A stretch of 64,000 nucleotides of DNA. Source: Candidatus Falkowbacteria bacterium. Lineage in GTDB: Bacteria; Patescibacteriota; Patescibacteriia; UBA11705. Positions 1-64,000 of the stretch are shown here, in pieces. Below the pieces are notes generated by a model that did no database searches, had not been told where the DNA came from, and saw only the letters and a program-made list of their open reading frames with translations. Each line of letters begins with the position of its first letter. The stretch's first letter is position 1. The position numbers and the translations under genes are program-made. The DNA lies in assembly GCA_003518055.1 (NCBI GenBank), contig DOZJ01000002.1, positions 299,785 through 363,784 on the forward strand. Direction: 5' to 3'.

Positions 1-153
1 GGATTTGATATAAATAAAGAGGCGGACAATGCGGCTGTAATCTTAACAAATGAAAAGTGTTTTTATCTAGCGATAATGGGCAAGGGTAATAATTATTGCT
101 TCAATAAAGAGAAAAACCAGGCACTGTATGAAAACATTGAAGGTGATTGGTAA
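1..153 (+). other. cas12a: Upstream coding segment of cas12a (gene continues beyond the left window edge); same frame as ORF 157..2313 and terminated by an in-frame TAA at 151-153
   Basis: Frame 1 is open from nt 1 to 150 and the other two frames have early stops. Translation ...EKCFYLAIMGKGNNYCFNKEKNQALYENIEGDW* aligns with the region immediately N-terminal to the conserved Cas12a PNKMIPKV motif. Confidence 0.7.
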
Positions 154-156
154 AAA

Positions 157-2313
157 ATGGAGTATAAATATTTGCCCAACACATCAAGGATGATACCGAA
201 GGTCACGACACAGAGAAAAGATGTTATTTCGCATTTTAAACATAGCGATGATGACTATTTATTGTCTAATCAAAAGTCATTTAACAAACCATTGAAAATA
301 AGTAAGGAGATTTTTGAGCTGAATAATAGGATATATTCACGATCAGATTTATCAGAATCGGTTATCAGAGATAAGGGTAATGGAAATGACGAAAAGAAAT
401 ATGTGAAATTGTTCCAAAAAGATTATTACGCAAAGTGTGGTGGTGGACATGATGTATATCAGCAGGCATTATGGAAATGGATCGATTTTTGTAAGGAGTT
501 TTTGTCATGTTATATGAGCTGTGAGTATTTTGATTTTTCTTCTCTCATACAAACAGCTGATTATGACTCAGTTGAGATTTTTTACGCTGATGTTGACAAA
601 GCCTGTTATGTGAAAAAGTTTGTCCAAATTAACGCACAGCAGTTAAACAGGTTGGTGTCTGAAGGGAAGGCGTATTTATTTAAGATATATAATAAAGACT
701 TTTCAGAAAGGAAAATCAAGATTACTGACGGAAAGGATAATCTGGAAACGATCATGTTAAAAAGCCTATTTTCAAAGGATAATATTGAAAGCAAGGTGAT
801 ACAACTTAATGGGGGTGCTGAATTATTTTTCCGTAAAGCCAGTGTTGATCGGGTGAATGATGAAAAAAGAAGTAAGAATATAGATATTGTAACCCATAAA
901 AGATATACGGAGGATAAATATTTCTTTCATTTTCCAATCACGATAAATTTTGGTGAGAAAGTAAGTGGTCAGCAATTTAGGGATAATGTTTTTAAAAAAA
1001 TCAAACAGGATGACCTTAATATCATCGGTATTGATCGTGGCGAAAAGCACCTGCTTTATTATTCGGTTGTGAGTCCACGAGGTGAATTATTAGAGCGAGG
1101 GAGTCTCAATCAGATTGAATCTGGCGGAGAAGTTCAAGAAAAAGAAATTTCCGAACAATTTGATGATCATGGTGCACTTAAAAGTGTTGAGTTGGTCGAA
1201 ACAGGGAATGAAGTTAAATATGTAGATTATCATGTATTGCTCGATTATTATGAGAAGAAACGCAATTTGGCTCGTCGCGATTGGCAGACAATTGGCAAGA
1301 TAAAGGATTTAAAATCCGGCTATTTATCACAAGTAATACATAAAATCTGTCAGTTAATATTGAAGTATGATGCCATTGTTGTCATGGAGGATCTGAATGT
1401 TGAGTTTAAAGCCAAGCGAGCAGCCAAAGTTGAGAAGTCAGTTTATAAAAATTTTGAGTTGGCATTGGCAAGAAAGTTAAATCACCTGATTTTGAAAGAC
1501 AAATCTATCAATGATATCGGAGGAACATTGAAGGCATATCAGCTGACACCTGTAATTCCTGCAAACGATGTTGGTAAATTTGATAAAGCTAGTCAATGGG
1601 GGATTATGTTTTATGTGCGCGCCAACTATACCTCAATCACCGACCCATTGACCGGTTGGCGGCAACATAAATATATTTCAAATTCAGATAACATCGGAAA
1701 AATTCAGGAATTTTTTAATCCGGATTCTGGAGTGCAAATAAACTATGATACTGAGAAACAATGTTATAGATTCAGTTATGGTCAGCAGTTTGATGACAAT
1801 ACAATAAAACAGTGGGATCTGTTCGCTTATGAAGGTTTAGAGCGGTTTTATTGGGATAATAAAAACAGATCAGTGAAGAAGTATAGTTTGTATACAGAAT
1901 TTGAACATATTTTTAGTGATTTGGATAAGTCAAAAAACATTAATCATCAGATTGAAGGTATGACCGGATTTGGGTGGAAAAGTTTAGTGTTTTTCTGGAA
2001 TTTATTGAATCAGATAAGAAATACCGATAGATTAAAGCAGGGGGATGAAAATGATTTTCTACAATCACCTGCTTGGTCGGATCGTCAAGAGTGTTTTTAT
2101 GATAGCCGCAAAGCGTTGGCTGGATTGCCTACAAATGGTGACGCCAATGGAGCTTTTAATATTTCGCGAAAAGGCTTGATTTTATTGGATAGAATAAAGA
2201 GATGCCCGGATCTTTCAAGGTTTGGTAATAATAACAATGGTCGTAATCCTGAAAATGGATATTTTATTTCTGATGTAGAGTGGGATAAATTTGTCCAATC
2301 TGCGAATGAATAA
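157..2313 (+). CDS. cas12a: Type V-A CRISPR effector Cas12a (Cpf1), C-terminal 718 codons (WED/PI/RuvC/Nuc region)
   Basis: The RMIPKV motif matches the Cas12a consensus. The RuvC-I motif IGIDRGEKHLLYYSVV, the block YLFKIYNKDFS...NLETIMLKSLFS...LNGGAELFFRKAS, and a C-terminal DANGAFNISRKG (RuvC-III) are also present. Gene order is cas12a-cas4-cas1-cas2-array. Confidence 0.9.
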   Translation: MEYKYLPNTSRMIPKVTTQRKDVISHFKHSDDDYLLSNQKSFNKPLKISKEIFELNNRIYSRSDLSESVIRDKGNGNDEKKYVKLFQKDYYAKCGGGHDVYQQALWKWIDFCKEFLSCYMSCEYFDFSSLIQTADYDSVEIFYADVDKACYVKKFVQINAQQLNRLVSEGKAYLFKIYNKDFSERKIKITDGKDNLETIMLKSLFSKDNIESKVIQLNGGAELFFRKASVDRVNDEKRSKNIDIVTHKRYTEDKYFFHFPITINFGEKVSGQQFRDNVFKKIKQDDLNIIGIDRGEKHLLYYSVVSPRGELLERGSLNQIESGGEVQEKEISEQFDDHGALKSVELVETGNEVKYVDYHVLLDYYEKKRNLARRDWQTIGKIKDLKSGYLSQVIHKICQLILKYDAIVVMEDLNVEFKAKRAAKVEKSVYKNFELALARKLNHLILKDKSINDIGGTLKAYQLTPVIPANDVGKFDKASQWGIMFYVRANYTSITDPLTGWRQHKYISNSDNIGKIQEFFNPDSGVQINYDTEKQCYRFSYGQQFDDNTIKQWDLFAYEGLERFYWDNKNRSVKKYSLYTEFEHIFSDLDKSKNINHQIEGMTGFGWKSLVFFWNLLNQIRNTDRLKQGDENDFLQSPAWSDRQECFYDSRKALAGLPTNGDANGAFNISRKGLILLDRIKRCPDLSRFGNNNNGRNPENGYFISDVEWDKFVQSANE

Positions 2314-2318
2314 TCGTC

Positions 2319-2876
2319 ATGGAATCCTACATCCCCATCTCAAAAATAAACGATTTTATTTTTTGTCCATATTCGTTAATTTATCACTCGATTTACGAAG
2401 GCTTTACCGAGAAGACATATCATGATGTGCCTCAGACAGCCGGCAAGATCAGCCATGCCAAAATTGATAAAGGCGAATACTCGAGCGCCAAAAAATTCCT
2501 GCAAGGGATTGATGTTTATAGTGAAAAATATGGACTTTGTGGCAAAATTGATATTTTTGATCAGGAAAATGGCATATTGATCGAGCGCAAGAACAAAATT
2601 GAGCGGATATATGATGGATACAAATATCAATTATACGCTCAGTATTTTTCCCTGAACGAAATGGGGTATAACGTGAAAAAGATCGTCTTGCACGCCTTGA
2701 CGACGAATAAACGTTTCAACCTTCCATTGCCCCGAGGCGAAGAATTGAAAAAGTTTGAATCCACCATCGCCGCTATTAATGATTTTAATCCGTTGCGTGA
2801 TAAAGTTGATATTAATCCACAAAAATGCGCTCATTGCATTTATTATGTCCTTTGCGCTTATGCTGTCAGCCAATGA
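2319..2876 (+). CDS. cas4: Cas4 (RecB-like nuclease with a 4-Cys cluster)
   Basis: N-terminal Cys (FIFCPYSL) and C-terminal C-x2-C-x5-C (CAHCIYYVLC); position between cas12a and cas1. Confidence 0.8.
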   Translation: MESYIPISKINDFIFCPYSLIYHSIYEGFTEKTYHDVPQTAGKISHAKIDKGEYSSAKKFLQGIDVYSEKYGLCGKIDIFDQENGILIERKNKIERIYDGYKYQLYAQYFSLNEMGYNVKKIVLHALTTNKRFNLPLPRGEELKKFESTIAAINDFNPLRDKVDINPQKCAHCIYYVLCAYAVSQ

Positions 2877-3798
2877 TTTCGCGGAAAAACAAATATTGAT
2901 TGTGAAGAATTCTCAACAAACCGAATCCAAATTGCGGTTTCAGAATGATAATCTTGTGTTTGCGAACGAAGAAACTGAGAATCGCGTATCCTGTCATAAG
3001 GTCTTAGCGGTATTTGTTGTCGGAGACACATCTATCTCTACGGTCTTGTTGCGTAAGGCCCGCCAGCACGGTATATCTTTTTTCTTGCTCAATCGCAATT
3101 TAGAGTCATACGCGGAAATATTATCGTCAGCCGAAGGCAATTATCTCCTGCGGCAAAAACAATATACGTTTTTGTCTGAATTGTCTGCCGCTAAAAAATT
3201 GGTTGCAAATAAAGCTTTGAATCAGCTTATGCTTTTAAGAGGAGCTGGAAAGATAGCTGATTACGATCTGGGTATCTTCGCCAAAATCGAAAACGCTAAT
3301 ACTGATAAAGAACTTTTAGGGCTTGAGGGGAGCGTGACCAAGAAATTTTTCCAAAGTTATTTCAAGGAGATCGATTGGTATCGCCGTCTGCCGCGAGCCA
3401 AAGTTGATGTTAACAACCTCCTGCTGGATATTGGCTACACAATGATGCTCAACTATATTGATTCACTCTTGCACTTGTTCGGCTTTGATGTTTACAAAGG
3501 GTTTTATCATAAACTATTTTTTAAAAGAAAATCATTATCCTGTGATATCGTGGAACCGTTTCGATGTATTATTGATAAGCAATTATTGAAATCATTTAAT
3601 CTAAAACAAATTGACTTAAAAGATTTTACTCATCGGCAAGGAAAATATGCCGTTTCGTATGATAAATCCACAAAATACATGAGGATTTTCTTTGAAGTCA
3701 TAATGGATCATAAGGATGATATTTACCAGTATATTTATCACTTCTATCGTTATATGAACGGATCTGAGCCTGAATTTCCGGAATTTAAATTGAAATAA
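2845..3798 (+). CDS. cas1: Cas1 integrase (start at ATG 2845 or 2860, overlapping the cas4 stop)
   Basis: A 310-320 aa protein between cas4 and cas2. The ORF track's upstream extension overlaps cas4 in another frame, so the start was trimmed to the first in-frame ATGs near the cas4 stop. Confidence 0.75.
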   Translation: MSFALMLSANDFAEKQILIVKNSQQTESKLRFQNDNLVFANEETENRVSCHKVLAVFVVGDTSISTVLLRKARQHGISFFLLNRNLESYAEILSSAEGNYLLRQKQYTFLSELSAAKKLVANKALNQLMLLRGAGKIADYDLGIFAKIENANTDKELLGLEGSVTKKFFQSYFKEIDWYRRLPRAKVDVNNLLLDIGYTMMLNYIDSLLHLFGFDVYKGFYHKLFFKRKSLSCDIVEPFRCIIDKQLLKSFNLKQIDLKDFTHRQGKYAVSYDKSTKYMRIFFEVIMDHKDDIYQYIYHFYRYMNGSEPEFPEFKLK

Positions 3799-3799
3799 T

Positions 3800-4081
3800 A
3801 TGTTTATAATCAGCTATGATTTCAAAGACGACAAGGTTAGGGCACGTTTTTCCAAATACATCAAAAAGTATGGCCGCAAAATCCAATATTCCGTTTATGA
3901 GATCAAGAATAGTGATCGGGTCTTGAAAAATATCGCCAAAGAGATAGAATTGAAGTACGCAAAGCAATTCACAGGAGCTGACAGCATTCTTATCTTTCCT
4001 GTTTGTGAAACCTGCAAGAAAAAAGTAATGCGGTATGGTTACGCGGCTAACGAGGAAAAAGAGGTTATTGTTTTTGAATAG
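3800..4081 (+). CDS. cas2: Cas2
   Basis: 93 aa with N-terminus MFIISYDFKDDKVRARFSKYIKKYGRKIQYSVYE, typical of Cas2; immediately precedes the array. Confidence 0.85.
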   Translation: MFIISYDFKDDKVRARFSKYIKKYGRKIQYSVYEIKNSDRVLKNIAKEIELKYAKQFTGADSILIFPVCETCKKKVMRYGYAANEEKEVIVFE

Positions 4082-4258
4082 TGTCTTTTGACAATAAAAA
4101 ATACGAAAGAGTATTGAAAGTATAAATTTCTGTATTGATATTTATTAGACAAAAACCCCAGTCCTTATATTTCCAAAAAAGCTAATTTAAGCTAAAAAGT
4201 CGTGTTGGCCTTAGTTGCCTCATTTGCATCTTTTTGGCTTAAATTAGCAAACTGGACT
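4082..4258 (+). promoter_or_regulatory. AT-rich CRISPR leader with a long imperfect inverted repeat (arms about 4176-4199 and 4230-4252)
   Basis: AAAAAGCTAATTTAAGCTAAAAAG ... CTTTTTGGCTTAAATTAGCAAAC immediately upstream of repeat 1. Confidence 0.6.
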
Positions 4259-5470
4259 GTCTAATATCAATATTCAATTTCTACTTTCGTAGATCAACAT
4301 TGTTTTGCGTAAACTGCAACTGTCTAATATCAATATTCAATTTCTACTTTCGTAGATATTTCTCTTCCTGAACCTTGCTCTGTGTCTAATATCAATATTC
4401 AATTTCTACTTTCGTAGATGATTGTTCCACTTCGCCGTCCGGCCAGTCTAATATCAATATTCAATTTCTACTTTCGTAGATATAACTATATAAGTTAAAT
4501 AAATCAGTCTAATATCAATATTCAATTTCTACTTTCGTAGATGCAACGGCGTTCAGACATATATAGAGGTCTAATATCAATATTCAATTTCTACTTTCGT
4601 AGATGCCGACGTAATGGGTGTTAGGTCTATGTCTAATATCAATATTCAATTTCTACTTTCGTAGATGTTGGGTATTCGGATAATACAGCGAGTCTAATAT
4701 CAATATTCAATTTCTACTTTCGTAGATGAAATCCTGAATATGATTCGGCTAAAGTCTAATATCAATATTCAATTTCTACTTTCGTAGATATTCAGCCGTT
4801 GCTTCTCTAACATAGTGTCTAATATCAATATTCAATTTCTACTTTCGTAGATCTTAAGCAGGCTTTTTCAATTGACGCGTCTAATATCAATATTCAATTT
4901 CTACTTTCGTAGATCTCCGGCCCGATAAAATAGCGTCAGGTATAATATCAATATTCAATTTCTACTTTCGTAGATACTTCGTGAAAATCAAATCACCGTG
5001 TGTCTAATATCAATATTCAATTTCTACTTTCGTAGATTCTTGCAAATGCCGAAACGCCAATAATGTCTAATATCAATATTCAATTTCTACTTTCGTAGAT
5101 ATGGGGGAACTTGCGGGCGTGGCTGGTCTAATATCAATATTCAATTTCTACTTTCGTAGATGCTACCAATGGCACAAACCTGTATAGTCTAATATCAATA
5201 TTCAATTTCTACTTTCGTAGATGCAGTCCCAGACCTCCTTTTGATTAAGTCTAATATCAATATTCAATTTCTACTTTCGTAGATCCATCCTCATAACTGG
5301 CGTCATCAGCAGTCTAATATCAATATTCAATTTCTACTTTCGTAGATCAAAATGCCTGTGAATCCACCATAAAGTCTAATATCAATATTCAATTTCTACT
5401 TTCGTAGATATAGAAAACGCCACATCACCTGCGCGTCTAATATCAATATTCAATTTCTACTTTCGTAGAT
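4259..5470 (+). CRISPR. CRISPR array: 20 x 36-bp repeat GTCTAATATCAATATTCAATTTCTACTTTCGTAGAT with 19 spacers of 25-27 nt; repeat 12 (4940-4975) has a C>A variant at its third base
   Basis: Repeat starts counted at 4259, 4322, 4384, 4446, 4507, 4569, 4631, 4692, 4754, 4817, 4879, 4940, 5002, 5065, 5126, 5187, 5249, 5312, 5374 and 5435. The 3' end of the repeat, AATTTCTACTTTCGTAGAT, is the canonical Cas12a crRNA handle (UCUACU-N-GUAGAU stem), oriented for plus-strand transcription. Confidence 0.97.
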
Positions 5471-5535
5471 ATTTCACCTACACTCAAAAATTAACGGCCA
5501 TAAACTCGCCACCGACCACAAAAGGAGTGAACACC

Positions 5536-5814
5536 ATGAGCTTTTACGCGCTTTTCTACTGGGGCTGGATTACCTTGACCGCCGCCATAGCTCTGCTCTA
5601 TGCCGTTAGTCCGTGTATCATGTTGTACAGCGGTCTTGACACCGGTGCTTATCAGATGCGTGAATTTTGGTACATTTTCCTCCCCGGCTGCTTTGGTTCT
5701 GTTATCGCCGTCAGATTTTTTGGTCAATTCTTCGTTCAGATGATGCGGCAGCGCCGCTTCAAACGCAAGCTTGACCGTGATCTCCGGTGTCCCAAGCCGA
5801 TCCGGCCGAGTTGA
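5536..5814 (+). CDS. Small hydrophobic membrane protein (hypothetical)
   Basis: AAGGAG Shine-Dalgarno 8 nt upstream of ATG 5536; two predicted TM helices; basic C-terminus. Confidence 0.5.
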   Translation: MSFYALFYWGWITLTAAIALLYAVSPCIMLYSGLDTGAYQMREFWYIFLPGCFGSVIAVRFFGQFFVQMMRQRRFKRKLDRDLRCPKPIRPS

Positions 5815-5837
5815 GTTTATGAATTATGAAATTTTGC

Positions 5838-5863
5838 TGAAGCACCGCGTGCTTCATTTTTTT
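5838..5863 (+). terminator. Rho-independent terminator (TGAAGCACCGCGTGCTTCA + T7)
   Basis: Perfect 8-bp stem followed by a T-run downstream of ORF 5536..5814. Confidence 0.7.
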
Positions 5864-5894
5864 ATCAAAAAAGATGATTGGTTAATCATCTGTT

Positions 5895-6215
5895 TCAGTT
5901 GAACTTGTCTAACTTCAGCACTTCGATCAACACGATTTTGAGCGCGTGATAAAATCTGGTAGTGATGGCGTCTTCATAATGATATTTGAGTTCAGCGGTT
6001 AGCCGTCTTTCATCTACGGTCATTGTCCACGGCTGATCAGGTCCGATACCCCAACGCAGACCATCATTGAAAATTTTTCTAATCAGCGATCGGCCGAATA
6101 AAACAAGTGAAATTCTAGTGGCGATCTCCTGATAATATTCTGTAATTTTTTCCTGCCCACCAATATCTTTTCGTCGTTTGATTTCAGTCGGGTCAAGGCG
6201 GAACAAGACGCTCAT
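5895..6215 (-). CDS. Hypothetical protein (106 aa)
   Basis: ATG start; preceded on the minus strand by a hairpin and terminator region; no recognisable motif. Confidence 0.45.
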   Translation of the reverse strand: MSVLFRLDPTEIKRRKDIGGQEKITEYYQEIATRISLVLFGRSLIRKIFNDGLRWGIGPDQPWTMTVDERRLTAELKYHYEDAITTRFYHALKIVLIEVLKLDKFN

Positions 6216-6289
6216 GACAGCCTCCCTGATGGTTTTGAGGTTCGATTGGCTTATTTTAGATGATTATATTGCTCATGTCAAGGTACCGG

Positions 6290-6318
6290 TTGACTTTTTA
6301 TCGCGGATCAGCTATAAT
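6290..6318 (+). promoter_or_regulatory. Sigma-70-type promoter TTGACT-N17-TATAAT
   Basis: ttgactttttatcgcggatcagctataat; drives the downstream non-coding stretch. Confidence 0.6.
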
Positions 6319-6324
6319 GTAACA

Positions 6325-6531
6325 TACACTAAACAAGGTGTTCCGCCACCGGCGGCTGTTTGTATGCAAAAACCCAAGAGGCACCGGCACCGAATATTTA
6401 TTCACTAGCCGGGCCCCCTCTCAAAGGATTGTCGAGGCGAACCTCGCTGTCCCCGGGATTATGCCTACGTCGACAGAACTCAAGGTGGCTTGGGGTGTCC
6501 CGTCTTTCTCAACGGGCCCCCTCTTTTTTTT
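6325..6531 (+). ncRNA. Candidate small structured RNA of about 200 nt (unknown class)
   Basis: Sits between a consensus promoter and a GC-rich hairpin followed by T8 (6497-6531). GC-rich with a GNRA-capped hairpin (GTCGAGG-CGAA-CCTCGCTGTC) and a 12-nt direct repeat CGGGCCCCCTCT at about 6409 and 6515. The ORFs called here are in a compositionally odd frame. Confidence 0.4.
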
Positions 6532-6591
6532 AAAAAAATTTTTGTGGTATAATATAATCAAGAATAATTTATTAATCATTAAAATAAAAAT

Positions 6592-6750
6592 ATGGACGAA
6601 CCAAAAGCCATGTATGTGTGCAACGCTTGCGGTCATATGTCCGAGGATCCGGGGACGCACTGCGATCACGAAATGAAAAAACAATGTGATTGCGGCTCAG
6701 GTAAGATGGCTGAAGACTGCTGTCTGCCGCCGGCGCCGAGACCGTAATTT
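6592..6750 (+). CDS. Cys/His-rich 52-aa micro-protein (putative metal-binding), below the ORF-track length cutoff
   Basis: Own extended -10 (TGGTATAAT at 6544-6552). Translation MDEPKAMYVCNACGHMSEDPGTHCDHEMKKQCDCGSGKMAEDCCLPPAPRP. Confidence 0.45.
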
Positions 6751-6896
6751 ATTTTTAGATCGTTGAGGTGAGTGATATTTCATATCATTCTATTTTACTA
6801 ATAGTCCGATTTACCTCCGACATTTACCAAAAAAACGCCATTGGCTCAGACTTCAGACCGCGAATAATTTATTCAATATACTAAATAAACCCTGCC

Positions 6897-7100
6897 ATGG
6901 ATTTATCCACTATCGGCTTCACACTGCAGACCTTGGGTGAAGTTATTATTGCCTTGACTGTTCTTAGTGTTCACCGGCGCTTGAGGCACGAGCGAAAGAT
7001 CGACAAAAAAGTTTCTGAGAGTGTGGAAACGGAACAAATTTTTGGCGTGATGTCTATAATTTTAATTATCGTCGGTTTTATTTTACAGGTTTACGCTTAA
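6897..7100 (+). CDS. Small membrane protein (2 TM), hypothetical
   Basis: 67 aa, hydrophobic N- and C-terminal segments. Confidence 0.4.
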   Translation: MDLSTIGFTLQTLGEVIIALTVLSVHRRLRHERKIDKKVSESVETEQIFGVMSIILIIVGFILQVYA

Positions 7101-7103
7101 CTT

Positions 7104-7979
7104 ATGGCTCTTTTGGTAAAAACAAAAAACCAAGATAAACATCATGATCTCGAGGCGTTGAGTGTTCTGGCCAATGAGATTCGCCGCGACATAATCAAAA
7201 TGTTATATGAAGCCGGATCCGGTCATTCCGGTGGGTCTTTGGGTATGACTGATATTTTTACGGCTTTGTATTTCGCCGTTTTGAACCATGATCCCAAAAA
7301 ACCGGCTTGGAGCGGCCGCGATCGGGTTTTTTTGTCAAATGGTCACATCTGCCCGGTCTGGTACGCGACTTTGGCTCACGCCGGCTATTTTCCGTTATCT
7401 GAACTCAAGACTCTGCGTAAACTCGGTTCACGGTTACAAGGTCATCCTCACAATTTGTCCTTGCCCGGAGTGGAGAATACCGGTGGTCCTCTTGGTCAGG
7501 GAATTTCTCAGGCAATCGGCGCCGCCCTTGCCTTGCGTTTGGATCAAAAGAAAAATTATGTTTTCTGTCTCATGAGCGACGGCGAGTTGAACGAAGGCCA
7601 GACATGGGAGGCCTTTATGTTCGCGGCCAAATATAAATTAAACAATCTCACTGCCGTTATTGATCGCAACAATATTCAAATTGACGGCTATACCGAAGAT
7701 ATCATGCCGCTCGAACCATTGGCTGATAAGTTCAAAGCATTCGGCTGGCATGTGCTTGAAATAAACGGTCACAACATGCCTGAAATAATCTCCGCTCTTG
7801 AAACATCAAAAGTTATTTATGAAAAACCCGTGGTGGTTATCGCCCACACGATTCCGGGCAAGGGGGTGAGTTTTATGGAAAATCGGTTTGAGTGGCACGG
7901 AAAACCGCCAGCCAAAAACGAACGCGATCAAGCGTTAAAAGAATTAATGAAAGAACGCAAAGATTATGTTGGTTCGTGA
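7104..7979 (+). CDS. Transketolase, N-terminal (TPP-binding) subunit
   Basis: GSGHSGGSLGMTDIF and HPHNLSLPGVENTGGPLGQG motifs; split-gene arrangement with the next ORF. Confidence 0.9.
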   Translation: MALLVKTKNQDKHHDLEALSVLANEIRRDIIKMLYEAGSGHSGGSLGMTDIFTALYFAVLNHDPKKPAWSGRDRVFLSNGHICPVWYATLAHAGYFPLSELKTLRKLGSRLQGHPHNLSLPGVENTGGPLGQGISQAIGAALALRLDQKKNYVFCLMSDGELNEGQTWEAFMFAAKYKLNNLTAVIDRNNIQIDGYTEDIMPLEPLADKFKAFGWHVLEINGHNMPEIISALETSKVIYEKPVVVIAHTIPGKGVSFMENRFEWHGKPPAKNERDQALKELMKERKDYVGS

Positions 7980-8940
7980 TGTGTACAATGAAAAAACAAT
8001 AGGCCGAGAACCCACACGCAACGGCTATGGGGCGGCTTTGGTTGAACTTGGCCGAAAAAATAAAAATATCGTGGTCTTGACCGGCGACTTGGCCGAATCC
8101 ACGCGCGCTCAGATGTTTCAGGCCAAATACCCAGAGCGGTTTTTTGATGTCGGAGTGGCTGAACAAAATATGATGGGCGTCGCGGCCGGACTCGCGCTCA
8201 CCGGCAAAATTCCTTTTGTCTCAAGTTACGCGGTCTTCAGCCCGGGCCGCAATTGGGATCAGCTCCGAGTAAGCGTTTGTTACAGCCGGGCCAATGTCAA
8301 AATAATCGGCGCACACACCGGTTTGTCGGTCGGGCCGGATGGCGCCACGCACCAAGCGCTTGAAGACATTGCGATCACTCGTTGTCTGCCGAATTTAACC
8401 GTCATCGCGCCCTGTGACGTTCATGAAACCAAAAAAGCCATTTTCGCCGCGGCCAAAATTGCCGGTCCGGTTTATATTCGTCTCGCCCGTGAGGCCACAC
8501 CGGCTTTCACCACTCCCAACACTGATTTTCAGGTTGGTCGGGCGGATATCTTGCGGCGAGGGCATCATGTTTCCATTATTGGCTGTGGGCCGATTTTGTA
8601 CGAAGCCTTGCAGGCTGCCCACAGTTTGAGTCAAGAGGGGATTGAGGCTGAGGTGATCAATTGCCACACCATAAAACCCATCGATCACAAAACTATTATC
8701 GCCTCCGCCAAAAAGACCGAGGCGGTCGTTACGGTCGAAGAGCACCAAATCATCGGCGGTCTCGGCAGCGCCGTAGCCGAAGTTTTATCCGCACATTATC
8801 CGGTTCCGCTCAAGATGATCGGGGTTAGAGACACTTTTGGCGAATCCGGCACCCCGAATGAACTCATGATCAAGTATGGCTTGGATCGGAATCAAATTAT
8901 CGACACGGTTCGTCGTATGATGAAGTCCTTATTGAAATAA
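7966..8940 (+). CDS. Transketolase, C-terminal (pyrimidine-binding) subunit
   Basis: 324 aa; overlaps the N-terminal subunit stop; typical transketolase C-terminal domain sequence. Confidence 0.9.
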   Translation: MLVRDVYNEKTIGREPTRNGYGAALVELGRKNKNIVVLTGDLAESTRAQMFQAKYPERFFDVGVAEQNMMGVAAGLALTGKIPFVSSYAVFSPGRNWDQLRVSVCYSRANVKIIGAHTGLSVGPDGATHQALEDIAITRCLPNLTVIAPCDVHETKKAIFAAAKIAGPVYIRLAREATPAFTTPNTDFQVGRADILRRGHHVSIIGCGPILYEALQAAHSLSQEGIEAEVINCHTIKPIDHKTIIASAKKTEAVVTVEEHQIIGGLGSAVAEVLSAHYPVPLKMIGVRDTFGESGTPNELMIKYGLDRNQIIDTVRRMMKSLLK

Positions 8941-8960
8941 ATTCAGGAAAAGTGGTTAAT

Positions 8961-9041
8961 GTCTCTGAACCTGCCTGCCGACTTGTATGCCGTATCTTTA
9001 GCGGCGGTATAAGCCTCAGCGTAGGTAGGCTTGTTTCAGGG
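8961..9041 (+). repeat. Diverged copy of the dispersed intergenic structured element (see 16640 and 32194)
   Basis: CCTGCCTGCCGACTTGTATGCCG ... CGTAGGTAGG shares both flanks with the copy at 32210-32270 but has a different central 27 nt. Confidence 0.45.
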
Positions 9042-9096
9042 ACCCAGTCCCAAAGCTCTCAACTTCAATCATTAGTGGTCAAAAAAATATAATCAT

Positions 9097-10092
9097 ATGG
9101 CTGGAAAAAAAGTGTTTGTTACTCGTCAAATTCCGGACGCCGGGCTTAAATTGTTAAAACACGCCGGATACAGCGTTAAAATCAGTCAAACTGGCCGCGC
9201 GATCAAGCACTCTGATTTAATTGGTGAATTAAAAACCGGTTATGATGCCTTGCTTTGTTTATTAACCGATAAAATCGACGGCGCGGTAATGGATGCCGGT
9301 TTGCCTCGGCTCAAAGTGATCGCCAATTACGCGGTCGGATTTGATAATGTCGATCTTAACGCCGCCAAAGACCGCCGACTCATCATCACCAACACTCCGT
9401 CTGATGTCGTCAATGAATCCGTGGCTGAGCATGTCTTGTCTTTGATTTTTTCTCTTGCGCATCGGGTCGTCGAGGCAGACAATTTTACCCGCGCCGGCAA
9501 ATACAAAGGTTGGCAGCCCGATTTATTCATCGGCCAAAATTTGATGGGAAAGACACTCGGCATTATCGGTCTTGGCCGGATCGGCAAAGCCACGGTTAGG
9601 CGCGCCGTCGGGATGGATATGAAAGTGGTTTATCATGATGTCGTCAGAGACAAACAGTTCGAACAACAATATCGAGCCAAGTTTTTGTCTCAACGAGAGC
9701 TTTTGAAAACCGCGGATTTTGTCTCGCTGAATGTGCCGCTTGTGCCGGCAACCCGTCATTTGCTGTCAACCGCCCAATTCAAACTGATGAAAAAAACCGC
9801 CTTTGTCATCAATACTTCGCGCGGACCGGTTGTTGATGAGATGGCTTTGCTCAAAGCGCTAACCAAGCATGAAATCGCCGGCGCCGGTCTTGATGTGTTT
9901 GAGTGTGAACCGTTGATCGATTGTAATCCGCGCGATCATTATGAATTGCGAATGATGAATAATGTGATCATGACGCCGCACACCGCTTCGGCCACGGTTG
10001 AAGCGCGCGCTGATATGGCGGTGGTCGCGGCCAAAAACATTATTGCCGCTTTATCCGGCAAGCGTCCGCCTAATCAGGTGGTATTTAAATAA
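9097..10092 (+). CDS. D-isomer-specific 2-hydroxyacid dehydrogenase (glyoxylate/hydroxypyruvate reductase-like)
   Basis: NAD-binding GIIGLGRIGKA, catalytic-domain layout, 331 aa. Confidence 0.8.
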   Translation: MAGKKVFVTRQIPDAGLKLLKHAGYSVKISQTGRAIKHSDLIGELKTGYDALLCLLTDKIDGAVMDAGLPRLKVIANYAVGFDNVDLNAAKDRRLIITNTPSDVVNESVAEHVLSLIFSLAHRVVEADNFTRAGKYKGWQPDLFIGQNLMGKTLGIIGLGRIGKATVRRAVGMDMKVVYHDVVRDKQFEQQYRAKFLSQRELLKTADFVSLNVPLVPATRHLLSTAQFKLMKKTAFVINTSRGPVVDEMALLKALTKHEIAGAGLDVFECEPLIDCNPRDHYELRMMNNVIMTPHTASATVEARADMAVVAAKNIIAALSGKRPPNQVVFK

Positions 10093-10110
10093 TCTTTTCT
10101 GTTCTGATAA

Positions 10111-10152
10111 ATGTGTCACGCCGAAATTATTGAAGGCATGACACATTTTTTT
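10111..10152 (+). terminator. Rho-independent terminator (ATGTGTCA...TGACACAT + T6)
   Basis: 8-bp stem and T-run directly after the dehydrogenase gene. Confidence 0.7.
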
Positions 10153-10222
10153 AAAAAAATGTTCACAATTGGTTGGGCGAAAGAATCTGTTTGTGGTATA
10201 ATTTATTTGAAATTAATTATCT

Positions 10223-10594
10223 ATGGCCGAACAAACTCTTTCAACCAAGGCGATCAAATTCGTGGCCAAGGATTTGGTGCTGGATTTTTTGTCTTGGCCG
10301 TTTTGGTGGTATTCGCGCGGCGCAGTGCTCGCCGGACGTCGTTTTGTTGATACCATCGCCGAGGGCAGCCGCTCTTTGGCTTTGACCGTATGGATCAAAA
10401 ATGTTTTTGTTCCTATGTACGGCGATTATACCTGGCAGGGGAGATTGATTAGTATTTTAATGCGTCTGGTTCAAATAGTGATCCGCAGTATAATTTTTTG
10501 CGGCTGGATTATTTTTGCACTAGTGGTTTTTATCTTGTGGTTTGTTTTGCCGGTATTTGTGGTCTTTCAGCTTATATTTAATCTGGTTTATTGA
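10223..10594 (+). CDS. Membrane protein, hypothetical (123 aa)
   Basis: Extended -10 TGGTATAAT upstream; multiple TM segments; stop overlaps the next gene. Confidence 0.5.
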   Translation: MAEQTLSTKAIKFVAKDLVLDFLSWPFWWYSRGAVLAGRRFVDTIAEGSRSLALTVWIKNVFVPMYGDYTWQGRLISILMRLVQIVIRSIIFCGWIIFALVVFILWFVLPVFVVFQLIFNLVY

Positions 10595-10599
10595 CGATT

Positions 10600-13371
10600 A
10601 TGGCTGATCCAAAGTCAAATTCCCACGATTATCACTTTATGGTTTGCGCTTCGTGCCAGGGCACGGGCGGACTCGATGGCAAGGTTTGTTCCGATTGCCG
10701 GGGCTTAGCCGTTGTAATGCCGTTTTACGGCCGGTTTTTGTATTGGGGCAAAACAGTAAATTCACTGCACATTTTTGTCGATCGAGTAATTGAAATTCTA
10801 AATAAAATCATTAATCTGATTCTGATTCTCATCGGAACGTTCGGTTTTTTTCTTCTGTTTTATTTTGACTGGGCGACCGGTTTTGACCGGCTGTTTACTT
10901 TGGCCTATTGGCTGACACCGTCGTTTGAAAAAACCATCTTTTGGTTCACGATTCTGGCGGATTTGTATCTATATTATCGATTGATTCAGGGCAGCGAGCC
11001 CAAGAATCAAGTGCTGCAAAAAATTTTTGTGACCGAACAACGGCCGCCGGATTTTATTGATTGGGCTTATATTCATCGCCAGCCGGAAAGATTAAAGATC
11101 GATGTCTCTCGCTCATTTTCAGTCTCAGCGATCAGTTTGGTTGAGCAGTCATGGCAGGTGGCCAAAAATTTTGAACACGCAAGCGTTGGGAGGCTCCATC
11201 TTTTTGCTTCAGTCCCGGCGTTTAACGATGGCGCCGTTATTTGGGGCCGGCTCGGCATTAACGCAGAAAAATTCAAAGAAAAGTTAGCGCGGGCTTTGGA
11301 TTGGCAGGTTGAAGGCCGGGCGCGCCAAACATATTTATCAGCCTTGCTGCACAAGGTTTTATTGGTCAGCTATCTCGAAGCCTACACCGAAAGGCGGCGC
11401 AAAGTGGATATTCCCGAAGTGATTGCCGCCTTGATCAACCTCGATACTTTGACCAAAAACGAACAGCTTGAAGATTTAATCGGGAAGATTCTAATTGACC
11501 TTGATTTGAATTATCAAAAAATGGCCAATGTCGTCACCTGGGTTCGTTTGCAGCGACAGCTCCGTGAGCGGCTCAGTCGGTTTCGTCATAGCGCCCAATA
11601 CAAACCTCGGTCAGGTTTGGATCGAGCCATGACCGGTGTGGCCACGCCTTTTCTTGATCAATTCAGCACTGATTTGACCAAACAGTCGATGCTTGGGCAG
11701 CTTTTTCCCTGTATCGGCCGCGACAAAGAATTTGATCAACTGTATCGTGTGTTGGAGGGCAGCCGCGACGGTGTGCTGCTGGTTGGTAATGTCGGTGTCG
11801 GCCGATCCACTATTTTGTATGGCTTGGCTGAGCGCATGGTGGAAGAAACCGTACCGGCCGCGCTCCAAGATAAACGGCTAGTGAGTATCAATGTGTCTCG
11901 CTTGATTGGCGGCGTGAGCGCTGAGGAGGCTGAAGGCCGGCTACTGACGTTGGCTGATGAAGTGATCAAATCGCGCAATATTGTTCTCGTCATCGAAGAC
12001 CTTCATAACATTGTTGGTGTTTCCGGGTCCGGATCGGGGCTGGATTTATCCGAGGTTTTGGCTGAGCTGATGCGCAAGCGGTTGTTTATGATTATCGGTA
12101 CGACCACTCCGAGTGATTATTCTGGCACGATTGAAAAAAGTTCATTGTTTGAAGTGTTTAAGTCGGTAAAAATCAATGAACTGGAAATCAATGACGCCAT
12201 TCAGGTCTGCGAGGCCAAAAGCGGGCCGATTGAATACAAAAATAATGTTTATTTTTCTTACGATAGTATTGAAAAATCGGTTATTCTAACCGACAAATAT
12301 TCCCACGACAAATATCTGCCGGAAAAAGCCTTGGAAGTGCTGGAAGAGGTCGCCGTCAATGTCCGCAAGAATAAAGGAGAAAAAAATGTGGTGACGGCCG
12401 AGGATGTGGCGGTCGTGGTGGCGGAAAAAACCGGCGTCAAGGTTACCGGGGTGACTCAGGATGAAAGTAAAAAATTGCTCAACCTCGAACAGGATATCCA
12501 TCGACGCGTCATCGGTCAGGACGAAGCGGTCAAGGTGATTGCAGCCAGTTTGCGGCGTGCTCGAGCTGAACTGCGTGATGAAAAACGGCCGATTTCCAGT
12601 TTTCTTTTTCTTGGCCCGACCGGCGTCGGTAAGACTGAATTAGCCAAGGCGGTGTCCGAGGTTTACTTTGGCTCAGAGGAGCAAATGCTTCGTTTTGATA
12701 TGAGTGAATTTCAAGAGCAAAGCAGTATCGCGCGTTTGATTGGCAACGGCACTGAGCCGGGTGTCTTGACCGAAGCGGTCCGTAAAACTCCTTATGCCTT
12801 GCTTCTCTGCGATGAGATTGAAAAAGCCCATCCGGATATATTGAATTTATTTTTACAAGTGATGGATGACGGCCGGCTGACCGACGGCAGCGGCGAAACA
12901 ATTGATTTCACCAATTTGATTATCATTATGACGAGTAATGCCGGCGCTCAGCTGATCCAAGACAAAATTCACGACGGATTGGTGATTGAAGATATCAAAG
13001 AATTATTGATCAACGAAGAACTCAAAAAATATTACCGGCCTGAATTTATCAACCGGTTTGACGGCGTAATCGTCTTCCGGCCGCTGACCATGGAAAACGT
13101 GATCCAAATCGCACGGCTGATGGCGGCCAAGATTATCAAACGGCTGGCGGAAAAAGAAATCATCCTCGAAATCTCCGACGCGGCCGTGGCTGAATTGGCT
13201 GAGCAGGGATTTGATCCCCGCTTTGGCGCCCGACCTTTGCGGCGGGTGATGCAGGAAAAAGTTGACGATACGCTGGCCAACTATCTACTTGAAGGCAAGG
13301 TCTCGCGCCGTGACAAAATCATTCTCGAACCCGGCGGACAGATCAAAGTTGAAAAAGCCGACCAAATTTAA
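10600..13371 (+). CDS. Clp/Hsp100-family AAA+ ATPase (ClpC/ClpB-like) with an N-terminal DnaJ-type CxxCxGxG zinc finger and 2 TM helices; D1 Walker motifs degenerate
   Basis: CASCQGTGG...CSDCRG zinc finger, then two hydrophobic helices and Clp_N-like repeats. D1 P-loop is GNVGVGRST (Lys replaced by Arg) and the Walker B position reads LVIEDLH. D2 is canonical (GPTGVGKTELAK, LLCDEIEKAHPD, sensor MTSNAG). Confidence 0.8.
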   Translation: MADPKSNSHDYHFMVCASCQGTGGLDGKVCSDCRGLAVVMPFYGRFLYWGKTVNSLHIFVDRVIEILNKIINLILILIGTFGFFLLFYFDWATGFDRLFTLAYWLTPSFEKTIFWFTILADLYLYYRLIQGSEPKNQVLQKIFVTEQRPPDFIDWAYIHRQPERLKIDVSRSFSVSAISLVEQSWQVAKNFEHASVGRLHLFASVPAFNDGAVIWGRLGINAEKFKEKLARALDWQVEGRARQTYLSALLHKVLLVSYLEAYTERRRKVDIPEVIAALINLDTLTKNEQLEDLIGKILIDLDLNYQKMANVVTWVRLQRQLRERLSRFRHSAQYKPRSGLDRAMTGVATPFLDQFSTDLTKQSMLGQLFPCIGRDKEFDQLYRVLEGSRDGVLLVGNVGVGRSTILYGLAERMVEETVPAALQDKRLVSINVSRLIGGVSAEEAEGRLLTLADEVIKSRNIVLVIEDLHNIVGVSGSGSGLDLSEVLAELMRKRLFMIIGTTTPSDYSGTIEKSSLFEVFKSVKINELEINDAIQVCEAKSGPIEYKNNVYFSYDSIEKSVILTDKYSHDKYLPEKALEVLEEVAVNVRKNKGEKNVVTAEDVAVVVAEKTGVKVTGVTQDESKKLLNLEQDIHRRVIGQDEAVKVIAASLRRARAELRDEKRPISSFLFLGPTGVGKTELAKAVSEVYFGSEEQMLRFDMSEFQEQSSIARLIGNGTEPGVLTEAVRKTPYALLLCDEIEKAHPDILNLFLQVMDDGRLTDGSGETIDFTNLIIIMTSNAGAQLIQDKIHDGLVIEDIKELLINEELKKYYRPEFINRFDGVIVFRPLTMENVIQIARLMAAKIIKRLAEKEIILEISDAAVAELAEQGFDPRFGARPLRRVMQEKVDDTLANYLLEGKVSRRDKIILEPGGQIKVEKADQI

Positions 13372-13417
13372 GTGTAGAAAACAGATTCGGCACGTCGACG
13401 TATTATCCTAAACATCT

Positions 13418-13455
13418 CCGAAAGCGCGATTTCGAAATCGCGCTTTCGGTTTTTG
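13418..13455. terminator. Bidirectional palindromic terminator CCGAAAGCGCGATTTCGAAATCGCGCTTTCGG + T5
   Basis: Perfect palindrome between convergent genes; the same stem family recurs at 19899-19927. Confidence 0.65.
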
Positions 13456-13493
13456 ATCAAAAAACACTTTGTCATTTCAAAGTGTTAAATATC

Positions 13494-14066
13494 TTATCTC
13501 TTGCGGCCGAAGATTCCGGCCAGCAGAACATTGCGGCTGTCCTTGATCTGCCGCTCGGTCATGTTAACAAACCAGGCAAAAAGCTTGTCAACCAATCTAG
13601 CGCTTACATCTCCCACAAATCCCAGATCAAGAGCCAGCGTGATCGGCTGATTTGATGGGCCATTAAAATGTTGATATGGAGCGTTGTTTAGCCAAACTTC
13701 ATTCCCAGTGAGGAAAGATGTCATCAGCTTCAAGTTGACGGTAGTTCCCAAAAGGCTTTGGATCATCATTCGGCGAAGCTCATCGAAAAACTCCTCTGTA
13801 TTTTTGAATCCGAACAAGTGAACTCCCGGGCCTCGATGAGACACTGGAATGAACAAAAGCTGGTCATCGGCTTCGTGCAGTTCCAGAGGTGCTAGGATAT
13901 CGGTATATTCAGGGGTGACAACCACCGCAGAGACCACCGCAGATGGGTGACTTCGTAGGAAAAAAGCATAGTTATGAATTTCGGCCGTATGCTTCAGCCG
14001 CAGCTTGATTTCTCCCGAGGCCAAAAACTCATTAATATCAACGCTGACCACGAACAGATTGGCCAT
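13494..14066 (-). CDS. Hypothetical protein (190 aa)
   Basis: ATG start, no recognised motif. Confidence 0.45.
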   Translation of the reverse strand: MANLFVVSVDINEFLASGEIKLRLKHTAEIHNYAFFLRSHPSAVVSAVVVTPEYTDILAPLELHEADDQLLFIPVSHRGPGVHLFGFKNTEEFFDELRRMMIQSLLGTTVNLKLMTSFLTGNEVWLNNAPYQHFNGPSNQPITLALDLGFVGDVSARLVDKLFAWFVNMTERQIKDSRNVLLAGIFGRKR

Positions 14067-14247
14067 CGCCGCCTCCCGGCCCCATTCGACCTAGCTCGCG
14101 CTATCGAATCAAGAGCCTGTGGGGTTGTCGGTAACAATCTCACTTGAGATTGTCTTCATGCGATATCATACTATAAAGCATTCGCGGGAAAAAGTCAAGA
14201 GCAGCCTTGAAAATTATGTTATTATTACCTACAATAAGGGCAAATAT

Positions 14248-15360
14248 ATGATGACCGTAGATTATTTATTTGCTTTTATCTGCGCCTTTATTATCGGCGT
14301 GATCATCACTCCGGGTTTTATTTATCTTTCCCGCCGTTTGGGACTGGTTGATCGGCCGACAAAAGAGCGCAAGATTCATAAAAAAAATATCCCCTTGGTT
14401 GGCGGGGCCAGTTTGCTCGCGACCGGAATTATCGTTGGTCTGATTTACTATTTTTTTTCCGATGCTTTGACCGCCGTTACGGTTAAACCGAAACATCTTC
14501 TCGGCTTGGGGATTGGTTCCATGATTATTGTGGTTGGGGGGCTGATTGATGATAAAAAAGATTTGCCGGCCAAGGCGCAAATTCTCTTTCCGCTGGCTGC
14601 CATTGTTTCCGTAATCGTGAGCGGAATCGGTATCGATTGGATCAAAAATCCGCTGACCGGAGACTTGTGGCGTCTCGATGCCTATCGCTCCACCTTGCTT
14701 TGGTATGATGGCTTGCCGTATCGATTTACCCTGCTCGCCGATTTATTTACCGTGGTTTGGCTTATGGCGATGATGTACACGACCAAACTGCTCGATGGTC
14801 TTGACGGCTTGGTCTCAGGCATCGGCGTTATTGCCAGTGTTTTCACTTTTATTGTCGCCCTGATAGTCGAGCCGCATCAAACCGATATCGCGCTTTTGAG
14901 TTTAATTTTTGGCAGCGCGCTGCTGGCTTTTCTGGTTTACAATTTTAATCCGGCCAAAGCTTTTCTGGGTGAAGGCGGCAGTCTGCTGGTCGGGTTTATC
15001 CTCGGTGTCTTATCTATCATGAGCGGCAGCAAGGTGGCGGTGACGCTGATTATTGTCGCCGTTCCCATGCTCGACGTTCTCTGGACCATTATCCGCCGGT
15101 TGTTGGAGGGCAAAAATCCTTTTACGGCGGCCGACCGCAAGCACCTTCATCATCGCTTGCTGGATGCCGGATTCTCGGTCCGGTCAGCAGTGATGATTTT
15201 GTACTTGTTATCAATCATTTTTGGTCTCTTGGTTTTGTGGCTGCAGCAATTTGGCTATGGTTTACTAATTTTGGGTTTTGTGGTGTTGTTAACTTTTATC
15301 CTTCTCACCGGTTATATTTACAAGGTAATCGCGGAAAAAAGCCGGTCAAACCTTGACTAG
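14248..15360 (+). CDS. MraY/WecA-family polyprenyl-phosphate N-acetylhexosamine-1-phosphate transferase (GT4)
   Basis: LLDGLDGLVSGIG motif and FLGEGGSLLVGFILG (FMGDTGS-like); about 10 TM helices. Start trimmed to ATG 14248 (MMTVDYLF). Confidence 0.75.
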   Translation: MMTVDYLFAFICAFIIGVIITPGFIYLSRRLGLVDRPTKERKIHKKNIPLVGGASLLATGIIVGLIYYFFSDALTAVTVKPKHLLGLGIGSMIIVVGGLIDDKKDLPAKAQILFPLAAIVSVIVSGIGIDWIKNPLTGDLWRLDAYRSTLLWYDGLPYRFTLLADLFTVVWLMAMMYTTKLLDGLDGLVSGIGVIASVFTFIVALIVEPHQTDIALLSLIFGSALLAFLVYNFNPAKAFLGEGGSLLVGFILGVLSIMSGSKVAVTLIIVAVPMLDVLWTIIRRLLEGKNPFTAADRKHLHHRLLDAGFSVRSAVMILYLLSIIFGLLVLWLQQFGYGLLILGFVVLLTFILLTGYIYKVIAEKSRSNLD

Positions 15361-15461
15361 TTCAAATTAATGATGTATTCTAATTGAGAATACTGAAGAA
15401 TTGTCCTATTTATTATAATTATATCCTAATTTCTAAGTCCTGAATCCTAAACAATGATATT

Positions 15462-15505
15462 TAGGGTTTAGCGTGAAGCGTTTAGCGTTTAGTTGAACTA
15501 GACAC
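15462..15505 (+). repeat. Heptamer tandem repeat TTTAGGG/TTTAGCG; inverted copy at 31890-31935
   Basis: atttagggtttagcgtgaagcgtttagcgtttagtt; its reverse complement occurs upstream of another plus-strand gene. Confidence 0.55.
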
Positions 15506-15560
15506 CCTTTACGTTGCAGCTTATTTAGAATTTTTAATTTTTAATTTAAAATTTAACGCT

Positions 15561-15983
15561 ATGTCATTTGCAGTCATTCGAACCGGTGGAAAACAATATA
15601 AAGTGTCTGAAGGCACGCAGCTCAAAATCGAAAAAATCGCCGGTGAAGCCGGGGAAAAAGTAATTTTTGATCAAGTCCTGTTGATTTCCGATGACAAGGG
15701 TGAGAGTATGGAGCTTGGCCAACCGGTCTTGACCGGCAAAACCGTGGAGGCGGATATTCTTCTCCAAGCCCGAGACCGCAAGATCAACGTGGTCAAGTAC
15801 AAATCCAAAACCCGTTATCACAAAGTCTATGGCCACCGCCAGCACTTTACCAAAGTCAAGATCACCAAAATCGGCGGAGCAGTCAAAAAAGAAACCGTCA
15901 AAGCTGACGACCAGAAAGCTGAAATCAAGAAAGCTCCGGTCAAAAAAGCCCCGGCCGTCAAAAAAGCTTCAGTAAAAAAATAA
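15561..15983 (+). CDS. rplU: Ribosomal protein bL21 with a Lys/Ala-rich C-terminal extension
   Basis: MSFAVIRTGGKQYKVSEG... is a typical L21 N-terminus; the KKAPVKKAPAVKK tail is an extension. Confidence 0.9.
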   Translation: MSFAVIRTGGKQYKVSEGTQLKIEKIAGEAGEKVIFDQVLLISDDKGESMELGQPVLTGKTVEADILLQARDRKINVVKYKSKTRYHKVYGHRQHFTKVKITKIGGAVKKETVKADDQKAEIKKAPVKKAPAVKKASVKK

Positions 15984-16026
15984 GATAATAAAAAAATCAG
16001 CCACTCGGCTGGTTTTTTTATTCGTT

Positions 16027-16632
16027 CTAATTAACTTCTCGTCTATTGCTCAGCGCGTTTGCCAGCGTCACTTCATCAGCGTATTCGATGTCTGAGCCCA
16101 TGGGCAAACCGCGAGCCAGCCGGGTGATTTTTATTCCCGGTATTGGCTGCAAAAATTTATTGAGATACATGATGGTCGCTTCACCCTGCATATCGGGATT
16201 CAAAGCCAGGATAACTTCAGTCACTTTATTTTTTTTGATCCGGTCAATCAGATTTTGCAGATTTAATTTGTCAGGGGTAATGCCTTCAAGCGGGTTGAGT
16301 ACCCCGCCAAGAATATGATACAAACCGCGGAAAGTATCGGTTTCTTCAATTACATTCAGATCGTGATGTTCTTCTACCAAACATAAAATTGTCTTATCCC
16401 GTTTTGGATCATCGCAGATTGAGCACAGAGTTTGAGCGAAACTGAAATTATGACATTCTTGACACTTGTTTACCGCGCTCAACTGTTCAAAATGACCGGA
16501 GAATTTGTGAATATAGGCGGCATTTTGTTTTAATACAAAAAAAACCAGACGTTCGGCGGTTTTTCGGCCAATGCCGGGCAGAGTATTGAAATCATCAATG
16601 AGATTTTGGATTTGTTCGGGAAACCGGGCCAT
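16027..16632 (-). CDS. recR: Recombination protein RecR
   Basis: C4 zinc finger CQECHNFS...CSIC, Toprim region, 201 aa. Confidence 0.9.
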   Translation of the reverse strand: MARFPEQIQNLIDDFNTLPGIGRKTAERLVFFVLKQNAAYIHKFSGHFEQLSAVNKCQECHNFSFAQTLCSICDDPKRDKTILCLVEEHHDLNVIEETDTFRGLYHILGGVLNPLEGITPDKLNLQNLIDRIKKNKVTEVILALNPDMQGEATIMYLNKFLQPIPGIKITRLARGLPMGSDIEYADEVTLANALSNRREVN

Positions 16633-16639
16633 ATTTATT

Positions 16640-16726
16640 GTGTTATGCTGGGTCTCTCGCTTGCCCGACGACTTGTCTGTCGGAGTTTTAACGAAGGCAG
16701 AAGTTCAAACGAAGTTAGGTCGGCTG
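16640..16726 (+). repeat. Dispersed about 75-nt intergenic structured element, copy A
   Basis: GTGTTATGCTGGGTCTCTCGCTTGCCCGACGACTTGTCTGTCGGAGTTTTAACGAAGGCAGAAGTTCAAACGAAGTTAGGTCGG is about 80% identical to 32195-32280, with compensatory changes in predicted stems. Confidence 0.6.
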
Positions 16727-16775
16727 CAATTGATTTCGATGTTTTTGTAATATCCGTAACATTAGTATATTAGTA

Positions 16776-17069
16776 TTACCCCAACCCCGGCAAATTAAAG
16801 TTACCCGATTTCTGCATGGCCATAGCCGCTTCGCGCTGGACTTTTTTCATCGCGCTGTTGGTCGCGTCCTTGATTGCGTCCTGCAGTTTTTCTCGGTCGG
16901 TCATAATTTCAGGGTCAATCTCGATTGAAATCATTTCTTGATTGCCATTGACTTTGACCTTGACCTTGCCCCAGGCGGCGTCGGCATCAGCAATAATTTC
17001 GCTCAGCATACTTTGAAGCTGCTTGGCTTGGTGGCGCAGGTCTTTGATGTTTTTGAGTTTGTTGAACAT
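16776..17069 (-). CDS. ybaB: Nucleoid-associated protein YbaB/EbfC
   Basis: 97 aa, characteristic YbaB sequence, usual recR neighbourhood. Confidence 0.85.
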   Translation of the reverse strand: MFNKLKNIKDLRHQAKQLQSMLSEIIADADAAWGKVKVKVNGNQEMISIEIDPEIMTDREKLQDAIKDATNSAMKKVQREAAMAMQKSGNFNLPGLG

Positions 17070-17178
17070 AAGGTTTATTTAGCTTAAAAAATAAATTAAA
17101 AGTTGTGGGGTAAATGCAAATGATAAGTGATTCTCGAATAAATCAAACGGTTCTGGTGGTTAACTTCGGCGAGAGCTG

Positions 17179-18555
17179 TCATCCGTTATACCCATGCTGC
17201 TGCCGGTCCATATCTTTGAACGAAGCCTGAGCCCCGTCAAAATAAAGTTTGATCAACCCGGTCGGACCATTACGATGTTTGGCGATGTGAATCTCAGCCG
17301 TGCTTTTGTCTTCCGGCGTTAGCTCCTCGGGCGAGTAGTTGCGGTCAGCGGATTTACGATAGATAAACATCACAATATCCGCGTCCTGCTCGATAGATCC
17401 GGATTCACGGAGGTGGGAGAGTTTGGGGATTGCCGGCTTGTTCATTTCCACCGCGCGGGATAGCTGAGACAGCGCCAAGACCGGAATATCCAATTCACGC
17501 GCGATTTGTTTCAACGCCCGAGAGATTTCTGATACCGCCTGCAGTCGATTTTCTGCTCCGACCCGTGATTCCATCAGCTGTAGATAATCAATCACAATCA
17601 GACCGAGATTATGCTCCATTTTTAGCCGTCTCGCTTTGGTTCTGACATCGATGATGCTGATGCCGGCGGAGTCGTCAATATAAATGGGCGCTTCAGACAA
17701 AACTCCCATCGCGTGACCCAGCCGCGGGAAGTCACTGTCATCTTCGCCCGAAGATAGTTTGCCGGTGCGGATTTTCCACAGGTCGACGCCAGATTCGGCG
17801 CACAGCATGCGGTCAACCAATTGTTCTTTGCTCATTTCCAAACTGAAATACCCGACAGGGACCTTGCTTTTGACCGCCACCTGTCTCGCGATGTCGAGCG
17901 CCAGTGACGTTTTACCGACCGATGGGCGCGCCGCCAAGATTATCAAGTCGGATTTTTGTAATCCGGCTAGGTGATTATCGAGATCAGAAAAGCAGGTGGG
18001 CACGCCGCGCAGCTTGCCGGAATTTTTATGCAGCTCGTCAATTCGTTCAAACGCCGAAGCCAAGACAGATTTGATCGGCATGAATCCTTGTTTTTGATTC
18101 TTTTGCGACACATCAAAGAGCTGGTGTTCGGCTTGATCGATAATGACATCAATATCTTCGTCTTCTTTATAGCCCAAATTGGTGATTTCGTGAGCGGCGG
18201 AAATCAATTTTCTCAACGTGGCTTTTTTAACCACGATTTGCGAGTAGTGGACCACATTGCTGGCGGTGGCCACGCCGTTGGTCAAGTTGACAAGGTAGGT
18301 CCGGCCGCCGATTTGGTCCAGTAATTTTTTTTCTTCCAGTTTGTTGGTTAGAGTCAAGAGATCAATCGGCTCATGTTCGGTATACAATTCCAGCATGTTG
18401 TCATAGATGGTTCTATGACTGGACTTATAAAAGTCTTCCGCTTTCAAGATGTCTGCCATTTTGTAAAAACTTTCATTGTCAATCAAAATCGAGCCGAGCA
18501 CGTACTGCTCAGCTTCAATGTTCTGCGGCGGCAATTTGGTAATGTTGTCAGCCAT
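17179..18555 (-). CDS. dnaB: Replicative DNA helicase DnaB
   Basis: Walker A GARPSVGKTS; H2-H4 motifs; 458 aa. Confidence 0.95.
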   Translation of the reverse strand: MADNITKLPPQNIEAEQYVLGSILIDNESFYKMADILKAEDFYKSSHRTIYDNMLELYTEHEPIDLLTLTNKLEEKKLLDQIGGRTYLVNLTNGVATASNVVHYSQIVVKKATLRKLISAAHEITNLGYKEDEDIDVIIDQAEHQLFDVSQKNQKQGFMPIKSVLASAFERIDELHKNSGKLRGVPTCFSDLDNHLAGLQKSDLIILAARPSVGKTSLALDIARQVAVKSKVPVGYFSLEMSKEQLVDRMLCAESGVDLWKIRTGKLSSGEDDSDFPRLGHAMGVLSEAPIYIDDSAGISIIDVRTKARRLKMEHNLGLIVIDYLQLMESRVGAENRLQAVSEISRALKQIARELDIPVLALSQLSRAVEMNKPAIPKLSHLRESGSIEQDADIVMFIYRKSADRNYSPEELTPEDKSTAEIHIAKHRNGPTGLIKLYFDGAQASFKDMDRQQHGYNG

Positions 18556-18860
18556 AATAATGTTTTCCTCGTGTCAATTTGAGACTCTCGAAGGACTGAC
18601 TCGGGGATGGGCTCAATAGATCAAGTTAATTTTATCTGATATGACCCCCGGCCGCAAGTTGATAACATGGGGAAAAGCGACGGAAAGAGAATTAAGAGAT
18701 TAGGTTAATTCAGAGATAAAGTTGAATGAGAAAATCAGCCGTCTGTGGGATCTTTATTCTGATTTATTATAAACTAATCCTAATCCCTTAATCTCTTAAT
18801 TCTCTCATTCTCTTTTTACCATATTCTAGCCAAACTTCTGTAGTTATAGTTCCGCCCCTA

Positions 18861-18889
18861 TTGACAAATTATTTAATGTGTGTTATAAT
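18861..18889 (+). promoter_or_regulatory. Consensus promoter TTGACA-N17-TATAAT
   Basis: ttgacaaattatttaatgtgtgttataat immediately upstream of the GC-rich non-coding region. Confidence 0.65.
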
Positions 18890-18895
18890 GGTTAA

Positions 18896-19930
18896 TCGAA
18901 CATTGAAAAACACGACACGGGGCTGCGGCCCCAATCACCGGCGGTCCTGAGGGACGCCCGGTCTACTGGAGGACAACTTGAGAGTTTGTTTTGCTCGTGG
19001 TCCCCCGTAGTTATGTCGCGGCACTGGACGGCCCCACAGACCCTTAATGGGCAGTGCGGCGCGTCCGAACTGCGCTGCTCCGTTTCGGCTTAGGGAGCGT
19101 AAAGCAGCCGACCCACGACAGGCCTACCCGGACGTCTAGCACCACCGGCTCTCCACAGCGAGACGGTGCTAAGACGATCGCGGGTTGAACCCAAACCATA
19201 TAACGTCGAAAGTCGGAGGGCAGAAAGCGCATGAATCGTTCTTGACCCCCCCCACTCTCGGCGGCTGCCGTAAGAGAGGGACACTCGGCCGCGGACGCGA
19301 CTCACATGGAGCGGCGGCCGGCCTCCACAGCAGAGGAAAGGCGCTGTAGAAATGATTCATAGCCGAGCTTCGCCGCGGTAGCGCTCCGTTCACGGACCTA
19401 CCGCATCTGTCGTCAGAGTTCTCACGCGTACAATCCTCGTCGCGGAGCATATAGCCCCAGAGCAGGAACGACGCGATTAATCCCCACTCGTGTGGGGAGA
19501 GTGCGCCTGGACCACTACATCCTGTAAACCGAATTTTAAAAAATTCGGTCAAGGCGGGTGAACGGATCCACGCGCGCAAATATACGGTGGGCCCCACCGT
19601 CCTGACGGACAATGTGGGCCTTGGCTGGACTGGTCACCCTGGTGTTCAGCCAAGTATACAGGGGTTTTCTACCTTAAACGGGAAAGTTGAGGGCAGAAAG
19701 CGCATGACGGTGTAATACAAATGATGACCGAGGCCGGACCACTATGGACGGCTCTCGGAGTCTAACATTCACCTGACAGGAAGTCTTAGACCCGGACGCA
19801 AAGCGTTTCGGGTCTTCGTATTTTAAATAACCCCGAAAGTAAAGTTCGTGAACTTCGGTTTCGGATTCTTCGATCTGTGTTTTTCTGGTTTTTTGAACCG
19901 AAAGCGCGACATCAATGTCGCGCTTTCTAA
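18896..19930 (+). ncRNA. Candidate large structured ncRNA (about 1 kb, GC about 58%, unknown class)
   Basis: No plausible ORF in any frame, and GC far above the local background. Contains many stable hairpins, e.g. ACCGAATTTTAAAAAATTCGGT, GGGTTGAACCC and GCTGC...GCAGC. The 18-mer AGGGCAGAAAGCGCATGA occurs twice (19217 and 19690) within similar GAAAGTYGRAGGG contexts. It ends at the palindromic hairpin 19899-19927. Confidence 0.5.
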
Positions 19931-19936
19931 ACTTTG

Positions 19937-20791
19937 TTAGCTATGTTTCTCCGCCAGCTGCAGCGTATTTTTCAATAGATAGGCGATAGTCAGCGGTCCG
20001 ACCCCTCCGGGTACCGGAGAGATAAAGCTGGCCTTGAGCATGGCATTATCAAAATCAACATCGCCGACGGTTTCATCTCCGAGGTCATTGATTCCGACAT
20101 CAATAACAATCGCTTGGTCTTTGATTGACTCATTGGTGATGAATTTCGGTTTTCCGATGGCGACAATTAGGATGTCAGCCTCGTGGCACAGATTATCATA
20201 GTTTGGGGACGTTAGTTTTACCGCCGTAACCACATTGTTTTTTCCGTACAAAAATTGAAATGGCTCAGCAAAGACTTCACTATTACACAAAATGGTGATT
20301 TTTTTATTCTCGATCGTTGTTTTAGTTTCCCGAATCAACGCGTCAATGCCGAGGGCGAGCGGGGAGAGGATTACCGGCTGGCCGGCGCGCAGTTTAACCA
20401 AGTTATCGGGGTGAAAACCATCCACGTCTTTGGCCGGATCAATCGCTTTGATGATGGCCGATTCGTCAAACCCGGCCGGAAGAGGTAATTGAACCAATAT
20501 GGCGTCAACTTCCGGATCCTGATTTAAAAATTTTATTACCTCAATAACTTCCGCTGATGTTTGGTTTTCGCTGAAGCGATATAAATGAAAATCAATCTCC
20601 GCTCGGTCGCAGGCCTTTTGTTTCAAACTGACATAAATCTCTGATGCCTTGTCATGGCCGATCAAAATCGCGGCCAGTCCAGCGCTGGTTTTATTGATTT
20701 TGACAGTCCGGCAGGTCTCTTGATTGATTCTTTCCGCCAAGAGTTTACCGTCGATTATTTGTCCGGTTAATTTTGGGCCTTTAATTTCCAT
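19937..20791 (-). CDS. folD: Bifunctional methylene-THF dehydrogenase/cyclohydrolase FolD
   Basis: 284 aa, FolD fold motifs (PVPGGVGP). Confidence 0.9.
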   Translation of the reverse strand: MEIKGPKLTGQIIDGKLLAERINQETCRTVKINKTSAGLAAILIGHDKASEIYVSLKQKACDRAEIDFHLYRFSENQTSAEVIEVIKFLNQDPEVDAILVQLPLPAGFDESAIIKAIDPAKDVDGFHPDNLVKLRAGQPVILSPLALGIDALIRETKTTIENKKITILCNSEVFAEPFQFLYGKNNVVTAVKLTSPNYDNLCHEADILIVAIGKPKFITNESIKDQAIVIDVGINDLGDETVGDVDFDNAMLKASFISPVPGGVGPLTIAYLLKNTLQLAEKHS

Positions 20792-20912
20792 AAGCTATGA
20801 TTTTTTTCATATTATTTTGAACCCTGAATGAAATTCACTAGTTGAGGCCGAGCCGGCAAGCCGGCTCGGCCTGGTACCTTACGAATCTGAATCCTTTAAA
20901 ATGTTAAGATAT

Positions 20913-22157
20913 TTATCGTGCTAATTCCGGGTACAGGGGGAATTTTGCGGTCAATTCTATGACTGAGCCGCGGATCTGATCCAGTATTTCAGGTTTATCT
21001 TTGTTCGTCAAGGCTCGGTCGATCATCTCAACAATGAGTTTCATTTCCGGCTCCTTCATCCCGCGGGTTGTTACCGCCGGAGTCCCCAATCTTATCCCTG
21101 ATGGGTCCATTGGCCCGCGCGGATCATCAGGCACCGCATTTTTGTTCAGCGTGATGCCGGCGATGTCGAGCGTATCTTGAGCTTCTTTGCCGGTTATTTG
21201 TTTATTCGTCAAATCAATCAAGAGAAGGTGATTGTCGGTGCCGCCAAAACAAATGTTATAATCACGCGCTTTGAATTCCAATTCCATCGCCTTTGCGTTA
21301 AGCAAAATTTGTTTGGTATAAGTTTGAAATTCCGGCTCCAAAGCTTCTTTGAACGCCACGGCTTTGGCCGCGGTGTTGTTGTCGTGCGGTCCGCCTTGCA
21401 GACCGGGGAACACGCCTTTATCGATTTGTTTGGCCAGTTTTTCTTTGCACATGATCATGGCGCCGCGCGGGCCGCGCAGGGTTTTGTGCGTGGTGGTTGT
21501 CACCACATCAAAAATCGGTACCGGATTTTCCAGCTGTTTGCCGGCGATTAGCCCGGCGATATGAGCGATATCCGCCATCGTGTAAGCCCCGACTTCATCA
21601 GCGATAGCTTTGAATTTTTGATAGTTCAAATTGCGGGAATAGGCTGAAAACCCGGCTAGAATCAGTTTGGGTTTGTGCTCCAAAGCCATCTGGCGCAGAT
21701 TATCAAAATCAATCTCGCCCTGCGCGTTGGTTTTGTAACGGACAAAATTAAACACTTTGGCCATGTGAGTGACCGGGTGGCCGTGAGTCAAATGTCCGCC
21801 GTGGCCGAGATCCATGCCGAGAATCGTATCTCCGGGTTCGAGCAACGCAAAATAAACCGCGATATTGGCCGGCGCGCCAGATAGGGGCTGGACATTGACG
21901 TGCTCGGCGCCAAAAAGCTGTTTGGCGCGGTCGATTGCCAAAAGTTCAACCTGATCGATATATTCATTGCCGCCATAATATCTCTTGCCCGGGTAGCCTT
22001 CGGAATATTTGTTGGTCAGAACGCTGCCGAGAGCCTCCATGACCGCCAAGGAAACAAAATTTTCCGAGGGGATAAGCTCCAAATGTTTTTCCTGCCGGTC
22101 TCGTTCTTTATTGATTAAATCATGAATTTGCGGATCAGTTGTGGCTAAATTTTTCAT
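20913..22157 (-). CDS. glyA: Serine hydroxymethyltransferase
   Basis: PLP Lys motif TTTTHKTLRGPRG; 414 aa. Confidence 0.95.
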   Translation of the reverse strand: MKNLATTDPQIHDLINKERDRQEKHLELIPSENFVSLAVMEALGSVLTNKYSEGYPGKRYYGGNEYIDQVELLAIDRAKQLFGAEHVNVQPLSGAPANIAVYFALLEPGDTILGMDLGHGGHLTHGHPVTHMAKVFNFVRYKTNAQGEIDFDNLRQMALEHKPKLILAGFSAYSRNLNYQKFKAIADEVGAYTMADIAHIAGLIAGKQLENPVPIFDVVTTTTHKTLRGPRGAMIMCKEKLAKQIDKGVFPGLQGGPHDNNTAAKAVAFKEALEPEFQTYTKQILLNAKAMELEFKARDYNICFGGTDNHLLLIDLTNKQITGKEAQDTLDIAGITLNKNAVPDDPRGPMDPSGIRLGTPAVTTRGMKEPEMKLIVEMIDRALTNKDKPEILDQIRGSVIELTAKFPLYPELAR

Positions 22158-22363
22158 ATAAAAAAATGCTTTATTGAATAAAATAATGGATTGTGATGGT
22201 GTTACAACATATTTTGGATTGTTATCATTATACCAGATTAGAAGTCTGGTGCAAATAATTTGGTAGTTCTAGATAAATACACGTATTGACTTTTTTTTTA
22301 GATAATGTTAATTTATAGCGTTATCCCAGAACATTAACAACCACCCGGAAACGGAGGCTATGT

Positions 22364-24205
22364 ATGAGCCGACTGCCGTTGTATAAGGTCATTAAATTTC
22401 TGCATGAGTACAATCAGCAAAATGCGGTGGAGTTGGAATCGTTGCAGCGTGAACTTTCAGCCTACGGGCCGTATTCTCCTGAACAGAGGCAAGCGGGGCT
22501 AACCGAAAGAGACGCAGCCATTCAGTCTTTTGATCAGGCTCGGGCCAAGTACCTTGATGGGCAATGCACTCATGATGATTATTCAGTAGCACAGAAGTCT
22601 CAGGATGAGATCATTCAGCGAATGTTAAATTTTGAGCAGGAAAAGAAGCAGAAACTCGGACGGCGAGATCATCTGCGTTATCGCGACGGGCAGTTGAATT
22701 CGATTTTGAGGCTGCTGATCGATGACCAGGCGCGCGGCGATGTCGAAATTGATATCGATTCTACGTCCGAACCGGTTGCACCGATCCCAACACCAGCGCC
22801 CGAGCCTGCGGCTCCAATTTCACCCCCCGCGCCGGAGTTATCCGCTGCCGATCATCAGCTGCAAAATGAAATGTTGTGCGCTCTCTACGTCCGTCGATTT
22901 GATAAGCGAGTCTGCTTGATGAATGTGATTGAAACTTTGCGGCACTGGCAGCGAACTCGTGAAATCGAGTATGGTAACGCGTTCAACCAGTTGATGCTGC
23001 TCACCAAGGAATCCGATCCTCGGGTTACGGCGGTTCTCGACTCCGATGGAGAGACTGCAGTTTCCTGCGCCTTGACCGATACCGGCGTCAAGTTCGTGAT
23101 CAACACGCTTTTGACCTCAGTCCTGGCTGATTTGACCGGCATGAGCAGTTTGCGGCTGATCCCCGCTTGGACCAAGCGCCGAATCACCTTCATTGAGCTC
23201 ATCATTGCTATTGTGATTGATTTGCGGGCCTTCCAGCATCGATTCCTTTTGAATCAGGTCACAGATTGGTTGAAGGTTTACGTTGATAAGCATGATATGG
23301 CCACATCGGTTTACAGCGCCGTTGGCCGCAGCTCGAATAAATATGGCGCTGAGGCCAAATTTTACCACTTTCTCCCGGGAACAACTTACGCGCTCAGCGA
23401 TGTTGGCTTGTCGATTTATGAAACCCGCCTCAAGCCGCTGCTGTCCGCTCCCGCAGTCGATGATGTCTCAACTCACGGCGCGGGTTCAGCCAAATCAAAG
23501 GGGTTGAAGCGTTCATTCAATTCCAACCCTTCCAAGCAAAAGCGACTGGCTCGAGCTCTTTCCGCGAAAAAGCACGTTTTGATCAAGCTGATTCGGTTGG
23601 CCGCGCACCATTTGACACTGAAAGGTCAGATCGAATTTAACACTCGTCAGCTGAGAGACGTTTTGCTCGACTGGTCGCTGGTTGGTGCCGGATCGATTGA
23701 CTCAGGCCGGTTGTGCGCGTCGATTGTCAATCACATCACAAGAGTTCATGATGCTTGGTTTAGACGGGCTGACAACAAAGCCGCCAAGGCCAAGAATCGA
23801 CTGTTTGCTCTGACGGCAAATGGTATTGACCTTTCTGTCGATGATGAAGACCATTACAAGCAGCTGCTCGGAAAGTCTGATGAAAAGTTCAAGGATCTGA
23901 TTCGTCGGTATCAGAAAAAGCAAAGCTCTCCTGTCGACGTTTTGGTGTCGGTTTTTGGCTTGATTGGGGAGCTGGAAAACATTAGCTTCGCTACTCTGGT
24001 TTCAAAGTTTGAGGCCGGCGGCCTGACTCGCAAACAGGCGAGATGTTTTGTCGCCAAGTATTTGCACGTTCAACTGACAACTGAAGGTGCCCAGCAATTC
24101 ATTTTCCCTGTCGGCCAACACATCTCGAAGAGCATTCAGAATCGGTACGCTCTGACCGAAGCCGGCAGAGAAATGTTTTCAACTTTGGTTAATACGCCAA
24201 ATTAA
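22364..24205 (+). CDS. Orphan hypothetical protein (613 aa) with a Pro/Ala-rich linker
   Basis: GGAGG Shine-Dalgarno; no recognisable domain; PAPEPAAPISPPAPE linker; GC higher than neighbouring genes. Confidence 0.5.
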   Translation: MSRLPLYKVIKFLHEYNQQNAVELESLQRELSAYGPYSPEQRQAGLTERDAAIQSFDQARAKYLDGQCTHDDYSVAQKSQDEIIQRMLNFEQEKKQKLGRRDHLRYRDGQLNSILRLLIDDQARGDVEIDIDSTSEPVAPIPTPAPEPAAPISPPAPELSAADHQLQNEMLCALYVRRFDKRVCLMNVIETLRHWQRTREIEYGNAFNQLMLLTKESDPRVTAVLDSDGETAVSCALTDTGVKFVINTLLTSVLADLTGMSSLRLIPAWTKRRITFIELIIAIVIDLRAFQHRFLLNQVTDWLKVYVDKHDMATSVYSAVGRSSNKYGAEAKFYHFLPGTTYALSDVGLSIYETRLKPLLSAPAVDDVSTHGAGSAKSKGLKRSFNSNPSKQKRLARALSAKKHVLIKLIRLAAHHLTLKGQIEFNTRQLRDVLLDWSLVGAGSIDSGRLCASIVNHITRVHDAWFRRADNKAAKAKNRLFALTANGIDLSVDDEDHYKQLLGKSDEKFKDLIRRYQKKQSSPVDVLVSVFGLIGELENISFATLVSKFEAGGLTRKQARCFVAKYLHVQLTTEGAQQFIFPVGQHISKSIQNRYALTEAGREMFSTLVNTPN

Positions 24206-24275
24206 AAAAGACTGATAATCATCAGTCCTTTTTTTATTTTATCGCGAAAGCTATTTTAACAGTATGAAGATCTGG

Positions 24276-26165
24276 TTAGGGGATTATCAGCATAATTTCA
24301 TTGCTGTATATCTGGCAATTTCCCGTTTGACTTTTGACGCAGACTCGGAAGTAATAGTTGTCGCCGGAGTTTAGACCGGTCCAAGTATAACCGGTTCCGG
24401 TTGAATCATAGGCAATATCTTTCGGGTATTCGACGTTGGGGCTGAATGACATCATGACTCTGTAGCCGTAGCCGGCGGTGAGATCAACCGGTTTCCAGCT
24501 GAGCATTGCTTTGCCGGTTTGAACCTCTCCGGACAGGAACACGCTGCCGGAGTTATTGACGACCGGCTCCACAGGGGCGTCAATCGTAAAAGACAGAGTA
24601 TTGCTGTAAATTTGGCATTGGTTGTCGTTAAAGACACAGATTCTGGCGTAATAGGAGCCGGGCGCGAGGTTGGGCCAGCTGTCGGAGTTCGTGACTTTAC
24701 TGACCGTATGATATCGTTCCGTTGGCCACGTTGGATCGGGTTGACCGGCCAAAATCACGCGGAAATCATTAAAGATGAGATTATCAGCTTGGTTCAGACT
24801 CCAGTTTAGACTGATTGTTTTATCTGATTTGGTGCCGGTCAAATTGATCGTTGCCGCCTCCGGGTTTGATAATTCTATTTTGGCAACATTGCTCCATTCG
24901 GTGCATTGATTATTCTCCACCAGACAGGCTTTGAAATAATAGATTCCAGCTTTTAGGTCCGAGGTCGTATAATTATCAGCATTGTTTAATGTTTTGATTT
25001 CACTGTTAGCCAAATCAGGATTATCGTTCTCTGATCGGAGCAGTTTGATGGTGGAATATTCAAGCCCAGTCTTGACAATAAACTTTATCTTCGCGGATTT
25101 ATCCGTTTCCTCAGTCACCTCAATCGCGATCGGCTCTTGGCCTTTTTTGTATGTTACAGTGAGCGTTTTTTTATTGATTTTTTTATCTTTTTTAACTGTA
25201 ATTTCAATCACATTCTTATCTTCCTTCAGCGTGTATTGATGTTCGAAATCGCCGTCTTTGTTGTCCACCTCCGCACCGTCAATAAAAATTTCAGCCGCGC
25301 TATCGGTTTTGCCTTTGATGGTCAGTTTTTCTTCCTCGGTTTCAAATTCCGCTTCAGCCGGCTCGATAATGACCAGTTTTACATTAGCGGCAAAAATGCC
25401 GAGATAAAAGTTCAGGGATTCATCCTGCTCTTTATTCCATACGATCCAGGCATCATCAAGGAAATATGCCAAGTCTTTCAGTTCCGTGGTGATGGATTTA
25501 TCAGTTTCAGCCGCGATATCAAAAACAGCAACCTGCCCTTCTTCGACCGTCCGCATATTGCTGATATTTTCGCGTTCATTGCTGTCGTAAATTTTGGTTT
25601 TGACTTTGCCCTCGATAACACTCAGTGTTATGGTGGTTCCAATCACAGTGTCAAACGCAGTTCCGAGAGCGGTCAGTTCGATTCTTTGATTGTATACTTG
25701 ATAAATTGCCGGGCTGGTTTCACTGACTCGGTGAAAGGCGCGGCCGCTCAGCATTTCAATTTTGATATCCGATTGGTTGAATTGGGTGAATTTGACCGCG
25801 GTTTCAGCTTCGAGTCGAATCAAACTGCCGTCGGGAAAGGTGATTACCGCTCGGGAATCCGGACCGGTCTTGACTTCCGCGCCGGGTTCAAAAAAATCAT
25901 TTATTTCCGCGGCCTCAAAAGCATCGGTTTTTTTTACCTGAATTGCGCCATCAAGTTTGGTTATCTGGGCGAATGTTTGTTCGGCCGCATTATCATTGGC
26001 CAAGTCAGCCGCCTCCTGCGGCACCGGAGTTTTGAGCGACCAAATTATGAACAGGACCAATCCCAATCCGATTAAAAACATGACCAAAAAACCTTTGGTT
26101 TTGTAAAATGGCTGACGGTAATAGTTCTTTTGTTTTTGCGGGTCAAATGAAGAATAGACTTGCAT
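24276..26165 (-). CDS. Membrane-anchored surface protein with a FecR-like domain and three Fn3-like repeats, each with a conserved Cys pair
   Basis: N-terminal TM helix; the repeats each end ...NxCxIYSN. Confidence 0.55.
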   Translation of the reverse strand: MQVYSSFDPQKQKNYYRQPFYKTKGFLVMFLIGLGLVLFIIWSLKTPVPQEAADLANDNAAEQTFAQITKLDGAIQVKKTDAFEAAEINDFFEPGAEVKTGPDSRAVITFPDGSLIRLEAETAVKFTQFNQSDIKIEMLSGRAFHRVSETSPAIYQVYNQRIELTALGTAFDTVIGTTITLSVIEGKVKTKIYDSNERENISNMRTVEEGQVAVFDIAAETDKSITTELKDLAYFLDDAWIVWNKEQDESLNFYLGIFAANVKLVIIEPAEAEFETEEEKLTIKGKTDSAAEIFIDGAEVDNKDGDFEHQYTLKEDKNVIEITVKKDKKINKKTLTVTYKKGQEPIAIEVTEETDKSAKIKFIVKTGLEYSTIKLLRSENDNPDLANSEIKTLNNADNYTTSDLKAGIYYFKACLVENNQCTEWSNVAKIELSNPEAATINLTGTKSDKTISLNWSLNQADNLIFNDFRVILAGQPDPTWPTERYHTVSKVTNSDSWPNLAPGSYYARICVFNDNQCQIYSNTLSFTIDAPVEPVVNNSGSVFLSGEVQTGKAMLSWKPVDLTAGYGYRVMMSFSPNVEYPKDIAYDSTGTGYTWTGLNSGDNYYFRVCVKSQTGNCQIYSNEIMLIIP

Positions 26166-26260
26166 AGAGAGAGGTAGTGATTAAAATAGGATAAGTCTTA
26201 GAGGGGATATTGGTAATAGGTTGGAAGAAATAGATTAGTTAATTTATTTTGGGGATAAAT

Positions 26261-27838
26261 TTAAATTACCCCAATTTTTTTTACCATATACGTCCCTTGT
26301 TTGCGATAGCCGAGTTTACGATAATATCCACGGACGCCGACACCGGAAATGACCGCCATTTTACCATAGCCGTGACTGAGCGCGATTTTTTCCGCTTCAG
26401 CCATCAGCCGTTTACCAAATCCCAAGTGCTGCACCGCGCCCTGATTTTTATCAGTGATGGAAACCATCTGGCCGTAAGTGTGCACTTCTCGAATCAGAGC
26501 CGCCTGTTTCAACTCAGGGATAAAATGATCTTGGCCATGATTCAAGCGCAAACGTAAAAACGCGTACAAGATGCGCTTGTTTGGCGAGGCGTATTGCAAA
26601 AAGAACTCTTGGCCGTTCGACGCCGGGTATTCTTCAATAAACAATTTGGCCCGGTCGATTTTTTTGGTGTTCTCCCGCGCTTCACGACATCGGATACAAC
26701 GACAGTATTTACCTTCAGCCTCAAGCTGGGTTTTTAATATCTGTCTGAGGTTTGACACTTTGTTGCCCGCCTCGATGCTCTCGCATGGGATATCTCGGAT
26801 CAAACGGATAATTCGGACATAGTCCGGCACTACCAGCTTAATTTTTTTTAATAAATTTATCAATTGACCGTCTGTGTATGGTTTATATTTTTTCTGCTGC
26901 CAAAATTTGAATAAATCCGCGTCGCGGGTGACCACAGTTGGGTAAATTTTCAACATATCAGGCTGAAATTCCGGCCGTGAAAACAGATCTTTGAACATTT
27001 TGAGATCCTTGGCCGGAGTGGATCCAAGCAGATTGGGCATCATGTGGTAGGCTATTTTGAAGCCGGCGGTTTTCATCAATTCTGTCGCCTGAACAATATC
27101 TTTGACCGTACTCCCGCGGCGATTGAGCGTCAAAATTTTATCATCAGTGGCTTGGACGCCGATTTCAACCTTGGTACAGCCGAGACGACGGAAATTTTGC
27201 AGTTCTTTTTCAGTGATATAATCAGGCCGGGTTTCGAGCGTCAAACCGACAATGCGATGCTTGGCGTGTTCGTTGCGCGTTTCCGCCTCGGGCAGATTCT
27301 TGGCCGTAAAACCATTGCAGGCATCGAAACAGCGTTTGATAAACCATGTTTGATAATGTTTCGGGAAGTGGGAAAATGTGCCGCCCATCACGATCAATTC
27401 CACTTTGTCATTATCATGACCTTGATCTTTCAAGGCTTTTAATCTAACCGCCACCTGAGTGTGCGGGTCAAAGTTGGTTCTAATCGCGCGCATGACCGCC
27501 GGCTCATTGGACAAATAACTCTTGGGCATGGATTTCTCGTTCGGACAAAAAAGACAATTACCCGGACAGGCGTCCGGTTTGGTCAAAACCGCGATTGGCG
27601 CGACACCTGACATGGTTCTGATCGCGCGTTTTTTCAACGCCCGATTCAGAATCAATGATTCTTTGAGGGTTTTGTTTTTAATTAATTTATGGTAGGCCGT
27701 GAGCAGCTCCGCGTTGCTGACAACGGTCATTTTATAATCTTTGGCGAAACGATTTTTAATCCGAACCAAACGGTTGGAGTTAACCGTTTTTAATTTAGCT
27801 AATTTTAGCACAATTTGTTCTGACACTTTTTCTCTCAT
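26261..27838 (-). CDS. elp3: Elp3-like radical-SAM/GNAT tRNA-modification enzyme (bacterial Elp3 homologue)
   Basis: CPGNCLFCPN radical-SAM cluster motif plus a C-terminal GNAT (QHLGFGKRLMAEAE); 525 aa. Confidence 0.7.
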   Translation of the reverse strand: MREKVSEQIVLKLAKLKTVNSNRLVRIKNRFAKDYKMTVVSNAELLTAYHKLIKNKTLKESLILNRALKKRAIRTMSGVAPIAVLTKPDACPGNCLFCPNEKSMPKSYLSNEPAVMRAIRTNFDPHTQVAVRLKALKDQGHDNDKVELIVMGGTFSHFPKHYQTWFIKRCFDACNGFTAKNLPEAETRNEHAKHRIVGLTLETRPDYITEKELQNFRRLGCTKVEIGVQATDDKILTLNRRGSTVKDIVQATELMKTAGFKIAYHMMPNLLGSTPAKDLKMFKDLFSRPEFQPDMLKIYPTVVTRDADLFKFWQQKKYKPYTDGQLINLLKKIKLVVPDYVRIIRLIRDIPCESIEAGNKVSNLRQILKTQLEAEGKYCRCIRCREARENTKKIDRAKLFIEEYPASNGQEFFLQYASPNKRILYAFLRLRLNHGQDHFIPELKQAALIREVHTYGQMVSITDKNQGAVQHLGFGKRLMAEAEKIALSHGYGKMAVISGVGVRGYYRKLGYRKQGTYMVKKIGVI

Positions 27839-28010
27839 GAGGCTATTTTATGGTTTTGATTGTCATTAGTCAATAAAAGACCGCCAGAGGCAGCCTCGGT
27901 AAATTAACCAACTTTTCTGTATTCACTCGCCGCGTTTGGCTCAACCCAATTTATGATTCGTGTCTATCGACCGAACTGATCCTTCGGCTTACACCAGATT
28001 CGTGGCGCTG

Positions 28011-28640
28011 TTATAAACTGCCCGCCTCAATATTCGCCAGATCTTTGTCCGTGATCCCGAGTCCCAGTCCGCGCATAATTTCAAACGCATGAACCGGCCG
28101 GCCGAGAAAATATCTTTGGCCGTTGACCGGGCTGACATACCACGCTTGGCCTTGGTCTTCCACTTGGAGCAAAATATTGCCTTTGAGCCGGTTGATTAGA
28201 TCTTGATCAACAGGCATCAGGGGAAATTTACCGGCGCCGTTTGGGTTGTAGCCGTTCAAAACTTCTTCCTTATCATTATATCCGTCGCCGTCGCTGTCGA
28301 TTTTCAGTTTATTGGATTTAATCGCTTCTTCCAGCAAGTCAACCAAGCCGTCTTTGTCAGTATCATCGCCTGATTGCGCAATCAGACCGATCGGGATTTT
28401 GTTTAGATTTTCATTGGTGATTCCTAGACCAAACCCACGCATCAGCTGAAAGGCATCGTATGGTCGACCCATGAAATATCGGAGACCATTGTCTGGATTG
28501 ACATACCAGGCTTCACCGTTTTTCTCTACTTGGATCAGGATTCGGCCGAGCAACTCTTCCCGCGTATCAGCCAGTACAAACAGCGGCAGCGCCATGACAG
28601 CGAGCAGGGTGATTAAAATGTATTTGTAGTAGTGTTTCAT
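28011..28640 (-). CDS. Secreted repeat protein with a Ca-binding-like DxDxDG segment
   Basis: Signal peptide; two about 55-aa internal repeats (AWYVNPDNGLRYF / AWYVSPVNGQRYF); DKDGLVD...DSDGDGYND. Confidence 0.5.
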   Translation of the reverse strand: MKHYYKYILITLLAVMALPLFVLADTREELLGRILIQVEKNGEAWYVNPDNGLRYFMGRPYDAFQLMRGFGLGITNENLNKIPIGLIAQSGDDTDKDGLVDLLEEAIKSNKLKIDSDGDGYNDKEEVLNGYNPNGAGKFPLMPVDQDLINRLKGNILLQVEDQGQAWYVSPVNGQRYFLGRPVHAFEIMRGLGLGITDKDLANIEAGSL

Positions 28641-28739
28641 ATTCTTTTAATAAGCAACATTATATATTTGAGGACTTTGTCCTTTGACGATTTTTATTAC
28701 TGAAATTATACCATAAATTGCCCCAAACCGAAAAAGATG

Positions 28740-28768
28740 TTGACAAGTCGTCCGATTTGATTTATAAT
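28740..28768 (+). promoter_or_regulatory. Consensus promoter TTGACA-N17-TATAAT
   Basis: ttgacaagtcgtccgatttgatttataat. Confidence 0.6.
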
Positions 28769-28819
28769 TAATAATTCGATTTTGAGCCAACCCGATTGAA
28801 GACAGGAAAGGATCGCCAC

Positions 28820-29233
28820 ATGATCGGCTTTCACCTCACCGTGCCCGGTCGCAGTTTGTCTTGGTTGCAGCGCTTTACCGAGCGCAACATGATGCCGCTT
28901 GATGAACTTCAATGGCGGATTCTAGCGCGGCTGATGAGCGGCCGCCATTATTCCTACAACCATGGTAAGGTCGTCGTGTATCCATGGAAAGTTCTCAAAG
29001 AGTATAAGTGTGACCTCGAATCCACGGTCGCTCAGTATGGTTGTATTCCAACGATCGATGTTGCGATGCGGGTGCTTCCCCAGCCGTTTACCGGCCAGCC
29101 GCAAGTGATGCAGCTGGCTTCGGGCGGAGGGGTTCATCGTGATATCAAAGAAGCGGCTAGACAGATTGTTCATAATCATTTGATCGCCAGACTGAGAGAA
29201 AGACATATCCGGTTTGAAGCTTATATCATTTAA
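28820..29233 (+). CDS. Hypothetical protein (137 aa; start trimmed from the ORF-track TTG to ATG 28820)
   Basis: AGGAAAGGA Shine-Dalgarno; monocistronic between a consensus promoter and a terminator; GC about 52%. Confidence 0.5.
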   Translation: MIGFHLTVPGRSLSWLQRFTERNMMPLDELQWRILARLMSGRHYSYNHGKVVVYPWKVLKEYKCDLESTVAQYGCIPTIDVAMRVLPQPFTGQPQVMQLASGGGVHRDIKEAARQIVHNHLIARLRERHIRFEAYII

Positions 29234-29255
29234 CTGCTAATCAGCAGTTTTTTTT
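29232..29255 (+). terminator. Rho-independent terminator AACTGCTAATCAGCAGTT + T8
   Basis: Overlaps the stop codon of the preceding ORF. Confidence 0.7.
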
Positions 29256-29312
29256 CGCTGAATTTTTATGGTGATTGAAAAATCAGCCGGATGTTGATAA
29301 TATGGTATTGAT

Positions 29313-30053
29313 ATGACCACCAAAAATCTCCAAACCATCACTCAAAAAAGCTACGATCGCATTGCGCGGCAATTCTCTAAATCCCGCAAGTACGTCTGGT
29401 CTGACCTGGCGATATTTTTGGCTTATATAAAAGATGGCGACAAGGTGCTTGACCTCGGCTGCGGCAGCGGCCGGCTGATTAGTTTGCTTAAACCCAAAAA
29501 AATTGATTATCTGGGGGTAGATTTTAGCCGCGAGTTGATAAAACAAGCGAAAGCGAATTATCCCGATAGAAAGTTCAAAGTTGGCAATGCGTTGACCATG
29601 AAATTTAATCATCAATTCGATGTGATAATCAGCGCCGCAGTCTTCAACCATATGCCGGATGACGCCTCCCGCCGCCTGTTCCTGCGCCATGTGTCTCTGG
29701 CCTTGAAACCCGGCGGTTATTTTCTCATGAGCAATTGGAACTTGTGGAATGACAAGAATAAAAAAGGCGTGAACTTTTTTACAAAAATTAAACAGCAGTT
29801 GTCCGGTGAAGAATTTTTACAAAAATTTGGCGTCAAAAAAACTGATTTAGCTCGCGGCGATGTCCTGACTGAGTGGGGGCAAGACGACATACTATATTAT
29901 TACGCGTTTACGCCGCCCGAATTGAAAAGGTTATTGGAACAGACAAAATTTAAACCGCTGAAAAATTATTATTCCTTCGACGGTCAACGATCAACCAAAT
30001 TCAAGGGGCGCAACATTATCACTATCGCGCAAAAGAAAAAAAGTGGTATTTAG
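29313..30053 (+). CDS. Class I SAM-dependent methyltransferase
   Basis: Motif I VLDLGCGSGRL. Confidence 0.8.
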   Translation: MTTKNLQTITQKSYDRIARQFSKSRKYVWSDLAIFLAYIKDGDKVLDLGCGSGRLISLLKPKKIDYLGVDFSRELIKQAKANYPDRKFKVGNALTMKFNHQFDVIISAAVFNHMPDDASRRLFLRHVSLALKPGGYFLMSNWNLWNDKNKKGVNFFTKIKQQLSGEEFLQKFGVKKTDLARGDVLTEWGQDDILYYYAFTPPELKRLLEQTKFKPLKNYYSFDGQRSTKFKGRNIITIAQKKKSGI

Positions 30054-30367
30054 TCCACTTTTTGTTTTTCAGGCGGGCGATGTTTATAGTAAAAAATACT
30101 GACCGTCCCAATCCAGCCGGCCGTAACTGCGAGTCCAATGGTTTGCCACATCAAAGCCGATGCCATGATGACTAATATCAGCCCGCAGGCAGTAATCATG
30201 ATTGACGCCACAGCTAGATTAACCGTATTTTCAAAGATTAAAACCAGAAAACCAACAAACAATTCCAGCATCAATAAAATGCTACTCACCGTTAAGGTAA
30301 AGACCGTAATCATCAAATTAACAAACAACGCCACCAGCTGAATCAAGAATCCGATGAAACTGAGCAT
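30050..30367 (-). CDS. Small integral membrane protein (3-4 TM)
   Basis: GGAGGA Shine-Dalgarno; highly hydrophobic 105 aa. Confidence 0.5.
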   Translation of the reverse strand: MLSFIGFLIQLVALFVNLMITVFTLTVSSILLMLELFVGFLVLIFENTVNLAVASIMITACGLILVIMASALMWQTIGLAVTAGWIGTVSIFYYKHRPPEKQKVD

Positions 30368-30480
30368 GTTTTCCTCCTGAATGAGGGATGAAATTTAAAT
30401 TAACAGTAAAATGTCCATTTGTCAATCAAAAATCCGGTTGTCAATTTTTTGTGGTATTGTTATAATGGTATTAGATTAAG

Positions 30481-31863
30481 ATGATAATTATGCACTTAAA
30501 TTACAAAAAAGTTTATTTTTCCGGCATCGGCGGTATCGGAGTGTCGGCTTTGGCCAAAATGTTTTATGGCGAAGGGGTCAAGGTTTTGGGGTCAGACTTG
30601 GCGCGCTCGGATATTACCGATGATTTGGAACGCTTGGGGGCCACCATTCACTATAAACAAATCAAAAAAAATATTGATAAGGATATTAATTTATTGATTT
30701 ATTCTCCGGCCGTGCCTGAAACCAATCCTGAGCGTGTCGCCGCGACAGAGCTGGGCATTGAACAAAAAAGCTATCCTGAATTTTTGGGTGAGCTCTCATT
30801 GATGATTGATACTATCGCTGTTTCAGGGACAAATGGTAAATCTACCACCACCGCTATGCTGGCTTCCATTTTGATTGAAGCCAAAGTCGATCCGATGGTA
30901 ATTATCGGTTCAAAGATGGGTAAGATCAAAGGCAATTTTCATGCCGGCAAGGGCAACAAGTTTGTGCTTGAAGCCTGCGAGTATCGCGGTCATATGCTTC
31001 ATCTCAACCCCGGCGCTATTATTTTGACCAATATCGAAGAAGATCACCTTGATTATTTCAAAGATTTGGCGCATATTATTGCGACCTTTCAGCAGTATAT
31101 CAGCCGCCTCAATGGCATCAACCAAATTTTGGTCATTAATAATGATGACTTGAACACCACCCAACTCAATTTGCCGAAATGCCAAATTGTCACCTACGCC
31201 ATCAATGAAACTGCCGATGTGCGCGCTGTCAACATCCAAGTTGAACCCGGCCGTCAAAGATTTTCTCTCGAATATCAAGGTGTGAACTTGGGAAAAATCG
31301 ACCTTCAAGTTCCGGGCAAGTTTAATATTTATAACGCGCTGGCGGCTGTTGCTTATTGTTTGAAAACTGGGATAGAGTTTGAGTGCATCAGGAAAAGTTT
31401 AAAAGCCTATACTGGTTTGTGGCGTCGGTTTGAAAAGATTTACGATGAGGAAGTAACGATTATTTCCGACTACGCTCATCATCCGACCGCGGTCAAAGCG
31501 ACCATTCAGGCGGTCAAGGATTTTTATCCCGGCCGGCGTGTGGTGGCGGTTTTTCAGCCGCATCAGCATGACCGAACCAAAAAACTGTTCAACGATTTTA
31601 TCGCATCGCTGCGTGAGGCCGATCGAGTGATTGTGTCGGAAATTTTCGATGTGGCCGGCCGGGAAGAAGCTTGTCTTTCCGTCAGTTCGGCCGACTTGGT
31701 AAAAAAATTGAATGAAGCCAAAACCGAATCGTCAGTTTACGCCAAGGATTTGGCCGATACTTTGACGCTGGTCAATGAAGCGATTATCGCCGGTGACGTA
31801 GTGTTAGTGATGGGCGCGGGTGATATTTACACGATTAGTAATAAAATTAAGTTGAAACATTGA
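30481..31863 (+). CDS. murC: UDP-N-acetylmuramate--L-alanine ligase
   Basis: GIGGIGVSALA and GTNGKSTTT motifs; 460 aa. Confidence 0.9.
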   Translation: MIIMHLNYKKVYFSGIGGIGVSALAKMFYGEGVKVLGSDLARSDITDDLERLGATIHYKQIKKNIDKDINLLIYSPAVPETNPERVAATELGIEQKSYPEFLGELSLMIDTIAVSGTNGKSTTTAMLASILIEAKVDPMVIIGSKMGKIKGNFHAGKGNKFVLEACEYRGHMLHLNPGAIILTNIEEDHLDYFKDLAHIIATFQQYISRLNGINQILVINNDDLNTTQLNLPKCQIVTYAINETADVRAVNIQVEPGRQRFSLEYQGVNLGKIDLQVPGKFNIYNALAAVAYCLKTGIEFECIRKSLKAYTGLWRRFEKIYDEEVTIISDYAHHPTAVKATIQAVKDFYPGRRVVAVFQPHQHDRTKKLFNDFIASLREADRVIVSEIFDVAGREEACLSVSSADLVKKLNEAKTESSVYAKDLADTLTLVNEAIIAGDVVLVMGAGDIYTISNKIKLKH

Positions 31864-31889
31864 ATTGCATATTGCGTTTAACTGTTAGG

Positions 31890-31935
31890 GTATAATTGAA
31901 ACTAAACGCTAAACCCTAAACTCTAAACGCTTGAA
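31890..31935 (-). repeat. Heptamer repeat block (reverse complement of 15462-15505)
   Basis: aactaaacgctaaaccctaaactctaaacgc. Confidence 0.5.
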
Positions 31936-31977
31936 TTTTTCGAGTTTTATCATTTATGATTTGTTATTTGTGATTTA

Positions 31978-32152
31978 TATGCAGGAGGAGAGACTATTAA
32001 AAAAACTGACGCAAAAAGCCCGCGTGCGGCGGCAGCAAAAACGGCGGGTTAGTCCTGCGTCTGGAACAACCAGCCGCGAAATTAAACGTCAAGAGCTGGC
32101 TATGAAGCGGAGAAAAATCAACGTCAAGGTTTCTGTCCGGATAAAAAAGTAG
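31978..32152 (+). CDS. Highly basic 57-aa protein (hypothetical)
   Basis: The ORF-track TTG start was trimmed to ATG 31978 (MQEERLLKK...); very Lys/Arg-rich. Confidence 0.35.
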
Positions 32153-32193
32153 CTGTTATTAACAGGGGGACGGTAGGGTGACAAATACTCCTC

Positions 32194-32385
32194 GTGTCAT
32201 GCTGAGGCTCTCGCCTGCCCACCGGCTTGTCTGCCGGAGTTTTAACGAAGGCAGAAGTTTTAACGTAGGTGGGAAGCATAGACGCGAGCCTTCAACTCAC
32301 CCTTCGATCCCGCCGCTCGCGAGCAGCGGGATCGAGTGCCCTGCCTACCGCCTGCCGGCAGGCAGGGCAGGCAGGCTCGGGGTAA
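32194..32385 (+). repeat. Dispersed structured element copy B plus an adjacent GC-rich palindromic segment
   Basis: CTCGCCTGCCCACCGGCTTGTCTGCCGGAGTTTTAACGAAGGCAGAAGTTTTAACGTAGGTGGG... is followed by GATCCCGCCGCTCGCGAGCAGCGGGATC and CTGCCGGCAGGCAGG palindromes. ORF 32178..32435 across it is rejected. Confidence 0.6.
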
Positions 32386-32452
32386 CAAATTATTTCACGC
32401 AGTACGTGACTGCGCTCAGAGTGACAAAAATTTAAACATCAATATTTTCAAT

Positions 32453-33403
32453 ATGCTGGATGACTTGAAACAAAAATATAATTTGGAGTTCAAAGCCGAC
32501 GAACCGCTGGCGGCTTATACGACTTTCAAAATCGGCGGCCCGGCCAAATATTTTATCGAGGTCAAGGATAAAGATGAATTAAAACGCGCCTTACTCGCGG
32601 CCAAAGAAAATAGCTTGGCGTATTTTATGCTGGGCGGCGGCAGTAATATTTTAATCTCCGATGACGGGTTTGACGGTCTGGTGATTAGATTGATCAGCGG
32701 CACTTGCCGGTTTGAAACCGACGGCTCAGCCGTTTGTTTTGCCGGCAATAATTGGGCCAAATTCGTCCGTGACGCCATCGGCCAAGGTTTTGGCGGGTTG
32801 GACTTTAGCGGCAATATTCCGGGGACGGTCGGCGGCGCGGTTCGCGGCAATGCCGGCGCCTATGGTCAAGGCGTGGGAGATTTTGTGGCTGAGGTGCTGG
32901 CGGTTGATCTCGCGGCGTCGGATGATTTTGTCCACTTGTCTCACGCGGATTGCCATTTTGATTATCGCGAAAGCGTCTTCAAACGCCAAACCGGGTTGAT
33001 TGTGGCGGAGGTAGCCTTCAAATTAACTCCAAGTGAAAAATCAAAAGAGGAATTGCTTCAGGCCATTGAAGCTGAGGGTCAATCCCGATGCGCCAAACAG
33101 CCGCTCAAGTATCCGAGCGCCGGCTGCTCATTCAAAAACGTTGTTTATACCGATGAATTATCAGCGTATAAAGATTGGGAGACTCACGGCAAAATTCCCG
33201 CGGCCCGATTTATCGAAGCCGCCGGTCTCAAAGGCAAGCAAATCGGCGGGGCCAAAGTGTCTGATGAACACGCTAACTTCATTATCAATGTCGATCATGC
33301 TACCGCTAGCGATGTGATTCAGCTGATCAGCCTCATAAAAATGAAAGTACGCGATCAATATGGCGTCCAGCTCGAAGAAGAAATCCAGTATGTCGGATTT
33401 TAA
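32453..33403 (+). CDS. murB: UDP-N-acetylenolpyruvoylglucosamine reductase
   Basis: FAD-binding YTTFKIGGPA...GGGSNIL; start trimmed to ATG 32453. Confidence 0.85.
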   Translation: MLDDLKQKYNLEFKADEPLAAYTTFKIGGPAKYFIEVKDKDELKRALLAAKENSLAYFMLGGGSNILISDDGFDGLVIRLISGTCRFETDGSAVCFAGNNWAKFVRDAIGQGFGGLDFSGNIPGTVGGAVRGNAGAYGQGVGDFVAEVLAVDLAASDDFVHLSHADCHFDYRESVFKRQTGLIVAEVAFKLTPSEKSKEELLQAIEAEGQSRCAKQPLKYPSAGCSFKNVVYTDELSAYKDWETHGKIPAARFIEAAGLKGKQIGGAKVSDEHANFIINVDHATASDVIQLISLIKMKVRDQYGVQLEEEIQYVGF

Positions 33404-33478
33404 CCTGAAATCACCACCCAACTATCAATCAATTTCAATGTATTTCTATTAATTTCAATTATTATTAACCCATTAATT

Positions 33479-33784
33479 ATGAAAACAAACATCAAAGGTA
33501 CGAATTTGGAATTGACTCCGGCCATCAGGAATTATGCCGAGGAGAAGCTGGGTAAAATTGACAAATATTTTGACAACATTCAGCAGATTGATGTTGATCT
33601 CGGTAAAACAACCAAAGGTCAGGCAAAGGGGGATATATTTTTTGCTGAGGTGAATGTCAGTGTTCCCGGCACCTTGCTCCGCTACCGCGAAGAAACCGAT
33701 GACTTGTACAAAGCGATCAATCAAACAAAAAAAGGCATTCAGTTGGAGCTCAACAAGTACAAAGAGAAACTGCGCCATCAATAA
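33479..33784 (+). CDS. hpf: Ribosome hibernation promoting factor / RaiA family
   Basis: MKTNIKGTNLELTPAIRNYAEEKLGKIDKYF is characteristic. Confidence 0.85.
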   Translation: MKTNIKGTNLELTPAIRNYAEEKLGKIDKYFDNIQQIDVDLGKTTKGQAKGDIFFAEVNVSVPGTLLRYREETDDLYKAINQTKKGIQLELNKYKEKLRHQ

Positions 33785-33793
33785 CATCAAAAT

Positions 33794-34414
33794 ATGAATT
33801 ATCGATCTGTGGTTAACACGGTTCGCCACTTCAAGGTTAATTTGGTCATTAAAATTTTAATCTTGTCTGATTTTATCATTTTAACTTCGAGCAATTTGTT
33901 GTCGCCGATTTTCGCCATCTTTATTGCCGAGCAGGTCCCCGGCGGCGATATCGAATCAGCCGGTGTGGCCGTCGCTATTTACGCTGTGGCCAAGGCGGTC
34001 AGCGAGGTGCCGGTTGGCGTCTTTATTGATAAACACAAAGGCGAACTTGATGATTTGTACGTCACTTTTATCGGGACAATCATGCAGGGCATCGTTTATA
34101 TCACCTTTATTTTTATTTCCAACATTTGGCAGCTGTTTCTCTTGCAAGCGTTGCTAGGTGTGGCCAGCGCGGTCGCGTACCCGGGTTGGTATGCGATTTT
34201 CACTCGTCATGTTGATTCAAACAAACAAGGGTTTGAGTGGAGTTTGTATGATGTCCTGATGGGTTTCGGTTATGCCGGAGCGGCGGCCTTGAGCGGTTTT
34301 ATCGCCGTCCGCTGGGGATTTAGTGCCATTTTTTCCGTCGTGGGTATAATGACCATCTGCGGTTCGAGTTTACTGGTTTTGATTCGAAATAAAATGAGAC
34401 TAGTCAAACCATGA
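33794..34414 (+). CDS. 6-TM membrane protein (MFS-like half transporter), hypothetical
   Basis: Hydrophobicity pattern only. Confidence 0.4.
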   Translation: MNYRSVVNTVRHFKVNLVIKILILSDFIILTSSNLLSPIFAIFIAEQVPGGDIESAGVAVAIYAVAKAVSEVPVGVFIDKHKGELDDLYVTFIGTIMQGIVYITFIFISNIWQLFLLQALLGVASAVAYPGWYAIFTRHVDSNKQGFEWSLYDVLMGFGYAGAAALSGFIAVRWGFSAIFSVVGIMTICGSSLLVLIRNKMRLVKP

Positions 34415-34498
34415 GTTATTCATAAGGGTATAATTTTTGTATAATTAAAAAGCCGCCCAGATTTATCGGGTGGTTTTTTGTAACCGCTAGTTTCGCGG

Positions 34499-35307
34499 TT
34501 AGAGCAGCAGTCTCGCCAGCAGGTATTCGATTGGATTGGGCGCGGCGAGCATTTGAATGATAATCGTTTTATCAATATTATTTTCTTCAATGCATTGACG
34601 GGCCTGATCAAATTCTTTGTGCTTGAATTTGAAGTAGCAGACCAGTGTCAAAACCAAATCTCGTTCGGCTTGTGACAGGTTATGTCCGTCAGTCAGGCTC
34701 AGAAGCATCGGCAAATTATTTTCAGTGCTGATGAAGTCCATGGCCACGAGATTCGTGAAGCAATACTTAACCAGATTGCCATGATCAGGATGCATGATTC
34801 CCAGTTCAAACGTCTGATAATATTGATAGACCACGCATGGTTTCTGAATATCCTTCAAGCGGCGATTTACGACCCTTTGGAGTTCAATCGCTGGCAGCAG
34901 ATCCGGCGCCAAATGGTAGAGATCAGCCGCCTGTTCGGATTTTTCTTCGCTAATCAGCTGGCTGAACATAGCCCGAAACATAGTGTCAAAAACAATGTTG
35001 TGTCTCGCGGCCAGAAGTTTGGCTTGGTCAATTTTACCGGCCAGAAGGTGGAGGGTGATTTCTTTTTCAGCGGTTTGGCGATAAAAACCATTATCACTAT
35101 CGCAGGGGTCAGCCAGCATACAGGCCAGCCGATAACACTCTCCAAGCTGGGGAGTAGACTGAGCTCGTTCCAGACAAGACTGCCAGTCGGTTACATCGAT
35201 CTCATCGGCCATATTCTTTTTACAGCCATTGGCGTAAAGCATCAAAGTATTTACACTGATAACGACGCCGAGCATCAATAAATAATAATGCAGATTGGTT
35301 CGTCGCA
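34499..35307 (-). CDS. Secreted hypothetical protein (start trimmed to ATG 35307 with a GGAGGA Shine-Dalgarno)
   Basis: N-terminal signal peptide MRRTNLHYYLLMLGVVISVNTLMLYANGC. Confidence 0.5.
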
Positions 35308-35394
35308 TGATTTTCCTCCGGTGGTTTTTGACCAAATATATTATCACAACCGCATTATCTTGTCAATAAAAAAATCAGCTGTTAGCTGATTACG

Positions 35395-36249
35395 TCATTT
35401 CCCAAGGCGCCATCGAAGAGCCAAGAATTCGTCATGGGTAATCCCATGGTTTCCGAGAGTGGCTTTGGGCTTATGGCGGCCGTGATAGTCTGATCCGCCG
35501 GTCCGAATCAAGTTGTTGCGATTGGCTAGTTCCACTAGGACATATTCCACTCCGCGGTTTTCCGCATGCTCTGTTTCCAGTCCATCGAGACCGGTCTCCA
35601 ACAATTCGGTGAAAATCAGTTCGTGTTTAATCGAATCCTTCAGCAGCAGTCGGCCAGAATGCGCCCACACAGCCACGCCACCAATTTCGTGAATCAGTTT
35701 GATCCCGTCATCCGGTGATAAAAACCGCTTTTTGTCATAGCTAGCGTGAGCCACGCCGCCTTTTTCTTGTTCTTGTTTGGCGGTTTCAGGCGACACGCCG
35801 CCGAATCGCTGCCGGTAATCACGGAGCCACAGTTTGAACTGGATTGGTCCTTTGGCCCCGACCGTTTTTTGCATTTCTTCGGGTGTCACATCCACGAGGC
35901 CGGCTGCGCGATATTTATTCATGGCTTCAATGATCCGAGAATTAAGAGCTCTCCAATTTGTCTGTAATACGTCGTTCAAAGTTTTTGCCGCCGGTCCGGT
36001 ATGATTGATGCCATAGCCCAGTAGATGTAAAACCTCGCCATGGCTGTAAACGCTGACTTCAATTCCGGCCAGACCATCCAGGTCAAATTCTTTGAGCGCC
36101 GCCGCGAATTCATCCAGTCCGAGATGGGAGTCATGATCAGTCAAACACACGGCTTTCAGACCAGCTTCTTTGGCTTTTCTGACTACATCACACGGCGAGT
36201 CAGCGCCATCAGAATAATGAGAATGCGTATGCATATCAACATCGCGCAT
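35395..36249 (-). CDS. PHP-domain metal-dependent phosphoesterase
   Basis: MHTHSHYSDG...CLTDHD motifs. Confidence 0.8.
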   Translation of the reverse strand: MRDVDMHTHSHYSDGADSPCDVVRKAKEAGLKAVCLTDHDSHLGLDEFAAALKEFDLDGLAGIEVSVYSHGEVLHLLGYGINHTGPAAKTLNDVLQTNWRALNSRIIEAMNKYRAAGLVDVTPEEMQKTVGAKGPIQFKLWLRDYRQRFGGVSPETAKQEQEKGGVAHASYDKKRFLSPDDGIKLIHEIGGVAVWAHSGRLLLKDSIKHELIFTELLETGLDGLETEHAENRGVEYVLVELANRNNLIRTGGSDYHGRHKPKATLGNHGITHDEFLALRWRLGK

Positions 36250-36349
36250 GGTTCCTCCATTGGTAGTGTCGTTTGCTGATTTTAACCATAGACAACGGAA
36301 ATGTCAAAGATAAAATTTTCGATCAAAAAACACCCGCAGATGCGTGTGT

Positions 36350-37807
36350 TTAGATTTTAATAAAGAATTTATTATCATGTGTCGGGCCGACTGATAGCAG
36401 CCGAATCGGCAATCCAAGTTTAGTTTGCAGCCAGCTGACGAATTTTTGTGCTGCCGGCGGTAAATCAGCCCATGATTTGGCGTCTCGGATATTTTGCGGC
36501 CAGCTATCAAATTCAACCATGTCATCAGGTTGGCAGTGCTTGAGAATCTGGGCCAGATCCGGTCCGCGTTCACAGTCCGGATTCTTGAAGGCCAAGATTT
36601 TGGCTGTCCCATCCGGCTGCGGCTCCCAGACAAAATATTTGTTCAGCGCGTCAGTCGGACCGGTGTATTTGTATGATACGCAGACTTTGATGGTCGGCCA
36701 GCCGGTCAGCTGATCGAGGCAAGTCAAGGCCAGCCAGTCAACGCCGTCGTTGGCCGCGATTGCGTATCTTGTTGCTAAGAGATCAAAATGGCCGACGCGA
36801 AATTCTCCGACCCAGTCGATGAGACCGTTCTGAGCTTCAGTCACGAATTCCTTCATCCCGGCATCTTCGCTCACAAAGGGTCCGGCCCCATGTCTGGTGT
36901 CATAACAGCGTTTGATTCCGACTTTTTCGATTTTATATCCGGGCCACGCGTTTTTATCGGCGGCCAACCCTAACAGCTCAAACGCCGGATGATATGTTAC
37001 TTTTGTTTTAGTGATGTGGGGTGTAAAACCGAATTTGCGGTCGAGCAGGATTCCTTGAGCTTGGGACATGATCAATGATTGTTGATTTTGCCGCAGCCGG
37101 TCAAGAATTTTTCTGGTCGATTCAATTCTGACTCGTGGATTGTTGATAAAAGAGCTGTAAAGGGATAGGAGTTTCCGGACCGTCTTATTAATCTTATATC
37201 GATCAAGCAAGTACTGGGCGTGTTTTCGATTCTCAGGATCTTTGATTTGCTCAACTTCAATCGCAGTCATTTTGGTCAACCGCTCCCGCATTGATGTCAG
37301 TCTTGATTCAAGGTCTGATCGGGGTCGGAACAAGTCTTGAATCGTGACGCTGAAACCGCCTTCATAGTCAAAGACTGCTTGCCCCACGCCGAGTCCGGTT
37401 GAACCGTTGCGCTTGTCTGCTCGGCTGAGTTCCAATACTCGATTATGCAGCTCATGCCATGGCAGGATGACGATTGCTTCCGGATCGATTATCAGGCGGT
37501 CGAGCGCGTCGGCGATGTTATTATGACGCAGATGGGCTTCTTCACCGAGCAGAGCATTTGGTTCGCAGAGAGATCGGTTTGAGATTAGATGCTCCACAGC
37601 GGGCAGAAAAGTGCCGGAGCCAAATTGTGACGCGCAATGCACCCGGCCATCCGGCTGGACCAAGTGGTGTCCGGCTTGATGAGCGCCGCAAAAACGGATC
37701 GACATTTTAATGCCGAAAAACCGCAGTAAAAATTCTTCAATCGTCCCTTTGCCGCAATCGCCGTAGCCGAGATCGCTGGAAACAAAAATAGTTGGTTCGG
37801 TGGTCAT
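36350..37807 (-). CDS. Adenylosuccinate synthetase (PurA) family enzyme, divergent and longer than canonical
   Basis: GDCGKGT P-loop; GAHQAGHHLV (compare GGHNAGHTLV); STGLGVGQAVFD (compare TTGRGIGPAYEDK); DTRHGAGPF (compare STRVGAGPF). Confidence 0.65.
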   Translation of the reverse strand: MTTEPTIFVSSDLGYGDCGKGTIEEFLLRFFGIKMSIRFCGAHQAGHHLVQPDGRVHCASQFGSGTFLPAVEHLISNRSLCEPNALLGEEAHLRHNNIADALDRLIIDPEAIVILPWHELHNRVLELSRADKRNGSTGLGVGQAVFDYEGGFSVTIQDLFRPRSDLESRLTSMRERLTKMTAIEVEQIKDPENRKHAQYLLDRYKINKTVRKLLSLYSSFINNPRVRIESTRKILDRLRQNQQSLIMSQAQGILLDRKFGFTPHITKTKVTYHPAFELLGLAADKNAWPGYKIEKVGIKRCYDTRHGAGPFVSEDAGMKEFVTEAQNGLIDWVGEFRVGHFDLLATRYAIAANDGVDWLALTCLDQLTGWPTIKVCVSYKYTGPTDALNKYFVWEPQPDGTAKILAFKNPDCERGPDLAQILKHCQPDDMVEFDSWPQNIRDAKSWADLPPAAQKFVSWLQTKLGLPIRLLSVGPTHDNKFFIKI

Positions 37808-37905
37808 GGGGCCTCCATGTTTAATTTTAAATGAACGGATTTAATCTTCAGAATAAAAATTGTTTGAACTTGGTTCAAACAACCTGTGTTTCTGGCAATT
37901 AAATT

Positions 37906-38919
37906 TTACAGCCAGTTGATTGAAGGTTCCGGCTTGGTCTTCGGCGACTTCAAAACTTTCAAGATATCCATAACCGTGTCGATTCGTTCGTCGGTCTGTT
38001 CTCGGGCTTTCATGTCCTCAGCATATTGCTCTGGTGTGCGTCCGCCGCTCATGATGATGTTGATTCCGAGCCAGACATCTGTCACCGGCCGGCAGTTTCG
38101 GCCCATCCTAGCGGTTTGCTTCAGGTGAGTGGGAATCTCGCTTGCGCCCATCACCTCACGATAATAATCTTTCATACACAAAACTCGGTGTTCACCCAGA
38201 AATTCTCTCCATTCAGCAATGATTTGTTTTTCATTCGGGCCGCTATTTCCGGGATTGATGTAGGGAATGTGAATGTGATAAACTTGGCCGTTGAAAAGCT
38301 TGTCAAGGCGGGCGATGACATCTTGAATGGATGTAGCCTCTACCTCTCCTCCGAGGTGCCGCTTCAGGTCTCGATCGTAGAGCTGCGCCCGTGCCCCTTC
38401 GTCACTGATGATAACGCAGGAACCGAATTTCAGATTGGGCAGGCTGGTGCGGTGAGCCAAGAGCCACAGAAGCAATTCTGGTGATTCTCGGCCATTGCCG
38501 CCGCCTGTCTGCGACCGGATCCAGACCCTCTCGAGACTGTCCTCAAGGTTGAATGGATCGACAAACTCACACATCTGAATCGGGGTGTTGTCGCTGTACT
38601 GGTCGGTCACATCGGTGAATACACCATAGCCAAGGCGGGGATCGCCGAAATGCTTTTTGAGCTGTCCGGAAATCAGAGCGCCCTTATCATGATGCATTTC
38701 CACGCCGACAGTCATCGAACCGGTTCCATCCTGAAGCAGAGCCATGGCAAATTCAGCTTCGCACACGATTCGGCGATTGGCGCATAGTAGAGCCGGATCA
38801 GCTTTTGATCGGTTGATTGATTGTTCCGCTTCCGCGGATGAGCCTCGTGGGAGATCTGATAAATATCTTGGGGTGACATCTCGGGTATAGACTCTATCTC
38901 CACTTTCATCTCTGGCCAT
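37906..38919 (-). CDS. vWA (MIDAS-containing) domain protein; start trimmed to ATG 38919 with a GGAAGGAGG Shine-Dalgarno
   Basis: DGTGSM MIDAS-like motif; shares an operon with the PurA-like gene. Confidence 0.5.
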   Translation of the reverse strand: MARDESGDRVYTRDVTPRYLSDLPRGSSAEAEQSINRSKADPALLCANRRIVCEAEFAMALLQDGTGSMTVGVEMHHDKGALISGQLKKHFGDPRLGYGVFTDVTDQYSDNTPIQMCEFVDPFNLEDSLERVWIRSQTGGGNGRESPELLLWLLAHRTSLPNLKFGSCVIISDEGARAQLYDRDLKRHLGGEVEATSIQDVIARLDKLFNGQVYHIHIPYINPGNSGPNEKQIIAEWREFLGEHRVLCMKDYYREVMGASEIPTHLKQTARMGRNCRPVTDVWLGINIIMSGGRTPEQYAEDMKAREQTDERIDTVMDILKVLKSPKTKPEPSINWL

Positions 38920-39163
38920 GTCCGCCTCCTTCCGTGGGAGCAATCCGGGCTGTGGTGGTGATTGTTTTTTGTGTCTTATATAAAGAACGTATTCATTATA
39001 ATTAAGCAGAAAAAAATATATTTGTCAATAATTTTGTTTTTAAAAGGGTATTTTTAGGGTTTTATTTGTGAATTTCTTTACCTGCAACTTCATTGGCTTG
39101 TTTTTCTTATCAGCGAGTGATATAATTTTTTCAGTCTAATTTATCAAGTATTTATTCTAAAAT

Positions 39164-41917
39164 ATGAGCATTTTTACCAAAATTTTCGGTGATCCAAATG
39201 ACAAAGAAATCCGGTCGCTGCAACCCATTGTGGCGGCGATAAATAGCTTAGAGGCGGAAATTAATCAGCTATCTGACGATGAATTACGAGCCAAAACATC
39301 ATATTTCAAACAGCTGCTTCAATCAGGGAAAACTCTGGATGACATCCTACCCGAGGCTTTTGCCGTTGTTCGGGAAGTGTCAAAACGAACCACCGGCCTG
39401 CGGCATTATGATGTCCAGCTGATTGGCGGCATTATCCTGCATCGCGGTCAAATTACGGAAATGCGCACCGGTGAAGGCAAGACCTTGGTCGCGACGCTCG
39501 CTGTTTACCTCAACGCGCTCGAAGGCAAGGGCGTTCATGTGATTACGGTTAATGATTATTTGGCCAAGCGTGACGCCGTCTGGATGGGACAGGTGTACAA
39601 TTTTCTCGGTTTATCTATCGGCGTGATTCAAGGTGAAATGAAATCATTTTTGTATGATGAATCATTGATAAACTCAGCCAGCGATGACACTCATGACGAA
39701 GTGGCATCATTCAAAGTGGAATCAGCCTATCTTCGCGCTTGCTCTCGCCGTGACGCCTACCACGCCGACATTACTTACGGCACCAACAATGAATTCGGTT
39801 TTGATTATCTTCGCGATAACATGGCTTACAGCCTCAAAGACAAAGTCCAGCGCGATCTGCATTACACGATTATTGATGAAGTGGACTCGATTTTGATTGA
39901 TGAAGCGCGCACACCGCTGATCATCTCTGCTCCGGCCGAGGAGTCAGCCTCTTTATACCAACAATTCGCCGCCATGGTGCCCAAGCTGGCTGAAAATGAA
40001 GATTACAATGTGGATGAAAAAATGCGGGCCGCCACGTTGACTGAAAATGGTTTGAACCGCATGGAAAAAATGCTCGGTCTCGGTAATATATATAATGAAG
40101 GCGGGGTCATGATGGTGCATCATCTGGAACAAGCGTTAAAAGCCCACGCATTATTTAAAAAAGATCGCGATTATGTCATCAAAGATGGTGAAGTGATTAT
40201 CATTGATGAATTTACCGGCCGGTTGATGGTTGGCCGGCGTTATTCAGAAGGGCTGCATCAGGCGATTGAGGCCAAAGAAGGCGTGGAAGTCAAAAAAGAA
40301 AGTCTGACGCTCGCCACCATTACGTTTCAAAATTTATTCCGCATGTATAAAAAGTTATCTGGTATGACCGGTACGGCCGCGACCGAAGCGGAGGAATTCG
40401 CCAAAATTTATAATTTGGAAGTTACTATCATCCCAACCAACAAGCCGGTGGTCCGAGATGATTTGCCGGATCGAGTGTATGCGACGGTCGAAGGCAAGTA
40501 CAAGGCCGTGATCAATGAAATAAAAAAGATTCATGCCACCGGCCAGCCGCTTCTCATCGGGACGGTTTCAATTGAGCAAAATGAGATGTTTGGCCGATTG
40601 CTGCATCAGGCGGGAATTACCCATAATTTGCTGAACGCCAAACAGCACGAGCGCGAAGCGGAGATCATCGCTCAGGCTGGCCGTGCCGGCGCCGTCACGG
40701 TCGCCACCAATATGGCCGGCCGCGGCGTAGATATTATTCTCGGCGGCGCGCCGTTTAACCAAACCGAATATGAAAAGGTCAAAAGCGTTGGCGGCTTGTT
40801 TGTGCTTGGGACTGAGCGGCATGAAGCCCGCCGCATTGATAATCAGCTTCGCGGCCGCTCCGGCCGTCAGGGCGACCCGGGCCGAACCCAGTTTTATTTA
40901 TCCATGGAAGATGATGTGATGCGTATTTTTGGTTCAGACCGCATCAAGAACATGATGCAGTCATTGGGCATTCCCGAGGATGTGCCGATTGAACAAAAAA
41001 TTATTACCAGCTCAATCGAAAAAGCCCAAAAGCGAGTTGAGGGCCACAACTTTGATATCCGCAAACATTTGGTGGAGTATGATGATGTGATGAATAAACA
41101 ACGGGAGTCAATTTATACCCGCCGCGATGAAGTTTTGCGTCTGGCCGAGGAAAAGCCGGCCGAGTTAAAACCGCTGGCATGGAGTATGATTGAAAATGAA
41201 ATTGAACAAGTCGTGTCATTTCATACCGCCCAAGTCCAAAATGGTGATTTTGATCTCAAAGAAATTGTCGAGGTTTCTCGGACCATTTTTCCTGTCCCTG
41301 CCGGATTTGAAACAGACTTGAAAAATTTTGTTGCTCAATCAAAAGGCCGTGAAGAGAACTTTGAACTCAAAAGTGAAATTACAAATTATATATTAAACGC
41401 AGCCAGAAACGCTTACCAAGACTTGGAAACGCGTCTGGCTGAGACCACTAGCGAACCTGAAGTGATGCGCAAGGTGGAAAAGGAAATCATGCTGCGCAGC
41501 ATCGATAATCTTTGGGTTGAACATCTCGAGGCGATTCAGGCGCTGCGTTCGAGTATCGGTCTCCGCGGCTATGCTCAACGCGATCCACTGGTTGAATACA
41601 AACGCGAATCCCGCCATTTGTTTATCCAGCTGGAAAATCTTATCCAGCATCAGATGGTTTACTCGATTTTTAAAGTTGGTTTGGCGCCGGAGATGAAATC
41701 ATCTATTATGCAGGGTGTGAAAAATTATTCCGCCCCGGCCAAGACTGCCGGCGGGATGAAAAATCCCTACGAAACCGAGCAGCGACGTGAATCAACTGCA
41801 AATAAAAAAGCATACGACGCCACCGGCAAAAAAGTCGGACGCAATGATCCTTGTCCCTGCGGCGCGAAAGATGATTCCGGTAATCCGATAAAATTTAAGA
41901 AGTGCCATGGGGCGTAA
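39164..41917 (+). CDS. secA: Preprotein translocase ATPase SecA
   Basis: 917 aa with DEAD-like motifs and a C-terminal zinc-binding CPCGAKD...KKCHG. Confidence 0.95.
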   Translation: MSIFTKIFGDPNDKEIRSLQPIVAAINSLEAEINQLSDDELRAKTSYFKQLLQSGKTLDDILPEAFAVVREVSKRTTGLRHYDVQLIGGIILHRGQITEMRTGEGKTLVATLAVYLNALEGKGVHVITVNDYLAKRDAVWMGQVYNFLGLSIGVIQGEMKSFLYDESLINSASDDTHDEVASFKVESAYLRACSRRDAYHADITYGTNNEFGFDYLRDNMAYSLKDKVQRDLHYTIIDEVDSILIDEARTPLIISAPAEESASLYQQFAAMVPKLAENEDYNVDEKMRAATLTENGLNRMEKMLGLGNIYNEGGVMMVHHLEQALKAHALFKKDRDYVIKDGEVIIIDEFTGRLMVGRRYSEGLHQAIEAKEGVEVKKESLTLATITFQNLFRMYKKLSGMTGTAATEAEEFAKIYNLEVTIIPTNKPVVRDDLPDRVYATVEGKYKAVINEIKKIHATGQPLLIGTVSIEQNEMFGRLLHQAGITHNLLNAKQHEREAEIIAQAGRAGAVTVATNMAGRGVDIILGGAPFNQTEYEKVKSVGGLFVLGTERHEARRIDNQLRGRSGRQGDPGRTQFYLSMEDDVMRIFGSDRIKNMMQSLGIPEDVPIEQKIITSSIEKAQKRVEGHNFDIRKHLVEYDDVMNKQRESIYTRRDEVLRLAEEKPAELKPLAWSMIENEIEQVVSFHTAQVQNGDFDLKEIVEVSRTIFPVPAGFETDLKNFVAQSKGREENFELKSEITNYILNAARNAYQDLETRLAETTSEPEVMRKVEKEIMLRSIDNLWVEHLEAIQALRSSIGLRGYAQRDPLVEYKRESRHLFIQLENLIQHQMVYSIFKVGLAPEMKSSIMQGVKNYSAPAKTAGGMKNPYETEQRRESTANKKAYDATGKKVGRNDPCPCGAKDDSGNPIKFKKCHGA

Positions 41918-41934
41918 TTAACAGCCCGAAGCCC

Positions 41935-41972
41935 GAAGGCGAAGATCGCGATCTTCGCCTTCGATTTATTTT
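41935..41972 (+). terminator. Perfect-palindrome terminator GAAGGCGAAGATCGCGATCTTCGCCTTC
   Basis: Immediately after the secA stop. Confidence 0.65.
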
Positions 41973-42087
41973 ATGAATACCATTGCAATCACGACATTCA
42001 CGATTGTTTTTATTTTGTGCTAAAATATTAACAAATAATATTCATCCTACTACTATAAAAAAATCCGCTGATTTTTCAGCGGTTTTA

Positions 42088-42306
42088 TTATCCCCAGATC
42101 AGTCCGGCGGCCACAGCCTCAACAATAACGCAGCCTAACCACAACACCACATCACGGAAAAATACCGGATGATCAAAATCACATTTGGTGGCGTGTTCAA
42201 TCGGTTCCGCGATGGAACTGTAATAATCATGGAAAAAAATTTTGGCTCCGAGCAGGACGAGTACCAAGGCAAAAACTACGAAGATAATCCAGCCGGTTAC
42301 GTTCAT
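42088..42306 (-). CDS. Small membrane protein (72 aa)
   Basis: Two TM helices. Confidence 0.4.
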   Translation of the reverse strand: MNVTGWIIFVVFALVLVLLGAKIFFHDYYSSIAEPIEHATKCDFDHPVFFRDVVLWLGCVIVEAVAAGLIWG

Positions 42307-42498
42307 TTGGCCACCTCCTATGGGGTTGAGATTCAGTCATGTGATATAACAGCAAAAATTATCACATTGTGTTTCATCTGTCAAATAGGTTATCTTGTTC
42401 ACAAGTTTAGATGTTGTGGGGTTGCAAATAATACGTTTTTTTATTAAAATGAAGGCACATTTTGTTTTTAGTTTAACTAATGACCGCAATTTATCTTT

Positions 42499-44541
42499 AT
42501 GGCAAAGCTGACGGAAAAATTCAAAGTTCGCTTGTGGCTGATTGTAATTCTGGGCGTGGCCGTTTTGGCCGGCGTCTATGATTATCCGCCCATTCTCAAT
42601 CAGGGAATCAACAAGTTTAATCAGGTGTTCAAGACATCAATATCGACTGTAACCAGCCGGCCGTTTATTTTGGGGCTGGATTTACAGGGCGGAACTCATT
42701 TGGTTTACGAAGCTGATACATCGGCCATCGGATCAGGGGAGGAAGGCGCCGCGGTTGACGGTGTCCGCGATGTAATCGAGCGCCGTGTCAATTCTCTCGG
42801 CGTGTCAGAACCCGTGGTTCAAACCAATCAAACCGGCGACAAATGGCGGGTGATTGTTGAGTTGGCCGGGATCCGCGATGTCAATGAAGCCATCAAGGCG
42901 ATCGGTGAGACGCCGCTGCTTGAATTCAAAGAACAAAATGATGCACCGGCTCGTACCCTGACCAAAGAAGAAAAACAAGAGCTTGAAGTCTTCAACAAAA
43001 ACGCCGAAGCCAAAGCCAATATTGTTTTGGACAACGCGCTGGCCGGCGGTGACTTTTCCGCCTTGGCCGCTGCCAACTCAGACGATGTTTTGACCAAAGA
43101 TCAAGGCGGTAATCTTGGTGTTCTGACCGGCGACCAGATTGAATATCAGGCTATATATGAATTAATAACCTCGATGAATCCGACCGAAGCGCAAGTATTG
43201 AATAAACTGGTTGATAATAATGATGGATTTAACATCGTAAAAATAAATGACATCAAAGACGGTGAGCTTCAAGTCAAAGCCAGTCACCTGCTAATTTGTT
43301 TTGACGGTAAAACCGGCTGCAATACCGGCGCGACGCGAGAACAGGCCGAAGGTAAAATCAATGAATTGAAAGCCGGAGCAAACGCTGAAAACTTTGCCGC
43401 TTTGGTTAAATCCAATTCCACCGAACCGGGCGCGAGCGTAAATGCCGGCGATTTGGGTTGGTTTTCCCGCGGCGTGATGGTTCCGGAATTTGACACTGCG
43501 GTTTTTGATATGCCAACCGGCGAAATTTCGAGCGTAATCGAAACCGACTTTGGTTTTCATTTGATTTTCAAAGAAGGGGAGCGCCAAGGCAAAAATTATG
43601 ACGTTTCCCGCATTTTTATTAATACCAAAACCGAAAGAGATATTCTGCCGCCAACCGATCAGTGGAAAAATACCGAGCTGAGCGGCAAACATCTGGAGCG
43701 CGCTTGGGTTGCTTTTGATCCGAGCACCAACGCCCCGCAAGTCAGTCTGCAATTCAACGATGAGGGCGATCAGCTGTTTGCAGATATTACTGGTAGAAAT
43801 GTCGGCAAGCCGGTGGCCATTTTTCTTGACGGCTCAGCGATCAGTATTCCAGTGGTTAATGAAAAAATTACCGGCGGTGAAGCCGTCATATCCGGTTCAT
43901 TTGATTTGGCTGAGGCCCGACTTTTGTCTCAGCGGCTGAACGCCGGCGCCTTGCCCGTGCCGATCGAACTGGTATCTCAGCAAACCGTCGGCGCCACTTT
44001 GGGCCAATCTTCTCTAACCATGAGTCTCAAAGCCGCGTTGATTGGATTTTTATTGGTAGCTCTGTTTATGATTGGGTATTACCGAGTACCCGGTGTTATG
44101 GCGGTGGTTGCCCTGTTATTTTATACGTCTATTCTTCTGTTATTATTTAAATTAATTCCGGTGACATTGACTTTGTCGGGTATTGCCGGGTTTATCTTAT
44201 CAGTCGGTATGGCTGTGGACGCGAATGTTCTTATCTTTGAGCGATTCAAGGAAGAGTTAAAAAGTGGCAAACCGTATGGATCCTCTCTTGAGGAAGGGGC
44301 TAAGCGAGCTTGGCCTTCGATCCGTGATGGCAACGCGACCACGTTGATTACTTGTTTCATCTTGGCTTGGTTTGGTACTAGCAGTATTCAAGGTTTTGCC
44401 ATTACTCTTGGAGTTGGTGTGATGATCAGTATGTTTTCCGCTATCGTGGTTACTCGATCGTTACTCAAAATATTCATCGGAATAAAAGAGAACAATAATA
44501 ATTTATTCTGGTTCGGAGTAAGACGAAATATCGAGAAATAA
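42499..44541 (+). CDS. secD: Protein-export membrane protein SecD with a parvulin-type PPIase domain embedded in the periplasmic P1 head
   Basis: SecD TM1, P1 domain and C-terminal 5-TM core are present. Residues about 250-365 (...ASHLLICFD...GDLGWFSRGVMVPEFDTAVFDM...GFHLIFKEGE) match the PpiC/parvulin fold. Confidence 0.8.
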   Translation: MAKLTEKFKVRLWLIVILGVAVLAGVYDYPPILNQGINKFNQVFKTSISTVTSRPFILGLDLQGGTHLVYEADTSAIGSGEEGAAVDGVRDVIERRVNSLGVSEPVVQTNQTGDKWRVIVELAGIRDVNEAIKAIGETPLLEFKEQNDAPARTLTKEEKQELEVFNKNAEAKANIVLDNALAGGDFSALAAANSDDVLTKDQGGNLGVLTGDQIEYQAIYELITSMNPTEAQVLNKLVDNNDGFNIVKINDIKDGELQVKASHLLICFDGKTGCNTGATREQAEGKINELKAGANAENFAALVKSNSTEPGASVNAGDLGWFSRGVMVPEFDTAVFDMPTGEISSVIETDFGFHLIFKEGERQGKNYDVSRIFINTKTERDILPPTDQWKNTELSGKHLERAWVAFDPSTNAPQVSLQFNDEGDQLFADITGRNVGKPVAIFLDGSAISIPVVNEKITGGEAVISGSFDLAEARLLSQRLNAGALPVPIELVSQQTVGATLGQSSLTMSLKAALIGFLLVALFMIGYYRVPGVMAVVALLFYTSILLLLFKLIPVTLTLSGIAGFILSVGMAVDANVLIFERFKEELKSGKPYGSSLEEGAKRAWPSIRDGNATTLITCFILAWFGTSSIQGFAITLGVGVMISMFSAIVVTRSLLKIFIGIKENNNNLFWFGVRRNIEK

Positions 44542-44590
44542 CGAGACGGTTTATTATCACCCACTTCACTTTTATCACATTTAAAACTCT

Positions 44591-45517
44591 ATGAAAAAAA
44601 CATTTGACATTATCAGCAAGAAAACAATCTGGCTGTCAATCTCTGGTTTCCTAGTTGTTACCAGCCTGGTTTTTTTGGCGGTCTGGGGTTTGAAGCCGGG
44701 ACTCGATTTTACCGGTGGCAGTTTGCTTGAGGTCCGGTTCACGCAAAATGCCCTACCCGACACCTCGACCTTGAGGCAACATATGAATAGCATGAATTTG
44801 GGCGGCGAAGTTGTTGTCCAACCAACCGACAATGATGGTTATATTATCCGTTATCAAGACATCAGTGAAGATACGCATCAAAAAATCGTAACCTCTCTAA
44901 GAGAGGAATTTCCGGCTGAAGACGAGGGTCAAACCAATTTGGAAGAAGTCAGATTTGAATCAATCGGTCCATCCATTGGAAAAGAACTTCGAACGCAAAC
45001 CGCATATGCCATATCCATTACCCTGATCGCCATTATTGCTTATATTGCTTGGGCTTTCCGCAAAGTTTCTTGGCCAATCAAATCATGGAAATACGGCGTA
45101 ATCGCGGTGGTGGCGTTGTTCCACGATATTATTATAACCATGGGTCTGTTTTCATTTCTTGGTCATTTTTATAATGTCGATGTCGGGTTACCGTTCGTGG
45201 CGGCTCTGTTGACTATTCTTGGCTACTCGGTAAATGACACAATTGTGATGTTTGATCGAATCAGAGAAAACATCGGCCGGCTTAGCCACTCTGATTTTCT
45301 TGGTTTGGTCAATCGATCAATCAATGAAACCTTGTCTCGTTCTATTAATACGACATTCACGACGCTCCTAGCTCTGATCGCCATCTTCTTTTGGGGGGGC
45401 GTCACGATCAAATATTTTGCCCTCGCGATGATTTGCGGTATTTTCTTTGGTTCTTACTCCTCGATTTTTGTCGCCAGTCCGCTTCTGGTAATCTGGGGAA
45501 AATTTCGGCAGAAGTAA
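44591..45517 (+). CDS. secF: Protein-export membrane protein SecF
   Basis: 308 aa, SecF topology, adjacent to secD. Confidence 0.9.
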   Translation: MKKTFDIISKKTIWLSISGFLVVTSLVFLAVWGLKPGLDFTGGSLLEVRFTQNALPDTSTLRQHMNSMNLGGEVVVQPTDNDGYIIRYQDISEDTHQKIVTSLREEFPAEDEGQTNLEEVRFESIGPSIGKELRTQTAYAISITLIAIIAYIAWAFRKVSWPIKSWKYGVIAVVALFHDIIITMGLFSFLGHFYNVDVGLPFVAALLTILGYSVNDTIVMFDRIRENIGRLSHSDFLGLVNRSINETLSRSINTTFTTLLALIAIFFWGGVTIKYFALAMICGIFFGSYSSIFVASPLLVIWGKFRQK

Positions 45518-45532
45518 GTTAAAGACAAATCC

Positions 45533-45562
45533 AAAAAACGAGACGTCGACGTCTCGTTTTTT
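45533..45562. terminator. Bidirectional perfect-palindrome terminator AAAAAACGAGACGTCGACGTCTCGTTTTTT
   Basis: Flanked by A6 and T6; marks the left boundary of the GC-rich island. Confidence 0.7.
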
Positions 45563-45652
45563 GTTTATCTCTTTGACTAGAGTTACGGGGGATCTTCCTG
45601 CCAACAGCCGTGCTGTTGGCAGGATGGAGGCGGGAGGAGGATAACCGCAATC

Positions 45653-45681
45653 AAAAAACACTGTCTGCTTGCAGATCAGTG
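45653..45681 (-). terminator. Module-1 terminator (minus strand): CACTGATCTGCAAGCAGACAGTG + T6
   Basis: Read on the minus strand, immediately 3' of the membrane-protein A stop codon. Confidence 0.6.
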
Positions 45682-45748
45682 TCTTCTTCACGAAAGTTTT
45701 CGATGAAGTTTGTGCCTTAGGTTTGAGGCGGGGGAACGGGGGCTGTGG

Positions 45749-46432
45749 GCGTCAGGTTCGGATGGCTCGACTCGGCGCCTTGACGAGCAGCGAGATGCCG
45801 GTCGCCTTCCAGAAGAGCCAGTTGATCCCGTAGAGGCTGGTGTAGACCACCGCGATCGCGAAGGCCAGCCCACAGCCGATCACGACCGTGTTCAGTAGGT
45901 GCTTCGGATCGAGGACGGTGCCGGTGATCAGGCCGTTTGCCAGCGAGTTGGCCAAGCCGGCGAGCATGATCAGGTTGAAACGTTCGCGCAGGGTCAGGTC
46001 GCGATCCCGCTCGCAGAAAACGAGCATCAGGACCAACAGCTGAGCGAATGCGAAGAGGAGCAGATAGAACTCGAGACTCGCCGCCGCATGCAGATTTGCG
46101 TACTGAATTGGGGCGAGCATCGCGGCCTCGAACATGACCCACATCCTGGCGAACGCTGGGTCGCAGCCGTACGCGCGGAAGTTGTTGGCGACGTAGACCG
46201 CGCCCTGGAGCAGCATGTAGATCGTGAAGAACACCATGATGGTCTGGAACAGCGGTGACTCGATTTGGAGCGTGGGGAGGTAGGTCGCTGCCCACTCGCT
46301 CATGGACGCGTGGTCCATGAACGGGGGCATCTCGACGATGAACAACCGAAACGCCAGGCTGGCGAGAAACGCCAGCGCGATGTTCACGTACGCCCACCGA
46401 TCCACCTGGAAGAACTTGCGACTTTCGTCCAT
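45749..46432 (-). CDS. GC-rich 6-TM membrane protein A (226 aa from the second ATG), paralogue of 47253..47948
   Basis: GGAGGG Shine-Dalgarno 5 nt upstream of ATG 46432; six hydrophobic helices; shares motifs with protein B (EMPPF.../ELPVYF..., LLQGAVYVANNF/LMFGAVYYANHF). Confidence 0.65.
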
Positions 46433-46500
46433 GATTCCCTCCATGTCAGCGCCTTAGCGCGTGTTCAGTGTACAGTTGACGTTGGACGTTTAGTCCGCGG

Positions 46501-46632
46501 TTACCGACTGCGCCACGGCTGCCCCTGCTCGATGGCCTTGGTTTCGGCTTCGCTCAGGGCGTCGCGGTGCATGTCCATCAGGATGGAGGCGACCACGAAC
46601 AGGTTTCGAACGGCGGCGGCGATGCGCTTCAT
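46501..46632 (-). CDS. 43-aa peptide MKRIAAAVRNLFVVASILMDMHRDALSEAETKAIEQGQPWRSR (not in the ORF track)
   Basis: GGAGA Shine-Dalgarno 8 nt upstream; lies between the module-1 promoter and membrane protein A; GC-rich codons. Confidence 0.45.
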   Translation of the reverse strand: MKRIAAAVRNLFVVASILMDMHRDALSEAETKAIEQGQPWRSR

Positions 46633-46674
46633 TTAGAGTATCTCCTGTCTGGTTGTCGAAGATCTTAATCAACC

Positions 46675-46703
46675 ATTATATCACATTTTTCATAAAAAGT
46701 CAA
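46675..46703 (-). promoter_or_regulatory. Module-1 promoter, perfect TTGACT-N17-TATAAT (minus strand)
   Basis: The reverse complement reads TTGACTTTTTATGAAAAATGTGATATAAT. Confidence 0.7.
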
Positions 46704-46735
46704 TAGTAAGTGGTTTTTTTACTCTTATTTATAAC

Positions 46736-46769
46736 AAAAAAGCCACCTGCTTTGATGCGAGGTTGGCTT
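46736..46769 (-). terminator. Module-2 terminator (minus strand): AAGCCAACCTCGCATCAAAGCAGGTGGCTTTTTT
   Basis: Hairpin + T6 immediately 3' of the lipoprotein gene and just upstream of the module-1 promoter. Confidence 0.6.
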
Positions 46770-46802
46770 GGTCACTAGCGATGTAGTGTTGAGTACCTAT
46801 GT

Positions 46803-47240
46803 TCAGTTCGCGTAGTCGTCGTACTTCGTCAGCCGATCCCACCGACTATAGACAGGGGAGATCAGGTCGCTCGAGAGTGACAGGTTGTGCTCCCGCTCGG
46901 CTCGGTCGAACAGCTGGTGCAGTCGGACTGACACCAGCTGCAGCTCGCCGCTCTGGCGATATTCCGAGCTGTACTTGGGGTTCGGGGAGAGCACATCGTC
47001 GTAGGCGATTCGGAGATCTCGCCACTCCTGCCAGTCTCGGACTTCCGTGTGGATGTCCTCGGTCTCGACCTGACGAATCAGGTCGTTAAGGTTGGTGACG
47101 CAGTCGTCGTAGGCCAGCAGGTACTGCTGAGCCTTGGTCAGACTCCCGCAGCCCGACCCGCCGGTGATGGCGGCCAAGAGCAGGAGCGCGAAGGCGATGA
47201 TGATGGCGATGGATCCGAGCGATGACTTGGGCTTGTTCAC
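46803..47240 (-). CDS. GC-rich putative lipoprotein (145 aa, GTG start)
   Basis: AAGGAGA Shine-Dalgarno 6 nt upstream of GTG; signal peptide ending LAAITGGSGC; begins 12 nt after the protein B stop. Confidence 0.55.
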   Translation of the reverse strand: MNKPKSSLGSIAIIIAFALLLLAAITGGSGCGSLTKAQQYLLAYDDCVTNLNDLIRQVETEDIHTEVRDWQEWRDLRIAYDDVLSPNPKYSSEYRQSGELQLVSVRLHQLFDRAEREHNLSLSSDLISPVYSRWDRLTKYDDYAN

Positions 47241-47252
47241 GCGTTGTCTCCT

Positions 47253-47948
47253 TCAGGCCGCAGCCGTCTTGACCGGGCGCTTGATGAACCAGCATACGAC
47301 GCGCTTGGTGTAGATGATCAGAAGCGACGCAGCCGAGCTGGCCGCGAAGCACACAACCACCGTGGCTGCGCCCCAGGCCAGGAAATTCCAGGCCGCGTTC
47401 GGGCCGGAGATCAGGAAGGCCGCGAAAGCGCCGAGCGCCACGTAGCCGGTGATCAGACTGGCCATGAAGCCGAGCGTCTGCCGCCAGCTGGCGCGAAGCG
47501 TCTTGAAGTGATTGGCGTAGTACACTGCGCCAAACATGAGTGTGTGGAGAGCGGTGAAGAAGATGAAGAGGCTCGTCACCGGCGTCATCGCACTCACAAC
47601 GCAGCAGCCGACCGCAGTGGCAAAGCCGAACACCCCGAGAATCAACGAAAGCCACCACACGCTGTTTTCCCGGTTTTCCCGGACGTCGCGCAGGTGCTGG
47701 ATGCTCATGATGATGAAGGCCGCGACCGAGAGCCAGAGCACGCCTTGGAGCAGGTGGGCTCCGCCGAGGTCGGTCACCATGACCGACATCTGTCCCGACT
47801 GCACCGTCCACCAGTTCTCGATGGTGGGATAGATGTGCTCGGTCGCCGGGTGGTTCACGAAGTACACCGGCAGCTCCAGCCACCCTGATATGATGGCGCC
47901 GAAACCGAAGATGACGTAGAGCAGGATCACGGAGTCGGGTTTCTTCAT
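47253..47948 (-). CDS. GC-rich 6-TM membrane protein B (231 aa), paralogue of protein A
   Basis: GGGAGA Shine-Dalgarno; six TM helices; internal duplication of the GAVY.AN.F motif. Confidence 0.65.
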   Translation of the reverse strand: MKKPDSVILLYVIFGFGAIISGWLELPVYFVNHPATEHIYPTIENWWTVQSGQMSVMVTDLGGAHLLQGVLWLSVAAFIIMSIQHLRDVRENRENSVWWLSLILGVFGFATAVGCCVVSAMTPVTSLFIFFTALHTLMFGAVYYANHFKTLRASWRQTLGFMASLITGYVALGAFAAFLISGPNAAWNFLAWGAATVVVCFAASSAASLLIIYTKRVVCWFIKRPVKTAAA

Positions 47949-48026
47949 TGACTTTCTCCCATGCGCTATTCTCGCGTCATGTTGCTATGTTTCCGTGGTG
48001 AACGTTGTTAAAGATCTTAATCGACA

Positions 48027-48055
48027 ATTATATCATATTTTAATAAAAAAGTCAA
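48027..48055 (-). promoter_or_regulatory. Module-2 promoter, perfect TTGACT-N17-TATAAT (minus strand)
   Basis: The reverse complement reads TTGACTTTTTTATTAAAATATGATATAAT; the surrounding 50 bp are about 85% identical to the module-1 promoter region. Confidence 0.7.
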
Positions 48056-48319
48056 CAATTGTCTTATTATTTAACTTAAATTAGATTAAAAATCAATGTG
48101 AACAATTGACGGTTCCAGATATTTTTGGCCTAATTCTTGACTGAAGCTTCTTGTTAGTCTAAAATCACTTGACATATATCTTGAATAGTATAAAATATTA
48201 TATAAGCTTATCGTCTTGACAAAGTTTTATAAAGATGTTATACTTTAATATAATTAAATTTATTTATCTAAGCTGATATATAACTAATATAAGTTTGCTT
48301 GTCGGCTTTTCATGATTTT

Positions 48320-49435
48320 ATGACTCACATGAGCAACAACGTAGATTTTGAAAAGTTCTTCCTCTCATTATTGGAAGAGCTGGCTGCGCGTGAACAAGAA
48401 GTACTCAAAAAACGCTATCAGCTGACAGGTGATGTGGCGCAAAAAAACACCTTGAAGCAGATTGGCGATGAGTATGGAATTACACGCGAACGCGTCCGCC
48501 AAATTGAAAAAGAGGCCATCAATAAATTGGTCAAGTTGGCCAAGGCCGATAATTACCTCACCGAGCTTCAGGCGATCAAAGATTCTTTGGTCCGCTATCT
48601 CGAGCGCCGGGGTGGTTTGGCGCGCGAAGACGAATTGGTGTCAGATCATTTGTATAATGATTACAAATTGACCACTCTGCATCAAAACGCCTATCTGTTT
48701 GTGCTGGAGCATATGATTGATGAAGTGGACCAACACGAAGCCGGTGATGATTATCACTCATTTTGGATTTTGACCGCAGTTGACCGCCAGAGCATTTTTG
48801 CCTTGGTCAATGAAGTGATCAATCACTTGGTCAAAAAAAGCGCGGTTCAGGATGAATCATCTTTGCTTTCAGCCATCAAGAATGAAATTCTCCCCAAAGT
48901 TGAATTGGCTCATTTTGATCCTTTGACCGGCAAACACACTGACGTTACGGTTGAAGATTTTATCCGCACCTATTTGTCCATCACCAAGAAGGTGGAAAAA
49001 AATATTCTCGACAACTGGGGTTTGGCTGAGTGGGCTGATGTGAAACCAAAGAAATTGTCAGACAAAATCCATTTGGTATTCAAAAAACATGAAAAACCTC
49101 TGCACTTCCGTGACGTGGCTGAGTTGATCAACACCGCGAATTTCGACAAAAAGAATATTTGCGCTGCCACGGTTCACAATGAACTCATCGCTAACGAAGG
49201 CTATGTCCTTATCGGCCGCGGCATCTACGCCAAGAAAGATTGGGGATATACTCCGGGCACTGTGACTGATATCATCAGCCAGATTTTGAAAGACAACTCA
49301 CAGCCGATGACCAAAGAAGACATTTACGACGCGGTTTTAAAACAACGTCAAGTCAATCCTTCAACCATTTATCTGTCACTCATCAACAAAAACAAGTTCA
49401 ATAAATTATCCAACGGTTTGTTTGAACTCAAATAA
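48320..49435 (+). CDS. DNA-binding protein with a sigma-70 region-4-like HTH (hypothetical regulator)
   Basis: LKQIGDEYGITRERVRQIEKEAINKL resembles sigma region 4.2. Upstream is an extremely AT-rich segment with three CTTGAC(A/T) boxes at about 30-45 bp spacing. Confidence 0.55.
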   Translation: MTHMSNNVDFEKFFLSLLEELAAREQEVLKKRYQLTGDVAQKNTLKQIGDEYGITRERVRQIEKEAINKLVKLAKADNYLTELQAIKDSLVRYLERRGGLAREDELVSDHLYNDYKLTTLHQNAYLFVLEHMIDEVDQHEAGDDYHSFWILTAVDRQSIFALVNEVINHLVKKSAVQDESSLLSAIKNEILPKVELAHFDPLTGKHTDVTVEDFIRTYLSITKKVEKNILDNWGLAEWADVKPKKLSDKIHLVFKKHEKPLHFRDVAELINTANFDKKNICAATVHNELIANEGYVLIGRGIYAKKDWGYTPGTVTDIISQILKDNSQPMTKEDIYDAVLKQRQVNPSTIYLSLINKNKFNKLSNGLFELK

Positions 49436-49565
49436 ACAATCCGTATATCATATTAACAAAGACCGAGGCTCAACCTCGGTTTTTGTTTTCTCCTTAGTTT
49501 GAGCGGCTGTTATCCCGATTTTCTTGTTGGCGCTGTGAAAACGTGGTATAATTTTATTGAAATTT

Positions 49566-51227
49566 ATGGATATCTCAATCCTCGGTTACCAGCTGACATT
49601 TGATTTTGATTGGATTTACGTGCTGGGAACAAAACCATTTTATGAATTACTTTGGTTCTTCATGGTCAATGGAGGCTGGCTTTTGATTCTGTTGGTGTGT
49701 ATATGGGGTGGATTTGAAATTTTTATTTTCAACAACCAGAATAAATTTGCCGCCAAGCAGAAATATGTTTATCTCGCGCTCGATATCCCGCGCCAGAACC
49801 TGCAGTCGCCTCAAGCGGTGGAAAATGTTTTCTCCACTTTAGCCGGGGCACACATGCCGCTTGAATGGGAGGAAAAAATGTTTGACGGCGCTTTCCAGCT
49901 CGGTTTTAGTTTTGAGATCGTCAGCTTTGACGGTTTTATTCAATACGTGGTCCGGACGCCCGTCCAATGGCGCGATTTGGTGGAATCGGCGGTTTACTCT
50001 CAATATCCGGACGCGGAGATTACACAGATAGAGGATTACACCAAAGAATTAAGTATCACGTTTCCTAGTGACGAGTACGATTTGTGGGGATCGGATTTGG
50101 TTTTGTATAACAAACCGTATTTTCCCATTCGTTCCTACAAAACATTTGAAAGTAGTCTTAATCGCGATATCAAGGATCCATTGACCGCCTTGCTCGAGGT
50201 GATGAATAAGCTTGGGCCCGGCGAGCAGTTTTGGTTCCAGATTTTATTGTATCCGACTGACAATAAGTGGACCAAGGACGGTATCAACGCCATCAAGAAA
50301 ATGGTCGGCCAAAAAGTTGAAGAGAAAAAAAATTGGATGGATGTGGTTATGGATGAACCGCTTAAATGGTTTAATGAGCTTGGCACTCAAGCGCTTGGAG
50401 CGATGGGCTTTGGTGACGACGCCGCAGAAAAAAAACAGGAAGACAGAATGATTTTCTTGCCGCCGATCGAGAAAATTCAAGCCGAGGGGATAGCCGAAAA
50501 GGTGTCTAAAATCGGTTTTGAGTGCAAATTACGAATTGTTTACGTTGCGCGACATGAAGTTTTCAACAAAGGCAAAGGCGTCTCCGGTACTTTTGGCGCC
50601 ATCAAACAATTTTCTGATCTGCACTTGAATGGCTTTAAGCCGGACAAGAATAAAACTCATGCGCGCTGGCCGTGGTTCAAGGAATACCGCAAACAGGAGA
50701 AACAAAACAAAGTTTTTCGAGCGTATAAAAAACGCGATTCCCAGACCGCCAGCCCCAAATATATTTTAAACATTGAAGAGTTGGCCACGCTTTGGCATTT
50801 CCCGTATTTTGAAATCAAAGGCCCGATCGTCAAGCGGATCGAGAGCAAACGCGTTATGTCTCCGGTTGGTCTGCCGATTGAACCCGGACTGCCGATCAAG
50901 GGTGGCGAGAAAAAAACATCAAGCGCGAGGAGCGCGGCTCAATCCAAAGAGCCAGTGGTGGATTATGACGACAATTATTTCGAGAATCGTTTTGCCGTTG
51001 ATAAAACCGGCGAGGCTGATCGTCAACGCAAACAAGAACTGTTGACCAAAGCAACATCCAATAAAGCTAATCAACCGGCCACCCAGAGTAAAGACGTCGA
51101 AGATTCTTCTTTCTTCTTTGACGGCCACGAGACTTCAGTCTCAGCATCCGATGATGAAGATGATGATAATGAACAGCAGCCGCCGCGAACTGGCGGAGGC
51201 AATGTGCCGACAAATTTACCAGTTTAG
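49566..51227 (+). CDS. Membrane protein (2 N-terminal TM helices, 553 aa), hypothetical
   Basis: Extended -10 TGGTATAAT upstream, near-leaderless; co-oriented with the ATPase gene. Confidence 0.5.
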   Translation: MDISILGYQLTFDFDWIYVLGTKPFYELLWFFMVNGGWLLILLVCIWGGFEIFIFNNQNKFAAKQKYVYLALDIPRQNLQSPQAVENVFSTLAGAHMPLEWEEKMFDGAFQLGFSFEIVSFDGFIQYVVRTPVQWRDLVESAVYSQYPDAEITQIEDYTKELSITFPSDEYDLWGSDLVLYNKPYFPIRSYKTFESSLNRDIKDPLTALLEVMNKLGPGEQFWFQILLYPTDNKWTKDGINAIKKMVGQKVEEKKNWMDVVMDEPLKWFNELGTQALGAMGFGDDAAEKKQEDRMIFLPPIEKIQAEGIAEKVSKIGFECKLRIVYVARHEVFNKGKGVSGTFGAIKQFSDLHLNGFKPDKNKTHARWPWFKEYRKQEKQNKVFRAYKKRDSQTASPKYILNIEELATLWHFPYFEIKGPIVKRIESKRVMSPVGLPIEPGLPIKGGEKKTSSARSAAQSKEPVVDYDDNYFENRFAVDKTGEADRQRKQELLTKATSNKANQPATQSKDVEDSSFFFDGHETSVSASDDEDDDNEQQPPRTGGGNVPTNLPV

Positions 51228-51355
51228 TTCTTTTGACCTGAATCAAGCCGTCTGTTTTGTCTTGACCCGGCTATATTAGTTTCACCAAGTGGTCACGTCC
51301 TCCAATAATTACATTTATTTGCTATTCAAACGTTACTTTACCTTCTTAATTTGCT

Positions 51356-53581
51356 ATGCCTACCAACAATCCTAACGATGACATCACTTACTTTGCCAAG
51401 ACCGATTTTCGCGGTCAAGGCGTTAAGTTTGGGATTCGGCGCGATGACCGCCGCCGCCACATGTACATCATCGGTAAAACCGGTATGGGCAAGTCGGTTT
51501 TGATTGAAAATTTGGTTTATAGCGACATTATTAACGGCAATGGCGTGGCTCTGATCGATCCCCACGGCGATTCAGTTGAACAAATTATCAAATCCATACC
51601 GGCCGAACGTATCAATGATGTGGTTTATATCAATCCGGCTGATCTTGATTTCCCGGTCGCTTTTAATGTTTTGGAAAAGGTTGAAGCCAAATATCGCCAC
51701 CTCATCGCCTCGGGCATTGTCGGGGTGTTCAAAAAACTCTGGGCTGACAGCTGGGGCCCACGTTTGGAGTATTTACTGCGCAACGCGATTTTGGCCCTGC
51801 TTGATTATCCCGACAGCACGCTGCTCGGTGTTAACCGGCTTTTTATTGACAAAGATTACCGCAAAAAGGTGGTAGCAAAAGTCAAAGATCCGGTCGTCAA
51901 AGCTTTCTGGGAGGATGAATTTTCCAAATACAATCAGTCGTTTATGGTTGAGGCGATCGCGCCTATTCAAAACAAGGTCGGACAGTTTTTGTCGACATCG
52001 TTGGTCCGCAATCTGGTCGGTCAGGTGAAATCAACCATTGATATGCGCAAGATTATGGATGATGGCAAGATTCTACTGGTTAATTTGTCCAAAGGTAGAA
52101 TCGGTGAAGACTCTTCCGCCATGATCGGCAATATGATCGTTACCAAACTGCAGCTGGCCGCTATGAGCCGAGTGGATATGCCGGAAAGTGAGCGCCGCGA
52201 TTTTTATTTATATGTTGATGAGTTCCAAAACTTCGCTACCGAATCATTCGCCAACATTTTATCCGAAGCTCGAAAATACAAATTAAATTTGATTGTCGGT
52301 CATCAATACATCGAACAGCTTGACGAGACGGTTTCCGCCGCGATTTTTGGTAACGTCGGCACATTCGTCGTTTTCAGAGTCGGCGCCGCCGATGCCGAGG
52401 TGCTGGTCAAGGAGTTTGAACCGTTTTTCCTCGAAGAAGACCTGGTCAACTTACCCAAATATCATGTTTATTTGAAATTAATGATCAATGGTGTAGCCTC
52501 TGATCCGTTTAGCGCCGCCACCTTGCCGCCGCATTCGGTTGAAACCGGCACAGAGGAAACCGTGATTGCCGTTTCTCGTGAACGCTATGGCCGCCCGCGC
52601 GAGATGGTTGAAGACAAGATTGCCCGCTGGAGCGGGATTGAAACCGAAGAAATGCTGGAAAAACTGGAAAGAGATCAATTAGATAAAAAAATAAAAAAAG
52701 TTCAAGCCAAAGGCATTGATTTTCTAGCCAGTCTGGATGGTTATTTGCATCAAGAAGACGAGGTTGAAACCAATGATGACGGGACTCCGAGCGTCGAAGA
52801 GGAATACGTGGTGAATTGTAATTCTTGCGGCGAAAAAACCAAAATTACTTTCAAGCCGGATGGTGTTAGACCTGTATATTGTAAAGATTGTTTGAGCGAA
52901 TATCGGCGCCAGCAATCAACGGCGGAAAATCTCAGCCAAGGCATTAGCCCGGTGGCAAAAGAACGTGATGATGAAGATGACCGGCCTTCGAAGTGGCCTA
53001 AAAAGAAAAAATTTATTGATTATGATCGCGCGCGCAAGGTTCAAGATTCGTTAAAACGGCCGGTTACGCCGCCTCCAACTCCGGCGCCGAGACCAAGTTT
53101 TCAAACCGCACCAAAACCAACCGTTAGTAGCACTACAACGGTCAATTCAAAACCAACAACAACAATAACCACAACAACAACGACAACAACACAGCGTCCA
53201 TCAAGCAGTGCAGTTCAGCCGTCCTCTCAATCTCGACCGGCCCAGCCATCAAAACCGGCAGCGGTTGTTAATCAAGCTGCAGGCACTCCACGCCCCGCGA
53301 AGCCGCCAACATCCCCGGCCGCTATGACCAAACCAATCACACCGCCACGGCCCAAAGTTGAACCCAAACCGCTCAGTCAAGGTGAAATCGTCGCCAAAGA
53401 CACGCCGGAAGAAATTTCCTTAGCCGCGGCCTTATCCCAAGGCGTGCAGACATTCTCCGGTAAAAAACGGAAAGATTTAAAATTGGATGATGATATATTT
53501 GCCAATTATCAAAAAATGATCAGCGGCGGCGAGGCTGACGACGACGAGGCTTCGGCTGAAGGTTTGAAAGTAGCCGAGTAA
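51356..53581 (+). CDS. TrwB/VirD4/TraD-like P-loop ATPase with a C-terminal CxxC...CxxC zinc ribbon and a Thr/Pro-rich disordered tail
   Basis: YIIGKTGMGKSVLIENL...ALIDPHGD (Walker A and coupling-protein-like block); Walker B LYVDEFQNF; zinc ribbon CNSCGEKTKITFKPDGVRPVYCKDC; the tail is encoded partly by an (ACA)n tract. Confidence 0.6.
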   Translation: MPTNNPNDDITYFAKTDFRGQGVKFGIRRDDRRRHMYIIGKTGMGKSVLIENLVYSDIINGNGVALIDPHGDSVEQIIKSIPAERINDVVYINPADLDFPVAFNVLEKVEAKYRHLIASGIVGVFKKLWADSWGPRLEYLLRNAILALLDYPDSTLLGVNRLFIDKDYRKKVVAKVKDPVVKAFWEDEFSKYNQSFMVEAIAPIQNKVGQFLSTSLVRNLVGQVKSTIDMRKIMDDGKILLVNLSKGRIGEDSSAMIGNMIVTKLQLAAMSRVDMPESERRDFYLYVDEFQNFATESFANILSEARKYKLNLIVGHQYIEQLDETVSAAIFGNVGTFVVFRVGAADAEVLVKEFEPFFLEEDLVNLPKYHVYLKLMINGVASDPFSAATLPPHSVETGTEETVIAVSRERYGRPREMVEDKIARWSGIETEEMLEKLERDQLDKKIKKVQAKGIDFLASLDGYLHQEDEVETNDDGTPSVEEEYVVNCNSCGEKTKITFKPDGVRPVYCKDCLSEYRRQQSTAENLSQGISPVAKERDDEDDRPSKWPKKKKFIDYDRARKVQDSLKRPVTPPPTPAPRPSFQTAPKPTVSSTTTVNSKPTTTITTTTTTTTQRPSSSAVQPSSQSRPAQPSKPAAVVNQAAGTPRPAKPPTSPAAMTKPITPPRPKVEPKPLSQGEIVAKDTPEEISLAAALSQGVQTFSGKKRKDLKLDDDIFANYQKMISGGEADDDEASAEGLKVAE

Positions 53582-53590
53582 TTCAATGAT

Positions 53591-54277
53591 ATGACCGAAT
53601 GGAGACTCAACAAATATTTGGCCGAGTCCGGAGTGGCGTCTCGGCGGGCAGCCGAGCGCTTTATTTTGGCCGGACAGGTCAAAGTTAATGCCAAGGTTGT
53701 CACCGAATTGGCGACCAAAATCAAACCATCTGACCGAGTTGAGGTGAACAATAAATTAGTTCAACCCGTAGAGACCAAAGTCTGCTTCATGTTGAACAAA
53801 CCGGTTGGCTACGTTTCCACCGCCAAAGTGAGCCGAGAAACCGGCGAATCGGTTTTGAGCTTGATCGATTATTCCGGTCGCCTGTACCCGGTCGGCCGAC
53901 TGGATCGTGACTCCAGCGGTTTGCTGCTTATCACCAATGACGGTGACTTGGCTTTGCGCTTGACGCATCCGCGTTATGAAAAAGACAAGGAATATGAAGT
54001 TACGGTGGATAAAAAAATCACTCCCGACTTGATTGCCGGCTTCAACCGCGGTGTGCGGTTAGCCGATGGCCAAACTCTGCCGGCCAAATTTATCGCCGCC
54101 GGTCCCAAACGGTTTACCGTCATTTTAAAAGAAGGCAAGAACCGCCAGATTCGGCGAGTGTGCCAGAGGTTCAATTTTGCAGTCGTGAAACTGCATCGTA
54201 CGCGCATCGGAAAATTAAAACTTGGTAACCTGAAGATTGGCAGATATAACCGAATTAACGTGGAGGACATAAAATAA
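53591..54277 (+). CDS. RsuA/RluB-family pseudouridine synthase with an S4 domain
   Basis: GRLDRDSSGLLLITNDG catalytic motif. Confidence 0.85.
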   Translation: MTEWRLNKYLAESGVASRRAAERFILAGQVKVNAKVVTELATKIKPSDRVEVNNKLVQPVETKVCFMLNKPVGYVSTAKVSRETGESVLSLIDYSGRLYPVGRLDRDSSGLLLITNDGDLALRLTHPRYEKDKEYEVTVDKKITPDLIAGFNRGVRLADGQTLPAKFIAAGPKRFTVILKEGKNRQIRRVCQRFNFAVVKLHRTRIGKLKLGNLKIGRYNRINVEDIK

Positions 54278-54320
54278 TTTAAAAGAAAAAAACTGCAGTT
54301 ATTTTTGCAGTTCGAATCAA

Positions 54321-54701
54321 TTACTTTTTTTCCTCATCGGCACTCGTTTTGTGCGGCTTGAGCTTGACAATCAGATAGTACTCATACTCGTGGGGGCACT
54401 GACCGCAGCTGCATGATCTGGTGTCTTCGACCAGAAACGAAATGTTCAGGTTGTTGATGGTGAGGCTTTCGTCCTTCCAGTGTTCTCTGGCACGATCCAC
54501 GATCATGTCGAAATCGATAGGAGTCTTGCTATACTCGAAAATTTCGATCGCGAAGTGTTCATCGTTGTTGGTCAACTCGGGGCTGGGCTTGTACCGCATC
54601 TCTACGCTCCTTTTATTCGAGTGGTCTGCGTCGTGTGTGCTATCTTGCTTTCGCTTGTTATTCCTCCACGATTGTTCAGATTTTACTTTATATTTTAGCA
54701 T
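54321..54701 (-). CDS. Hypothetical small protein (126 aa), tandem paralogue 1
   Basis: Shares ...ERW.D..LT...NL.I......CxxxC..YYLIVK with the next ORF; each has the same CTGCA...TGCAG + T6 terminator. Confidence 0.5.
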   Translation of the reverse strand: MLKYKVKSEQSWRNNKRKQDSTHDADHSNKRSVEMRYKPSPELTNNDEHFAIEIFEYSKTPIDFDMIVDRAREHWKDESLTINNLNISFLVEDTRSCSCGQCPHEYEYYLIVKLKPHKTSADEEKK

Positions 54702-54780
54702 AAAAATAATAAATAGTCAATAGAGCCCATTTTTTTAGCTAAAATGAGTATAAAAAAACTGCAGTTTTGTGCAGTTAATA

Positions 54781-55131
54781 TCAATTTTGCCTTTGCTCCC
54801 GGCGTTTAACAATAATATAGTAATCACAATCAGGTTCGTCAGGACTTAATGAACTTCCCTTCATCATATCGGGATAGAGATCAATATCAAGATTGTCGAA
54901 AGTGATTGTTGGGTCATCCCAACGTTCTTTGGCTTGTTCGACTAGCTGGAAAAAGATCCGCTCTTGCTGTTCACGAGTGATAGACTGGCTGCGAGCTTTT
55001 CTGCCACACTCGCGTCGTAACGAAACCGGTAGGCTGTGATTAGTGTAAAAGGCCAGCCTTGAGAGCTGCTCCCAACAAACCACAAATTGATTTTCGTTAT
55101 CTTGGAGTTCGGGGGTGGCTTCTGGAGGCAT
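54781..55131 (-). CDS. Hypothetical small protein (116 aa), tandem paralogue 2
   Basis: See paralogue 1. Confidence 0.5.
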   Translation of the reverse strand: MPPEATPELQDNENQFVVCWEQLSRLAFYTNHSLPVSLRRECGRKARSQSITREQQERIFFQLVEQAKERWDDPTITFDNLDIDLYPDMMKGSSLSPDEPDCDYYIIVKRREQRQN

Positions 55132-55200
55132 TCATTAGCTCCTCGACCTTGGGTTGATAAAAGATGCGATTGGTTGATAGTTTAGCATCAAACATAAAAA

Positions 55201-56214
55201 ATGTCAATGAAACGGTATAAATCCATCAATCATGATGCGGTAAGTGAGATTGAGATAAAAAAACTTTGGTCTGATTTTGATTTACCTGAAATTGTCTCGA
55301 TCGAATCGCAAGCAGAATATTCATCCACCGGTTTTATTATAATAACAACCAAGAACAAATATTATCTCTGCCTTCACCCGGCCAAGCCATCGATTTTTTC
55401 CCGCAGTCAGAATGATCTTCTCGGAGAAATAGATATTTTACAGCGATTACGGGAGAAGCGGTTACCTGTCGCGCGGCCGATTGCGACCAAAGATGACAAA
55501 CTTATCATTTCGGTTAAAGGCCGCAAGGGCTTTCTTCGGGGATATCTTGAATGTGAAGCCCTCAAAAAACCATCGACGGTTAATTTAACCCAAGCCGGGG
55601 TGCTTTTGGCCAAGATTCATCTGTCTTTACGCCGCTGGACGCCGCCGCATCGCCGGACGCAATTCTGGGGGCCGGAAAAAATACGCCGGTATTGGACCAA
55701 AAATAAAAAAATAATTTTAGCCAGTAAATTACCGGATAAAAAAGCCCTAGTTGATCGGTTGGAGCAAAAACAGCACGAGTTCAAGTTTTCCAAAACGCTG
55801 CCAACGGGTATTTTGCATGAAGATTTTGGCCAAAGGCATGTATTGTGGCACAAAAATAAAATTACCGGTGTGATTGATTTTGACCGATCATACCGCGGAC
55901 TGTTAATCCTAGATGTTGGTCAAGCGATTCGTGGCTGGTGTTTTGATCCGGCATGGAAGAAGCTTAATCTCGAGAAATTAAATTATTTTTTGTCAGGTTA
56001 CCAAAGCCAAAGACAGTTATCTGTGGCTGAAAAAAAACATTTGGTTCAAGCGATAAAATTTGGCTTAGTTGAACGCGGTTTGTCGTTTTTATTAAGAGGT
56101 TTGAATTATAATAATCGGGAATGGCTGGATTTTGCCCGCCGCAGTTTGTTTAATTTGGTTGATGAGGTTGAAAAAATGGCGCCCGAGATCGAAAAAATAA
56201 AAAACACTAAATAG
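55201..56214 (+). CDS. Aminoglycoside-phosphotransferase/choline-kinase-fold kinase (APH family)
   Basis: HEDFGQRHVLW...VIDFDRS catalytic loop and DFD motif. Confidence 0.7.
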   Translation: MSMKRYKSINHDAVSEIEIKKLWSDFDLPEIVSIESQAEYSSTGFIIITTKNKYYLCLHPAKPSIFSRSQNDLLGEIDILQRLREKRLPVARPIATKDDKLIISVKGRKGFLRGYLECEALKKPSTVNLTQAGVLLAKIHLSLRRWTPPHRRTQFWGPEKIRRYWTKNKKIILASKLPDKKALVDRLEQKQHEFKFSKTLPTGILHEDFGQRHVLWHKNKITGVIDFDRSYRGLLILDVGQAIRGWCFDPAWKKLNLEKLNYFLSGYQSQRQLSVAEKKHLVQAIKFGLVERGLSFLLRGLNYNNREWLDFARRSLFNLVDEVEKMAPEIEKIKNTK

Positions 56215-56764
56215 TTTTATTTAGTGTCGGTAGAAGAGAAAACTCCGGCCCATCCGGTGTCCAATGAGCCAAGACTTTGATTGTCCTAGCCTTAGATAAC
56301 GCCGAATGATCTTGGTCAATCCAGACTTGGCGCCGGATCAAAATCCTCAAGCAATTTTTCACAATCGGTATGAGATTCCGCCAATCAGATCGTTGAGCTG
56401 TCCCTTTCCAGCCGGTTTGCTGGTCGAAATCATAATTGCCGTTTTTATACCATTGCCAGCCGCGAGAAATTAGGAAGAGTGAGTGCGTTATAAGCGAAGC
56501 CTGAACATAAATAATCAAGTCGTATTTTTCAAGCGGTTCCCGCGCGCCGCCGCCGGTGCCATGGACGTCTTCGATAAAATAAAATGTCCCTTCGGCAAAA
56601 GTTTTCGGCTCGGCGCAATCTCGATCGATCGGGTGACGGGTGGTGATAAAATTATCCGCGTCAAAGTGGGCGACCGGCCACTGAAGCGATCGAAATAACT
56701 GAACTAATTGTCGGCGCAAAGTGCTTTTACCAACAATCCCAATGCCGGTAATCAGAATTTTCAT
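56207..56764 (-). CDS. P-loop NTPase/kinase-like protein
   Basis: ILITGIGIVGKST Walker A; GAGGAG Shine-Dalgarno. Confidence 0.55.
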   Translation of the reverse strand: MKILITGIGIVGKSTLRRQLVQLFRSLQWPVAHFDADNFITTRHPIDRDCAEPKTFAEGTFYFIEDVHGTGGGAREPLEKYDLIIYVQASLITHSLFLISRGWQWYKNGNYDFDQQTGWKGTAQRSDWRNLIPIVKNCLRILIRRQVWIDQDHSALSKARTIKVLAHWTPDGPEFSLLPTLNKTI

Positions 56765-56854
56765 GGTGGTCTCCTCATTTTGGGTATTGAACAGATTATT
56801 TTAACATCCAGTTTGGGAATTGTCAATCGTTAGGTCGTTTGAACCAAAATAAAA

Positions 56855-58612
56855 ATGAAAAACAAAACCAAAGATCTGCTGCTCGTTTTTAGTCATGTTT
56901 ATAAACTTATAATCGGTTATAAGCGGCTTTTGTTTTTTTCGGTTTTTATCGTGATGTTAACGCAAGTGATTGATTTGGCCGGCCGATATTTATTCAAAGA
57001 TATTATCGATGGATTAATTAGTGATCCGATCATTGCCGTCAATAAACTCGTGCTGCTGGTTGGCGGCATGGTCGCCGTTTATTTTTCGATCAGTGTCTTG
57101 GAATATTTCAGCACCTTATACATTGTAAAGACTGAGGTCCAGATCGGCCACGAATTGATGCTGCGGGTGTATCAAAAACTGATGGATTTATCCCTCGGTT
57201 ATCACGAAAAAGAAAATACCGGCTCTAAATTGACCAAGATTCAATACGGGATCGAAAGTATCAAAAATATTTATTCCCGATTTTTTTGGGATTTTTTTCC
57301 GACGCTGATTAAGATTTTATTCACCTTCGGATTTTTTATCGTGCTTGACTGGCGCATCAGTCTGGTCTATTTGATTATTGTGCCTTTATTCATTATCAAG
57401 TCCCTGAGACTCAACTTTCGGTTGTATCCTTTCCGCAAAAAAATCCGCCGCGGTTTTGAGCATGTCTACGGCGATATGGGGCAGACGGTGTACAATATCA
57501 AAACCGTTCAGGCGTATGTGCAGGAACACACGGAAATGGGCCGCAGCAAGCGCGGCGTGGCCGGAATCCTGAGAACCCAACTGGATTTCTTCCGGATTAT
57601 GTTCTCCGGCAATTTTATCCGCTACAATCTTATTACCATCGGCATGGCCGCGGTCATCGGTTTCGGTTCTTATCTTGCCTACATCGGCGCCGTCACTCCC
57701 GGCGAATTGGTTATGTTTTTAACTCTGGCCATGGAGTCATACTTTTCTTTGTTTCAATTATCCCGCGTTTATGATCATATTATGGAAGCCAAAGTCGGCG
57801 TCGAACGCATCACCAAGATATTGGAATCCGAACCGGATATCGATAAACATCTTGGTCAGGAAAAAATTGATCTGCGCGGGCAAATCGAATTTCATCGGGT
57901 CTATTTCAATTACGGCGAAGGCAACGTGATCAAAGATTTTACTTTAAAAATCAAACCCGGCGAAGTAGTCGCGTTTGTCGGTCCGTCCGGCGGCGGCAAG
58001 TCCACCATTGTCAAATTGCTCTATCGGTATTTTGACGCAGTCAAAGGCTCAATCCTTATCGATGGGATCAATCTCAAGGATTTGGATCTCGAATATTACC
58101 GCCGCCAGCTCGGCATTGTGACGCAGGATATTGATATTTTTAATGACACCATAGAATCTAATATCAAATACGGTGACCAGACCGCGTCGGCGCGGCGCAT
58201 CGTCGAGGCGGCCAAAATCGCCAACGCCGATGAATTTATTCGCAAGCTGACAAAGAAATATCAGTCCATTGTCGGCGAACGGGGGATCAAGCTTTCCGGC
58301 GGTCAAAAACAACGGATCGGCATCGCTCGAGCCGTGTTGGTCGATCCTAAAATTTTAATCCTTGACGAAGCGACCAGCTCTCTCGACGCCGAGTCAGAGG
58401 AAATGATCAAGCAAGCCATTAACACAGTGATAAAAAATCGCACCACCATTATTGTGGCCCACCGGTTGTCAACCATTCAGCACGCTGATCGGATTGTGGT
58501 GATTGACAAGGGCCGCATTGTCGAACAGGGGACTCACAAAGCATTGTTGCGCCAAAACGGCACTTACGCCCGATTGATCAAATTACAAATAGGGGGATAT
58601 TTAAGCTCATAA
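56855..58612 (+). CDS. ABC exporter, fused permease-ATPase (MsbA-like)
   Basis: 6-TM domain, Walker A GPSGGGKST, signature LSGGQKQR, Walker B ILILDEATS. Confidence 0.9.
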   Translation: MKNKTKDLLLVFSHVYKLIIGYKRLLFFSVFIVMLTQVIDLAGRYLFKDIIDGLISDPIIAVNKLVLLVGGMVAVYFSISVLEYFSTLYIVKTEVQIGHELMLRVYQKLMDLSLGYHEKENTGSKLTKIQYGIESIKNIYSRFFWDFFPTLIKILFTFGFFIVLDWRISLVYLIIVPLFIIKSLRLNFRLYPFRKKIRRGFEHVYGDMGQTVYNIKTVQAYVQEHTEMGRSKRGVAGILRTQLDFFRIMFSGNFIRYNLITIGMAAVIGFGSYLAYIGAVTPGELVMFLTLAMESYFSLFQLSRVYDHIMEAKVGVERITKILESEPDIDKHLGQEKIDLRGQIEFHRVYFNYGEGNVIKDFTLKIKPGEVVAFVGPSGGGKSTIVKLLYRYFDAVKGSILIDGINLKDLDLEYYRRQLGIVTQDIDIFNDTIESNIKYGDQTASARRIVEAAKIANADEFIRKLTKKYQSIVGERGIKLSGGQKQRIGIARAVLVDPKILILDEATSSLDAESEEMIKQAINTVIKNRTTIIVAHRLSTIQHADRIVVIDKGRIVEQGTHKALLRQNGTYARLIKLQIGGYLSS

Positions 58613-58613
58613 T

Positions 58614-60434
58614 ATGAAAAAAATTTTAGTGTTCATCATTTTTCTCTGCCTGCCGGTGTTCTCGGTGATCGCCACCGACTCTTCTGACTCCTACCCACCG
58701 GTGGACTATGATAAAATTGTTCTGCCGGAAGAAATCGAAACGGGATTTTCTTTGGCTGAACCGTCGAGGGATAGTTCATCCTCGAATGTTGGGTTTATCC
58801 CCGATGATCTTTTGTATGACTGGGTAATTGAGGCTTTCGACGCGGTATATCAAGTCAAAGATGACGGCACGATCGAGGTGACGGAAACAATTTTGGCTGA
58901 TTTTCATGAGGAAAAACATGGAATCTTTCGTTCCATCCCGATTGAGTACAAAGATACTCAGGGGTTTAATTATAAATTACGGATTTCTAATGTGTCAGTC
59001 ACGAATGAGGTCGGTGATAACTATCCTATCGCCGATAGGGGTAGCAACCCATTTTATCTGAAGATTGGTGACCCAGATGTTACCCTCACCGGCAAGCATA
59101 TTTATGTCATTCAATACACCATCGATCGTGGTATTAGATTTTTTACTGATCATGATGAGTTCTATTTCAACATAACCGGCAGTGAATGGGATACTTATAT
59201 CGCAGCGGCTTCTGCTACTATCAAATTTGATCCGGTGGCGGTGTCAGAGACCCATTGGGCCTGCTACTTTGGTTCTCCCGGGAATGATTCCGAAGGCTGT
59301 GTTTTGACCGGTCAGACAGATTCGGAGCTCCATTTCGCCATCAATCGTCCGCTGATGAATGCAGAGAATGAAGATTTTACAGTAGTTGTGTGGTTACCTA
59401 AAGGTGCCGTGCCGCCATTAACCCTGAGTCAACAGGTGAAATACTGGATTCTGGACAATTGGGGTTTATTTATCGCTCCGATTGTCTTTTTATTAATGTT
59501 CTACCTGTGGTGGCGCAAGGGGCACGATCCGAAATTCACCAAAACTGTCATCGCTCAATATGATGAAGATCCGGCGCTCTCTCCTCTGCTGGCCAATGTG
59601 ATTCTCAAAGACGCCACATTTTCCAGCCGCGCCTTGTCAGCGGAGATTGTTTATTTGGCGGCGCATGGCTATATGACGATCACTGAAATTCTAAAACCGA
59701 ACAACAACAAGGTTGATGATTATGAATTGGTCAGGATCAAAGAACCGGATGACAAATTAAAATCATATCAACGCATCTTATTAACCAAACTATTCAGTTT
59801 GGGCGTAAACGGAAAGGTGTTGATGAAGAAAGATTTGAAGTATAAATTTCATCTCGAAATCCCCAAGATAAGAAATGAGGTAAATAAAGCTGTTGAGCCG
59901 TATTATGCTACTTCGCCTGAATGGCGGATCGGACTTATGATTGTCGGTGGTTTGGTCGGCGGCGGCGGGTGGATCGCGGGCGTCACACTCGGCCGGCTGG
60001 ATTTAACCATCGGCGGCGTTTTGGCCGGAATCGCTATTGTCGGCTTTGGTTGGTTTATGCCAAAAAAAACGTTGGCCGGTCAGGAGTTAGCTTGGCATAC
60101 CCGTGGACTTAAGGAATTTATCAAAGTTACGGACAAAGACCGCGCTAAATTTTATGAGGACAAAAATATGTTTGTCAAAGGATTACCATACGCCATGGTC
60201 TTTGGTCTGGCAGACAAGTGGGGCAAGGCCTTTGAGGGGATATATACCGAATCACCAGATTGGTATCATACGACCCGCATGGGAGCTTTTAATTCCTTGA
60301 TGTTTACAAATTCAATCTCATCATTCAGCTCCACTTCGAACTCTAATAGTTTTGCCGCGCCATCTTCCAGCTCCGGTTTTAGCGGTGGCGGAGCCGGTGG
60401 CGGTTTTGGCGGCGGTGGCGGCGGCAGCTGGTAA
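58614..60434 (+). CDS. DUF2207-like membrane protein with a Gly-rich C-terminal tail
   Basis: Signal peptide, large extracytoplasmic domain, TM segments, C-terminal GGGAGGGFGGGGGGSW. Confidence 0.5.
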   Translation: MKKILVFIIFLCLPVFSVIATDSSDSYPPVDYDKIVLPEEIETGFSLAEPSRDSSSSNVGFIPDDLLYDWVIEAFDAVYQVKDDGTIEVTETILADFHEEKHGIFRSIPIEYKDTQGFNYKLRISNVSVTNEVGDNYPIADRGSNPFYLKIGDPDVTLTGKHIYVIQYTIDRGIRFFTDHDEFYFNITGSEWDTYIAAASATIKFDPVAVSETHWACYFGSPGNDSEGCVLTGQTDSELHFAINRPLMNAENEDFTVVVWLPKGAVPPLTLSQQVKYWILDNWGLFIAPIVFLLMFYLWWRKGHDPKFTKTVIAQYDEDPALSPLLANVILKDATFSSRALSAEIVYLAAHGYMTITEILKPNNNKVDDYELVRIKEPDDKLKSYQRILLTKLFSLGVNGKVLMKKDLKYKFHLEIPKIRNEVNKAVEPYYATSPEWRIGLMIVGGLVGGGGWIAGVTLGRLDLTIGGVLAGIAIVGFGWFMPKKTLAGQELAWHTRGLKEFIKVTDKDRAKFYEDKNMFVKGLPYAMVFGLADKWGKAFEGIYTESPDWYHTTRMGAFNSLMFTNSISSFSSTSNSNSFAAPSSSSGFSGGGAGGGFGGGGGGSW

Positions 60435-60562
60435 TTTCAACTTAAACAATCAAAGTTAATAATCATAAAAGAGGCGCTTTTGGCCTCTTTTGCAGTTATT
60501 GACAATTTGATATCAATGTGATAATCTTTTTTGTTCCTCAACCACGAAGGCAGGAGGGGATT

Positions 60563-60994
60563 ATGGTAGATAAAGTCAGAGTATGCTTGGTCCTGTCGGT
60601 TCTTGACACCAAATTGGGCCGGAATCGTTGTTTTATTTTAGATCGTGATTTATCGTTCAATGCTATTCCTGGCAATACCGCGGGCTTGAATTTTATGGTG
60701 CGGTCGAGAAATAATTATTTTCGACTGGATGGCTTGGTTGTGGCTCCAGATGTTTATCATGATGTGGCGACGGATGTGCGAGTGATTTTTGTTAGTATCT
60801 ATGAACGTGACGAATTGAAAGCCGCGATTGAACAGGAAATTCTCTCATATGAGCCTCATTGTGGTTTGGGCGGTCTTTTGCCGGCCGAAGCCGAGGCTGG
60901 CAATACATCACGGCCACTGTTTATTGAAAGTGTCCGTTTCGCTAAAATGCTGGATGAAATTATTATTGAAGTAAGAAATAGGGGTGCTGAATAA
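60563..60994 (+). CDS. Hypothetical protein (143 aa; start trimmed from GTG to ATG 60563 with a GGAGGGG Shine-Dalgarno)
   Basis: No recognised motif. Confidence 0.45.
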   Translation: MVDKVRVCLVLSVLDTKLGRNRCFILDRDLSFNAIPGNTAGLNFMVRSRNNYFRLDGLVVAPDVYHDVATDVRVIFVSIYERDELKAAIEQEILSYEPHCGLGGLLPAEAEAGNTSRPLFIESVRFAKMLDEIIIEVRNRGAE

Positions 60995-61077
60995 TTGATT
61001 TATCTGAACCGCTATAATTGGCGGTTTTTTTGTTTGACTGAATTTGGTATAATTAGTTAGTGAAGATGAAAGAGTAA

Positions 61078-61160
61078 TCAGTGATTAGCGATTAGCAATT
61101 AGCGATTAGTAACTAGCGATTAGTAATTAGTAACTAGCAAATAGCGATTAGCACTATTAC
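61078..61160 (+). repeat. Array of about 11 heptamers (GATTAGC/AATTAGC/AACTAGC...), left arm of an inverted-repeat pair
   Basis: gtgattagcgattagcaattagcgattagtaactagcgattagtaattagtaactagcaaatagcgattagcac. Confidence 0.8.
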
Positions 61161-61176
61161 ATAGGAAATAGTTATT

Positions 61177-61542
61177 ATGAGTAATATAGACAATTTTAGA
61201 GATTTGAAAGCCTGGCAGCACAATCATCAAATTGTTATCAAAATATATCAATTAACCAAAAAATTTCCCGATGAAGAAAGGTTTGGTCTTTGCAGCCAGG
61301 TCAGGCGCTCTGCTTCGTCAATAACCGCTAATATTTCTGAAGGTTTTGGTCGTTATTATTACAAAGATAAGATACGATTTTATTATTTCGCCAGAGCATC
61401 AAGCGTGGAAACCCAAAACCATTTACTTTTAGCTGCTGATCTTGGATATCTATCAAAAGAAATTGTAGAAAATTTATTTGTGCAATTAGGTGAGGGCCAA
61501 AAAATGATAAACGGTTTAATTAACTCATTAAATTCCAGATAG
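61177..61542 (+). CDS. Four-helix-bundle protein of the 23S-rRNA-IVS / Avd family
   Basis: DLKAWQHNHQIVIKIYQLTKKFPDEERFGLCSQVRRSASSITANISEGFGR...ETQNHLLLAADLGYLSKE matches the family consensus closely. Confidence 0.8.
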   Translation: MSNIDNFRDLKAWQHNHQIVIKIYQLTKKFPDEERFGLCSQVRRSASSITANISEGFGRYYYKDKIRFYYFARASSVETQNHLLLAADLGYLSKEIVENLFVQLGEGQKMINGLINSLNSR

Positions 61543-61555
61543 TAAATCGTTCTTA

Positions 61556-61625
61556 TCCCTAATCGCTAGCCGCTAGTTGCTAATTCCCCGGATTTTCCCG
61601 AATTGCTAATTACTATTTGCTAGTT
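61556..61625 (-). repeat. Heptamer array in inverted orientation (GCTAATC/GCTAGTT...), right arm; last about 27 nt are the reverse complement of 61130-61160
   Basis: ctaatcgctagccgctagttgctaatt...gctaattactatttgctagttgct. Confidence 0.75.
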
Positions 61626-61635
61626 GCTAAAATAT

Positions 61636-63027
61636 ATGAAACTAAAATTCTGCGGCGCCGCCCAAAACGTCACCGGCTCGCGTCATTTATTGCTTTACGA
61701 CAACAAAAAAATTCTCCTGGACTGCGGCTTGGTTCAGGGTGGTTTCGGCCGGCTTGAAAACCATCAGATGAACAACAATTTTTTGTTTGACCCCAAAACC
61801 ATTGACGCGGTTGTGCTGTCTCATGCCCATATTGATCACGCCGGCAACCTGCCAACGCTGATTCGTCAGGGATTCAAGGGCAAAATTTACTGCACCGAGC
61901 CGACCGTTGAACTGTTGGCTGTGATGCTCGAGGACGCCGCCAAAATTCAAGCTCAGGACGCGGAATATCTGCGCAAACGGTTTCAGGAAGAAATTTCTCC
62001 CTTGTATGACAAAGCAGACGTCGCGAAAACCTTGAAACGTCTGGTCGGTTACAAGTACGGAGAGCCCTTTGAAGTGGAGCCGGGCTGTCAAGCGGTTTTT
62101 TACGACGCCGGCCACGTTCTCGGTTCCGCGCAAGTCTTTTTGACGGTCAATGAAGGTAATGTTACAAGACGGATTGCCTACACCGGCGATCTCGGCCGAA
62201 AAAATATGCCGATTTTAAATGACCCATACCAAATCCCATCGGCCGACGTTTTAATCACCGAGAGTACTTACGCCGAACACCTTCATGATTCATTTGAATA
62301 TGTGTTTGAAGAAATGGAATGGGTCGTCCGAGATGTCGTGGCGCGGGGAGGGAAGATTATCGTTCCGGGTTTTTCGCTCGAACGGACCCAGGAGCTGATT
62401 TATGTCTTGCATAAACTTTATTTGGATAAAAAAATTCCGGCCGTGCCGATTTTCGTCGATAGCCCCATGTCAACCAAAATTTCCGAAGTGTTTATGCGGC
62501 ACGTCGATTATTACGATGATCAGTCGTTCAAAGATTTCCTCGGCCGGGCCAAGAGTCCATTTGCTTTCAAAAATCTGAAATATATCACCTCGGTCAATGA
62601 CTCAAAAAAACTGAATGAATACAAAGGCTCATGTATTATTATTTCCGCCTCAGGCATGTGTACCGCCGGCCGCATCGTTCATCATTTAAAACATAACATC
62701 GAGGATCCCCGCAATTTGATTTTAATTGTCGGCTATATGGCCAAGGGCACTCTCGGCCGACGGATCGTGGAGCAAAAGCGCAAAGTAAAAATTATGGGCA
62801 GCTTTTATAATCTGAAAGCCGATGTTCTGGCCATGAATGAATTTTCCGCGCACGCTGATAAGCTGGAATTGATGGACAATATTAAAAAAATAAAAAAACT
62901 GAAGCAGATATTTATTGTCCACGGTGAAGAGTTGGCCACCGCGTACATGCGCGATAACATAATAAACACCTTAAAATTCAAAGGGGAAGTTTACGCCCCG
63001 AAACTGGGGGAGAGTTTTGATCTTTAA
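61636..63027 (+). CDS. Metallo-beta-lactamase / beta-CASP ribonuclease (RNase J / CPSF-like)
   Basis: HAHIDHAGNLP motif, beta-CASP region; start trimmed from TTG to ATG 61636. Confidence 0.75.
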   Translation: MKLKFCGAAQNVTGSRHLLLYDNKKILLDCGLVQGGFGRLENHQMNNNFLFDPKTIDAVVLSHAHIDHAGNLPTLIRQGFKGKIYCTEPTVELLAVMLEDAAKIQAQDAEYLRKRFQEEISPLYDKADVAKTLKRLVGYKYGEPFEVEPGCQAVFYDAGHVLGSAQVFLTVNEGNVTRRIAYTGDLGRKNMPILNDPYQIPSADVLITESTYAEHLHDSFEYVFEEMEWVVRDVVARGGKIIVPGFSLERTQELIYVLHKLYLDKKIPAVPIFVDSPMSTKISEVFMRHVDYYDDQSFKDFLGRAKSPFAFKNLKYITSVNDSKKLNEYKGSCIIISASGMCTAGRIVHHLKHNIEDPRNLILIVGYMAKGTLGRRIVEQKRKVKIMGSFYNLKADVLAMNEFSAHADKLELMDNIKKIKKLKQIFIVHGEELATAYMRDNIINTLKFKGEVYAPKLGESFDL

Positions 63028-63049
63028 TTTTTTTTCAATTTATTTCATT

Positions 63050-63463
63050 ATGTTTTCCGCGGTCTTACTTGATCTCTACGGCGTGATTTATCCCGACGCT
63101 CAAAATCAGTCGGCTGCTTTTGTGGCCAAGATTAAAGAGCTCGGGCTGCAAATAATTGTTGTTACTAATTTGAATGCGGATTTGGCGCGTCAAATTTGCG
63201 ATCAACTTTCGATTCAGCATGTTTACCTCTGCCAGCAACTTGGCTTGGCCAAAACCGACCCTGAGTTGTATGAGCAAATTATTCATGACCACGAATTAAC
63301 CGCCTCGGAAGTGGTGATGCTTGATGACACTTGCGCCAATTTGCAGGCGGCAGGGGAATCCGGCGTCAAAACAGTGTATTTTGGGGCTGACGATTGCCCA
63401 TTTGCCGGCCGAGTTATTAACAGTCTGGATGATTTTTTACTTATTTTAAGCGAAAAGCCATAA
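63050..63463 (+). CDS. HAD-superfamily hydrolase (small, variant motif I)
   Basis: LLDLYGVIY (DxYG variant), MLDDT; start trimmed to ATG 63050. Confidence 0.55.
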   Translation: MFSAVLLDLYGVIYPDAQNQSAAFVAKIKELGLQIIVVTNLNADLARQICDQLSIQHVYLCQQLGLAKTDPELYEQIIHDHELTASEVVMLDDTCANLQAAGESGVKTVYFGADDCPFAGRVINSLDDFLLILSEKP

Positions 63464-63537
63464 ATCAAATTGAAATTGTGAAATTCCCTTATTTTTGCTA
63501 AGATTAACTTTAAGATTATTAAAATAAATAATGTACT

Positions 63538-64000
63538 ATGGAAACAAAACCCAACAGCTCAAATAAAATGAATTTTTTTATGGGCTTTTTTGCTGGTCTA
63601 GCCAGCGTTAGTGTGATTGGCTTTTTTGTCCTTTTGGTCATGATTTTTACCGGTAATAATGATGGCGAGGTATTGGCCGGTGCTCGAGCCGGTACGGCTG
63701 ATAACAACGACGCGGCCGCGGCTGAAATTGTCGACGAAGGCGAAACCGCCGCACAGCCGGTTCGGTCAATCTCCGAGGATGATCATTACACCGGTAATCT
63801 CAATGCTCCGGTGCAGTTGATTATTTATGATGATTTTGAATGCCCATTTTGTTTGAGACATGAAGAAACGGTTAAACAGATCCGCAGCGCTTATGGTGAT
63901 GATCAGGTTGCGATCGCTTATCGCCACTTCCCATTATCATTCCACGCCAGCGCGCAAAAAGCAGCTGAAGCCTCAGAGTGCGCGGCTGAACAAGGGAAAT
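63538..64000 (+). CDS. Membrane-anchored DsbA-like thiol:disulfide oxidoreductase (3' truncated by the window end)
   Basis: TM helix, then thioredoxin-fold motif CPFC (YDDFECPFCLRH); not in the ORF track because there is no stop within the window. Confidence 0.7.
   Translation, partial: METKPNSSNKMNFFMGFFAGLASVSVIGFFVLLVMIFTGNNDGEVLAGARAGTADNNDAAAAEIVDEGETAAQPVRSISEDDHYTGNLNAPVQLIIYDDFECPFCLRHEETVKQIRSAYGDDQVAIAYRHFPLSFHASAQKAAEASECAAEQGK

Follow-up and report, generated by a model that had tools for sequence, protein, structure and literature searches.

SecD is the proton-driven partner of SecYEG and works together with SecF. Its mobile part, the P1 head, grabs the emerging polypeptide and swings between the F and I forms. 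In the canonical SecD and SecDF proteins (T. thermophilus 3AQP/5YHF, D. radiodurans 5XAM/5XAN, E. coli 5MG3), one transmembrane segment is followed by P1 and five further transmembrane segments. SurA is soluble and carries two tandem parvulins, of which the first is reported to be inactive and the second catalytically competent. It is reported to bind the holo-translocon, and AlphaFold docks both of its parvulins on the SecDF P1 head (PMC9987972). PpiD, a parvulin chaperone that a membrane anchor keeps, together with YfgM, where chains leave the translocon, photo-crosslinks to SecD at residue 359 of its P1 head (PMC7793623) and acts jointly with SecDF late in translocation (PMC7793623, PMC9643414). 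PrsA is an extracytoplasmic parvulin foldase that acts directly after Sec translocation in bacteria without an outer membrane. In Mycoplasma pneumoniae, PrsA-like PPIase lipoproteins were located on the Sec translocon/SecDF (bioRxiv 10.1101/2025.04.25.650208, 10.1101/2024.09.05.611430), and the PrsA-like dome proteins Mdp444/436/489 are in physical association with the translocon and SecDF. What is known of parvulin chaperones touching the SecD head is so far indirect or limited to single organisms (PpiD crosslinks, SurA docking, Mycoplasma dome).

The SecD described here is encoded in a window of 64,000 nucleotides (the whole stretch of DNA that was analysed) from a Candidatus Falkowbacteria bacterium, a member of the Patescibacteria (candidate phyla radiation). 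It has the same arrangement of one transmembrane segment, P1 and five transmembrane segments, with two tandem parvulin domains inside P1. The order of the pair, a degenerate domain followed by a canonical one, is like that of the P1-P2 pair of SurA, but the interdomain angle differs and the insert is covalently part of SecD. PpiD is a protein of its own, in which a SurA_N-like domain accompanies one inactive parvulin, whereas here SecD itself is the anchor and one of the two parvulins looks active. PrsA differs in being a lipid-anchored dimer, with the parvulin nested in an NC chaperone domain, and the Mycoplasma dome in being a separate multi-protein chamber, while here the putative foldase lies within the motor subunit itself. 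Full-text searches in a collection with few subscription journals turned up no account of a SecD fused to a parvulin, and the fusion is apparently undescribed so far.

The secDF locus and the site of the insert

The following features were identified in the window:

39164..41917, + strand: secA, 917 aa, upstream of secD (Pfam SecA_DEAD E = 3e-128, plus further SecA domains)
41934..41963, + strand: terminator-like hairpin 3' of secA, a 13-bp stem followed by a T-run
42499..44541, + strand: secD ORF, 680 aa, a single uninterrupted reading frame (ORF list)
42514..42582, + strand: TM1, aa ~6-28 (AF2 helix 6-28; hydropathy segment 7-33)
42757..42939, + strand: N-terminal part of the P1 base, matched by SecD_1st over aa 87-147, with the strand LLEFKE at its end (PF21760, E = 2.8e-16)
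42940..43254, + strand: degenerate parvulin-like domain 1, aa ~148-252 (Rotamase_3 on the domain alone)
43255..43578, + strand: canonical parvulin domain 2, aa 253-360 (Rotamase_3 on the domain alone, E = 1.2e-22, 81 bits, cut-off 22.5)
43579..43665, + strand: return strand and linker into the P1 head, aa 361-389, extending the last strand of parvulin 2
43666..43959, + strand: P1 head subdomain, aa 390-487 (PF22599, E = 1.7e-29, profile positions 17-114 of 114)
43963..44478, + strand: TM2-TM6, aa 489-660 (Pfam SecD_SecF_C, aa 489-657; AF2 helices 503-660; alignment to TM4 of 3aqp)
44591..45517, + strand: secF, 308 aa, starting 49 nt 3' of secD (TIGR00966, 294.6 bits, cut-off 160)
45532..45563, + strand: terminator-like hairpin 3' of secF, with a 14-bp stem, readable on both strands

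The whole 680-aa protein scored 379.4 bits with the NCBIfam secD model TIGR01129 (cut-off 244.4), and the Pfam domains SecD_1st, SecDF_P1_head, SecD_SecF_C and Sec_GG were all found above their gathering scores. With this SecD as the query, phmmer matched T. thermophilus SecDF (3aqp) at E = 2e-76, and its structure model matched the SecDF crystal structures 5yhf and 5xan in Foldseek at E ~1e-20. AF2, hydropathy and Foldseek agreed on a topology of TM1, a large extracytoplasmic P1 consisting of base and head, and TM2-6. The N-terminus is placed inside and P1 outside the membrane because Lys/Arg residues precede TM1. Residue D574, within the TM4 motif GMAVDANVL, aligned with AVDGNVL of 3aqp and was invariant in 54 sequences; it is in the position of the Asp of the proton path in (G)xAVDxNVL, D340 in T. 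thermophilus. Judged by its sequence, this is a genuine and presumably functional SecD of the RND superfamily with its motor parts (Sec_GG, the invariant D574 and the adjoining secF) intact.

In all related loci with sufficient downstream DNA, secF was found 3' of secD. Upstream, secA was present within 4 kb of secD in about 47 of 80 related loci; in the window, the terminator-like hairpin at 41934..41963 sets it apart from the secDF unit. The gap of 540 nt between secA and secD held no convincing ORF, where yajC and an arrest peptide were sought, and a search of it for an RNA element gave no Rfam match.

Upon alignment, T. thermophilus SecDF matched on either side of the insert, residues 57-155 of the query pairing with residues 34-127 and residues 377-657 with residues 144-423. 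The insert of about 225 aa (aa ~148-376, approximately nt 42940-43626) is located where P1 base and P1 head meet, at the start of the head and directly after the LLEFKE strand, of which L141, E142, F143 and K144 were invariant or nearly so in 129 homologues. Against these ~225 extra residues, the same site holds ~16-25 residues in T. thermophilus and ~26 in E. coli, and a linker of 15-25 aa in insert-less SecD of Patescibacteria. The additional P1 residues of E. coli SecD itself are found at a different, more N-terminal site. SecD homology resumed at about aa 377, both with T. thermophilus SecDF (from its residue 144 on) and with insert-less SecD, and the return region was modelled by AF2 as a single continuous strand (352-375).

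A preliminary description of this DNA had recognised a PpiC-type parvulin domain inside P1 of an otherwise canonical SecD. This was borne out: in the whole protein, the parvulin/PpiC family (PF00639, PF13616) was recognised, Rotamase_3 matching aa 245-356 with E = 2.1e-33 (115.8 bits, cut-off 22.5) and Rotamase with E = 1.8e-27. These matches, like that of TIGR01129 to SecD, exceed chance by far, and the motifs that had been quoted, ASHLLICFD, GDLGWF and FGFHLIF, are present in the frame of the ORF 42499-44541. The extent given for it, 43240-43600 (aa 248-368), does cover a parvulin but falls short of the whole insert, since the first domain (aa ~150-252) had been missed.

The two parvulin domains

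Domain 1 on its own matched Rotamase_3 with E = 2.2e-10 (41.5 bits, cut-off 22.5) over positions 19-115 of the 116 in the profile, and phmmer aligned it to SurA P1. For the His-bearing first strand there was no match in Rotamase_3, as the profile alignment begins at position 19. The position of the second His is taken by N245, and in 129 homologues Asn was found there 75 times, Tyr 15, Gly 10, Ser seven, Glu six and His six times. Domain 1 has the parvulin fold but lacks the catalytic His pair and is not to be classed as an active PPIase; most likely it serves as a scaffold or a substrate-binding surface. Conceivably, domain 1 is a parvulin in circular permutation, in which the strand returning from domain 2 completes the fold. 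Pfam scores of 42.0 bits for the permuted construct, 40.5 for domain 1 alone and 41.5 for the host strand with domain 1 did not discriminate in this respect.

The key residues of domain 2 are H263, C267, C274, E309, L319, M327, F331, T349 and H354. Both His residues were conserved (H263 in 128 and H354 in all of 129 homologues), as was Thr or Ser at 349 (129/129). Position 309 was acidic in 122 of the 129 (84 with Glu and 38 with Asp), and the other seven had Gly there. E309 aligned with the Asp of SurA P2; characterised parvulins carry Asp or Cys at this position of the tetrad. The Pin1 equivalents of the tetrad are H59, H157, T152 and C113. The proline pocket was also kept, with L319 and M327 each in 126/129 and F331 in 129/129, the counterparts in Pin1 being L122, M130 and F134. 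Domain 2 looks like a candidate active prolyl isomerase, with mostly Glu at the acidic position of the tetrad. Cys267 and Cys274 occurred together in 127 of the 129 homologues and were both missing in the remaining two, never singly. The pair probably staples the domain by a disulfide, which is to be expected because domain 2 lies outside the cytoplasm.

AF2 gave a pLDDT of 85-93 over the insert in the full-length model, but a pTM of 0.38; modelled alone, the insert reached a pLDDT of 91.2 and a pTM of 0.71, with domain 1 above 90. Domain 2 resembled the PPIase domain of S. aureus PrsA (Foldseek TMt 0.82, 2.7 Å) and Pin1 (TMt 0.75, 2.9 Å). SurA was the best PDB match spanning both domains, by phmmer with E = 1.5e-14 over SurA 174-360, and domain 2 alone matched SurA P2 in sequence with E = 8e-14. 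In Foldseek, the insert matched SurA (1m5y) with E = 5e-10 over 220-234 columns, at an rmsd of 13-18 Å for both domains.

Pfam SurA_N, SurA_N_2 and SurA_N_3 had no match in SecD, and the NCBIfam models of PrsA, SurA and PpiD scored far under their cut-offs on it. By these comparisons, the insert is not a member of the SurA, PrsA or PpiD families, but it may work like them.

Distribution and related proteins

Protein clusters were sampled from NCBI, JGI, ENA and Logan. All of the 120 nearest clusters, with 54-77% identity, carried Rotamase domains, and at least 80 species-level genomes covered the entire insert at 42-71% identity. The insert-bearing lineages include Falkow-, Magasanik-, Uhr- and Kuenenbacteria and others, under lineage names as deposited, many of which are placeholders ('uncultured Gammaproteobacteria ... 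binchicken'); the names of divergent cluster representatives yielded next to no taxonomic information. SecD of Paceibacterota/Nomurabacteria was without the parvulin insert. In a listing of 150 representatives, SecD of the insert type made up only about 25, a number that does not give the size of the family, as SecD collapses to few clusters at 50% identity. The architecture is thus conserved lineage-wide in a large clade of Patescibacteria and missing from another. It had been put forward as non-standard, which is correct with respect to the SecDs that have been studied; within this clade, however, it is the rule.

A separate family of ~280 aa is built from a TM anchor, a P1 head of the SecD type and a parvulin of the domain 2 subtype, with the signature H-x3-C-x6-C. 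These stand-alone proteins (P0157, P0158, P0160, P0192, P0215, P0277-P0283 and P0288) are rare, with about 10 clusters. Their parvulin is 55-65% identical to domain 2 and their P1 head 39-50% identical to that of SecD, but the order is reversed (head, then parvulin), and both the motor TM bundle and the first parvulin are absent. The genes had been expected beside insert-less secDF, which was ruled out by their neighbourhoods; their neighbours, in variable regions, are recombinases, R-M systems and genes of the Zn-ribbon, TPR and trypsin kinds. No such head-parvulin paralogue was present in the 64-kb window. Because this family pairs the same two modules, it independently supports a functional link between the parvulin and the SecD head.

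Function of the insert and alternative readings

The insert is probably a foldase or holdase, tethered to the translocon and carried by the mobile P1 head. Prolyl isomerisation or chaperoning where chains leave the translocon, as suggested by the preliminary description, is plausible and agrees with the contacts published for SecD and parvulin chaperones. It would capture unfolded chains on their exit from SecYEG and hold them against backsliding and aggregation, and domain 2 would isomerise Xaa-Pro bonds ahead of chain release. The insert would in this way do in cis the job that PpiD, SurA, PrsA and the PrsA-like dome proteins of Mycoplasma do in trans. With this function we infer an enzymatic activity, a hand-over of substrate and any coupling to the power stroke of the head. 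With no core of the SurA_N type present, only the parvulins and the P1 head would be left to provide any holdase capacity. As the host is probably monoderm, there would be no BAM target for delivery.

It is possible, but rather doubtful, that the insert does no more than hold or clamp the substrate, the parvulins being binding surfaces that act as a ratchet against backsliding, with PPIase catalysis irrelevant or lost. Domain 1 is already devoid of both catalytic His residues, and the parvulin of PpiD and the first parvulin of SurA are likewise reported to be inactive and yet have been kept. Doubts about how important the parvulin domain is to PpiD are on record (PMC9643414), and the PPIase activity of B. 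subtilis PrsA is dispensable, PPIase-dead PrsA still supporting secretion (review PMC12445088); conserved catalytic residues are for the latter reason no proof that isomerisation is the selected function. A mere clamp does not, however, account for the catalytic residues of domain 2, which were kept as strictly as the structural core among inserts only 34-49% identical to each other. That these residues of domain 2 were retained while domain 1 drifted at the equivalent positions in the same proteins argues for selection on catalysis in domain 2.

A structural or regulatory role, in which the insert does not act on substrates but tunes or limits the F/I swing of the P1 head or docks SecDF to the wall, S-layer, YidC or SecYEG, is improbable. 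The insertion exactly at the base/head junction would suit such a role, the two 24-residue strands modelled by AF2 (243-266 and 352-375) could make a rigid stalk, and P1 tolerates lineage-specific additions elsewhere (E. coli SecD; NCBIfam SecDF models ranging from 993 to 1403 positions). A mechanical spacer has no need of a conserved tetrad and proline pocket, though, and parvulins of this subtype are also joined to a stand-alone P1 head in proteins that have no motor. An artefact, with the ORF a chimera or with frameshift or misassembly joining a parvulin gene to secD, was considered since the genome was probably assembled from a metagenome, found no point in its support, and is practically dismissed by the single reading frame with SecD sequence in frame on both sides and by the same nested order in 120/120 clusters and in 80 independent species-level genomes.

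The tethered foldase or holdase could go further and form an integrated motor, in which the proton-driven swing of the head is mechanically coupled to the parvulin pair and times capture, isomerisation and release of the chain, and which in this lineage replaces free chaperones of the PpiD, SurA or PrsA type; this extended version is speculative and, on balance, unlikely. If true, the fusion would be a natural 'Rosetta stone', making the contact that is weakly seen in E. coli general and ancient. A covalent fusion of a parvulin pair, conserved at that very head in hundreds of genomes, is in itself independent evolutionary evidence that the interface of SecD head and parvulin is functional. The fusion bears on the hand-over from the Sec channel to the folding helpers beyond the membrane and offers a compact single-chain system in which coupled export and folding can be studied. 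It also adds to the picture of merged envelope functions in the small genomes of Patescibacteria. Since annotation labels these proteins only 'SecD', it hides their putative foldase part.

Metagenomes also contain PrsA-like proteins whose parvulin is of the domain 2 subtype (P0195, P0212 and P0222), and two of these free proteins, P0195 and P0222, possess SurA_N-type domains.

The secD gene and its parvulin insert

The secD gene shows no sign of gene decay, and the motor of its product is intact. It lies between secA and secF in the following arrangement.

Features of the secA-secD-secF region (window positions)
39164-41917: secA, the ORF preceding secD, SecA by profile match
41918-42498: gap between secA and secD, 580 nt
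41934-41963: strong terminator hairpin in the gap
42065-42082: second hairpin in the gap, bidirectional
42499-44541, plus strand: secD, single ORF, 680 aa
43240-43600, plus strand: segment of the preliminary description, aa 248-368 in the secD frame
44591-45517: secF, the next ORF after secD (TIGR00966, 295 bits)

Terminator-like hairpins are found 3' of secA and 3' of secF, so that secD-secF looks like a unit of its own. The 580-nt gap contains neither yajC nor any other convincing small ORF.

Six Pfam families were assigned to SecD: SecD_1st (aa 87-147), Rotamase_3 (aa 245-356, E = 2.1e-33), Rotamase (E = 1.8e-27), SecDF_P1_head (aa 390-487, profile positions 17-114 of 114), SecD_SecF_C (aa 489-657) and Sec_GG, with the GG motif present. 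The preliminary description of an otherwise canonical SecD was borne out by TIGR01129, the NCBIfam SecD equivalog-domain model (379 bits versus a cut-off of 244), and by T. thermophilus SecDF, which aligns on either side of the insert (query 57-155 to Tt 34-127 and query 377-657 to Tt 144-423). Lys and Arg residues precede TM1, placing the N-terminus inside, and five more TM helices follow the head according to the AF2 model and hydropathy. D574, the Asp of GMAVDANVL, is invariant and falls on the TM4 motif when aligned to 3aqp. By all its testable features the protein belongs to the SecD family.

A parvulin domain had been proposed within P1 at 43240-43600. The Rotamase_3 match lies far above chance, the motifs ASHLLICFD, GDLGWF and FGFHLIF are all present in aa 248-368, and the ordinary P1 head was assigned only from aa 390. 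The parvulin assignment thus stood, but the single domain did not: scanned alone, aa 146-257 matched Rotamase_3 (E = 2.2e-10, 41.5 bits, profile 19-115), as did aa 258-409 more strongly (E = 1.2e-22), and therefore two parvulin-type domains are present in tandem. The best solved structure covering both is SurA, whose pair of parvulin domains (residues 174-360) matches query 168-358 (E = 1.5e-14). No SurA_N-type core was found in SecD by Pfam, and membership of the SurA, PrsA or PpiD families was rejected on this ground.

Where the query has about 225 residues, T. thermophilus SecDF has about 16-25 and E. coli SecD about 26, the extra P1 material of the latter being located further N-terminal. 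In insert-less SecD of Patescibacteria (459-468 aa) a linker of 15-25 aa connects the invariant strand (T)PLLEFK to the head, and at this position the query carries aa ~148-376. From these shared boundaries, the insert is located at the base/head junction, right where the head subdomain begins.

Active site and predicted structure

Active-site residues were counted in an alignment of 129 full-length homologues, with the parvulin hydrogen-bond tetrad (Pin1 H59, H157, T152 and C113) and proline pocket (Pin1 L122, M130 and F134) as reference.

Active-site residues of domain 2
H263, tetrad His: 128/129
H354, tetrad His: 129/129
T349, tetrad Thr/Ser: T/S in 129/129
E309, tetrad acidic residue: acidic in 122/129 (E 84, D 38), G in 7
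L319, proline pocket: 126/129
M327, proline pocket: 126/129
F331, proline pocket: 129/129

Domain 2 belongs to the parvulin family, although the acidic residue of its putative tetrad is Glu in the query instead of Asp or Cys; the Asp of SurA P2 aligns with E309. C267 and C274 flank the loop following the first strand of domain 2. Of the 129 homologues, 127 have both cysteines, two have neither, and none has a single one. A disulfide would be expected to leave such a pattern, and a putative C267-C274 bond would fit an extracytoplasmic location.

In domain 1, the position of the second His is Asn in the query and variable among the 129 (N75/Y15/G10/S7/E6/H6), and no His-bearing first strand was detectable with the Rotamase_3 profile or in the alignment. 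Domain 1 thus has a parvulin fold, but it is almost certainly no enzyme. Strict conservation of domain 2 against drift of domain 1 in the same proteins argues for selection on catalysis by domain 2.

The full-length AF2 model (input of 54 sequences) has a mean pLDDT of 78.8, with 85-93 in the insert, and a pTM of only 0.38, so that its global arrangement is uncertain. It matched SecDF crystal structures (E ~1e-20), SurA (E = 7e-8) and isolated parvulin domains. A confident model was obtained for the insert only (pLDDT 91.2, pTM 0.71), which Foldseek aligned with S. aureus PrsA PPIase (TMt 0.82, 2.7 Å), Pin1 PPIase (TMt 0.75, 2.9 Å) and SurA (220-234 columns, E = 5e-10). The rmsd to SurA of 13-18 Å means that the insert has the same two folds in a different mutual orientation. 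Both AF2 models contain two unusually long β-strands, each continuous over 24 residues.

Long β-strands predicted in the insert
43225-43296 (aa 243-266): last strand of domain 1, continuing as the first of domain 2
43552-43623 (aa 352-375): last strand of domain 2, continuing as the return segment

The models suggest that these strands form a rigid β-ribbon stalk. The family consensus of the return strand, VSRILI, resembles ASHILI, the first strand of a parvulin, but has Arg in place of the His, which hints at domain 1 being a permuted parvulin whose sheet is completed by the return strand; Pfam scoring did not discriminate on this idea.

Distribution and relatives of the insert

Rotamase domains were found in 120/120 of the best clusters (90% identity clusters, 54-77% identical to the query), all annotated as 'SecD' only. 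The named sources are Candidatus Falkowbacteria, Magasanikbacteria, Kuenenbacteria, Buchananbacteria, Parcubacteria and 'Patescibacteria group', the nearest cluster (77% identity) being Ca. Falkowbacteria CG10_big_fil_rev_8_21_14_0_10_39_11. One genome per species was searched with the insert alignment, and 497 of the first 600 candidate stretches contained relatives. Each of the 80 best loci covered the full 265-aa query at 42-71% identity and carried the insert; secF is located 3' of secD in every one with sufficient DNA and secA upstream in about 47 of the 80. Titles of these loci added Uhrbacteria, and fragmentary matches Veblenbacteria and Doudnabacteria. The best 120 relatives of P0308, an insert-less SecD of Patescibacteria, named Paceibacterota and Nomurabacteria, all measure 432-474 aa and none has a Rotamase domain. 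The insert is therefore a lineage-specific yet clade-wide trait within Patescibacteria.

By record names the carriers look like ABY1-type groups; all taxon statements rest on record titles, many of which are placeholders. Many species-representative MAGs with a Patescibacteria-type SecD (loci L002, L004, L007, L011, L012, L021 and others) bear the title 'uncultured Gammaproteobacteria bacterium isolate binchicken_...', while Binatia and Acutalibacteraceae each appear in the title of one. Such organism names are evidently wrong or mere placeholders, making record titles unreliable for taxonomy here.

In a search of 1.84 billion representatives with SecD aa 140-400, 31 clusters reached E <= 1e-30; SecD of the insert type makes up about 25 of the 150 matches listed. 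Among the matches listed, an H-x3-C-x6-C signature is confined to three groups.

Groups carrying the signature
SecD inserts
P0195, P0212 and P0222: PrsA-like proteins, SurA_N plus parvulin, ~50% identical to domain 2
Proteins of ~280 aa (P0157, P0158, P0160, P0192, P0215, P0277-P0283, P0288; loci L081 10001-10846 and L084 7961-8806): TM anchor, SecDF_P1_head (Pfam E = 3e-19) and parvulin

The rare ~280-aa family is a second, independent pairing of P1 head and parvulin subtype. Its N-terminal TM helix is followed by the head and then the parvulin, whereas SecD has the opposite order and a motor. Its genes are located in variable regions, not adjoining secDF, next to recombinase or integrase, restriction-modification, HTH and Zn-ribbon/TPR/trypsin genes. 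P0195 (504 aa) has a C-terminal region with weak thioredoxin-like matches, both Pfam scores being below gathering, and a WCPHC motif; if so, prolyl isomerase and thiol-disulfide oxidoreductase would be joined in one membrane-anchored protein.

Proposed role of the insert and other window features

According to the passages of PMC7793623 that cite Tsukazaki 2011 and Furukawa 2017, a polypeptide emerging from SecYEG is bound by the P1 head of SecDF, whose swing, driven by the proton gradient, pulls the chain out. [quoted passage not shown] SurA is a binding partner of the holo-translocon, and its two parvulin domains are placed on the SecDF P1 head by AlphaFold (PMC9987972). A chamber on the Sec translocon/SecDF is formed in M. 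pneumoniae by PrsA-like PPIase lipoproteins (bioRxiv 10.1101/2025.04.25.650208, 10.1101/2024.09.05.611430). The SecD described here is a covalent form of this association of parvulin chaperone and P1 head.

The insert is probably a foldase/holdase tethered to SecD. Domain 1 would serve as scaffold or binding surface, domain 2 would bind and then isomerise Xaa-Pro segments, and the whole module would move with the P1 head, so that chains may be caught at the exit, kept from back-sliding and let go partly folded. The main rival, a holdase for which catalysis is unneeded, draws on the dispensable PPIase activity of PrsA (PMC12445088) and is rather unlikely. Less likely still, because the catalytic pocket is conserved, is a role in mechanics or docking alone. 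An artefactual origin of the fusion is excluded.

No account of a SecD-parvulin fusion turned up in full-text literature searches; the architecture is already visible in public databases through automatic Pfam matches, in proteins named only SecD. A Sec specialist would see in it a natural fusion that is useful and somewhat surprising but no shock, and that lends support to an emerging model.

No tRNA genes were found in the 64-kb window, nor Rfam families at gathering threshold. Right after the secF terminator a sharp-edged GC-rich island begins (58-67% GC versus ~45% around it), whose three ORFs encode hydrophobic proteins without a Pfam match.

Features downstream of secF
45700-47900: GC-rich island
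45752-46444, minus strand: hydrophobic protein
46803-47240, minus strand: hydrophobic protein
47253-47948, minus strand: hydrophobic protein
47900-48300: low-GC gap (25-35% GC)
48299-49435: Sigma70_r4/HARE-HTH protein, after the gap

The GC-rich island may be foreign DNA.

Follow-up and report, generated by a model that had tools for sequence, protein, structure and literature searches.

A variable site between secF and a sigma-like gene in Candidatus Falkowbacteria carries GC3-rich cassettes of putative envelope proteins behind consensus promoters

Genes and signals at the locus

The window, a 64-kb stretch of the genome of an uncultured groundwater Candidatus Falkowbacteria bacterium (CPR/Patescibacteria), contains a 2.8-kb island of two strongly promoted cassettes that carry putative membrane-protein and lipoprotein-like genes, with a coding GC far above that of the genome (Table 1). 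The neighborhood, secA-secDF on one side and genes for sigma-like, DUF8128 and VirD4-like proteins on the other, is syntenic across relatives. A preliminary description of this DNA had called the gene to the right of the island a regulator; it can now be described as sigma-like, with a Sigma70_r4 domain and a HARE-HTH match below threshold. The island boundaries named in that description were also borne out: the palindromic secF terminator folds into a stable stem and marks the left edge of the variable site, and a 22% GC control region, shared with the sigma-like gene, marks the right. Within the control region, promoter-like sites lie on the plus strand at 48137-48254, and a 'tgtcaag...tatactatt' block is kept both in the related lineage L009 and in L010, a genome in which the site is empty.

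Table 1. Features of the island and its boundaries, in window coordinates.
Feature	Position	Strand	Remarks
Bidirectional palindromic secF terminator	45532..45563	.	14-bp stem, T-runs on both strands; fold z = -5.95
GC-rich perfect hairpin, 12-13 bp, no U-run	45597..45623	-	fold -28.6 kcal/mol, z = -5.3
Module-1 intrinsic terminator	45653..45682	-	hairpin + U6; fold z = -3.0
Conserved cassette-scaffold 3'UTR	45683..45751	-	aligns clearly with L009 3'UTR despite unrelated upstream genes
Putative polytopic membrane protein, about 6 TM, 226 aa	45752..46432	-	ORFan family; NCBI HCC23058.1, hypothetical
43-aa peptide ORF, first gene after P1	46501..46632	-	Shine-Dalgarno AGGAGA-9-ATG; GC1/2/3 = 0.64/0.43/0.86
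Promoter P1 and 5'UTR start	46652..46703	-	TTGACT-17-TATAAT at 46675-46703, TG-extended -10; duplicate of P2 segment
Module-2 intrinsic terminator	46736..46769	-	hairpin + U6; fold z = -3.3; 0/200 shuffles fold as well
Lipoprotein-like protein, 145 aa, GTG start	46803..47240	-	signal-anchor helix, invariant Gly-Cys, then four-helix bundle (predicted)
Putative polytopic membrane protein, about 6 TM, 231 aa	47253..47948	-	ORFan; NCBI HCC23060.1, hypothetical; six hydropathy peaks
Promoter P2 and 5'UTR start	48004..48055	-	TTGACT-17-TATAAT at 48027-48055, TG extension
Divergent control region common with sigma-like gene	48056..48298	.	22% GC; right boundary of variable site

The anatomy given in the preliminary description, two autonomous minus-strand transcription units with a promoter and terminator each, was reproduced. 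The two consensus promoters lie in near-duplicate segments of 52 nt that are 83% identical. Perfect matches to TTGACT-17-TATAAT occur five times in the 64 kb, P1 and P2 among them, where 0.11 would be expected, and the joint 45-nt promoter pattern has 2 matches in the window vs. 0 in 100 shuffles. The remaining perfect matches lie upstream of GC-rich candidates for non-coding RNA and of one gene with host composition. Properly spaced Shine-Dalgarno sequences can be read directly before all four ORFs (GGGAGA-8-ATG for 231 aa, AGGAGA-6-GTG for 145 aa, GGAGGG-5-ATG for 226 aa, and for the 43-aa peptide as in Table 1), and folding supports a terminator with a T6 run for each unit, although both terminators are absent from a simple consensus scan because of bulges. 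The spacer that separates the secF terminator from that of the cassette has 60% GC and holds the additional hairpin at 45597. The regulatory DNA had been considered host-like and AT-rich, which holds for the promoter regions (22-23% GC) but not for the transcribed non-coding parts of the island, with 49% GC vs. 35% in short intergenic DNA of the host.

Composition and reading frames

In 300-nt windows, GC reached 0.60-0.64 at 45700-46600 and 46900-47950, compared with 0.42-0.49 in the flanks and 0.28-0.30 at 47950-48400, and the steps at 45.6 kb and 47.95 kb were sharp. The inserted genes have a GC of 0.61-0.64 vs. 0.44-0.47 in surrounding genes. At the third codon position (GC3) the values are 0.86 (231 aa), 0.84 (145 aa), 0.86 (43 aa) and 0.87 (226/230 aa), compared with about 0.50 (range 0.29-0.64) in the 43 other window ORFs of at least 120 aa; none of the 50-codon stretches in these host ORFs exceeded 0.76, and island genes reached up to 0.92-0.96. 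The GC-rich island in a lower-GC window is thus confirmed, and no further GC-rich gene was found in the 64 kb. All four island ORFs have GC1/2/3 of about 0.55/0.40/0.86, and this strong three-base periodicity supports the reading frames chosen previously; a longer ORF of 265 aa at 47086-47883 is out of frame (GC1 0.87) and was rejected. Codon usage in the cargo moves to both C- and G-ending codons (AAG 94%, CAG 90%), and the arginine codon CGA, which is typical of CPR bacteria, is kept (8/33, 2/8 and 3/15).

The predicted proteins

Module 2 encodes the 231-aa and 145-aa proteins and no small peptide. For the 231-aa protein, no homologue was found in sequence searches, and a TMEM128 match stayed below threshold (17.8 bits vs. 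a cutoff of 23.9). The family of the 145-aa protein, common to the window and L009 and with relatives only in CPR, has a hydrophobic h-region at residues 8-26, followed by a Gly-Cys that is invariant in all members. Substrates of Lgt and LspA carry a lipobox, [LVI][ASTVI][GAS]C, after an N-terminal signal peptide; that of this family is atypical, with G/N/S/T at position -3 instead of L/V/I. The predicted structure of the 145-aa protein gave only generic four-helix-bundle matches, and the membrane-protein structure model was unusable (pLDDT 44).

In module 1, the 43-aa ORF has the same periodicity as the larger island genes and was called as a gene in independent assemblies. The 226-aa protein starts at the ATG at 46432, a correction to the earlier account that is supported by homologue alignment. 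Among 1.84 billion representative proteins it has one relative (P0005; 47% identity, E = 9e-58), with which it shares the motifs SMSEWA, GAVYV, VFCERDR, NSLANGL and KATGISL, and it has no Pfam, NCBIfam or PDB match. The family is shared with lineage L057, where the gene follows the same AT-rich promoter. The two orthologues use a different codon at 44 of 103 identical residues, and their differences fall 100/58/111 on the three codon positions, a coding-type pattern in which synonymous sites look near-saturated.

The 231-aa and 226-aa proteins had been described as paralogues, which is not supported: the BLASTP similarity is confined to 24 residues (E = 0.001) whose positions in the two proteins are not equivalent, and the hhalign probability is 4%. 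As stated before, none of the four proteins could be assigned to a known family in Pfam and NCBIfam searches; family, fold and defense-system searches returned no match for the island proteins, and no PADLOC defense model matched a window protein at E <= 0.1.

A variable site with a recurring scaffold

In the Candidatus Falkowbacteria clade, the site between secF and the sigma-like gene is a hotspot of variation: three relatives lack cargo there, and four others carry cargo of different kinds. A search for the empty site in relatives, which had been proposed earlier, found it in L010, L047 and L052, where the spacer is about 180-230 bp. Elsewhere it measures 0.4 kb (L053), 1.1 kb (L048), 2.75 kb (L009 and L045), 2.78 kb (the window) and 4.7 kb (L046). 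The flanks are conserved, with amino-acid identities of 57-80% for the sigma-like protein and 54-69% for SecF. No mobility genes, repeats or att sites that would account for the exchange of cargo were found at the island or its neighbors; the window has no tRNA, none of the neighbors encodes a recombinase domain, and no convincing flanking repeat was seen.

A common cassette scaffold of consensus promoter, 5'UTR, GC3-rich cargo and terminator recurs in four lineages, a small sample in which L057 is a 970-bp contig with no host assigned. TTGACT-17-(TG)TATAAT and a 5'UTR precede the cargo in the window (twice), L009, L046 and L057. The 3'UTR and terminator are homologous in the window and L009, the latter carrying a hairpin nearly identical to the module-1 terminator, although the adjacent genes are unrelated; the L046 3'UTR is weakly alignable (mean column identity 53% in a five-sequence alignment). 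The promoter core is a generic strong consensus that was also seen in 39 unrelated viral contigs without GC-rich cargo, and therefore part of the similarity could be due to convergence. Every cassette seen contains at least one hydrophobic peptide ORF of 26-49 aa beside larger putative envelope proteins.

The high GC3 of the cargo also recurs. Compared with host genes, it is 0.84-0.87 vs. 0.50 in the window, 0.69-0.78 vs. 0.36 in L009, and 0.70 (from 45 codons) vs. 0.25 in L046, placing the cargo 0.35-0.45 above its host in the three lineages with measurable host genes; the L057 cargo has a GC3 of 0.81. The elevation is found at the same locus in lineages whose SecF proteins are 61-69% identical, and it persists across the 47%-identity orthologues of the 226-aa protein. 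No GC-rich donor was found among the representative proteins, no donor lineage or homologue was found outside the recipient clade, and relatives occurred in CPR context only. Phage, plasmid and viral collections held no match to the island, and the genome's 19 CRISPR spacers average 44.5% GC, with 0/19 matching it.

Alternative explanations

The preliminary description had offered three origins for the island: an assembly chimera, an engineered insertion, and recent horizontal acquisition with re-promoterization. Sharp compositional steps, and three Logan contigs that stop at the palindrome at 45533/45534, are what joining GC-rich reads of another organism into a CPR contig, by misassembly or binning, would predict. 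However, at least eight contigs from several projects and assemblers (ENA, JGI, Logan) match the window at 100.000% identity through both junctions, and these recur when different runs are assembled (MEGAHIT, SPAdes, JGI, Logan), on contigs of up to 435 kb; AT-rich promoters and terminators of host type alternate with the GC-rich genes; and the sister island in another species (L009), of the same design at the same site, is again present in at least eight assemblies. A chimera is thus refuted, with a negligible chance of being the cause. An engineered or synthetic insertion, which the textbook promoter, Shine-Dalgarno and terminator parts and the duplicated promoter segment might suggest, has an equally negligible chance, since the sequence comes from environmental groundwater metagenomes, none of 72,556 plasmid records shows any similarity, the ORFs are ORFans rather than markers, other uncultured CPR genomes contain natural, diverged homologues of the promoter, the UTRs and the cargo, and native RNA candidates at other places in the window are driven by perfect promoters of this type. 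Because related bacteria have other cassettes, built alike, at this spot, we regard the island as a natural variable surface-protein locus, neither artefact nor construct. It is normal for AT-rich genomes to have GC-rich RNA genes, and two candidates of this kind are found elsewhere in the window, where perfect consensus promoters stand before GC-rich non-coding DNA; this would fit a reading of the island as structured non-coding RNA. This reading is very improbable given the GC1/2/3 pattern in all four ORFs, the Shine-Dalgarno sequence ahead of each, protein-level conservation that spares the second codon position, coherent TM and signal-peptide features, and the lack of an Rfam match.

Recent acquisition is supported in part, yet we consider it unlikely. 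The cargo would have come from a high-GC bacterium, a host or neighbor of ~63-65% GC, and would stand unameliorated behind resident promoters. In its favor, the cargo has a foreign composition, three relatives have an empty site, and the transcribed non-coding DNA of the island is GC-elevated as well; a GC-rich donor remains plausible because the cargo shifts to both C- and G-ending codons, as in a high-GC genome. Horizontal transfer and genomic islands are also reportedly common in groundwater Patescibacteria (PMC12455944). On the other hand, no homologue occurs in a GC-rich context: the 231-aa protein has no relative, the lipoprotein-like family has relatives only in CPR, and the sole relative of the 226-aa protein lies behind the same type of AT-rich promoter. 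Retention of CGA codons, the lack of any other GC-rich gene in the 64 kb, and the persistence of high GC3 over deep divergence likewise argue against import. With the design conserved in four lineages and no GC-rich donor found, it appears essentially native to related CPR, which the preliminary description had held to contradict its own proposals. The same description had speculated about toxin or bacteriocin immunity. In such a system, or in a type I toxin-antitoxin pair, the 43-aa peptide would be the toxin, and the polytopic membrane protein or the lipoprotein the immunity factor. The small hydrophobic ORFs in every cassette and the hypervariability of the locus, as in polymorphic toxin loci, would be in keeping with this, but we found no support for it and judge it improbable: Pfam, NCBIfam, PADLOC and PHROG gave no match, the 43-aa sequence has no double-glycine leader, the neighborhood has no processing or export ABC transporter or peptidase genes, module 2 has no small peptide, and homology among the small peptides cannot be demonstrated.

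A proposed native expression dock

With moderate confidence, we favor a reading of the locus as native to Falkowbacteria, lineage-specific, accessory and hypervariable: a moron-like dock for the expression of envelope proteins that evolve fast. Such a dock would consist of a near-consensus sigma-70 promoter and short 5'UTR at one end, the conserved 3'UTR and terminator at the other, and interchangeable cargo between them; in this genome it would have been duplicated, with the 52-nt promoter repeat marking the joint. P2 would then drive the 231-aa membrane protein and the 145-aa lipoprotein-like protein, and P1 the 43-aa peptide and the 226-aa membrane protein, as autonomous and presumably highly expressed units. 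All four products are probably envelope proteins without known relatives, and most likely they remodel or guard the cell surface. By analogy, they may block entry of phage or foreign DNA, as moron-encoded exclusion proteins do, or serve contact with a partner cell.

High cargo GC appears to be a trait that the cassettes have maintained for a long time, rather than the residual signal of a single recent import. Two kinds of cause may keep it up. One is a local process, whether selection acting on the mRNA or a recombination hotspot with GC-biased gene conversion; the other is recurrent exchange with a GC-rich, CPR-associated gene pool that has yet to be sampled. Recombining bacterial genes have a higher GC3 (Lassalle et al., 2015; PMC4450053), and the island resembles them in that its GC3 is raised at a locus prone to recombination, regardless of which codons are optimal, with G- and C-ending codons both increased. 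However, as we read that work, reported bacterial effects are much smaller than +0.35 to +0.45, and biased conversion would be expected to raise GC in the adjacent promoters too, which stay at 22-23%. It is a tentative and rather doubtful proposal that a dedicated dock beside the sigma-like gene swaps envelope genes while their GC3 is actively held 0.35-0.45 above the genome over the long term, perhaps because the locus is a hotspot of transformation or recombination with extreme GC-biased gene conversion, or because GC-rich, nuclease-resistant or slowly translated membrane-protein mRNAs are selected for. If true, this would not be a foreign trace but a compositional compartment stably kept within the genome, of a kind new for bacteria.

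Comparison with known systems

Phage morons, reportedly described by Juhala et al. in 2000, offer a close parallel to the proposed dock in several respects. [quoted passage not shown] The island is likewise an extra transcription unit between two conserved genes, absent there in relatives, with a TG-extended sigma-70 promoter before and an intrinsic terminator after each module, and with a GC unlike that of its neighbors. In contrast to morons, it lies in a conserved CPR chromosomal neighborhood, has no PHROG match and no counterpart in phage or viral collections, keeps its scaffold across species while the cargo changes, and shows an extreme GC deviation that persists over deep divergence. 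Genomic islets at integration or recombination hotspots share the empty or variably filled site, the deviating composition and the ORFan envelope genes, but this island lacks an integrase, a tRNA, direct repeats and mobility genes, its internal regulatory frame is conserved, and the compositional anomaly does not look decaying.

Each island unit has its own promoter and terminator, unlike the gene cassettes of integrons, which need a resident promoter for expression; no integrase was found within +/-6 kb and no attC-like imperfect inverted repeat in a repeat search. The interchangeable, mostly ORFan cargo at one site is common to both. Ltp of TP-J34, Llp of T5 and the Sie proteins are constitutively expressed superinfection-exclusion lipoproteins or membrane proteins. 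The island proteins have no sequence or specific fold similarity to them, the predicted structure giving generic four-helix-bundle matches only, but they would resemble them as small, fast-evolving putative lipoproteins and membrane proteins with helical ectodomains and no enzymatic motifs.

Composition and Authenticity of the Island

In a 300-nt profile, GC content was 0.60-0.64 at 45700-46600 and 46900-47950, compared with 0.42-0.47 in secD/secF, and went down to 0.46-0.50 around 46450-46900 and to 0.28-0.30 at 47950-48400. GC2 in the four island ORFs was only 0.39-0.45, and their high GC3 lay well outside the range of 0.29-0.64 found in the remaining 43 long ORFs of the window; over 50 codons, GC3 peaked at 0.92-0.96 in island genes and never exceeded 0.76 in the other 43. 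No further GC-rich genes were found elsewhere in the 64 kb, and the contrast between a GC-rich island and host-like surroundings drawn in the preliminary description is borne out by the recomputed GC profile and GC3. Given the codon-position periodicity, longer out-of-frame ORFs, such as one of 265 aa, are by-products typical of GC-rich DNA. Codon usage of the cargo (the cassette's protein genes) moved to C- and G-ending codons alike (AAG, 94% versus 26%; CAG, 90% versus 46%). CGA, a rare codon in typical high-GC bacteria, was kept for arginine in a CPR-like manner (8/33, 2/8 and 3/15), a weak hint of CPR origin.

An assembly chimera and an engineered insertion had both been proposed as sources of this contrast. 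At least 10 public contigs encode a protein that matches the 231-aa one exactly. Eight of them were compared with the window: three MEGAHIT assemblies from ENA of groundwater runs (PRJNA292723), one ENA SPAdes contig of 435 kb, one JGI contig of 109 kb and three Logan assemblies. Identity was 100.000% in every case, over as much as 12.7 kb and across both junctions. Recovery of the same junctions by several assemblers argues against a chimera, and the lack of similarity to any plasmid or phage record, as DNA or protein, argues against engineering; we conclude that the island is neither. Not one SNP was seen between 41253-53948 and these contigs across sequencing projects and assemblers, which suggests one clonal population repeatedly sampled, or closely linked samples. 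The three Logan contigs end exactly at the secF palindrome (45533/45534).

Coordinates of features in the window and in the L046 hotspot
Feature	Position	Strand	Remarks
231-aa ORF, module 2	47253-47948	-	GC3 0.86
145-aa ORF, module 2	46803-47240	-	GC3 0.84
43-aa ORF, module 1	46501-46632	-	GC3 0.86
226-aa ORF, module 1	45752-46432	-	GC3 0.87; longer version to 46444
265-aa ORF, out of frame	47086-47883		GC1 0.87
GC-rich hairpin	45597-45623	-	Perfect, 12-13 bp, CCTGCCAACAGC-ACG-GCTGTTGGCAGG, without U-run
Sigma-like/DUF8128/VirD4-like block	48299-53581	+	Downstream of hotspot
ORF with RuvC_1 and Cpf1 PI-like domains	157-2313	+	Possibly part of longer cas12 gene
Cas1	2755-3798	+	
Cas2	3800-4081	+	
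CRISPR array	4259-5470	+	20 repeats of 36 nt (GTCTAATATCAATATTCAATTTCTACTTTCGTAGAT), 19 spacers of 25-27 nt
Type V CRISPR-Cas locus	157-5470	+	
TTGACT-17-TATAAT promoter	6290-6318	+	Perfect
Candidate small RNA	6290-6540	+	Ends in GC hairpin + T8 at ~6515-6535
51-aa Cys-rich ORF	6592-6747		
TTGACA-17-TATAAT promoter	18861-18889	+	Perfect
Candidate structured RNA	18861-19830	+	Ends in hairpin + T-run at ~19795-19825
TTGACA-17-TATAAT promoter	28740-28768	+	Perfect; ahead of host-like 145-aa ORF (region to 29233)
L046, 957-aa secreted/surface protein	2402-5275	+	Host-like composition
L046, 237-aa basic protein	5469-6182	-	Behind second consensus-like promoter

A Variable Hotspot with a Conserved Regulatory Frame

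The insertion site was surveyed in GTDB genomes and JGI metagenomes, with SecF and the 378-aa Sigma70_r4 protein as anchors. The nearest genome, Cand. Falkowbacteria CG10_big_fil_rev_8_21_14_0_10_39_11 (L009), has a SecF and a sigma-like protein that are 69% and 80% identical to those of the window. Empty secF/regulator sites, a search for which had been proposed for related genomes, were found at three of the loci, and the spacer between the two genes is a variable hotspot.

The secF/sigma-like spacer and GC3 of its cargo in the window and its relatives
Locus	Spacer	Content	Cargo GC3	Host GC3
L010, L047, L052	~180-230 bp	Empty: secF terminator and sigma promoter block only		
L053	0.4 kb	No credible gene		
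L048	1.1 kb	Single membrane-anchored 218-aa protein		
L009/L045	2.75 kb	Cassette cargo	0.69-0.78 (L009)	~0.36 (L009)
Window	2.78 kb	Island	0.84-0.87	~0.50
L046	4.7 kb	Cassette cargo plus further genes	0.70	0.23-0.28
L057 (970-bp contig)			0.81	Flanks 38-45% GC

The site in the window holds two transcription units that are autonomous, each with a near-ideal sigma-70 promoter, Shine-Dalgarno sequences and an intrinsic terminator. Promoters P1 (43-aa peptide and 226-aa membrane protein; module 1) and P2 (231-aa membrane protein and 145-aa lipoprotein-like protein; module 2) match TTGACT-17-TATAAT perfectly, carry a TG extension and represent two of the five such sites in 64 kb, where 0.11 were expected. 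Both sites were confirmed, as were the near-duplicate segments reported to contain them, which are 83% identical over 52 nt. Shine-Dalgarno sequences, read from the sequence, lie at the expected spacing, 5-9 nt before the start codon of all four island ORFs, and the terminator attributed to each module (hairpin plus U6) folds better than shuffled controls (z = -3.0 and -3.3). The earlier view that the regulatory DNA is AT-rich and host-like holds for the promoters (22-23% GC) but not for the transcribed non-coding parts, since UTRs and inter-cistronic spacers have 49% GC, compared with 35% in short intergenic DNA of the host; only the promoters are truly AT-rich within the island. The 231-aa gene is separated from the 145-aa gene by 12 nt and the 43-aa gene from the 226-aa gene by 68 nt, so both pairs are operon partners.

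The frame recurs in relatives around different genes. At the sigma-like end of the L009 spacer, TTGACT-17-TATAAT and a 5'UTR precede genes for, in order, a 27-aa hydrophobic peptide, a 153-aa lipoprotein-like protein, a 49-aa peptide and a 147-aa lipoprotein-like protein, followed by a 3'UTR and terminator matching those of module 1 in a base-for-base alignment. The genes upstream of this shared 3'UTR are unrelated: that of L009 encodes a lipoprotein, that of the window a polytopic membrane protein. The L009 island is present in at least eight independent assemblies. In L057, a relative of the 226-aa protein (P0005) stands behind the same promoter and 5'UTR, followed by a 26-aa peptide and a terminator, and in L046 a promoter of this type is accompanied by a TM peptide of 45 aa and by a version of the 3'UTR that can be recognised weakly. 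The regulatory frame is conserved, its cargo is exchangeable, and the cargo encodes envelope proteins. The L046 hotspot also contains genes for a secreted/surface protein and a basic protein, and its host-like cargo indicates that the site takes cargo that is not GC-rich too. The 52-nt promoter duplication flanks module 2 on both sides, the pattern expected if module 2 (cargo, terminator and promoter copy) had been gained via recombination within the promoter/5'UTR.

Two other candidates for cassette elements were discarded. A GCGC-loop-GCGC hairpin recurs in several cassette 5'UTRs, and its fold is no better than shuffles (z = -0.1 and -0.7); 39 IMG/VR matches to the promoter pattern were generic strong promoters, all lacking GC-rich cargo. 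A further hairpin (45597-45623), in a 60% GC spacer between a cassette terminator and the secF terminator, has no counterpart in the aligned L009 region and may be the relic of an earlier cassette end.

Downstream of the hotspot, and transcribed divergently from the envelope cassettes, lie genes for the sigma-like protein (378 aa; Sigma70_r4 and a HARE-HTH match below threshold), a DUF8128 protein (556 aa) and a VirD4/TraG-like coupling ATPase (741 aa) that bears a treble-clef zinc finger. Synteny of the sigma-like and DUF8128 genes holds in every relative examined (L009, L010, L046 and L047); the VirD4-like gene was checked in the window genome only.

Apparent Persistence and Possible Causes of High GC3

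Cargo GC3 was raised in each lineage with a measurable host (window, L009 and L046). The window and L057 orthologues both hold GC3 above 0.8, differ at 100, 58 and 111 sites at codon positions 1, 2 and 3, and use a different codon at 44 of 103 identical residues, which looks like a protein-coding pattern near synonymous saturation. From the four lineages sampled, the GC anomaly appears to persist across diverged CPR lineages behind a conserved AT-rich frame. Since a single ancient import should have ameliorated, either high GC3 is maintained in place or each of the lineages has recently been re-supplied from a GC-rich pool, the families having diverged within that pool.

Re-supply would call for a GC-rich reservoir not yet sampled, which we keep as a candidate; protein searches gave no cargo homologues in GC-rich contexts, and nothing was found on the viral or plasmid sequences searched. 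The CRISPR spacers of the window offered no record of a GC-rich mobilome, as all 19 are host-like (mean 44.5% GC) and none matches the island. Maintenance in place could reflect GC-biased gene conversion at a recombination hotspot, for which there is precedent in recombining bacterial genes (PMC4450053), but the effect in the island is far larger than in that precedent and the promoters are spared. Selection on mRNA properties is another candidate. The fifth perfect promoter of the window, at 28740-28768, precedes a 145-aa ORF without a Pfam match and with a host-like GC3 of 0.56, indicating that a strong native promoter alone is not tied to high GC3.

Island Proteins

In NCBI, the island genes belong to a Candidatus Falkowbacteria MAG and are annotated as hypothetical proteins (DF272_02660/65/70). 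Alignment with its homologue corrected the start of the module-1 membrane protein to the second ATG, at 46432. Hydropathy and predicted helices give about six TM segments each for the 231-aa and 226-aa proteins, which had been described as paralogues. Judged from their sequences they are not demonstrably so: BLASTP aligned just 24 residues, a GAVY.AN.F patch whose positions in the two proteins are not equivalent (E = 0.001), and profile comparison gave a probability of 4%. Lipidation of the 145-aa protein is plausible, falling short of proof because lipobox position -3 is atypical.

Among 1.84 billion representative proteins, P0005 (47% identity, E = 9e-58) was the only one related to the 226-aa protein. 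The 145-aa protein matched the two GC-rich lipoprotein-like proteins of L009 at full length (E = 9e-16 and 2e-8) and with the signal peptide removed (E = 9e-9 and 7e-6). No further member of this family was found in 5.8 billion proteins, the profile returning its four input proteins only; word-indexed searches of the 5.8e9 proteins gave only the self-match for the 145-aa protein and zero matches for the 231-aa protein. Island proteins had no significant matches in Pfam, NCBIfam, PHROGs or PADLOC and none in PDB sequence searches, and neither blastn (DNA) nor tblastn (protein) matched the island to phage or plasmid collections. Scanning IMG/VR with the island protein families, except the lipoprotein-like family, whose alignment was too divergent, gave no relatives. 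Rfam assigned no RNA family to the island, with one chance miRNA-like match on the secF terminator palindrome. From an alignment of two sequences, AF2 modelled the 226-aa protein with a pLDDT of 44.

Several leads were rejected. A TMEM128 identity for the 231-aa protein scored under the cutoff, and the matches of the lipoprotein-like model, Avd, Rop and PMEI among them, reflected generic helical-bundle similarity only. P0004, an AT-rich 122-aa protein of L009, was considered as an "ameliorated" lipoprotein-like member, and pairwise homology was not significant without the signal peptide. The small cassette peptides are too short and low-complexity to establish homology among them.

Possible Role and Implications

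Expression would be high and constitutive, and the products probably insert into, or anchor on, the cytoplasmic membrane and may act at the cell surface. [quoted passage not shown] The island is similar in its own promoters and terminators, its deviating GC and its absence from relatives, but lies outside any prophage, and for this reason we do not claim it as a moron. By analogy with this architecture, we favour a role in protection or in mediating contact, for example exclusion of phage or DNA entry, or interaction with a partner cell.

Variable accessory islets of deviating composition are a kind of feature already known. What is unusual is that the expression dock is conserved, that the GC anomaly is restricted to a single locus and that this anomaly apparently persists across diverged CPR lineages without a detectable donor; no description of a conserved dock with a persistent locus-specific GC anomaly was found in the literature searched. 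Compositional anomalies are usually read as recent horizontal transfer or, in metagenome-assembled genomes, as contamination, whereas this one is authentic and locus-specific. If our reading is true, caution is warranted when CPR MAGs are decontaminated, or islands in them called, on the basis of GC, and the locus would provide a natural system for GC content held far from genomic equilibrium, whether by gene conversion or by mRNA selection. It would also flag predicted highly expressed, fast-evolving surface proteins of uncultured CPR bacteria, which are obvious candidates for a part in attaching to hosts or excluding phages, the least understood areas of CPR biology. The promoters and terminators, if as strong as predicted, are ready expression parts for future CPR genetics.

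Other Features of the Window

A type V CRISPR-Cas locus stands near the start of the window; its 19 spacers include no self-targets and matched the fetched loci only by chance 14-mers. The perfect promoter at 18861-18889 precedes ~930 nt of 60-63% GC without a credible ORF, within which a 17-nt repeat, GGGCAGAAAGCGCATGA, occurs at 19219 and 19693. This stretch has no Rfam family at gathering score or E <= 1, and its predicted fold (-389 kcal/mol, z = -7.7 versus shuffles) makes it a candidate large structured non-coding RNA of no assigned class. A candidate small RNA without an Rfam match is formed by ~200 nt of GC-rich sequence, judged non-coding, behind the promoter at 6290-6318; a 51-aa Cys-rich ORF lies directly downstream.

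Follow-up and report, generated by a model that had tools for sequence, protein, structure and literature searches.

A PF05635 four-helix-bundle gene between inverted heptamer arrays, upstream of a beta-CASP gene

Genes and repeat arrays at the locus

We analysed a 64-kb stretch of DNA (the window) of a Candidatus Falkowbacteria (CPR) bacterium in which a gene for a small four-helix-bundle protein lies between two arrays of tandem heptamers in inverted orientation, just upstream of a beta-CASP ribonuclease-type gene (Table 1). We refer to the gene together with its arrays as the cassette. The original prediction had placed the encoded protein in the family known from 23S rRNA intervening sequences (IVSs), and its sequence matches confirm full-length membership of PF05635/TIGR02436 above both curated cut-offs. 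PF05635 (23S_rRNA_IVP) covers the ORF fully (1-106/106, E = 1.8e-36) at 125 bits, against a Pfam cut-off of 33.8 bits, and the NCBIfam model TIGR02436 ('four helix bundle protein') matches at 119 bits, against a cut-off of 24. Homology to PDB 2GSC (XCC0516; profile match, E = 3.7e-29) and 2RLD predicts a four-helix-bundle fold and a ring-shaped oligomer. The conserved motif of the family, G-x2-R-x3-S-x3-N-x2-E (Zhang et al. 2013, PMC3936711; Lin et al. 2006), appears here as R44-x3-S48-x3-N52-x2-E55-G56, and R44, S48, N52 and E55, contained in FGLCSQVRRSASSITANISEGFGR, occupy invariant or nearly invariant columns of a 32-sequence alignment. PADLOC returned no defence-system match for this protein or for the ORF upstream of the cassette.

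That upstream neighbor, an ORF of 143 aa (60563-60994) with no match to a known family, is followed by a terminator-like hairpin with a 9-bp stem, including four GC pairs, and then TTTTTGTTTGA; this hairpin bounds the cassette's transcription unit on the left. The promoter-like motif TGGTATAAT was read directly from the sequence and is omitted by a two-hexamer promoter scan because it has no properly spaced -35 element. If it is used, transcription would start near 61060 and the 5' array would fall within the 5' leader. On the other side, the beta-CASP gene, for which a gene is called at the equivalent position in L001, does not belong to the cassette, although the two are probably co-transcribed. 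As a candidate type VII Cas14 it scored 409 bits against a cut-off of 800 and was therefore treated as a generic beta-CASP ribonuclease; PADLOC gave only a weak match (PDC-M48B, E = 4.4e-05). An Rfam scan of the whole window found no family above threshold, rRNA included, and both neighbors are protein-coding, which bears out the predicted placement outside rRNA. A signature search for an RNase III gene found none in the 64-kb window, a result that is uninformative for the rest of the genome.

Table 1. Positions of the cassette, its flanking signals and the solo arrays in the window
Feature	Position	Strand	Evidence
Solo array TTTAGGG, TTTAGCG, TGAAGCG, TTTAGCG, TTTAGT in rplU leader	15459..15493	+	TRF, pattern matches
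Solo array of TTTAGCG units (CTAAACG on + strand)	31901..31931	-	TRF, pattern matches, sequence
Intrinsic-terminator-like hairpin and T-run ending the 143-aa ORF	61006..61037	+	Terminator scan
Extended -10 promoter-like motif TGGTATAAT	61045..61053	+	Read directly from sequence
5' arm, 10 tandem heptamers, purine-rich	61084..61153	+	TRF period 7, 10.0 copies, score 70
AGGAA, possible ribosome-binding site 9-10 nt 5' of ATG	61163..61167	+	Inferred from sequence only
Four-helix-bundle protein gene, 121 aa	61177..61542	+	Pfam, NCBIfam, PDB profile match, alignment
3' arm, inner block CTAATCG, CTAGCCG, CTAGTTG, CTAATT	61559..61585	+	Inverted repeats, 76-85% complementary; MFE-paired
G+C-rich spacer CCCCGGATTTTCCCG splitting 3' arm; small side hairpin in fold	61586..61600	+	Fold, sequence
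3' arm, outer block AATTGCTAATTACTATTTGCTAGTTGCTAA; base of long stem	61601..61630	+	TRF period 7, 4.3 copies; MFE
Beta-CASP metallo-beta-lactamase-fold ribonuclease-type gene	61636..63027	+	Pfam Beta-Casp E = 1e-42, RMMBL

Units of the 5' arm (GATTAGC, AATTAGC, GATTAGT, AACTAGC and AAATAGC) follow the pattern TAG-Y-R-A-Y, with a TRF consensus of ATTAGCA/ATTAGCG at 74% matches, and degenerate AGYRAWY units can be followed by eye upstream to about 61055. Tandem heptamers had been predicted here in about 11 copies; the array stands, but TRF gives 10.0 copies. The inner block of the 3' arm is the reverse complement of 5' arm units, and the outer block ends 5 nt before the beta-CASP ATG (61636). 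The cassette therefore has terminal inverted repeats, although its arms are tandem arrays and not unique ends. The matching segments are 61127-61153 with 61604-61630 (27 nt, 89% complementary), 61125-61151 with 61559-61585 (27 nt, 85%) and 61097-61130 with 61552-61585 (34 nt, 76%), and inverted repeats of the outer block are 83-89% complementary. The first pair corresponds to a 27-nt terminal repeat that had been described correctly as inverted but with coordinates a few bases off. Because the arms are arrays, several 7-nt pairing registers are about equally good. Many units contain a stop codon, so that period-7 arrays put stops in all three frames, a property that is not universal (GGGAATC, GGCTATC).

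In the RNA fold of 61060-61650, positions 61092-61151 pair with approximately 61559-61630 through helices of 14, 6, 8, 14 and 10 bp separated by 1-3-nt bulges, a predicted interrupted stem of about 55 bp in total with the ORF in its loop. The minimum free energy was -150.6 kcal/mol compared with -118.4 +/- 7.6 for shuffled sequences (z = -4.2; 0/100 shuffles as stable), and the duplex of the two 150-nt flanks alone gave z = -6.3. Repeat finding and folding therefore agree with the predicted inverted heptamer arrays and gene-bearing loop, and the flanks do pair when folded.

Heptamer arrays proved not to be ubiquitous low-complexity sequence, as a strict period-7 detector marked only five segments, amounting to 140 nt or 0.22% of the 64-kb window. 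At up to two mismatches, RWTTAGCRWTTAGC had 24 matches in the window against 7.2 +/- 3.2 expected, and these cluster at the cassette, at 15459-15493 (+) and at 31901-31928 (-). TRF and pattern matches thereby recovered the distant heptamer blocks that had been reported near 15462-15505 and 31890-31935. The unit of these solo arrays, TTTAGCG, differs by one base from ATTAGCG of the cassette. One precedes rplU (L21; 15561-15983, Pfam L21) and has a local fold of z = -3.0; the other has TATAAT just before it (31891-31896) and a small basic ORF after it, and the local fold of 31885-31985 is not significant. We considered the two as halves of a single hairpin, as they are reverse complements, and rejected this on account of the 16 kb between them. 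Both sit in gene leaders and share a related unit; their link to the cassette is unproven, and the suggestion in the original prediction that they are its footprints or landing sites is unsupported.

Array packaging of PF05635 genes across phyla and at orthologous sites

Our comparison drew on approximately 78-80 PF05635 homologue loci from GTDB genomes. In the 150 nt upstream of the gene, period-7 arrays made up 6.0% of the sequence, and in the 150 nt downstream 7.9%, compared with 0.5% at more than 300 nt; for period 8 the corresponding values were 2.2%, 5.0% and 0.18%. Arrays of period 7 or 8 were 12-28-fold enriched within 150 nt of PF05635 genes (~78 homologues), with little or no comparable enrichment for periods 5, 6, 9, 10 and 11. 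Of the upstream flanks, 31 had 7 as their best repeat period and six had 8; of the downstream flanks, 23 had 7 and nine had 8. At about half of the homologous loci no array was detected on one or both sides. Flanks of the same locus are complementary to one another, with a median best ungapped score of 13 versus 7 when partners are permuted (p = 6e-25) and versus 7 for the same flanks in direct orientation (p = 6e-13). Gene-in-array packaging is a family-wide, cross-phylum property, a generality absent from the original prediction. Its carriers comprise CPR bacteria, Bacteroidota, Acidobacteriota, Chloroflexota, Omnitrophota and viral contigs, the same array-gene-array architecture being found in IMG/VR.

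Unit sequences vary between loci, even inside one MAG, yet the two arms stay matched. Within the units a core of 4-5 nt is kept while two or three positions vary (GTAAY in most CPR loci), and this conservation is not accounted for by pairing alone. The packaging also has a direction. The gene is oriented like its co-oriented neighbors in 55/57 loci, the 5' arm is purine-rich in 40/48 and the 3' arm pyrimidine-rich in 44/54; this orientation and arm polarity point to a feature tied to transcription and specific to one strand. In a G-U wobble and strand-asymmetry test for a stem at the RNA level, the sense-strand hairpin was more stable than the antisense one in 48/78 loci (p = 0.018), a weak effect with a small difference. 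Bacteroidota-type cassettes have a promoter-like TAnnTTTG motif between the 5' arm and the ORF. Messages started at this motif may not include the 5' arm, in which case only read-through transcripts would form the hairpin.

At the site orthologous to that in the window, the cassette is present in L090, L190 and L191 (beta-CASP 84% identical) and absent from L189 (83%), L091 (78%), L192 and L193 (68%) and L194 (64%). At the empty site of L192 and L193, the DUF2207 and beta-CASP genes are just 6 nt apart. Presence and absence at an orthologous site are thus observed, with a flanking gene that is 64-84% identical and gain indistinguishable from loss; filled and empty sites are not alignable at the nucleotide level because identity to the nearest homologues of the flanking genes reaches just 83-84%. 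The four-helix-bundle protein, at 64% identity, is about as conserved as its neighbors (59% for DUF2207 and 84% for beta-CASP). Most of the 3' arm is gone from the orthologous cassette of L090, which folds no better than shuffles (z = -0.95); the gene can thus be retained without the stem. The L090 array units are AGTGGTA/AATGGTA, compared with GATTAGC in the window. A candidate ORF-less hairpin in the L091 leader was discarded, being a weak TTTGTAA/TTACAAA palindrome whose fold is no better than shuffles (z = -0.47). In Roseivirga (L089), two cassettes occupy gene junctions of a tryptophan-biosynthesis cluster, the genes of which were identified by eye.

Resemblance to rRNA intervening sequences

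IVSs of 23S rRNA that carry a PF05635 ('S23p') ORF, found in Leptospira, Coxiella burnetii, Brucella and relatives of Xanthomonas, encode the same protein family as the cassette and likewise have the ORF looped out from a long stem of terminal inverted repeats. The cassette measures about 550 nt and the Coxiella IVS 428-444 nt. The latter has a 28-bp terminal stem with three or four tandem heptamers (GACAGAT) just 5' of the PF05635 ORF, and RNase III cuts it in vitro at the first heptamer (PMC4990558). The IVS analogy drawn in the original prediction is stronger than was claimed, since heptamers precede the ORF in both (PMC4990558). The cassette differs from an IVS in lying not in an rRNA gene but between a protein gene and the beta-CASP gene, apparently in an mRNA leader; in having tandem repeats in both arms, with the 3' arm split in two; and in that its cleavage is only putative. 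It shares with IVSs complementary termini forming a stem, and lacks their insertion in a 23S/16S helix.

We think it somewhat probable that the locus is an IVS-type 'gene-in-a-hairpin' cassette that occupies an mRNA leader, not an rRNA gene. With the cassette in sense orientation between the terminator/promoter-like region and the beta-CASP gene, a read-through transcript, perhaps begun at TGGTATAAT, would carry both arms. These would zip into a long, imperfect dsRNA stem of about 55 bp, similar to those cleaved by RNase III in rRNA IVSs, and a putative RNase III cut would free the looped-out segment carrying the four-helix-bundle ORF from the mRNA of the host gene downstream. Tandem-repeat arms could re-pair after a slip of one unit, which would make the stem robust to indels. 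Such a cassette may benefit its host or may be selfish. Avd, the small four-helix-bundle protein of DGRs, is related to PF05635 (weak cross-matches), is reported to interact with the DGR reverse transcriptase and binds nucleic acids. By analogy, our best guess at a role for the cassette protein is nucleic-acid binding, possibly to the repeats themselves.

Alternative readings and a possible protein-repeat system

Several other explanations bear on the same observations. The cassette might be a foldback-type DNA mobile element whose arrays act as terminal inverted repeats for excision and integration, carried out by a host or trans-acting enzyme or by the four-helix-bundle protein, with the RNA hairpin as a by-product; this is compatible with the hairpin-cassette reading, and we regard it as possible but unlikely. 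Eukaryotic foldback elements have inverted termini of short tandem repeats and sometimes a coding loop, and the cassette resembles foldback transposons and MITEs in its inverted termini, small size, intergenic position and patchy occurrence. No transposase or recombinase lies within or beside it, however, and inspection of the outer ends revealed no target-site duplication. Its patchy presence at one site among relatives fits a mobile element, as does its tight insertion in the spacers of conserved operons, for instance in Roseivirga L089; the median distance from upstream stop to the ATG of PF05635 genes is 40 nt. So does the finding of such cassettes in many phyla and in viral contigs, yet at the present site the cassette looks vertically inherited, its 64% identity falling within the range of its neighbors. 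Two cassettes of one MAG have different units, suggesting independent acquisitions, but we saw no near-identical second copy in the 64-kb window, which is part of the genome, and the copies on two-copy contigs are divergent. The orientation bias (55/57) would be unexpected from insertion alone, although selection could yield it. That IVSs are mobile is an old idea (Ralph and McClelland 1993, cited in PMC4990558).

We judge it decidedly unlikely that the repeats are binding sites of the encoded protein, a ring oligomer (XCC0516 is a pentamer in the crystal) that would take one 7-nt unit per subunit on RNA or DNA and so regulate its own cassette and solo-array genes such as rplU. The conserved core (GTAAY-NN in most CPR loci, TAG-Y-R-A-Y in the window), the common array length of 4-5 units, the strand polarity of the arms, the solo arrays of near-identical unit in two gene leaders of the window and the reported interaction of the related Avd with the DGR reverse transcriptase are all consistent with it. 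Such binding would have no need of arm complementarity, though, and units drift between orthologous cassettes (window versus L090) while the proteins remain 64% identical. The frequency of solo period-7 arrays in PF05635 loci was 3.7x that of control loci, whereas periods 5 and 6 were equal; the control loci, however, come from other taxa and the enrichment may be taxonomic. Tandem heptanucleotide repeats of the Calothrix type are called STRR in the cyanobacterial literature. These Calothrix repeats are cited in PMC4692102, where Rehm et al. (2015) report over-represented intergenic heptamers, GGGAATC in Xanthomonas and GGGGA(C/T)T in Nostoc. Like the arrays of the cassette, the Xanthomonas and Nostoc repeats are tandem imperfect heptamers in intergenic or leader positions with genome-specific units, frequently in convergent (inverted) pairs (70 in X. 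campestris; PMC4692102). One of 186 GGGAATC arrays of X. campestris abuts the crystallised PF05635 protein XCC0516 at its start codon (PMC4692102 supplement), as binding would suggest. Rehm et al. treat the repeats as G-quadruplex-forming SSRs, without a link to PF05635 genes (PMC4692102); unlike the cassette, most of these arrays enclose no PF05635 gene, and the A+T-rich cassette units cannot form quadruplexes.

Slippage in heptamers between promoter and gene could also make the locus a phase-variable SSR switch of four-helix-bundle or beta-CASP expression, which we consider very unlikely. The precedent is hmw1A of Haemophilus influenzae, for which PMC12721329 describes heptanucleotide-repeat phase variation and an RNase III-targeted 5'-UTR element. 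As in the cassette, whose 5' array follows a promoter-like motif and precedes the ORF, the hmw1A heptamers stand between promoter and gene, and heptamer copy number varies among Coxiella strains (PMC4990558). The hmw1A system, however, has a single direct array of perfect units with documented copy-number switching, whereas the cassette has imperfect units (74% matches), which lower slippage, and an inverted partner array that a switch would leave unexplained. Its arrays were identical in nine independent assemblies of the same population (several samples), consensus assemblies of a kind that misses minor variants. The Avd and PF05635 families both crystallise as pentamers (the PF05635 members 2GSC and 2RLD have five chains each). 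DGRs are common in CPR bacteria, and the gene might be an orphan Avd gene left by one, for the protein weakly matches bAvd PF22296 (26 bits) and the DGR Avd model NF033474 (22 bits). These scores fall below the cut-offs of 40 and 80, and non-DGR family models score far higher. The genes called within 10 kb either side include no reverse-transcriptase domain, and 52000-64000 contains no TR/VR-like direct repeat of at least 35 nt that could be a template or variable repeat. To our knowledge, Avd genes are not flanked by inverted tandem arrays. A DGR remnant is effectively refuted, as the original prediction, which held a DGR to be unsupported, had anticipated. Chance low complexity beside an ordinary small gene has in its favor the A+T-rich intergenic regions of this genome and the 46 small repeats that TRF detects in the window. 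The controls refute it: shuffles for fold, pattern and flank duplex, the 0.22% of the window that is period-7 repetitive, and recurrence of the packaging at homologues in other phyla with very different units and G+C content.

The gene-in-a-hairpin cassette could belong to something wider. We put forward, as an improbable but consequential proposal, that PF05635 proteins and tandem heptamer/octamer arrays form one hitherto unrecognised protein-repeat system. In it, ring oligomers would recognize units of 7-8 nt, and the gene would travel inside a hairpin of its cognate repeats. Cassettes would come to rest where hairpins are tolerated, namely in rRNA helices (the IVSs), operon spacers and leaders, and solo arrays (the rplU leader, the 186 GGGAATC arrays of Xanthomonas, cyanobacterial STRRs) would be targets, relics or regulated sites. 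Our full-text search of literature readable without subscription found no paper on inverted tandem-repeat flanks around non-rRNA PF05635 genes.

The ORFs of rRNA IVSs have been without an assigned function since 1993, and the excess of heptamers in bacterial intergenic regions without an explanation since about 2007. The cassette and its 80-plus relatives tie the two together, in a packaging whose strand polarity and whose orientation to host transcription are both fixed. Tractable carriers include Xanthomonas campestris (XCC0516), Phocaeicola vulgatus (ATCC 8482) and Flavobacterium, among them F. columnare with a cassette between gmk and nadD. If the hairpin insulates the inserted gene from its operon, it would be a natural design for self-excising expression cassettes. 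If the protein-repeat system is real, it would explain both the puzzle of the IVS ORFs and the heptamer excess in bacterial intergenic regions.

A PF05635 gene enclosed by inverted heptamer arrays

The window is part of a Candidatus Falkowbacteria (CPR/Patescibacteria) genome of groundwater origin, and its 121-aa four-helix-bundle protein, listed at NCBI as 'four helix bundle protein [Candidatus Falkowbacteria bacterium]', also occurs in exact form among Rifle aquifer contigs (project PRJNA292723). The protein matches Pfam PF05635 (23S rRNA intervening sequence protein) over the full model length (E = 1.8e-36; 125 bits, cut-off 33.8) and NCBIfam TIGR02436 (119 bits, cut-off 24), and a profile of 32 homologues matched the crystallised 2GSC (XCC0516; E = 3.7e-29) as well as 2RLD. 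With both scores above their cut-offs, the family named in the original prediction stands.

Upstream of the 5' array, degenerate AG-Y-R-A-W-Y units can be followed by eye back to ~61055, and a 15-nt G+C-rich spacer separates the two 3' blocks. The two sides form inverted repeats of 27–34 nt (76–89% complementarity) in several 7-nt registers. The predicted RNA fold of 61060–61650 pairs 61092–61151 with ~61559–61630, leaving the ORF as the loop of a stem of 14-, 6-, 8-, 14- and 10-bp helices with 1–3-nt bulges between them (z = -4.2; 0 of 100 shuffles folded as well). Period-7 repeats make up only 0.22% of the window under a strict detector, and the unit pattern has 24 matches, all clustered, against 7.2 expected. 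Because family matches, arrays, inverted repeats, fold and array rarity agree, the gene-in-hairpin observation at 61084–61630 is confirmed; the arrays, inverted partners and gene-in-loop stem had all been proposed from the sequence, with coordinates a few bases off.

The 143-aa ORF upstream has no family match and lies, like the four-helix-bundle and beta-CASP/RMMBL ribonuclease-type genes, on the + strand; 5 nt separate the end of the 3' arm from the beta-CASP ATG. Use of the promoter-like motif would place both arms on one transcript with the beta-CASP gene. The beta-CASP protein scored below the cut-offs of the NCBIfam type VII CRISPR Cas14 model (409 bits, cut-off 800) and the archaeal aCPSF1 model (308 bits, cut-off 580); both identities were therefore rejected in favour of a generic bacterial ribonuclease-type protein of the beta-CASP kind. 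Its homologues are widespread in CPR genomes (7099 at E < 1e-100). The window contains no rRNA or other Rfam family, as the original placement outside rRNA implied. A diversity-generating retroelement (DGR), for which that prediction saw no support, is excluded: the 10 kb on each side of the cassette gene contain no reverse transcriptase, and no TR/VR-like direct repeat is present within 12 kb. Apart from the suggestion that heptamer blocks elsewhere are possible footprints or landing sites of the element, the overall reading is thus supported by family, anatomy, fold and non-rRNA context.

Features of the window
Feature	Position	Strand	Remarks
Type V-A CRISPR-Cas locus	157–5473		718-aa first ORF (RuvC_1 and Cpf1 PI domains; Cas12a-like C-terminal part), Cas4, Cas1, Cas2, then array of ~20 36-nt repeats (GTCTAATATCAATATTCAATTTCTACTTTCGTAGAT) with ~26-nt spacers
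Solo array	15459–15493	+	rplU leader
Second A+T-rich heptamer array	15523–15556		ATTTAGA/ATTTTTA... units, right before rplU start codon
Solo array	31901–31931	-	gene leader
Second A+T-rich heptamer array	31946–31978		TTTATCA/TTTATGA... units, right before start codon of small basic ORF (31931–32152)
G+C-rich, palindrome-rich non-coding stretch	32150–32440		unusually rich for an otherwise A+T-rich intergenic region (e.g. GCCTGCCGGCAGGCAGGGCAGGCAGGC); no Rfam match; precedes 355-aa ORF whose longest reading, from 32336, overlaps its 3' end
TrwB/TraG-type coupling protein	51356–53581		741 aa (DUF87, TrwB_AAD_bind, TraG-D_C); preceded by DUF8128 protein; 8 kb upstream of cassette; region may belong to a conjugative or type IV secretion-like module
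Terminator-like hairpin	61006–61027	+	followed by T-run; ends upstream 143-aa ORF
Extended -10-like motif TGGTATAAT	61045–53	+	read from sequence; 5' array follows
5' array	61084–61153	+	10.0 heptamers (Tandem Repeats Finder)
Four-helix-bundle ORF	61177–61542	+	121 aa
3' blocks	61559–61585, 61601–61630	+	reverse complement of 5' units
Beta-CASP/RMMBL gene	61636–63027	+	ATG at 61636

Recurrence and polarity among homologues

Eighty homologue loci (36–60% identity) from species-representative genomes of many phyla gave a common picture, with purine-rich tandem units 5' of the ATG and their reverse complement 3' of the stop. Most CPR loci carry AGTAACT/AGTAATC-type units and others GATAACA, GTGACCA or GTAAATN; Bacteroidota loci have octamers such as AGAAGTTA and GGAGTTTA, Acidobacteriota loci GTGAACA and TCGAAAC, and Chloroflexota loci GGGATAA and GAGGCAN. 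Across 73 genes, period-7 repeats covered 6.0% of the 150 nt upstream, 7.9% of the 150 nt downstream and 0.5% of sequence at >300 nt (period 8: 2.2%, 5.0% and 0.18%), with little or no comparable enrichment near the gene for periods 5, 6, 9, 10 and 11. Judged by the longest in-register 4-mer chain, 31 upstream flanks had period 7 and 6 had period 8; downstream, the counts were 23 and 9. A laxer detector found 5' arrays in 48 of the 80 genes, 3' arrays in 54 and both in 38, and a like architecture appears in nineteen loci on IMG/VR viral contigs.

Units vary from locus to locus, even within one metagenome-assembled genome (CCGGCTAY at L025, GTAATNN at L033), and the arms of each cassette are matched, often sharing a core between the upstream array and the reverse-complemented downstream one. 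The best ungapped flank-to-flank complementarity had a median of 13, against 7 when the downstream flank came from another locus (Mann-Whitney p = 6e-25) and 7 in direct orientation (p = 6e-13). The inverted-array architecture is thus a cross-phylum property of the PF05635 family. In the open full-text literature we found no description of inverted tandem-repeat arms around non-rRNA PF05635 genes, and this widespread packaging, which the window's locus exemplifies clearly, appears not to have been described before.

Cassette genes are co-directional with co-oriented neighbours in 55 of 57 loci, and a median of 40 nt separates the upstream stop codon from the cassette ATG; cassettes therefore sit tightly, and in sense, within gene strings. 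Flavobacterium columnare has one between gmk and nadD (gene table, PMC5524665). Arm composition is polarised, with purine-rich 5' arms at 40 of 48 loci and pyrimidine-rich 3' arms at 44 of 54 (p ~3e-6 each). For 48 of the 78 loci compared, the minimal two-flank hairpin is more stable in sense than antisense (Wilcoxon p = 0.018), a small effect of the kind expected from G-U pairs. These observations suggest that the cassette is linked to transcription and strand-specific.

At L089 (Roseivirga thermotolerans, ~2944–5703), two cassettes with GTTAATN-type arms occupy gene junctions in what resembles, by eye only, a tryptophan-biosynthesis gene cluster; between them lies a short ORF-less hairpin, made up of CAGAAAA/TAGAAAA units and the complement of these, which resembles the cassette structure minus its gene. 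Seven IMG/VR loci (L171–L174, L179, L184 and L188) have 40–60 nt between the 5' array and the ATG, containing TAnnTTTG. This is the Bacteroidota -7 promoter consensus, and its placement suggests a promoter internal to the hairpin.

History of the beta-CASP site and solo arrays

DUF2207, beta-CASP and a DsbA-like gene are syntenic in relatives, and the cassette is patchily present among them. Loci L090, L190 and L191 (beta-CASP identity 84%) carry it in the same place, with five AGTGGTA/AATGGTA units upstream, an almost vanished 3' arm and no significant stem. It is absent from L189 (83%), L091 (78%), L192 and L193 (68%; DUF2207-to-beta-CASP gap 6 nt) and L194 (64%), distances too large to tell gain from loss. 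The four-helix-bundle proteins of the window and L090 share 64% identity (88% positives), which falls between the values of the neighbouring DUF2207 (59%) and beta-CASP (84%); given this and the shared position, the cassette was probably present in their common ancestor and kept as a protein-coding gene. Their repeat units have drifted, with a T-R-G-Y-R-A-N form common to both, and one arm has decayed.

Two cassette-free loci hold other repeats. L091 (1740–2180) has, upstream of beta-CASP, a different small repeat family: G+C-rich palindromes (CCTGAAACAAGTTCAGGATGAC..., several copies) dispersed over ~450 nt. Directly 3' of the DUF2207 stop in L194 (1355–1395), where the cassette sits in the window's lineage, is a brief run of heptamers, TCATTGA CCATGGA ACATTGA TCATTGA TTAATAG.

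The related heptamer blocks noticed elsewhere in the window proved to be two solo arrays in gene leaders, with a unit near-identical to the cassette's. Each TTTAGCG-type array is followed within ~30–40 nt by a second, unrelated A+T-rich one, and leaders of this genome seem to be characterised by heptamer periodicity. Other CPR genomes also have solo arrays away from the cassette gene: L046 (2215–2239; TTAGCAA TTAGCGT TTAGCGT), L011 (967–991; TTAGCTN) and L051 (1566–1602; TAGGGTN) resemble the window's, and L018 (459–492) repeats its resident cassette's unit (GTAACNN).

Proposed cassette function and competing explanations

In Coxiella burnetii, the 428–444-nt 23S rRNA intervening sequence (IVS) has a 28-bp terminal stem, a PF05635 ORF as its loop and, just 5' of the ORF, three or four tandem GACAGAT heptamers, their number strain-dependent; RNase III cleaves it in vitro, the mapped 5' processing site lies at the first repeat, and its authors deemed the RNA more relevant than the protein (PMC4990558). 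CPR bacteria carry PF05635 ORFs in 16S and 23S gene insertions (bioRxiv 10.1101/2024.02.27.582315). Our locus is of the same IVS-with-ORF type, with the ORF in a stem loop and heptamers 5' of it; unlike an rRNA IVS, it apparently lies in an mRNA context (operon spacer or leader) and its arms are tandem repeats. We lean towards reading it as an IVS-type cassette whose tandem-repeat hairpin encloses the gene. It would be transcribed together with host genes, and RNase III would probably accept its repeat stem as a substrate; the cut would release the loop RNA, no longer coupled to the host message, and tandem repeats would let the stem tolerate slippage.

Against this hairpin-cassette reading, the stem is dispensable in L090, many homologue loci have no detectable arrays, Bacteroidota-type cassettes seem to hold a promoter-like TAnnTTTG inside the 5' arm, and pairing alone does not account for units built of a conserved core plus a variable spacer. 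That unit structure instead suits repeats acting as putative binding sites of the ring-shaped PF05635 protein, as do the window's solo arrays and, weakly since the taxa differ, a 3.7-fold enrichment of PF05635 loci over control loci in solo period-7 arrays, with no such difference at periods 5 and 6. In Xanthomonas campestris, Rehm et al. catalogued 186 GGGAATC heptamer arrays of no known function, 70 in convergent pairs (PMC4692102); their supplementary table places array 15 at the start codon for XCC0516, the crystallised PF05635 protein, a placement that they leave uncommented and that favours the same explanation. We nonetheless hold binding sites to be improbable, and a DNA-level foldback-type mobile element, recalling the old proposal that IVSs are mobile (PMC4990558), to be unlikely, if a little less so. 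Each fits much of the data, and the two do not exclude one another. Phase variation through the repeats is unlikely, as the arrays are identical in nine assemblies of the window's own population. So is a DGR remnant, with two Avd (DGR accessory protein) models below cut-off (26 bits vs 40, 22 vs 80) and TR/VR-like repeats lacking nearby, and so is chance sequence, given the shuffle control and unit-pattern counts.

Although the hairpin-cassette mechanism is a proposal, the regularity is strong and cross-phylum, and it makes two old puzzles open to experiment.
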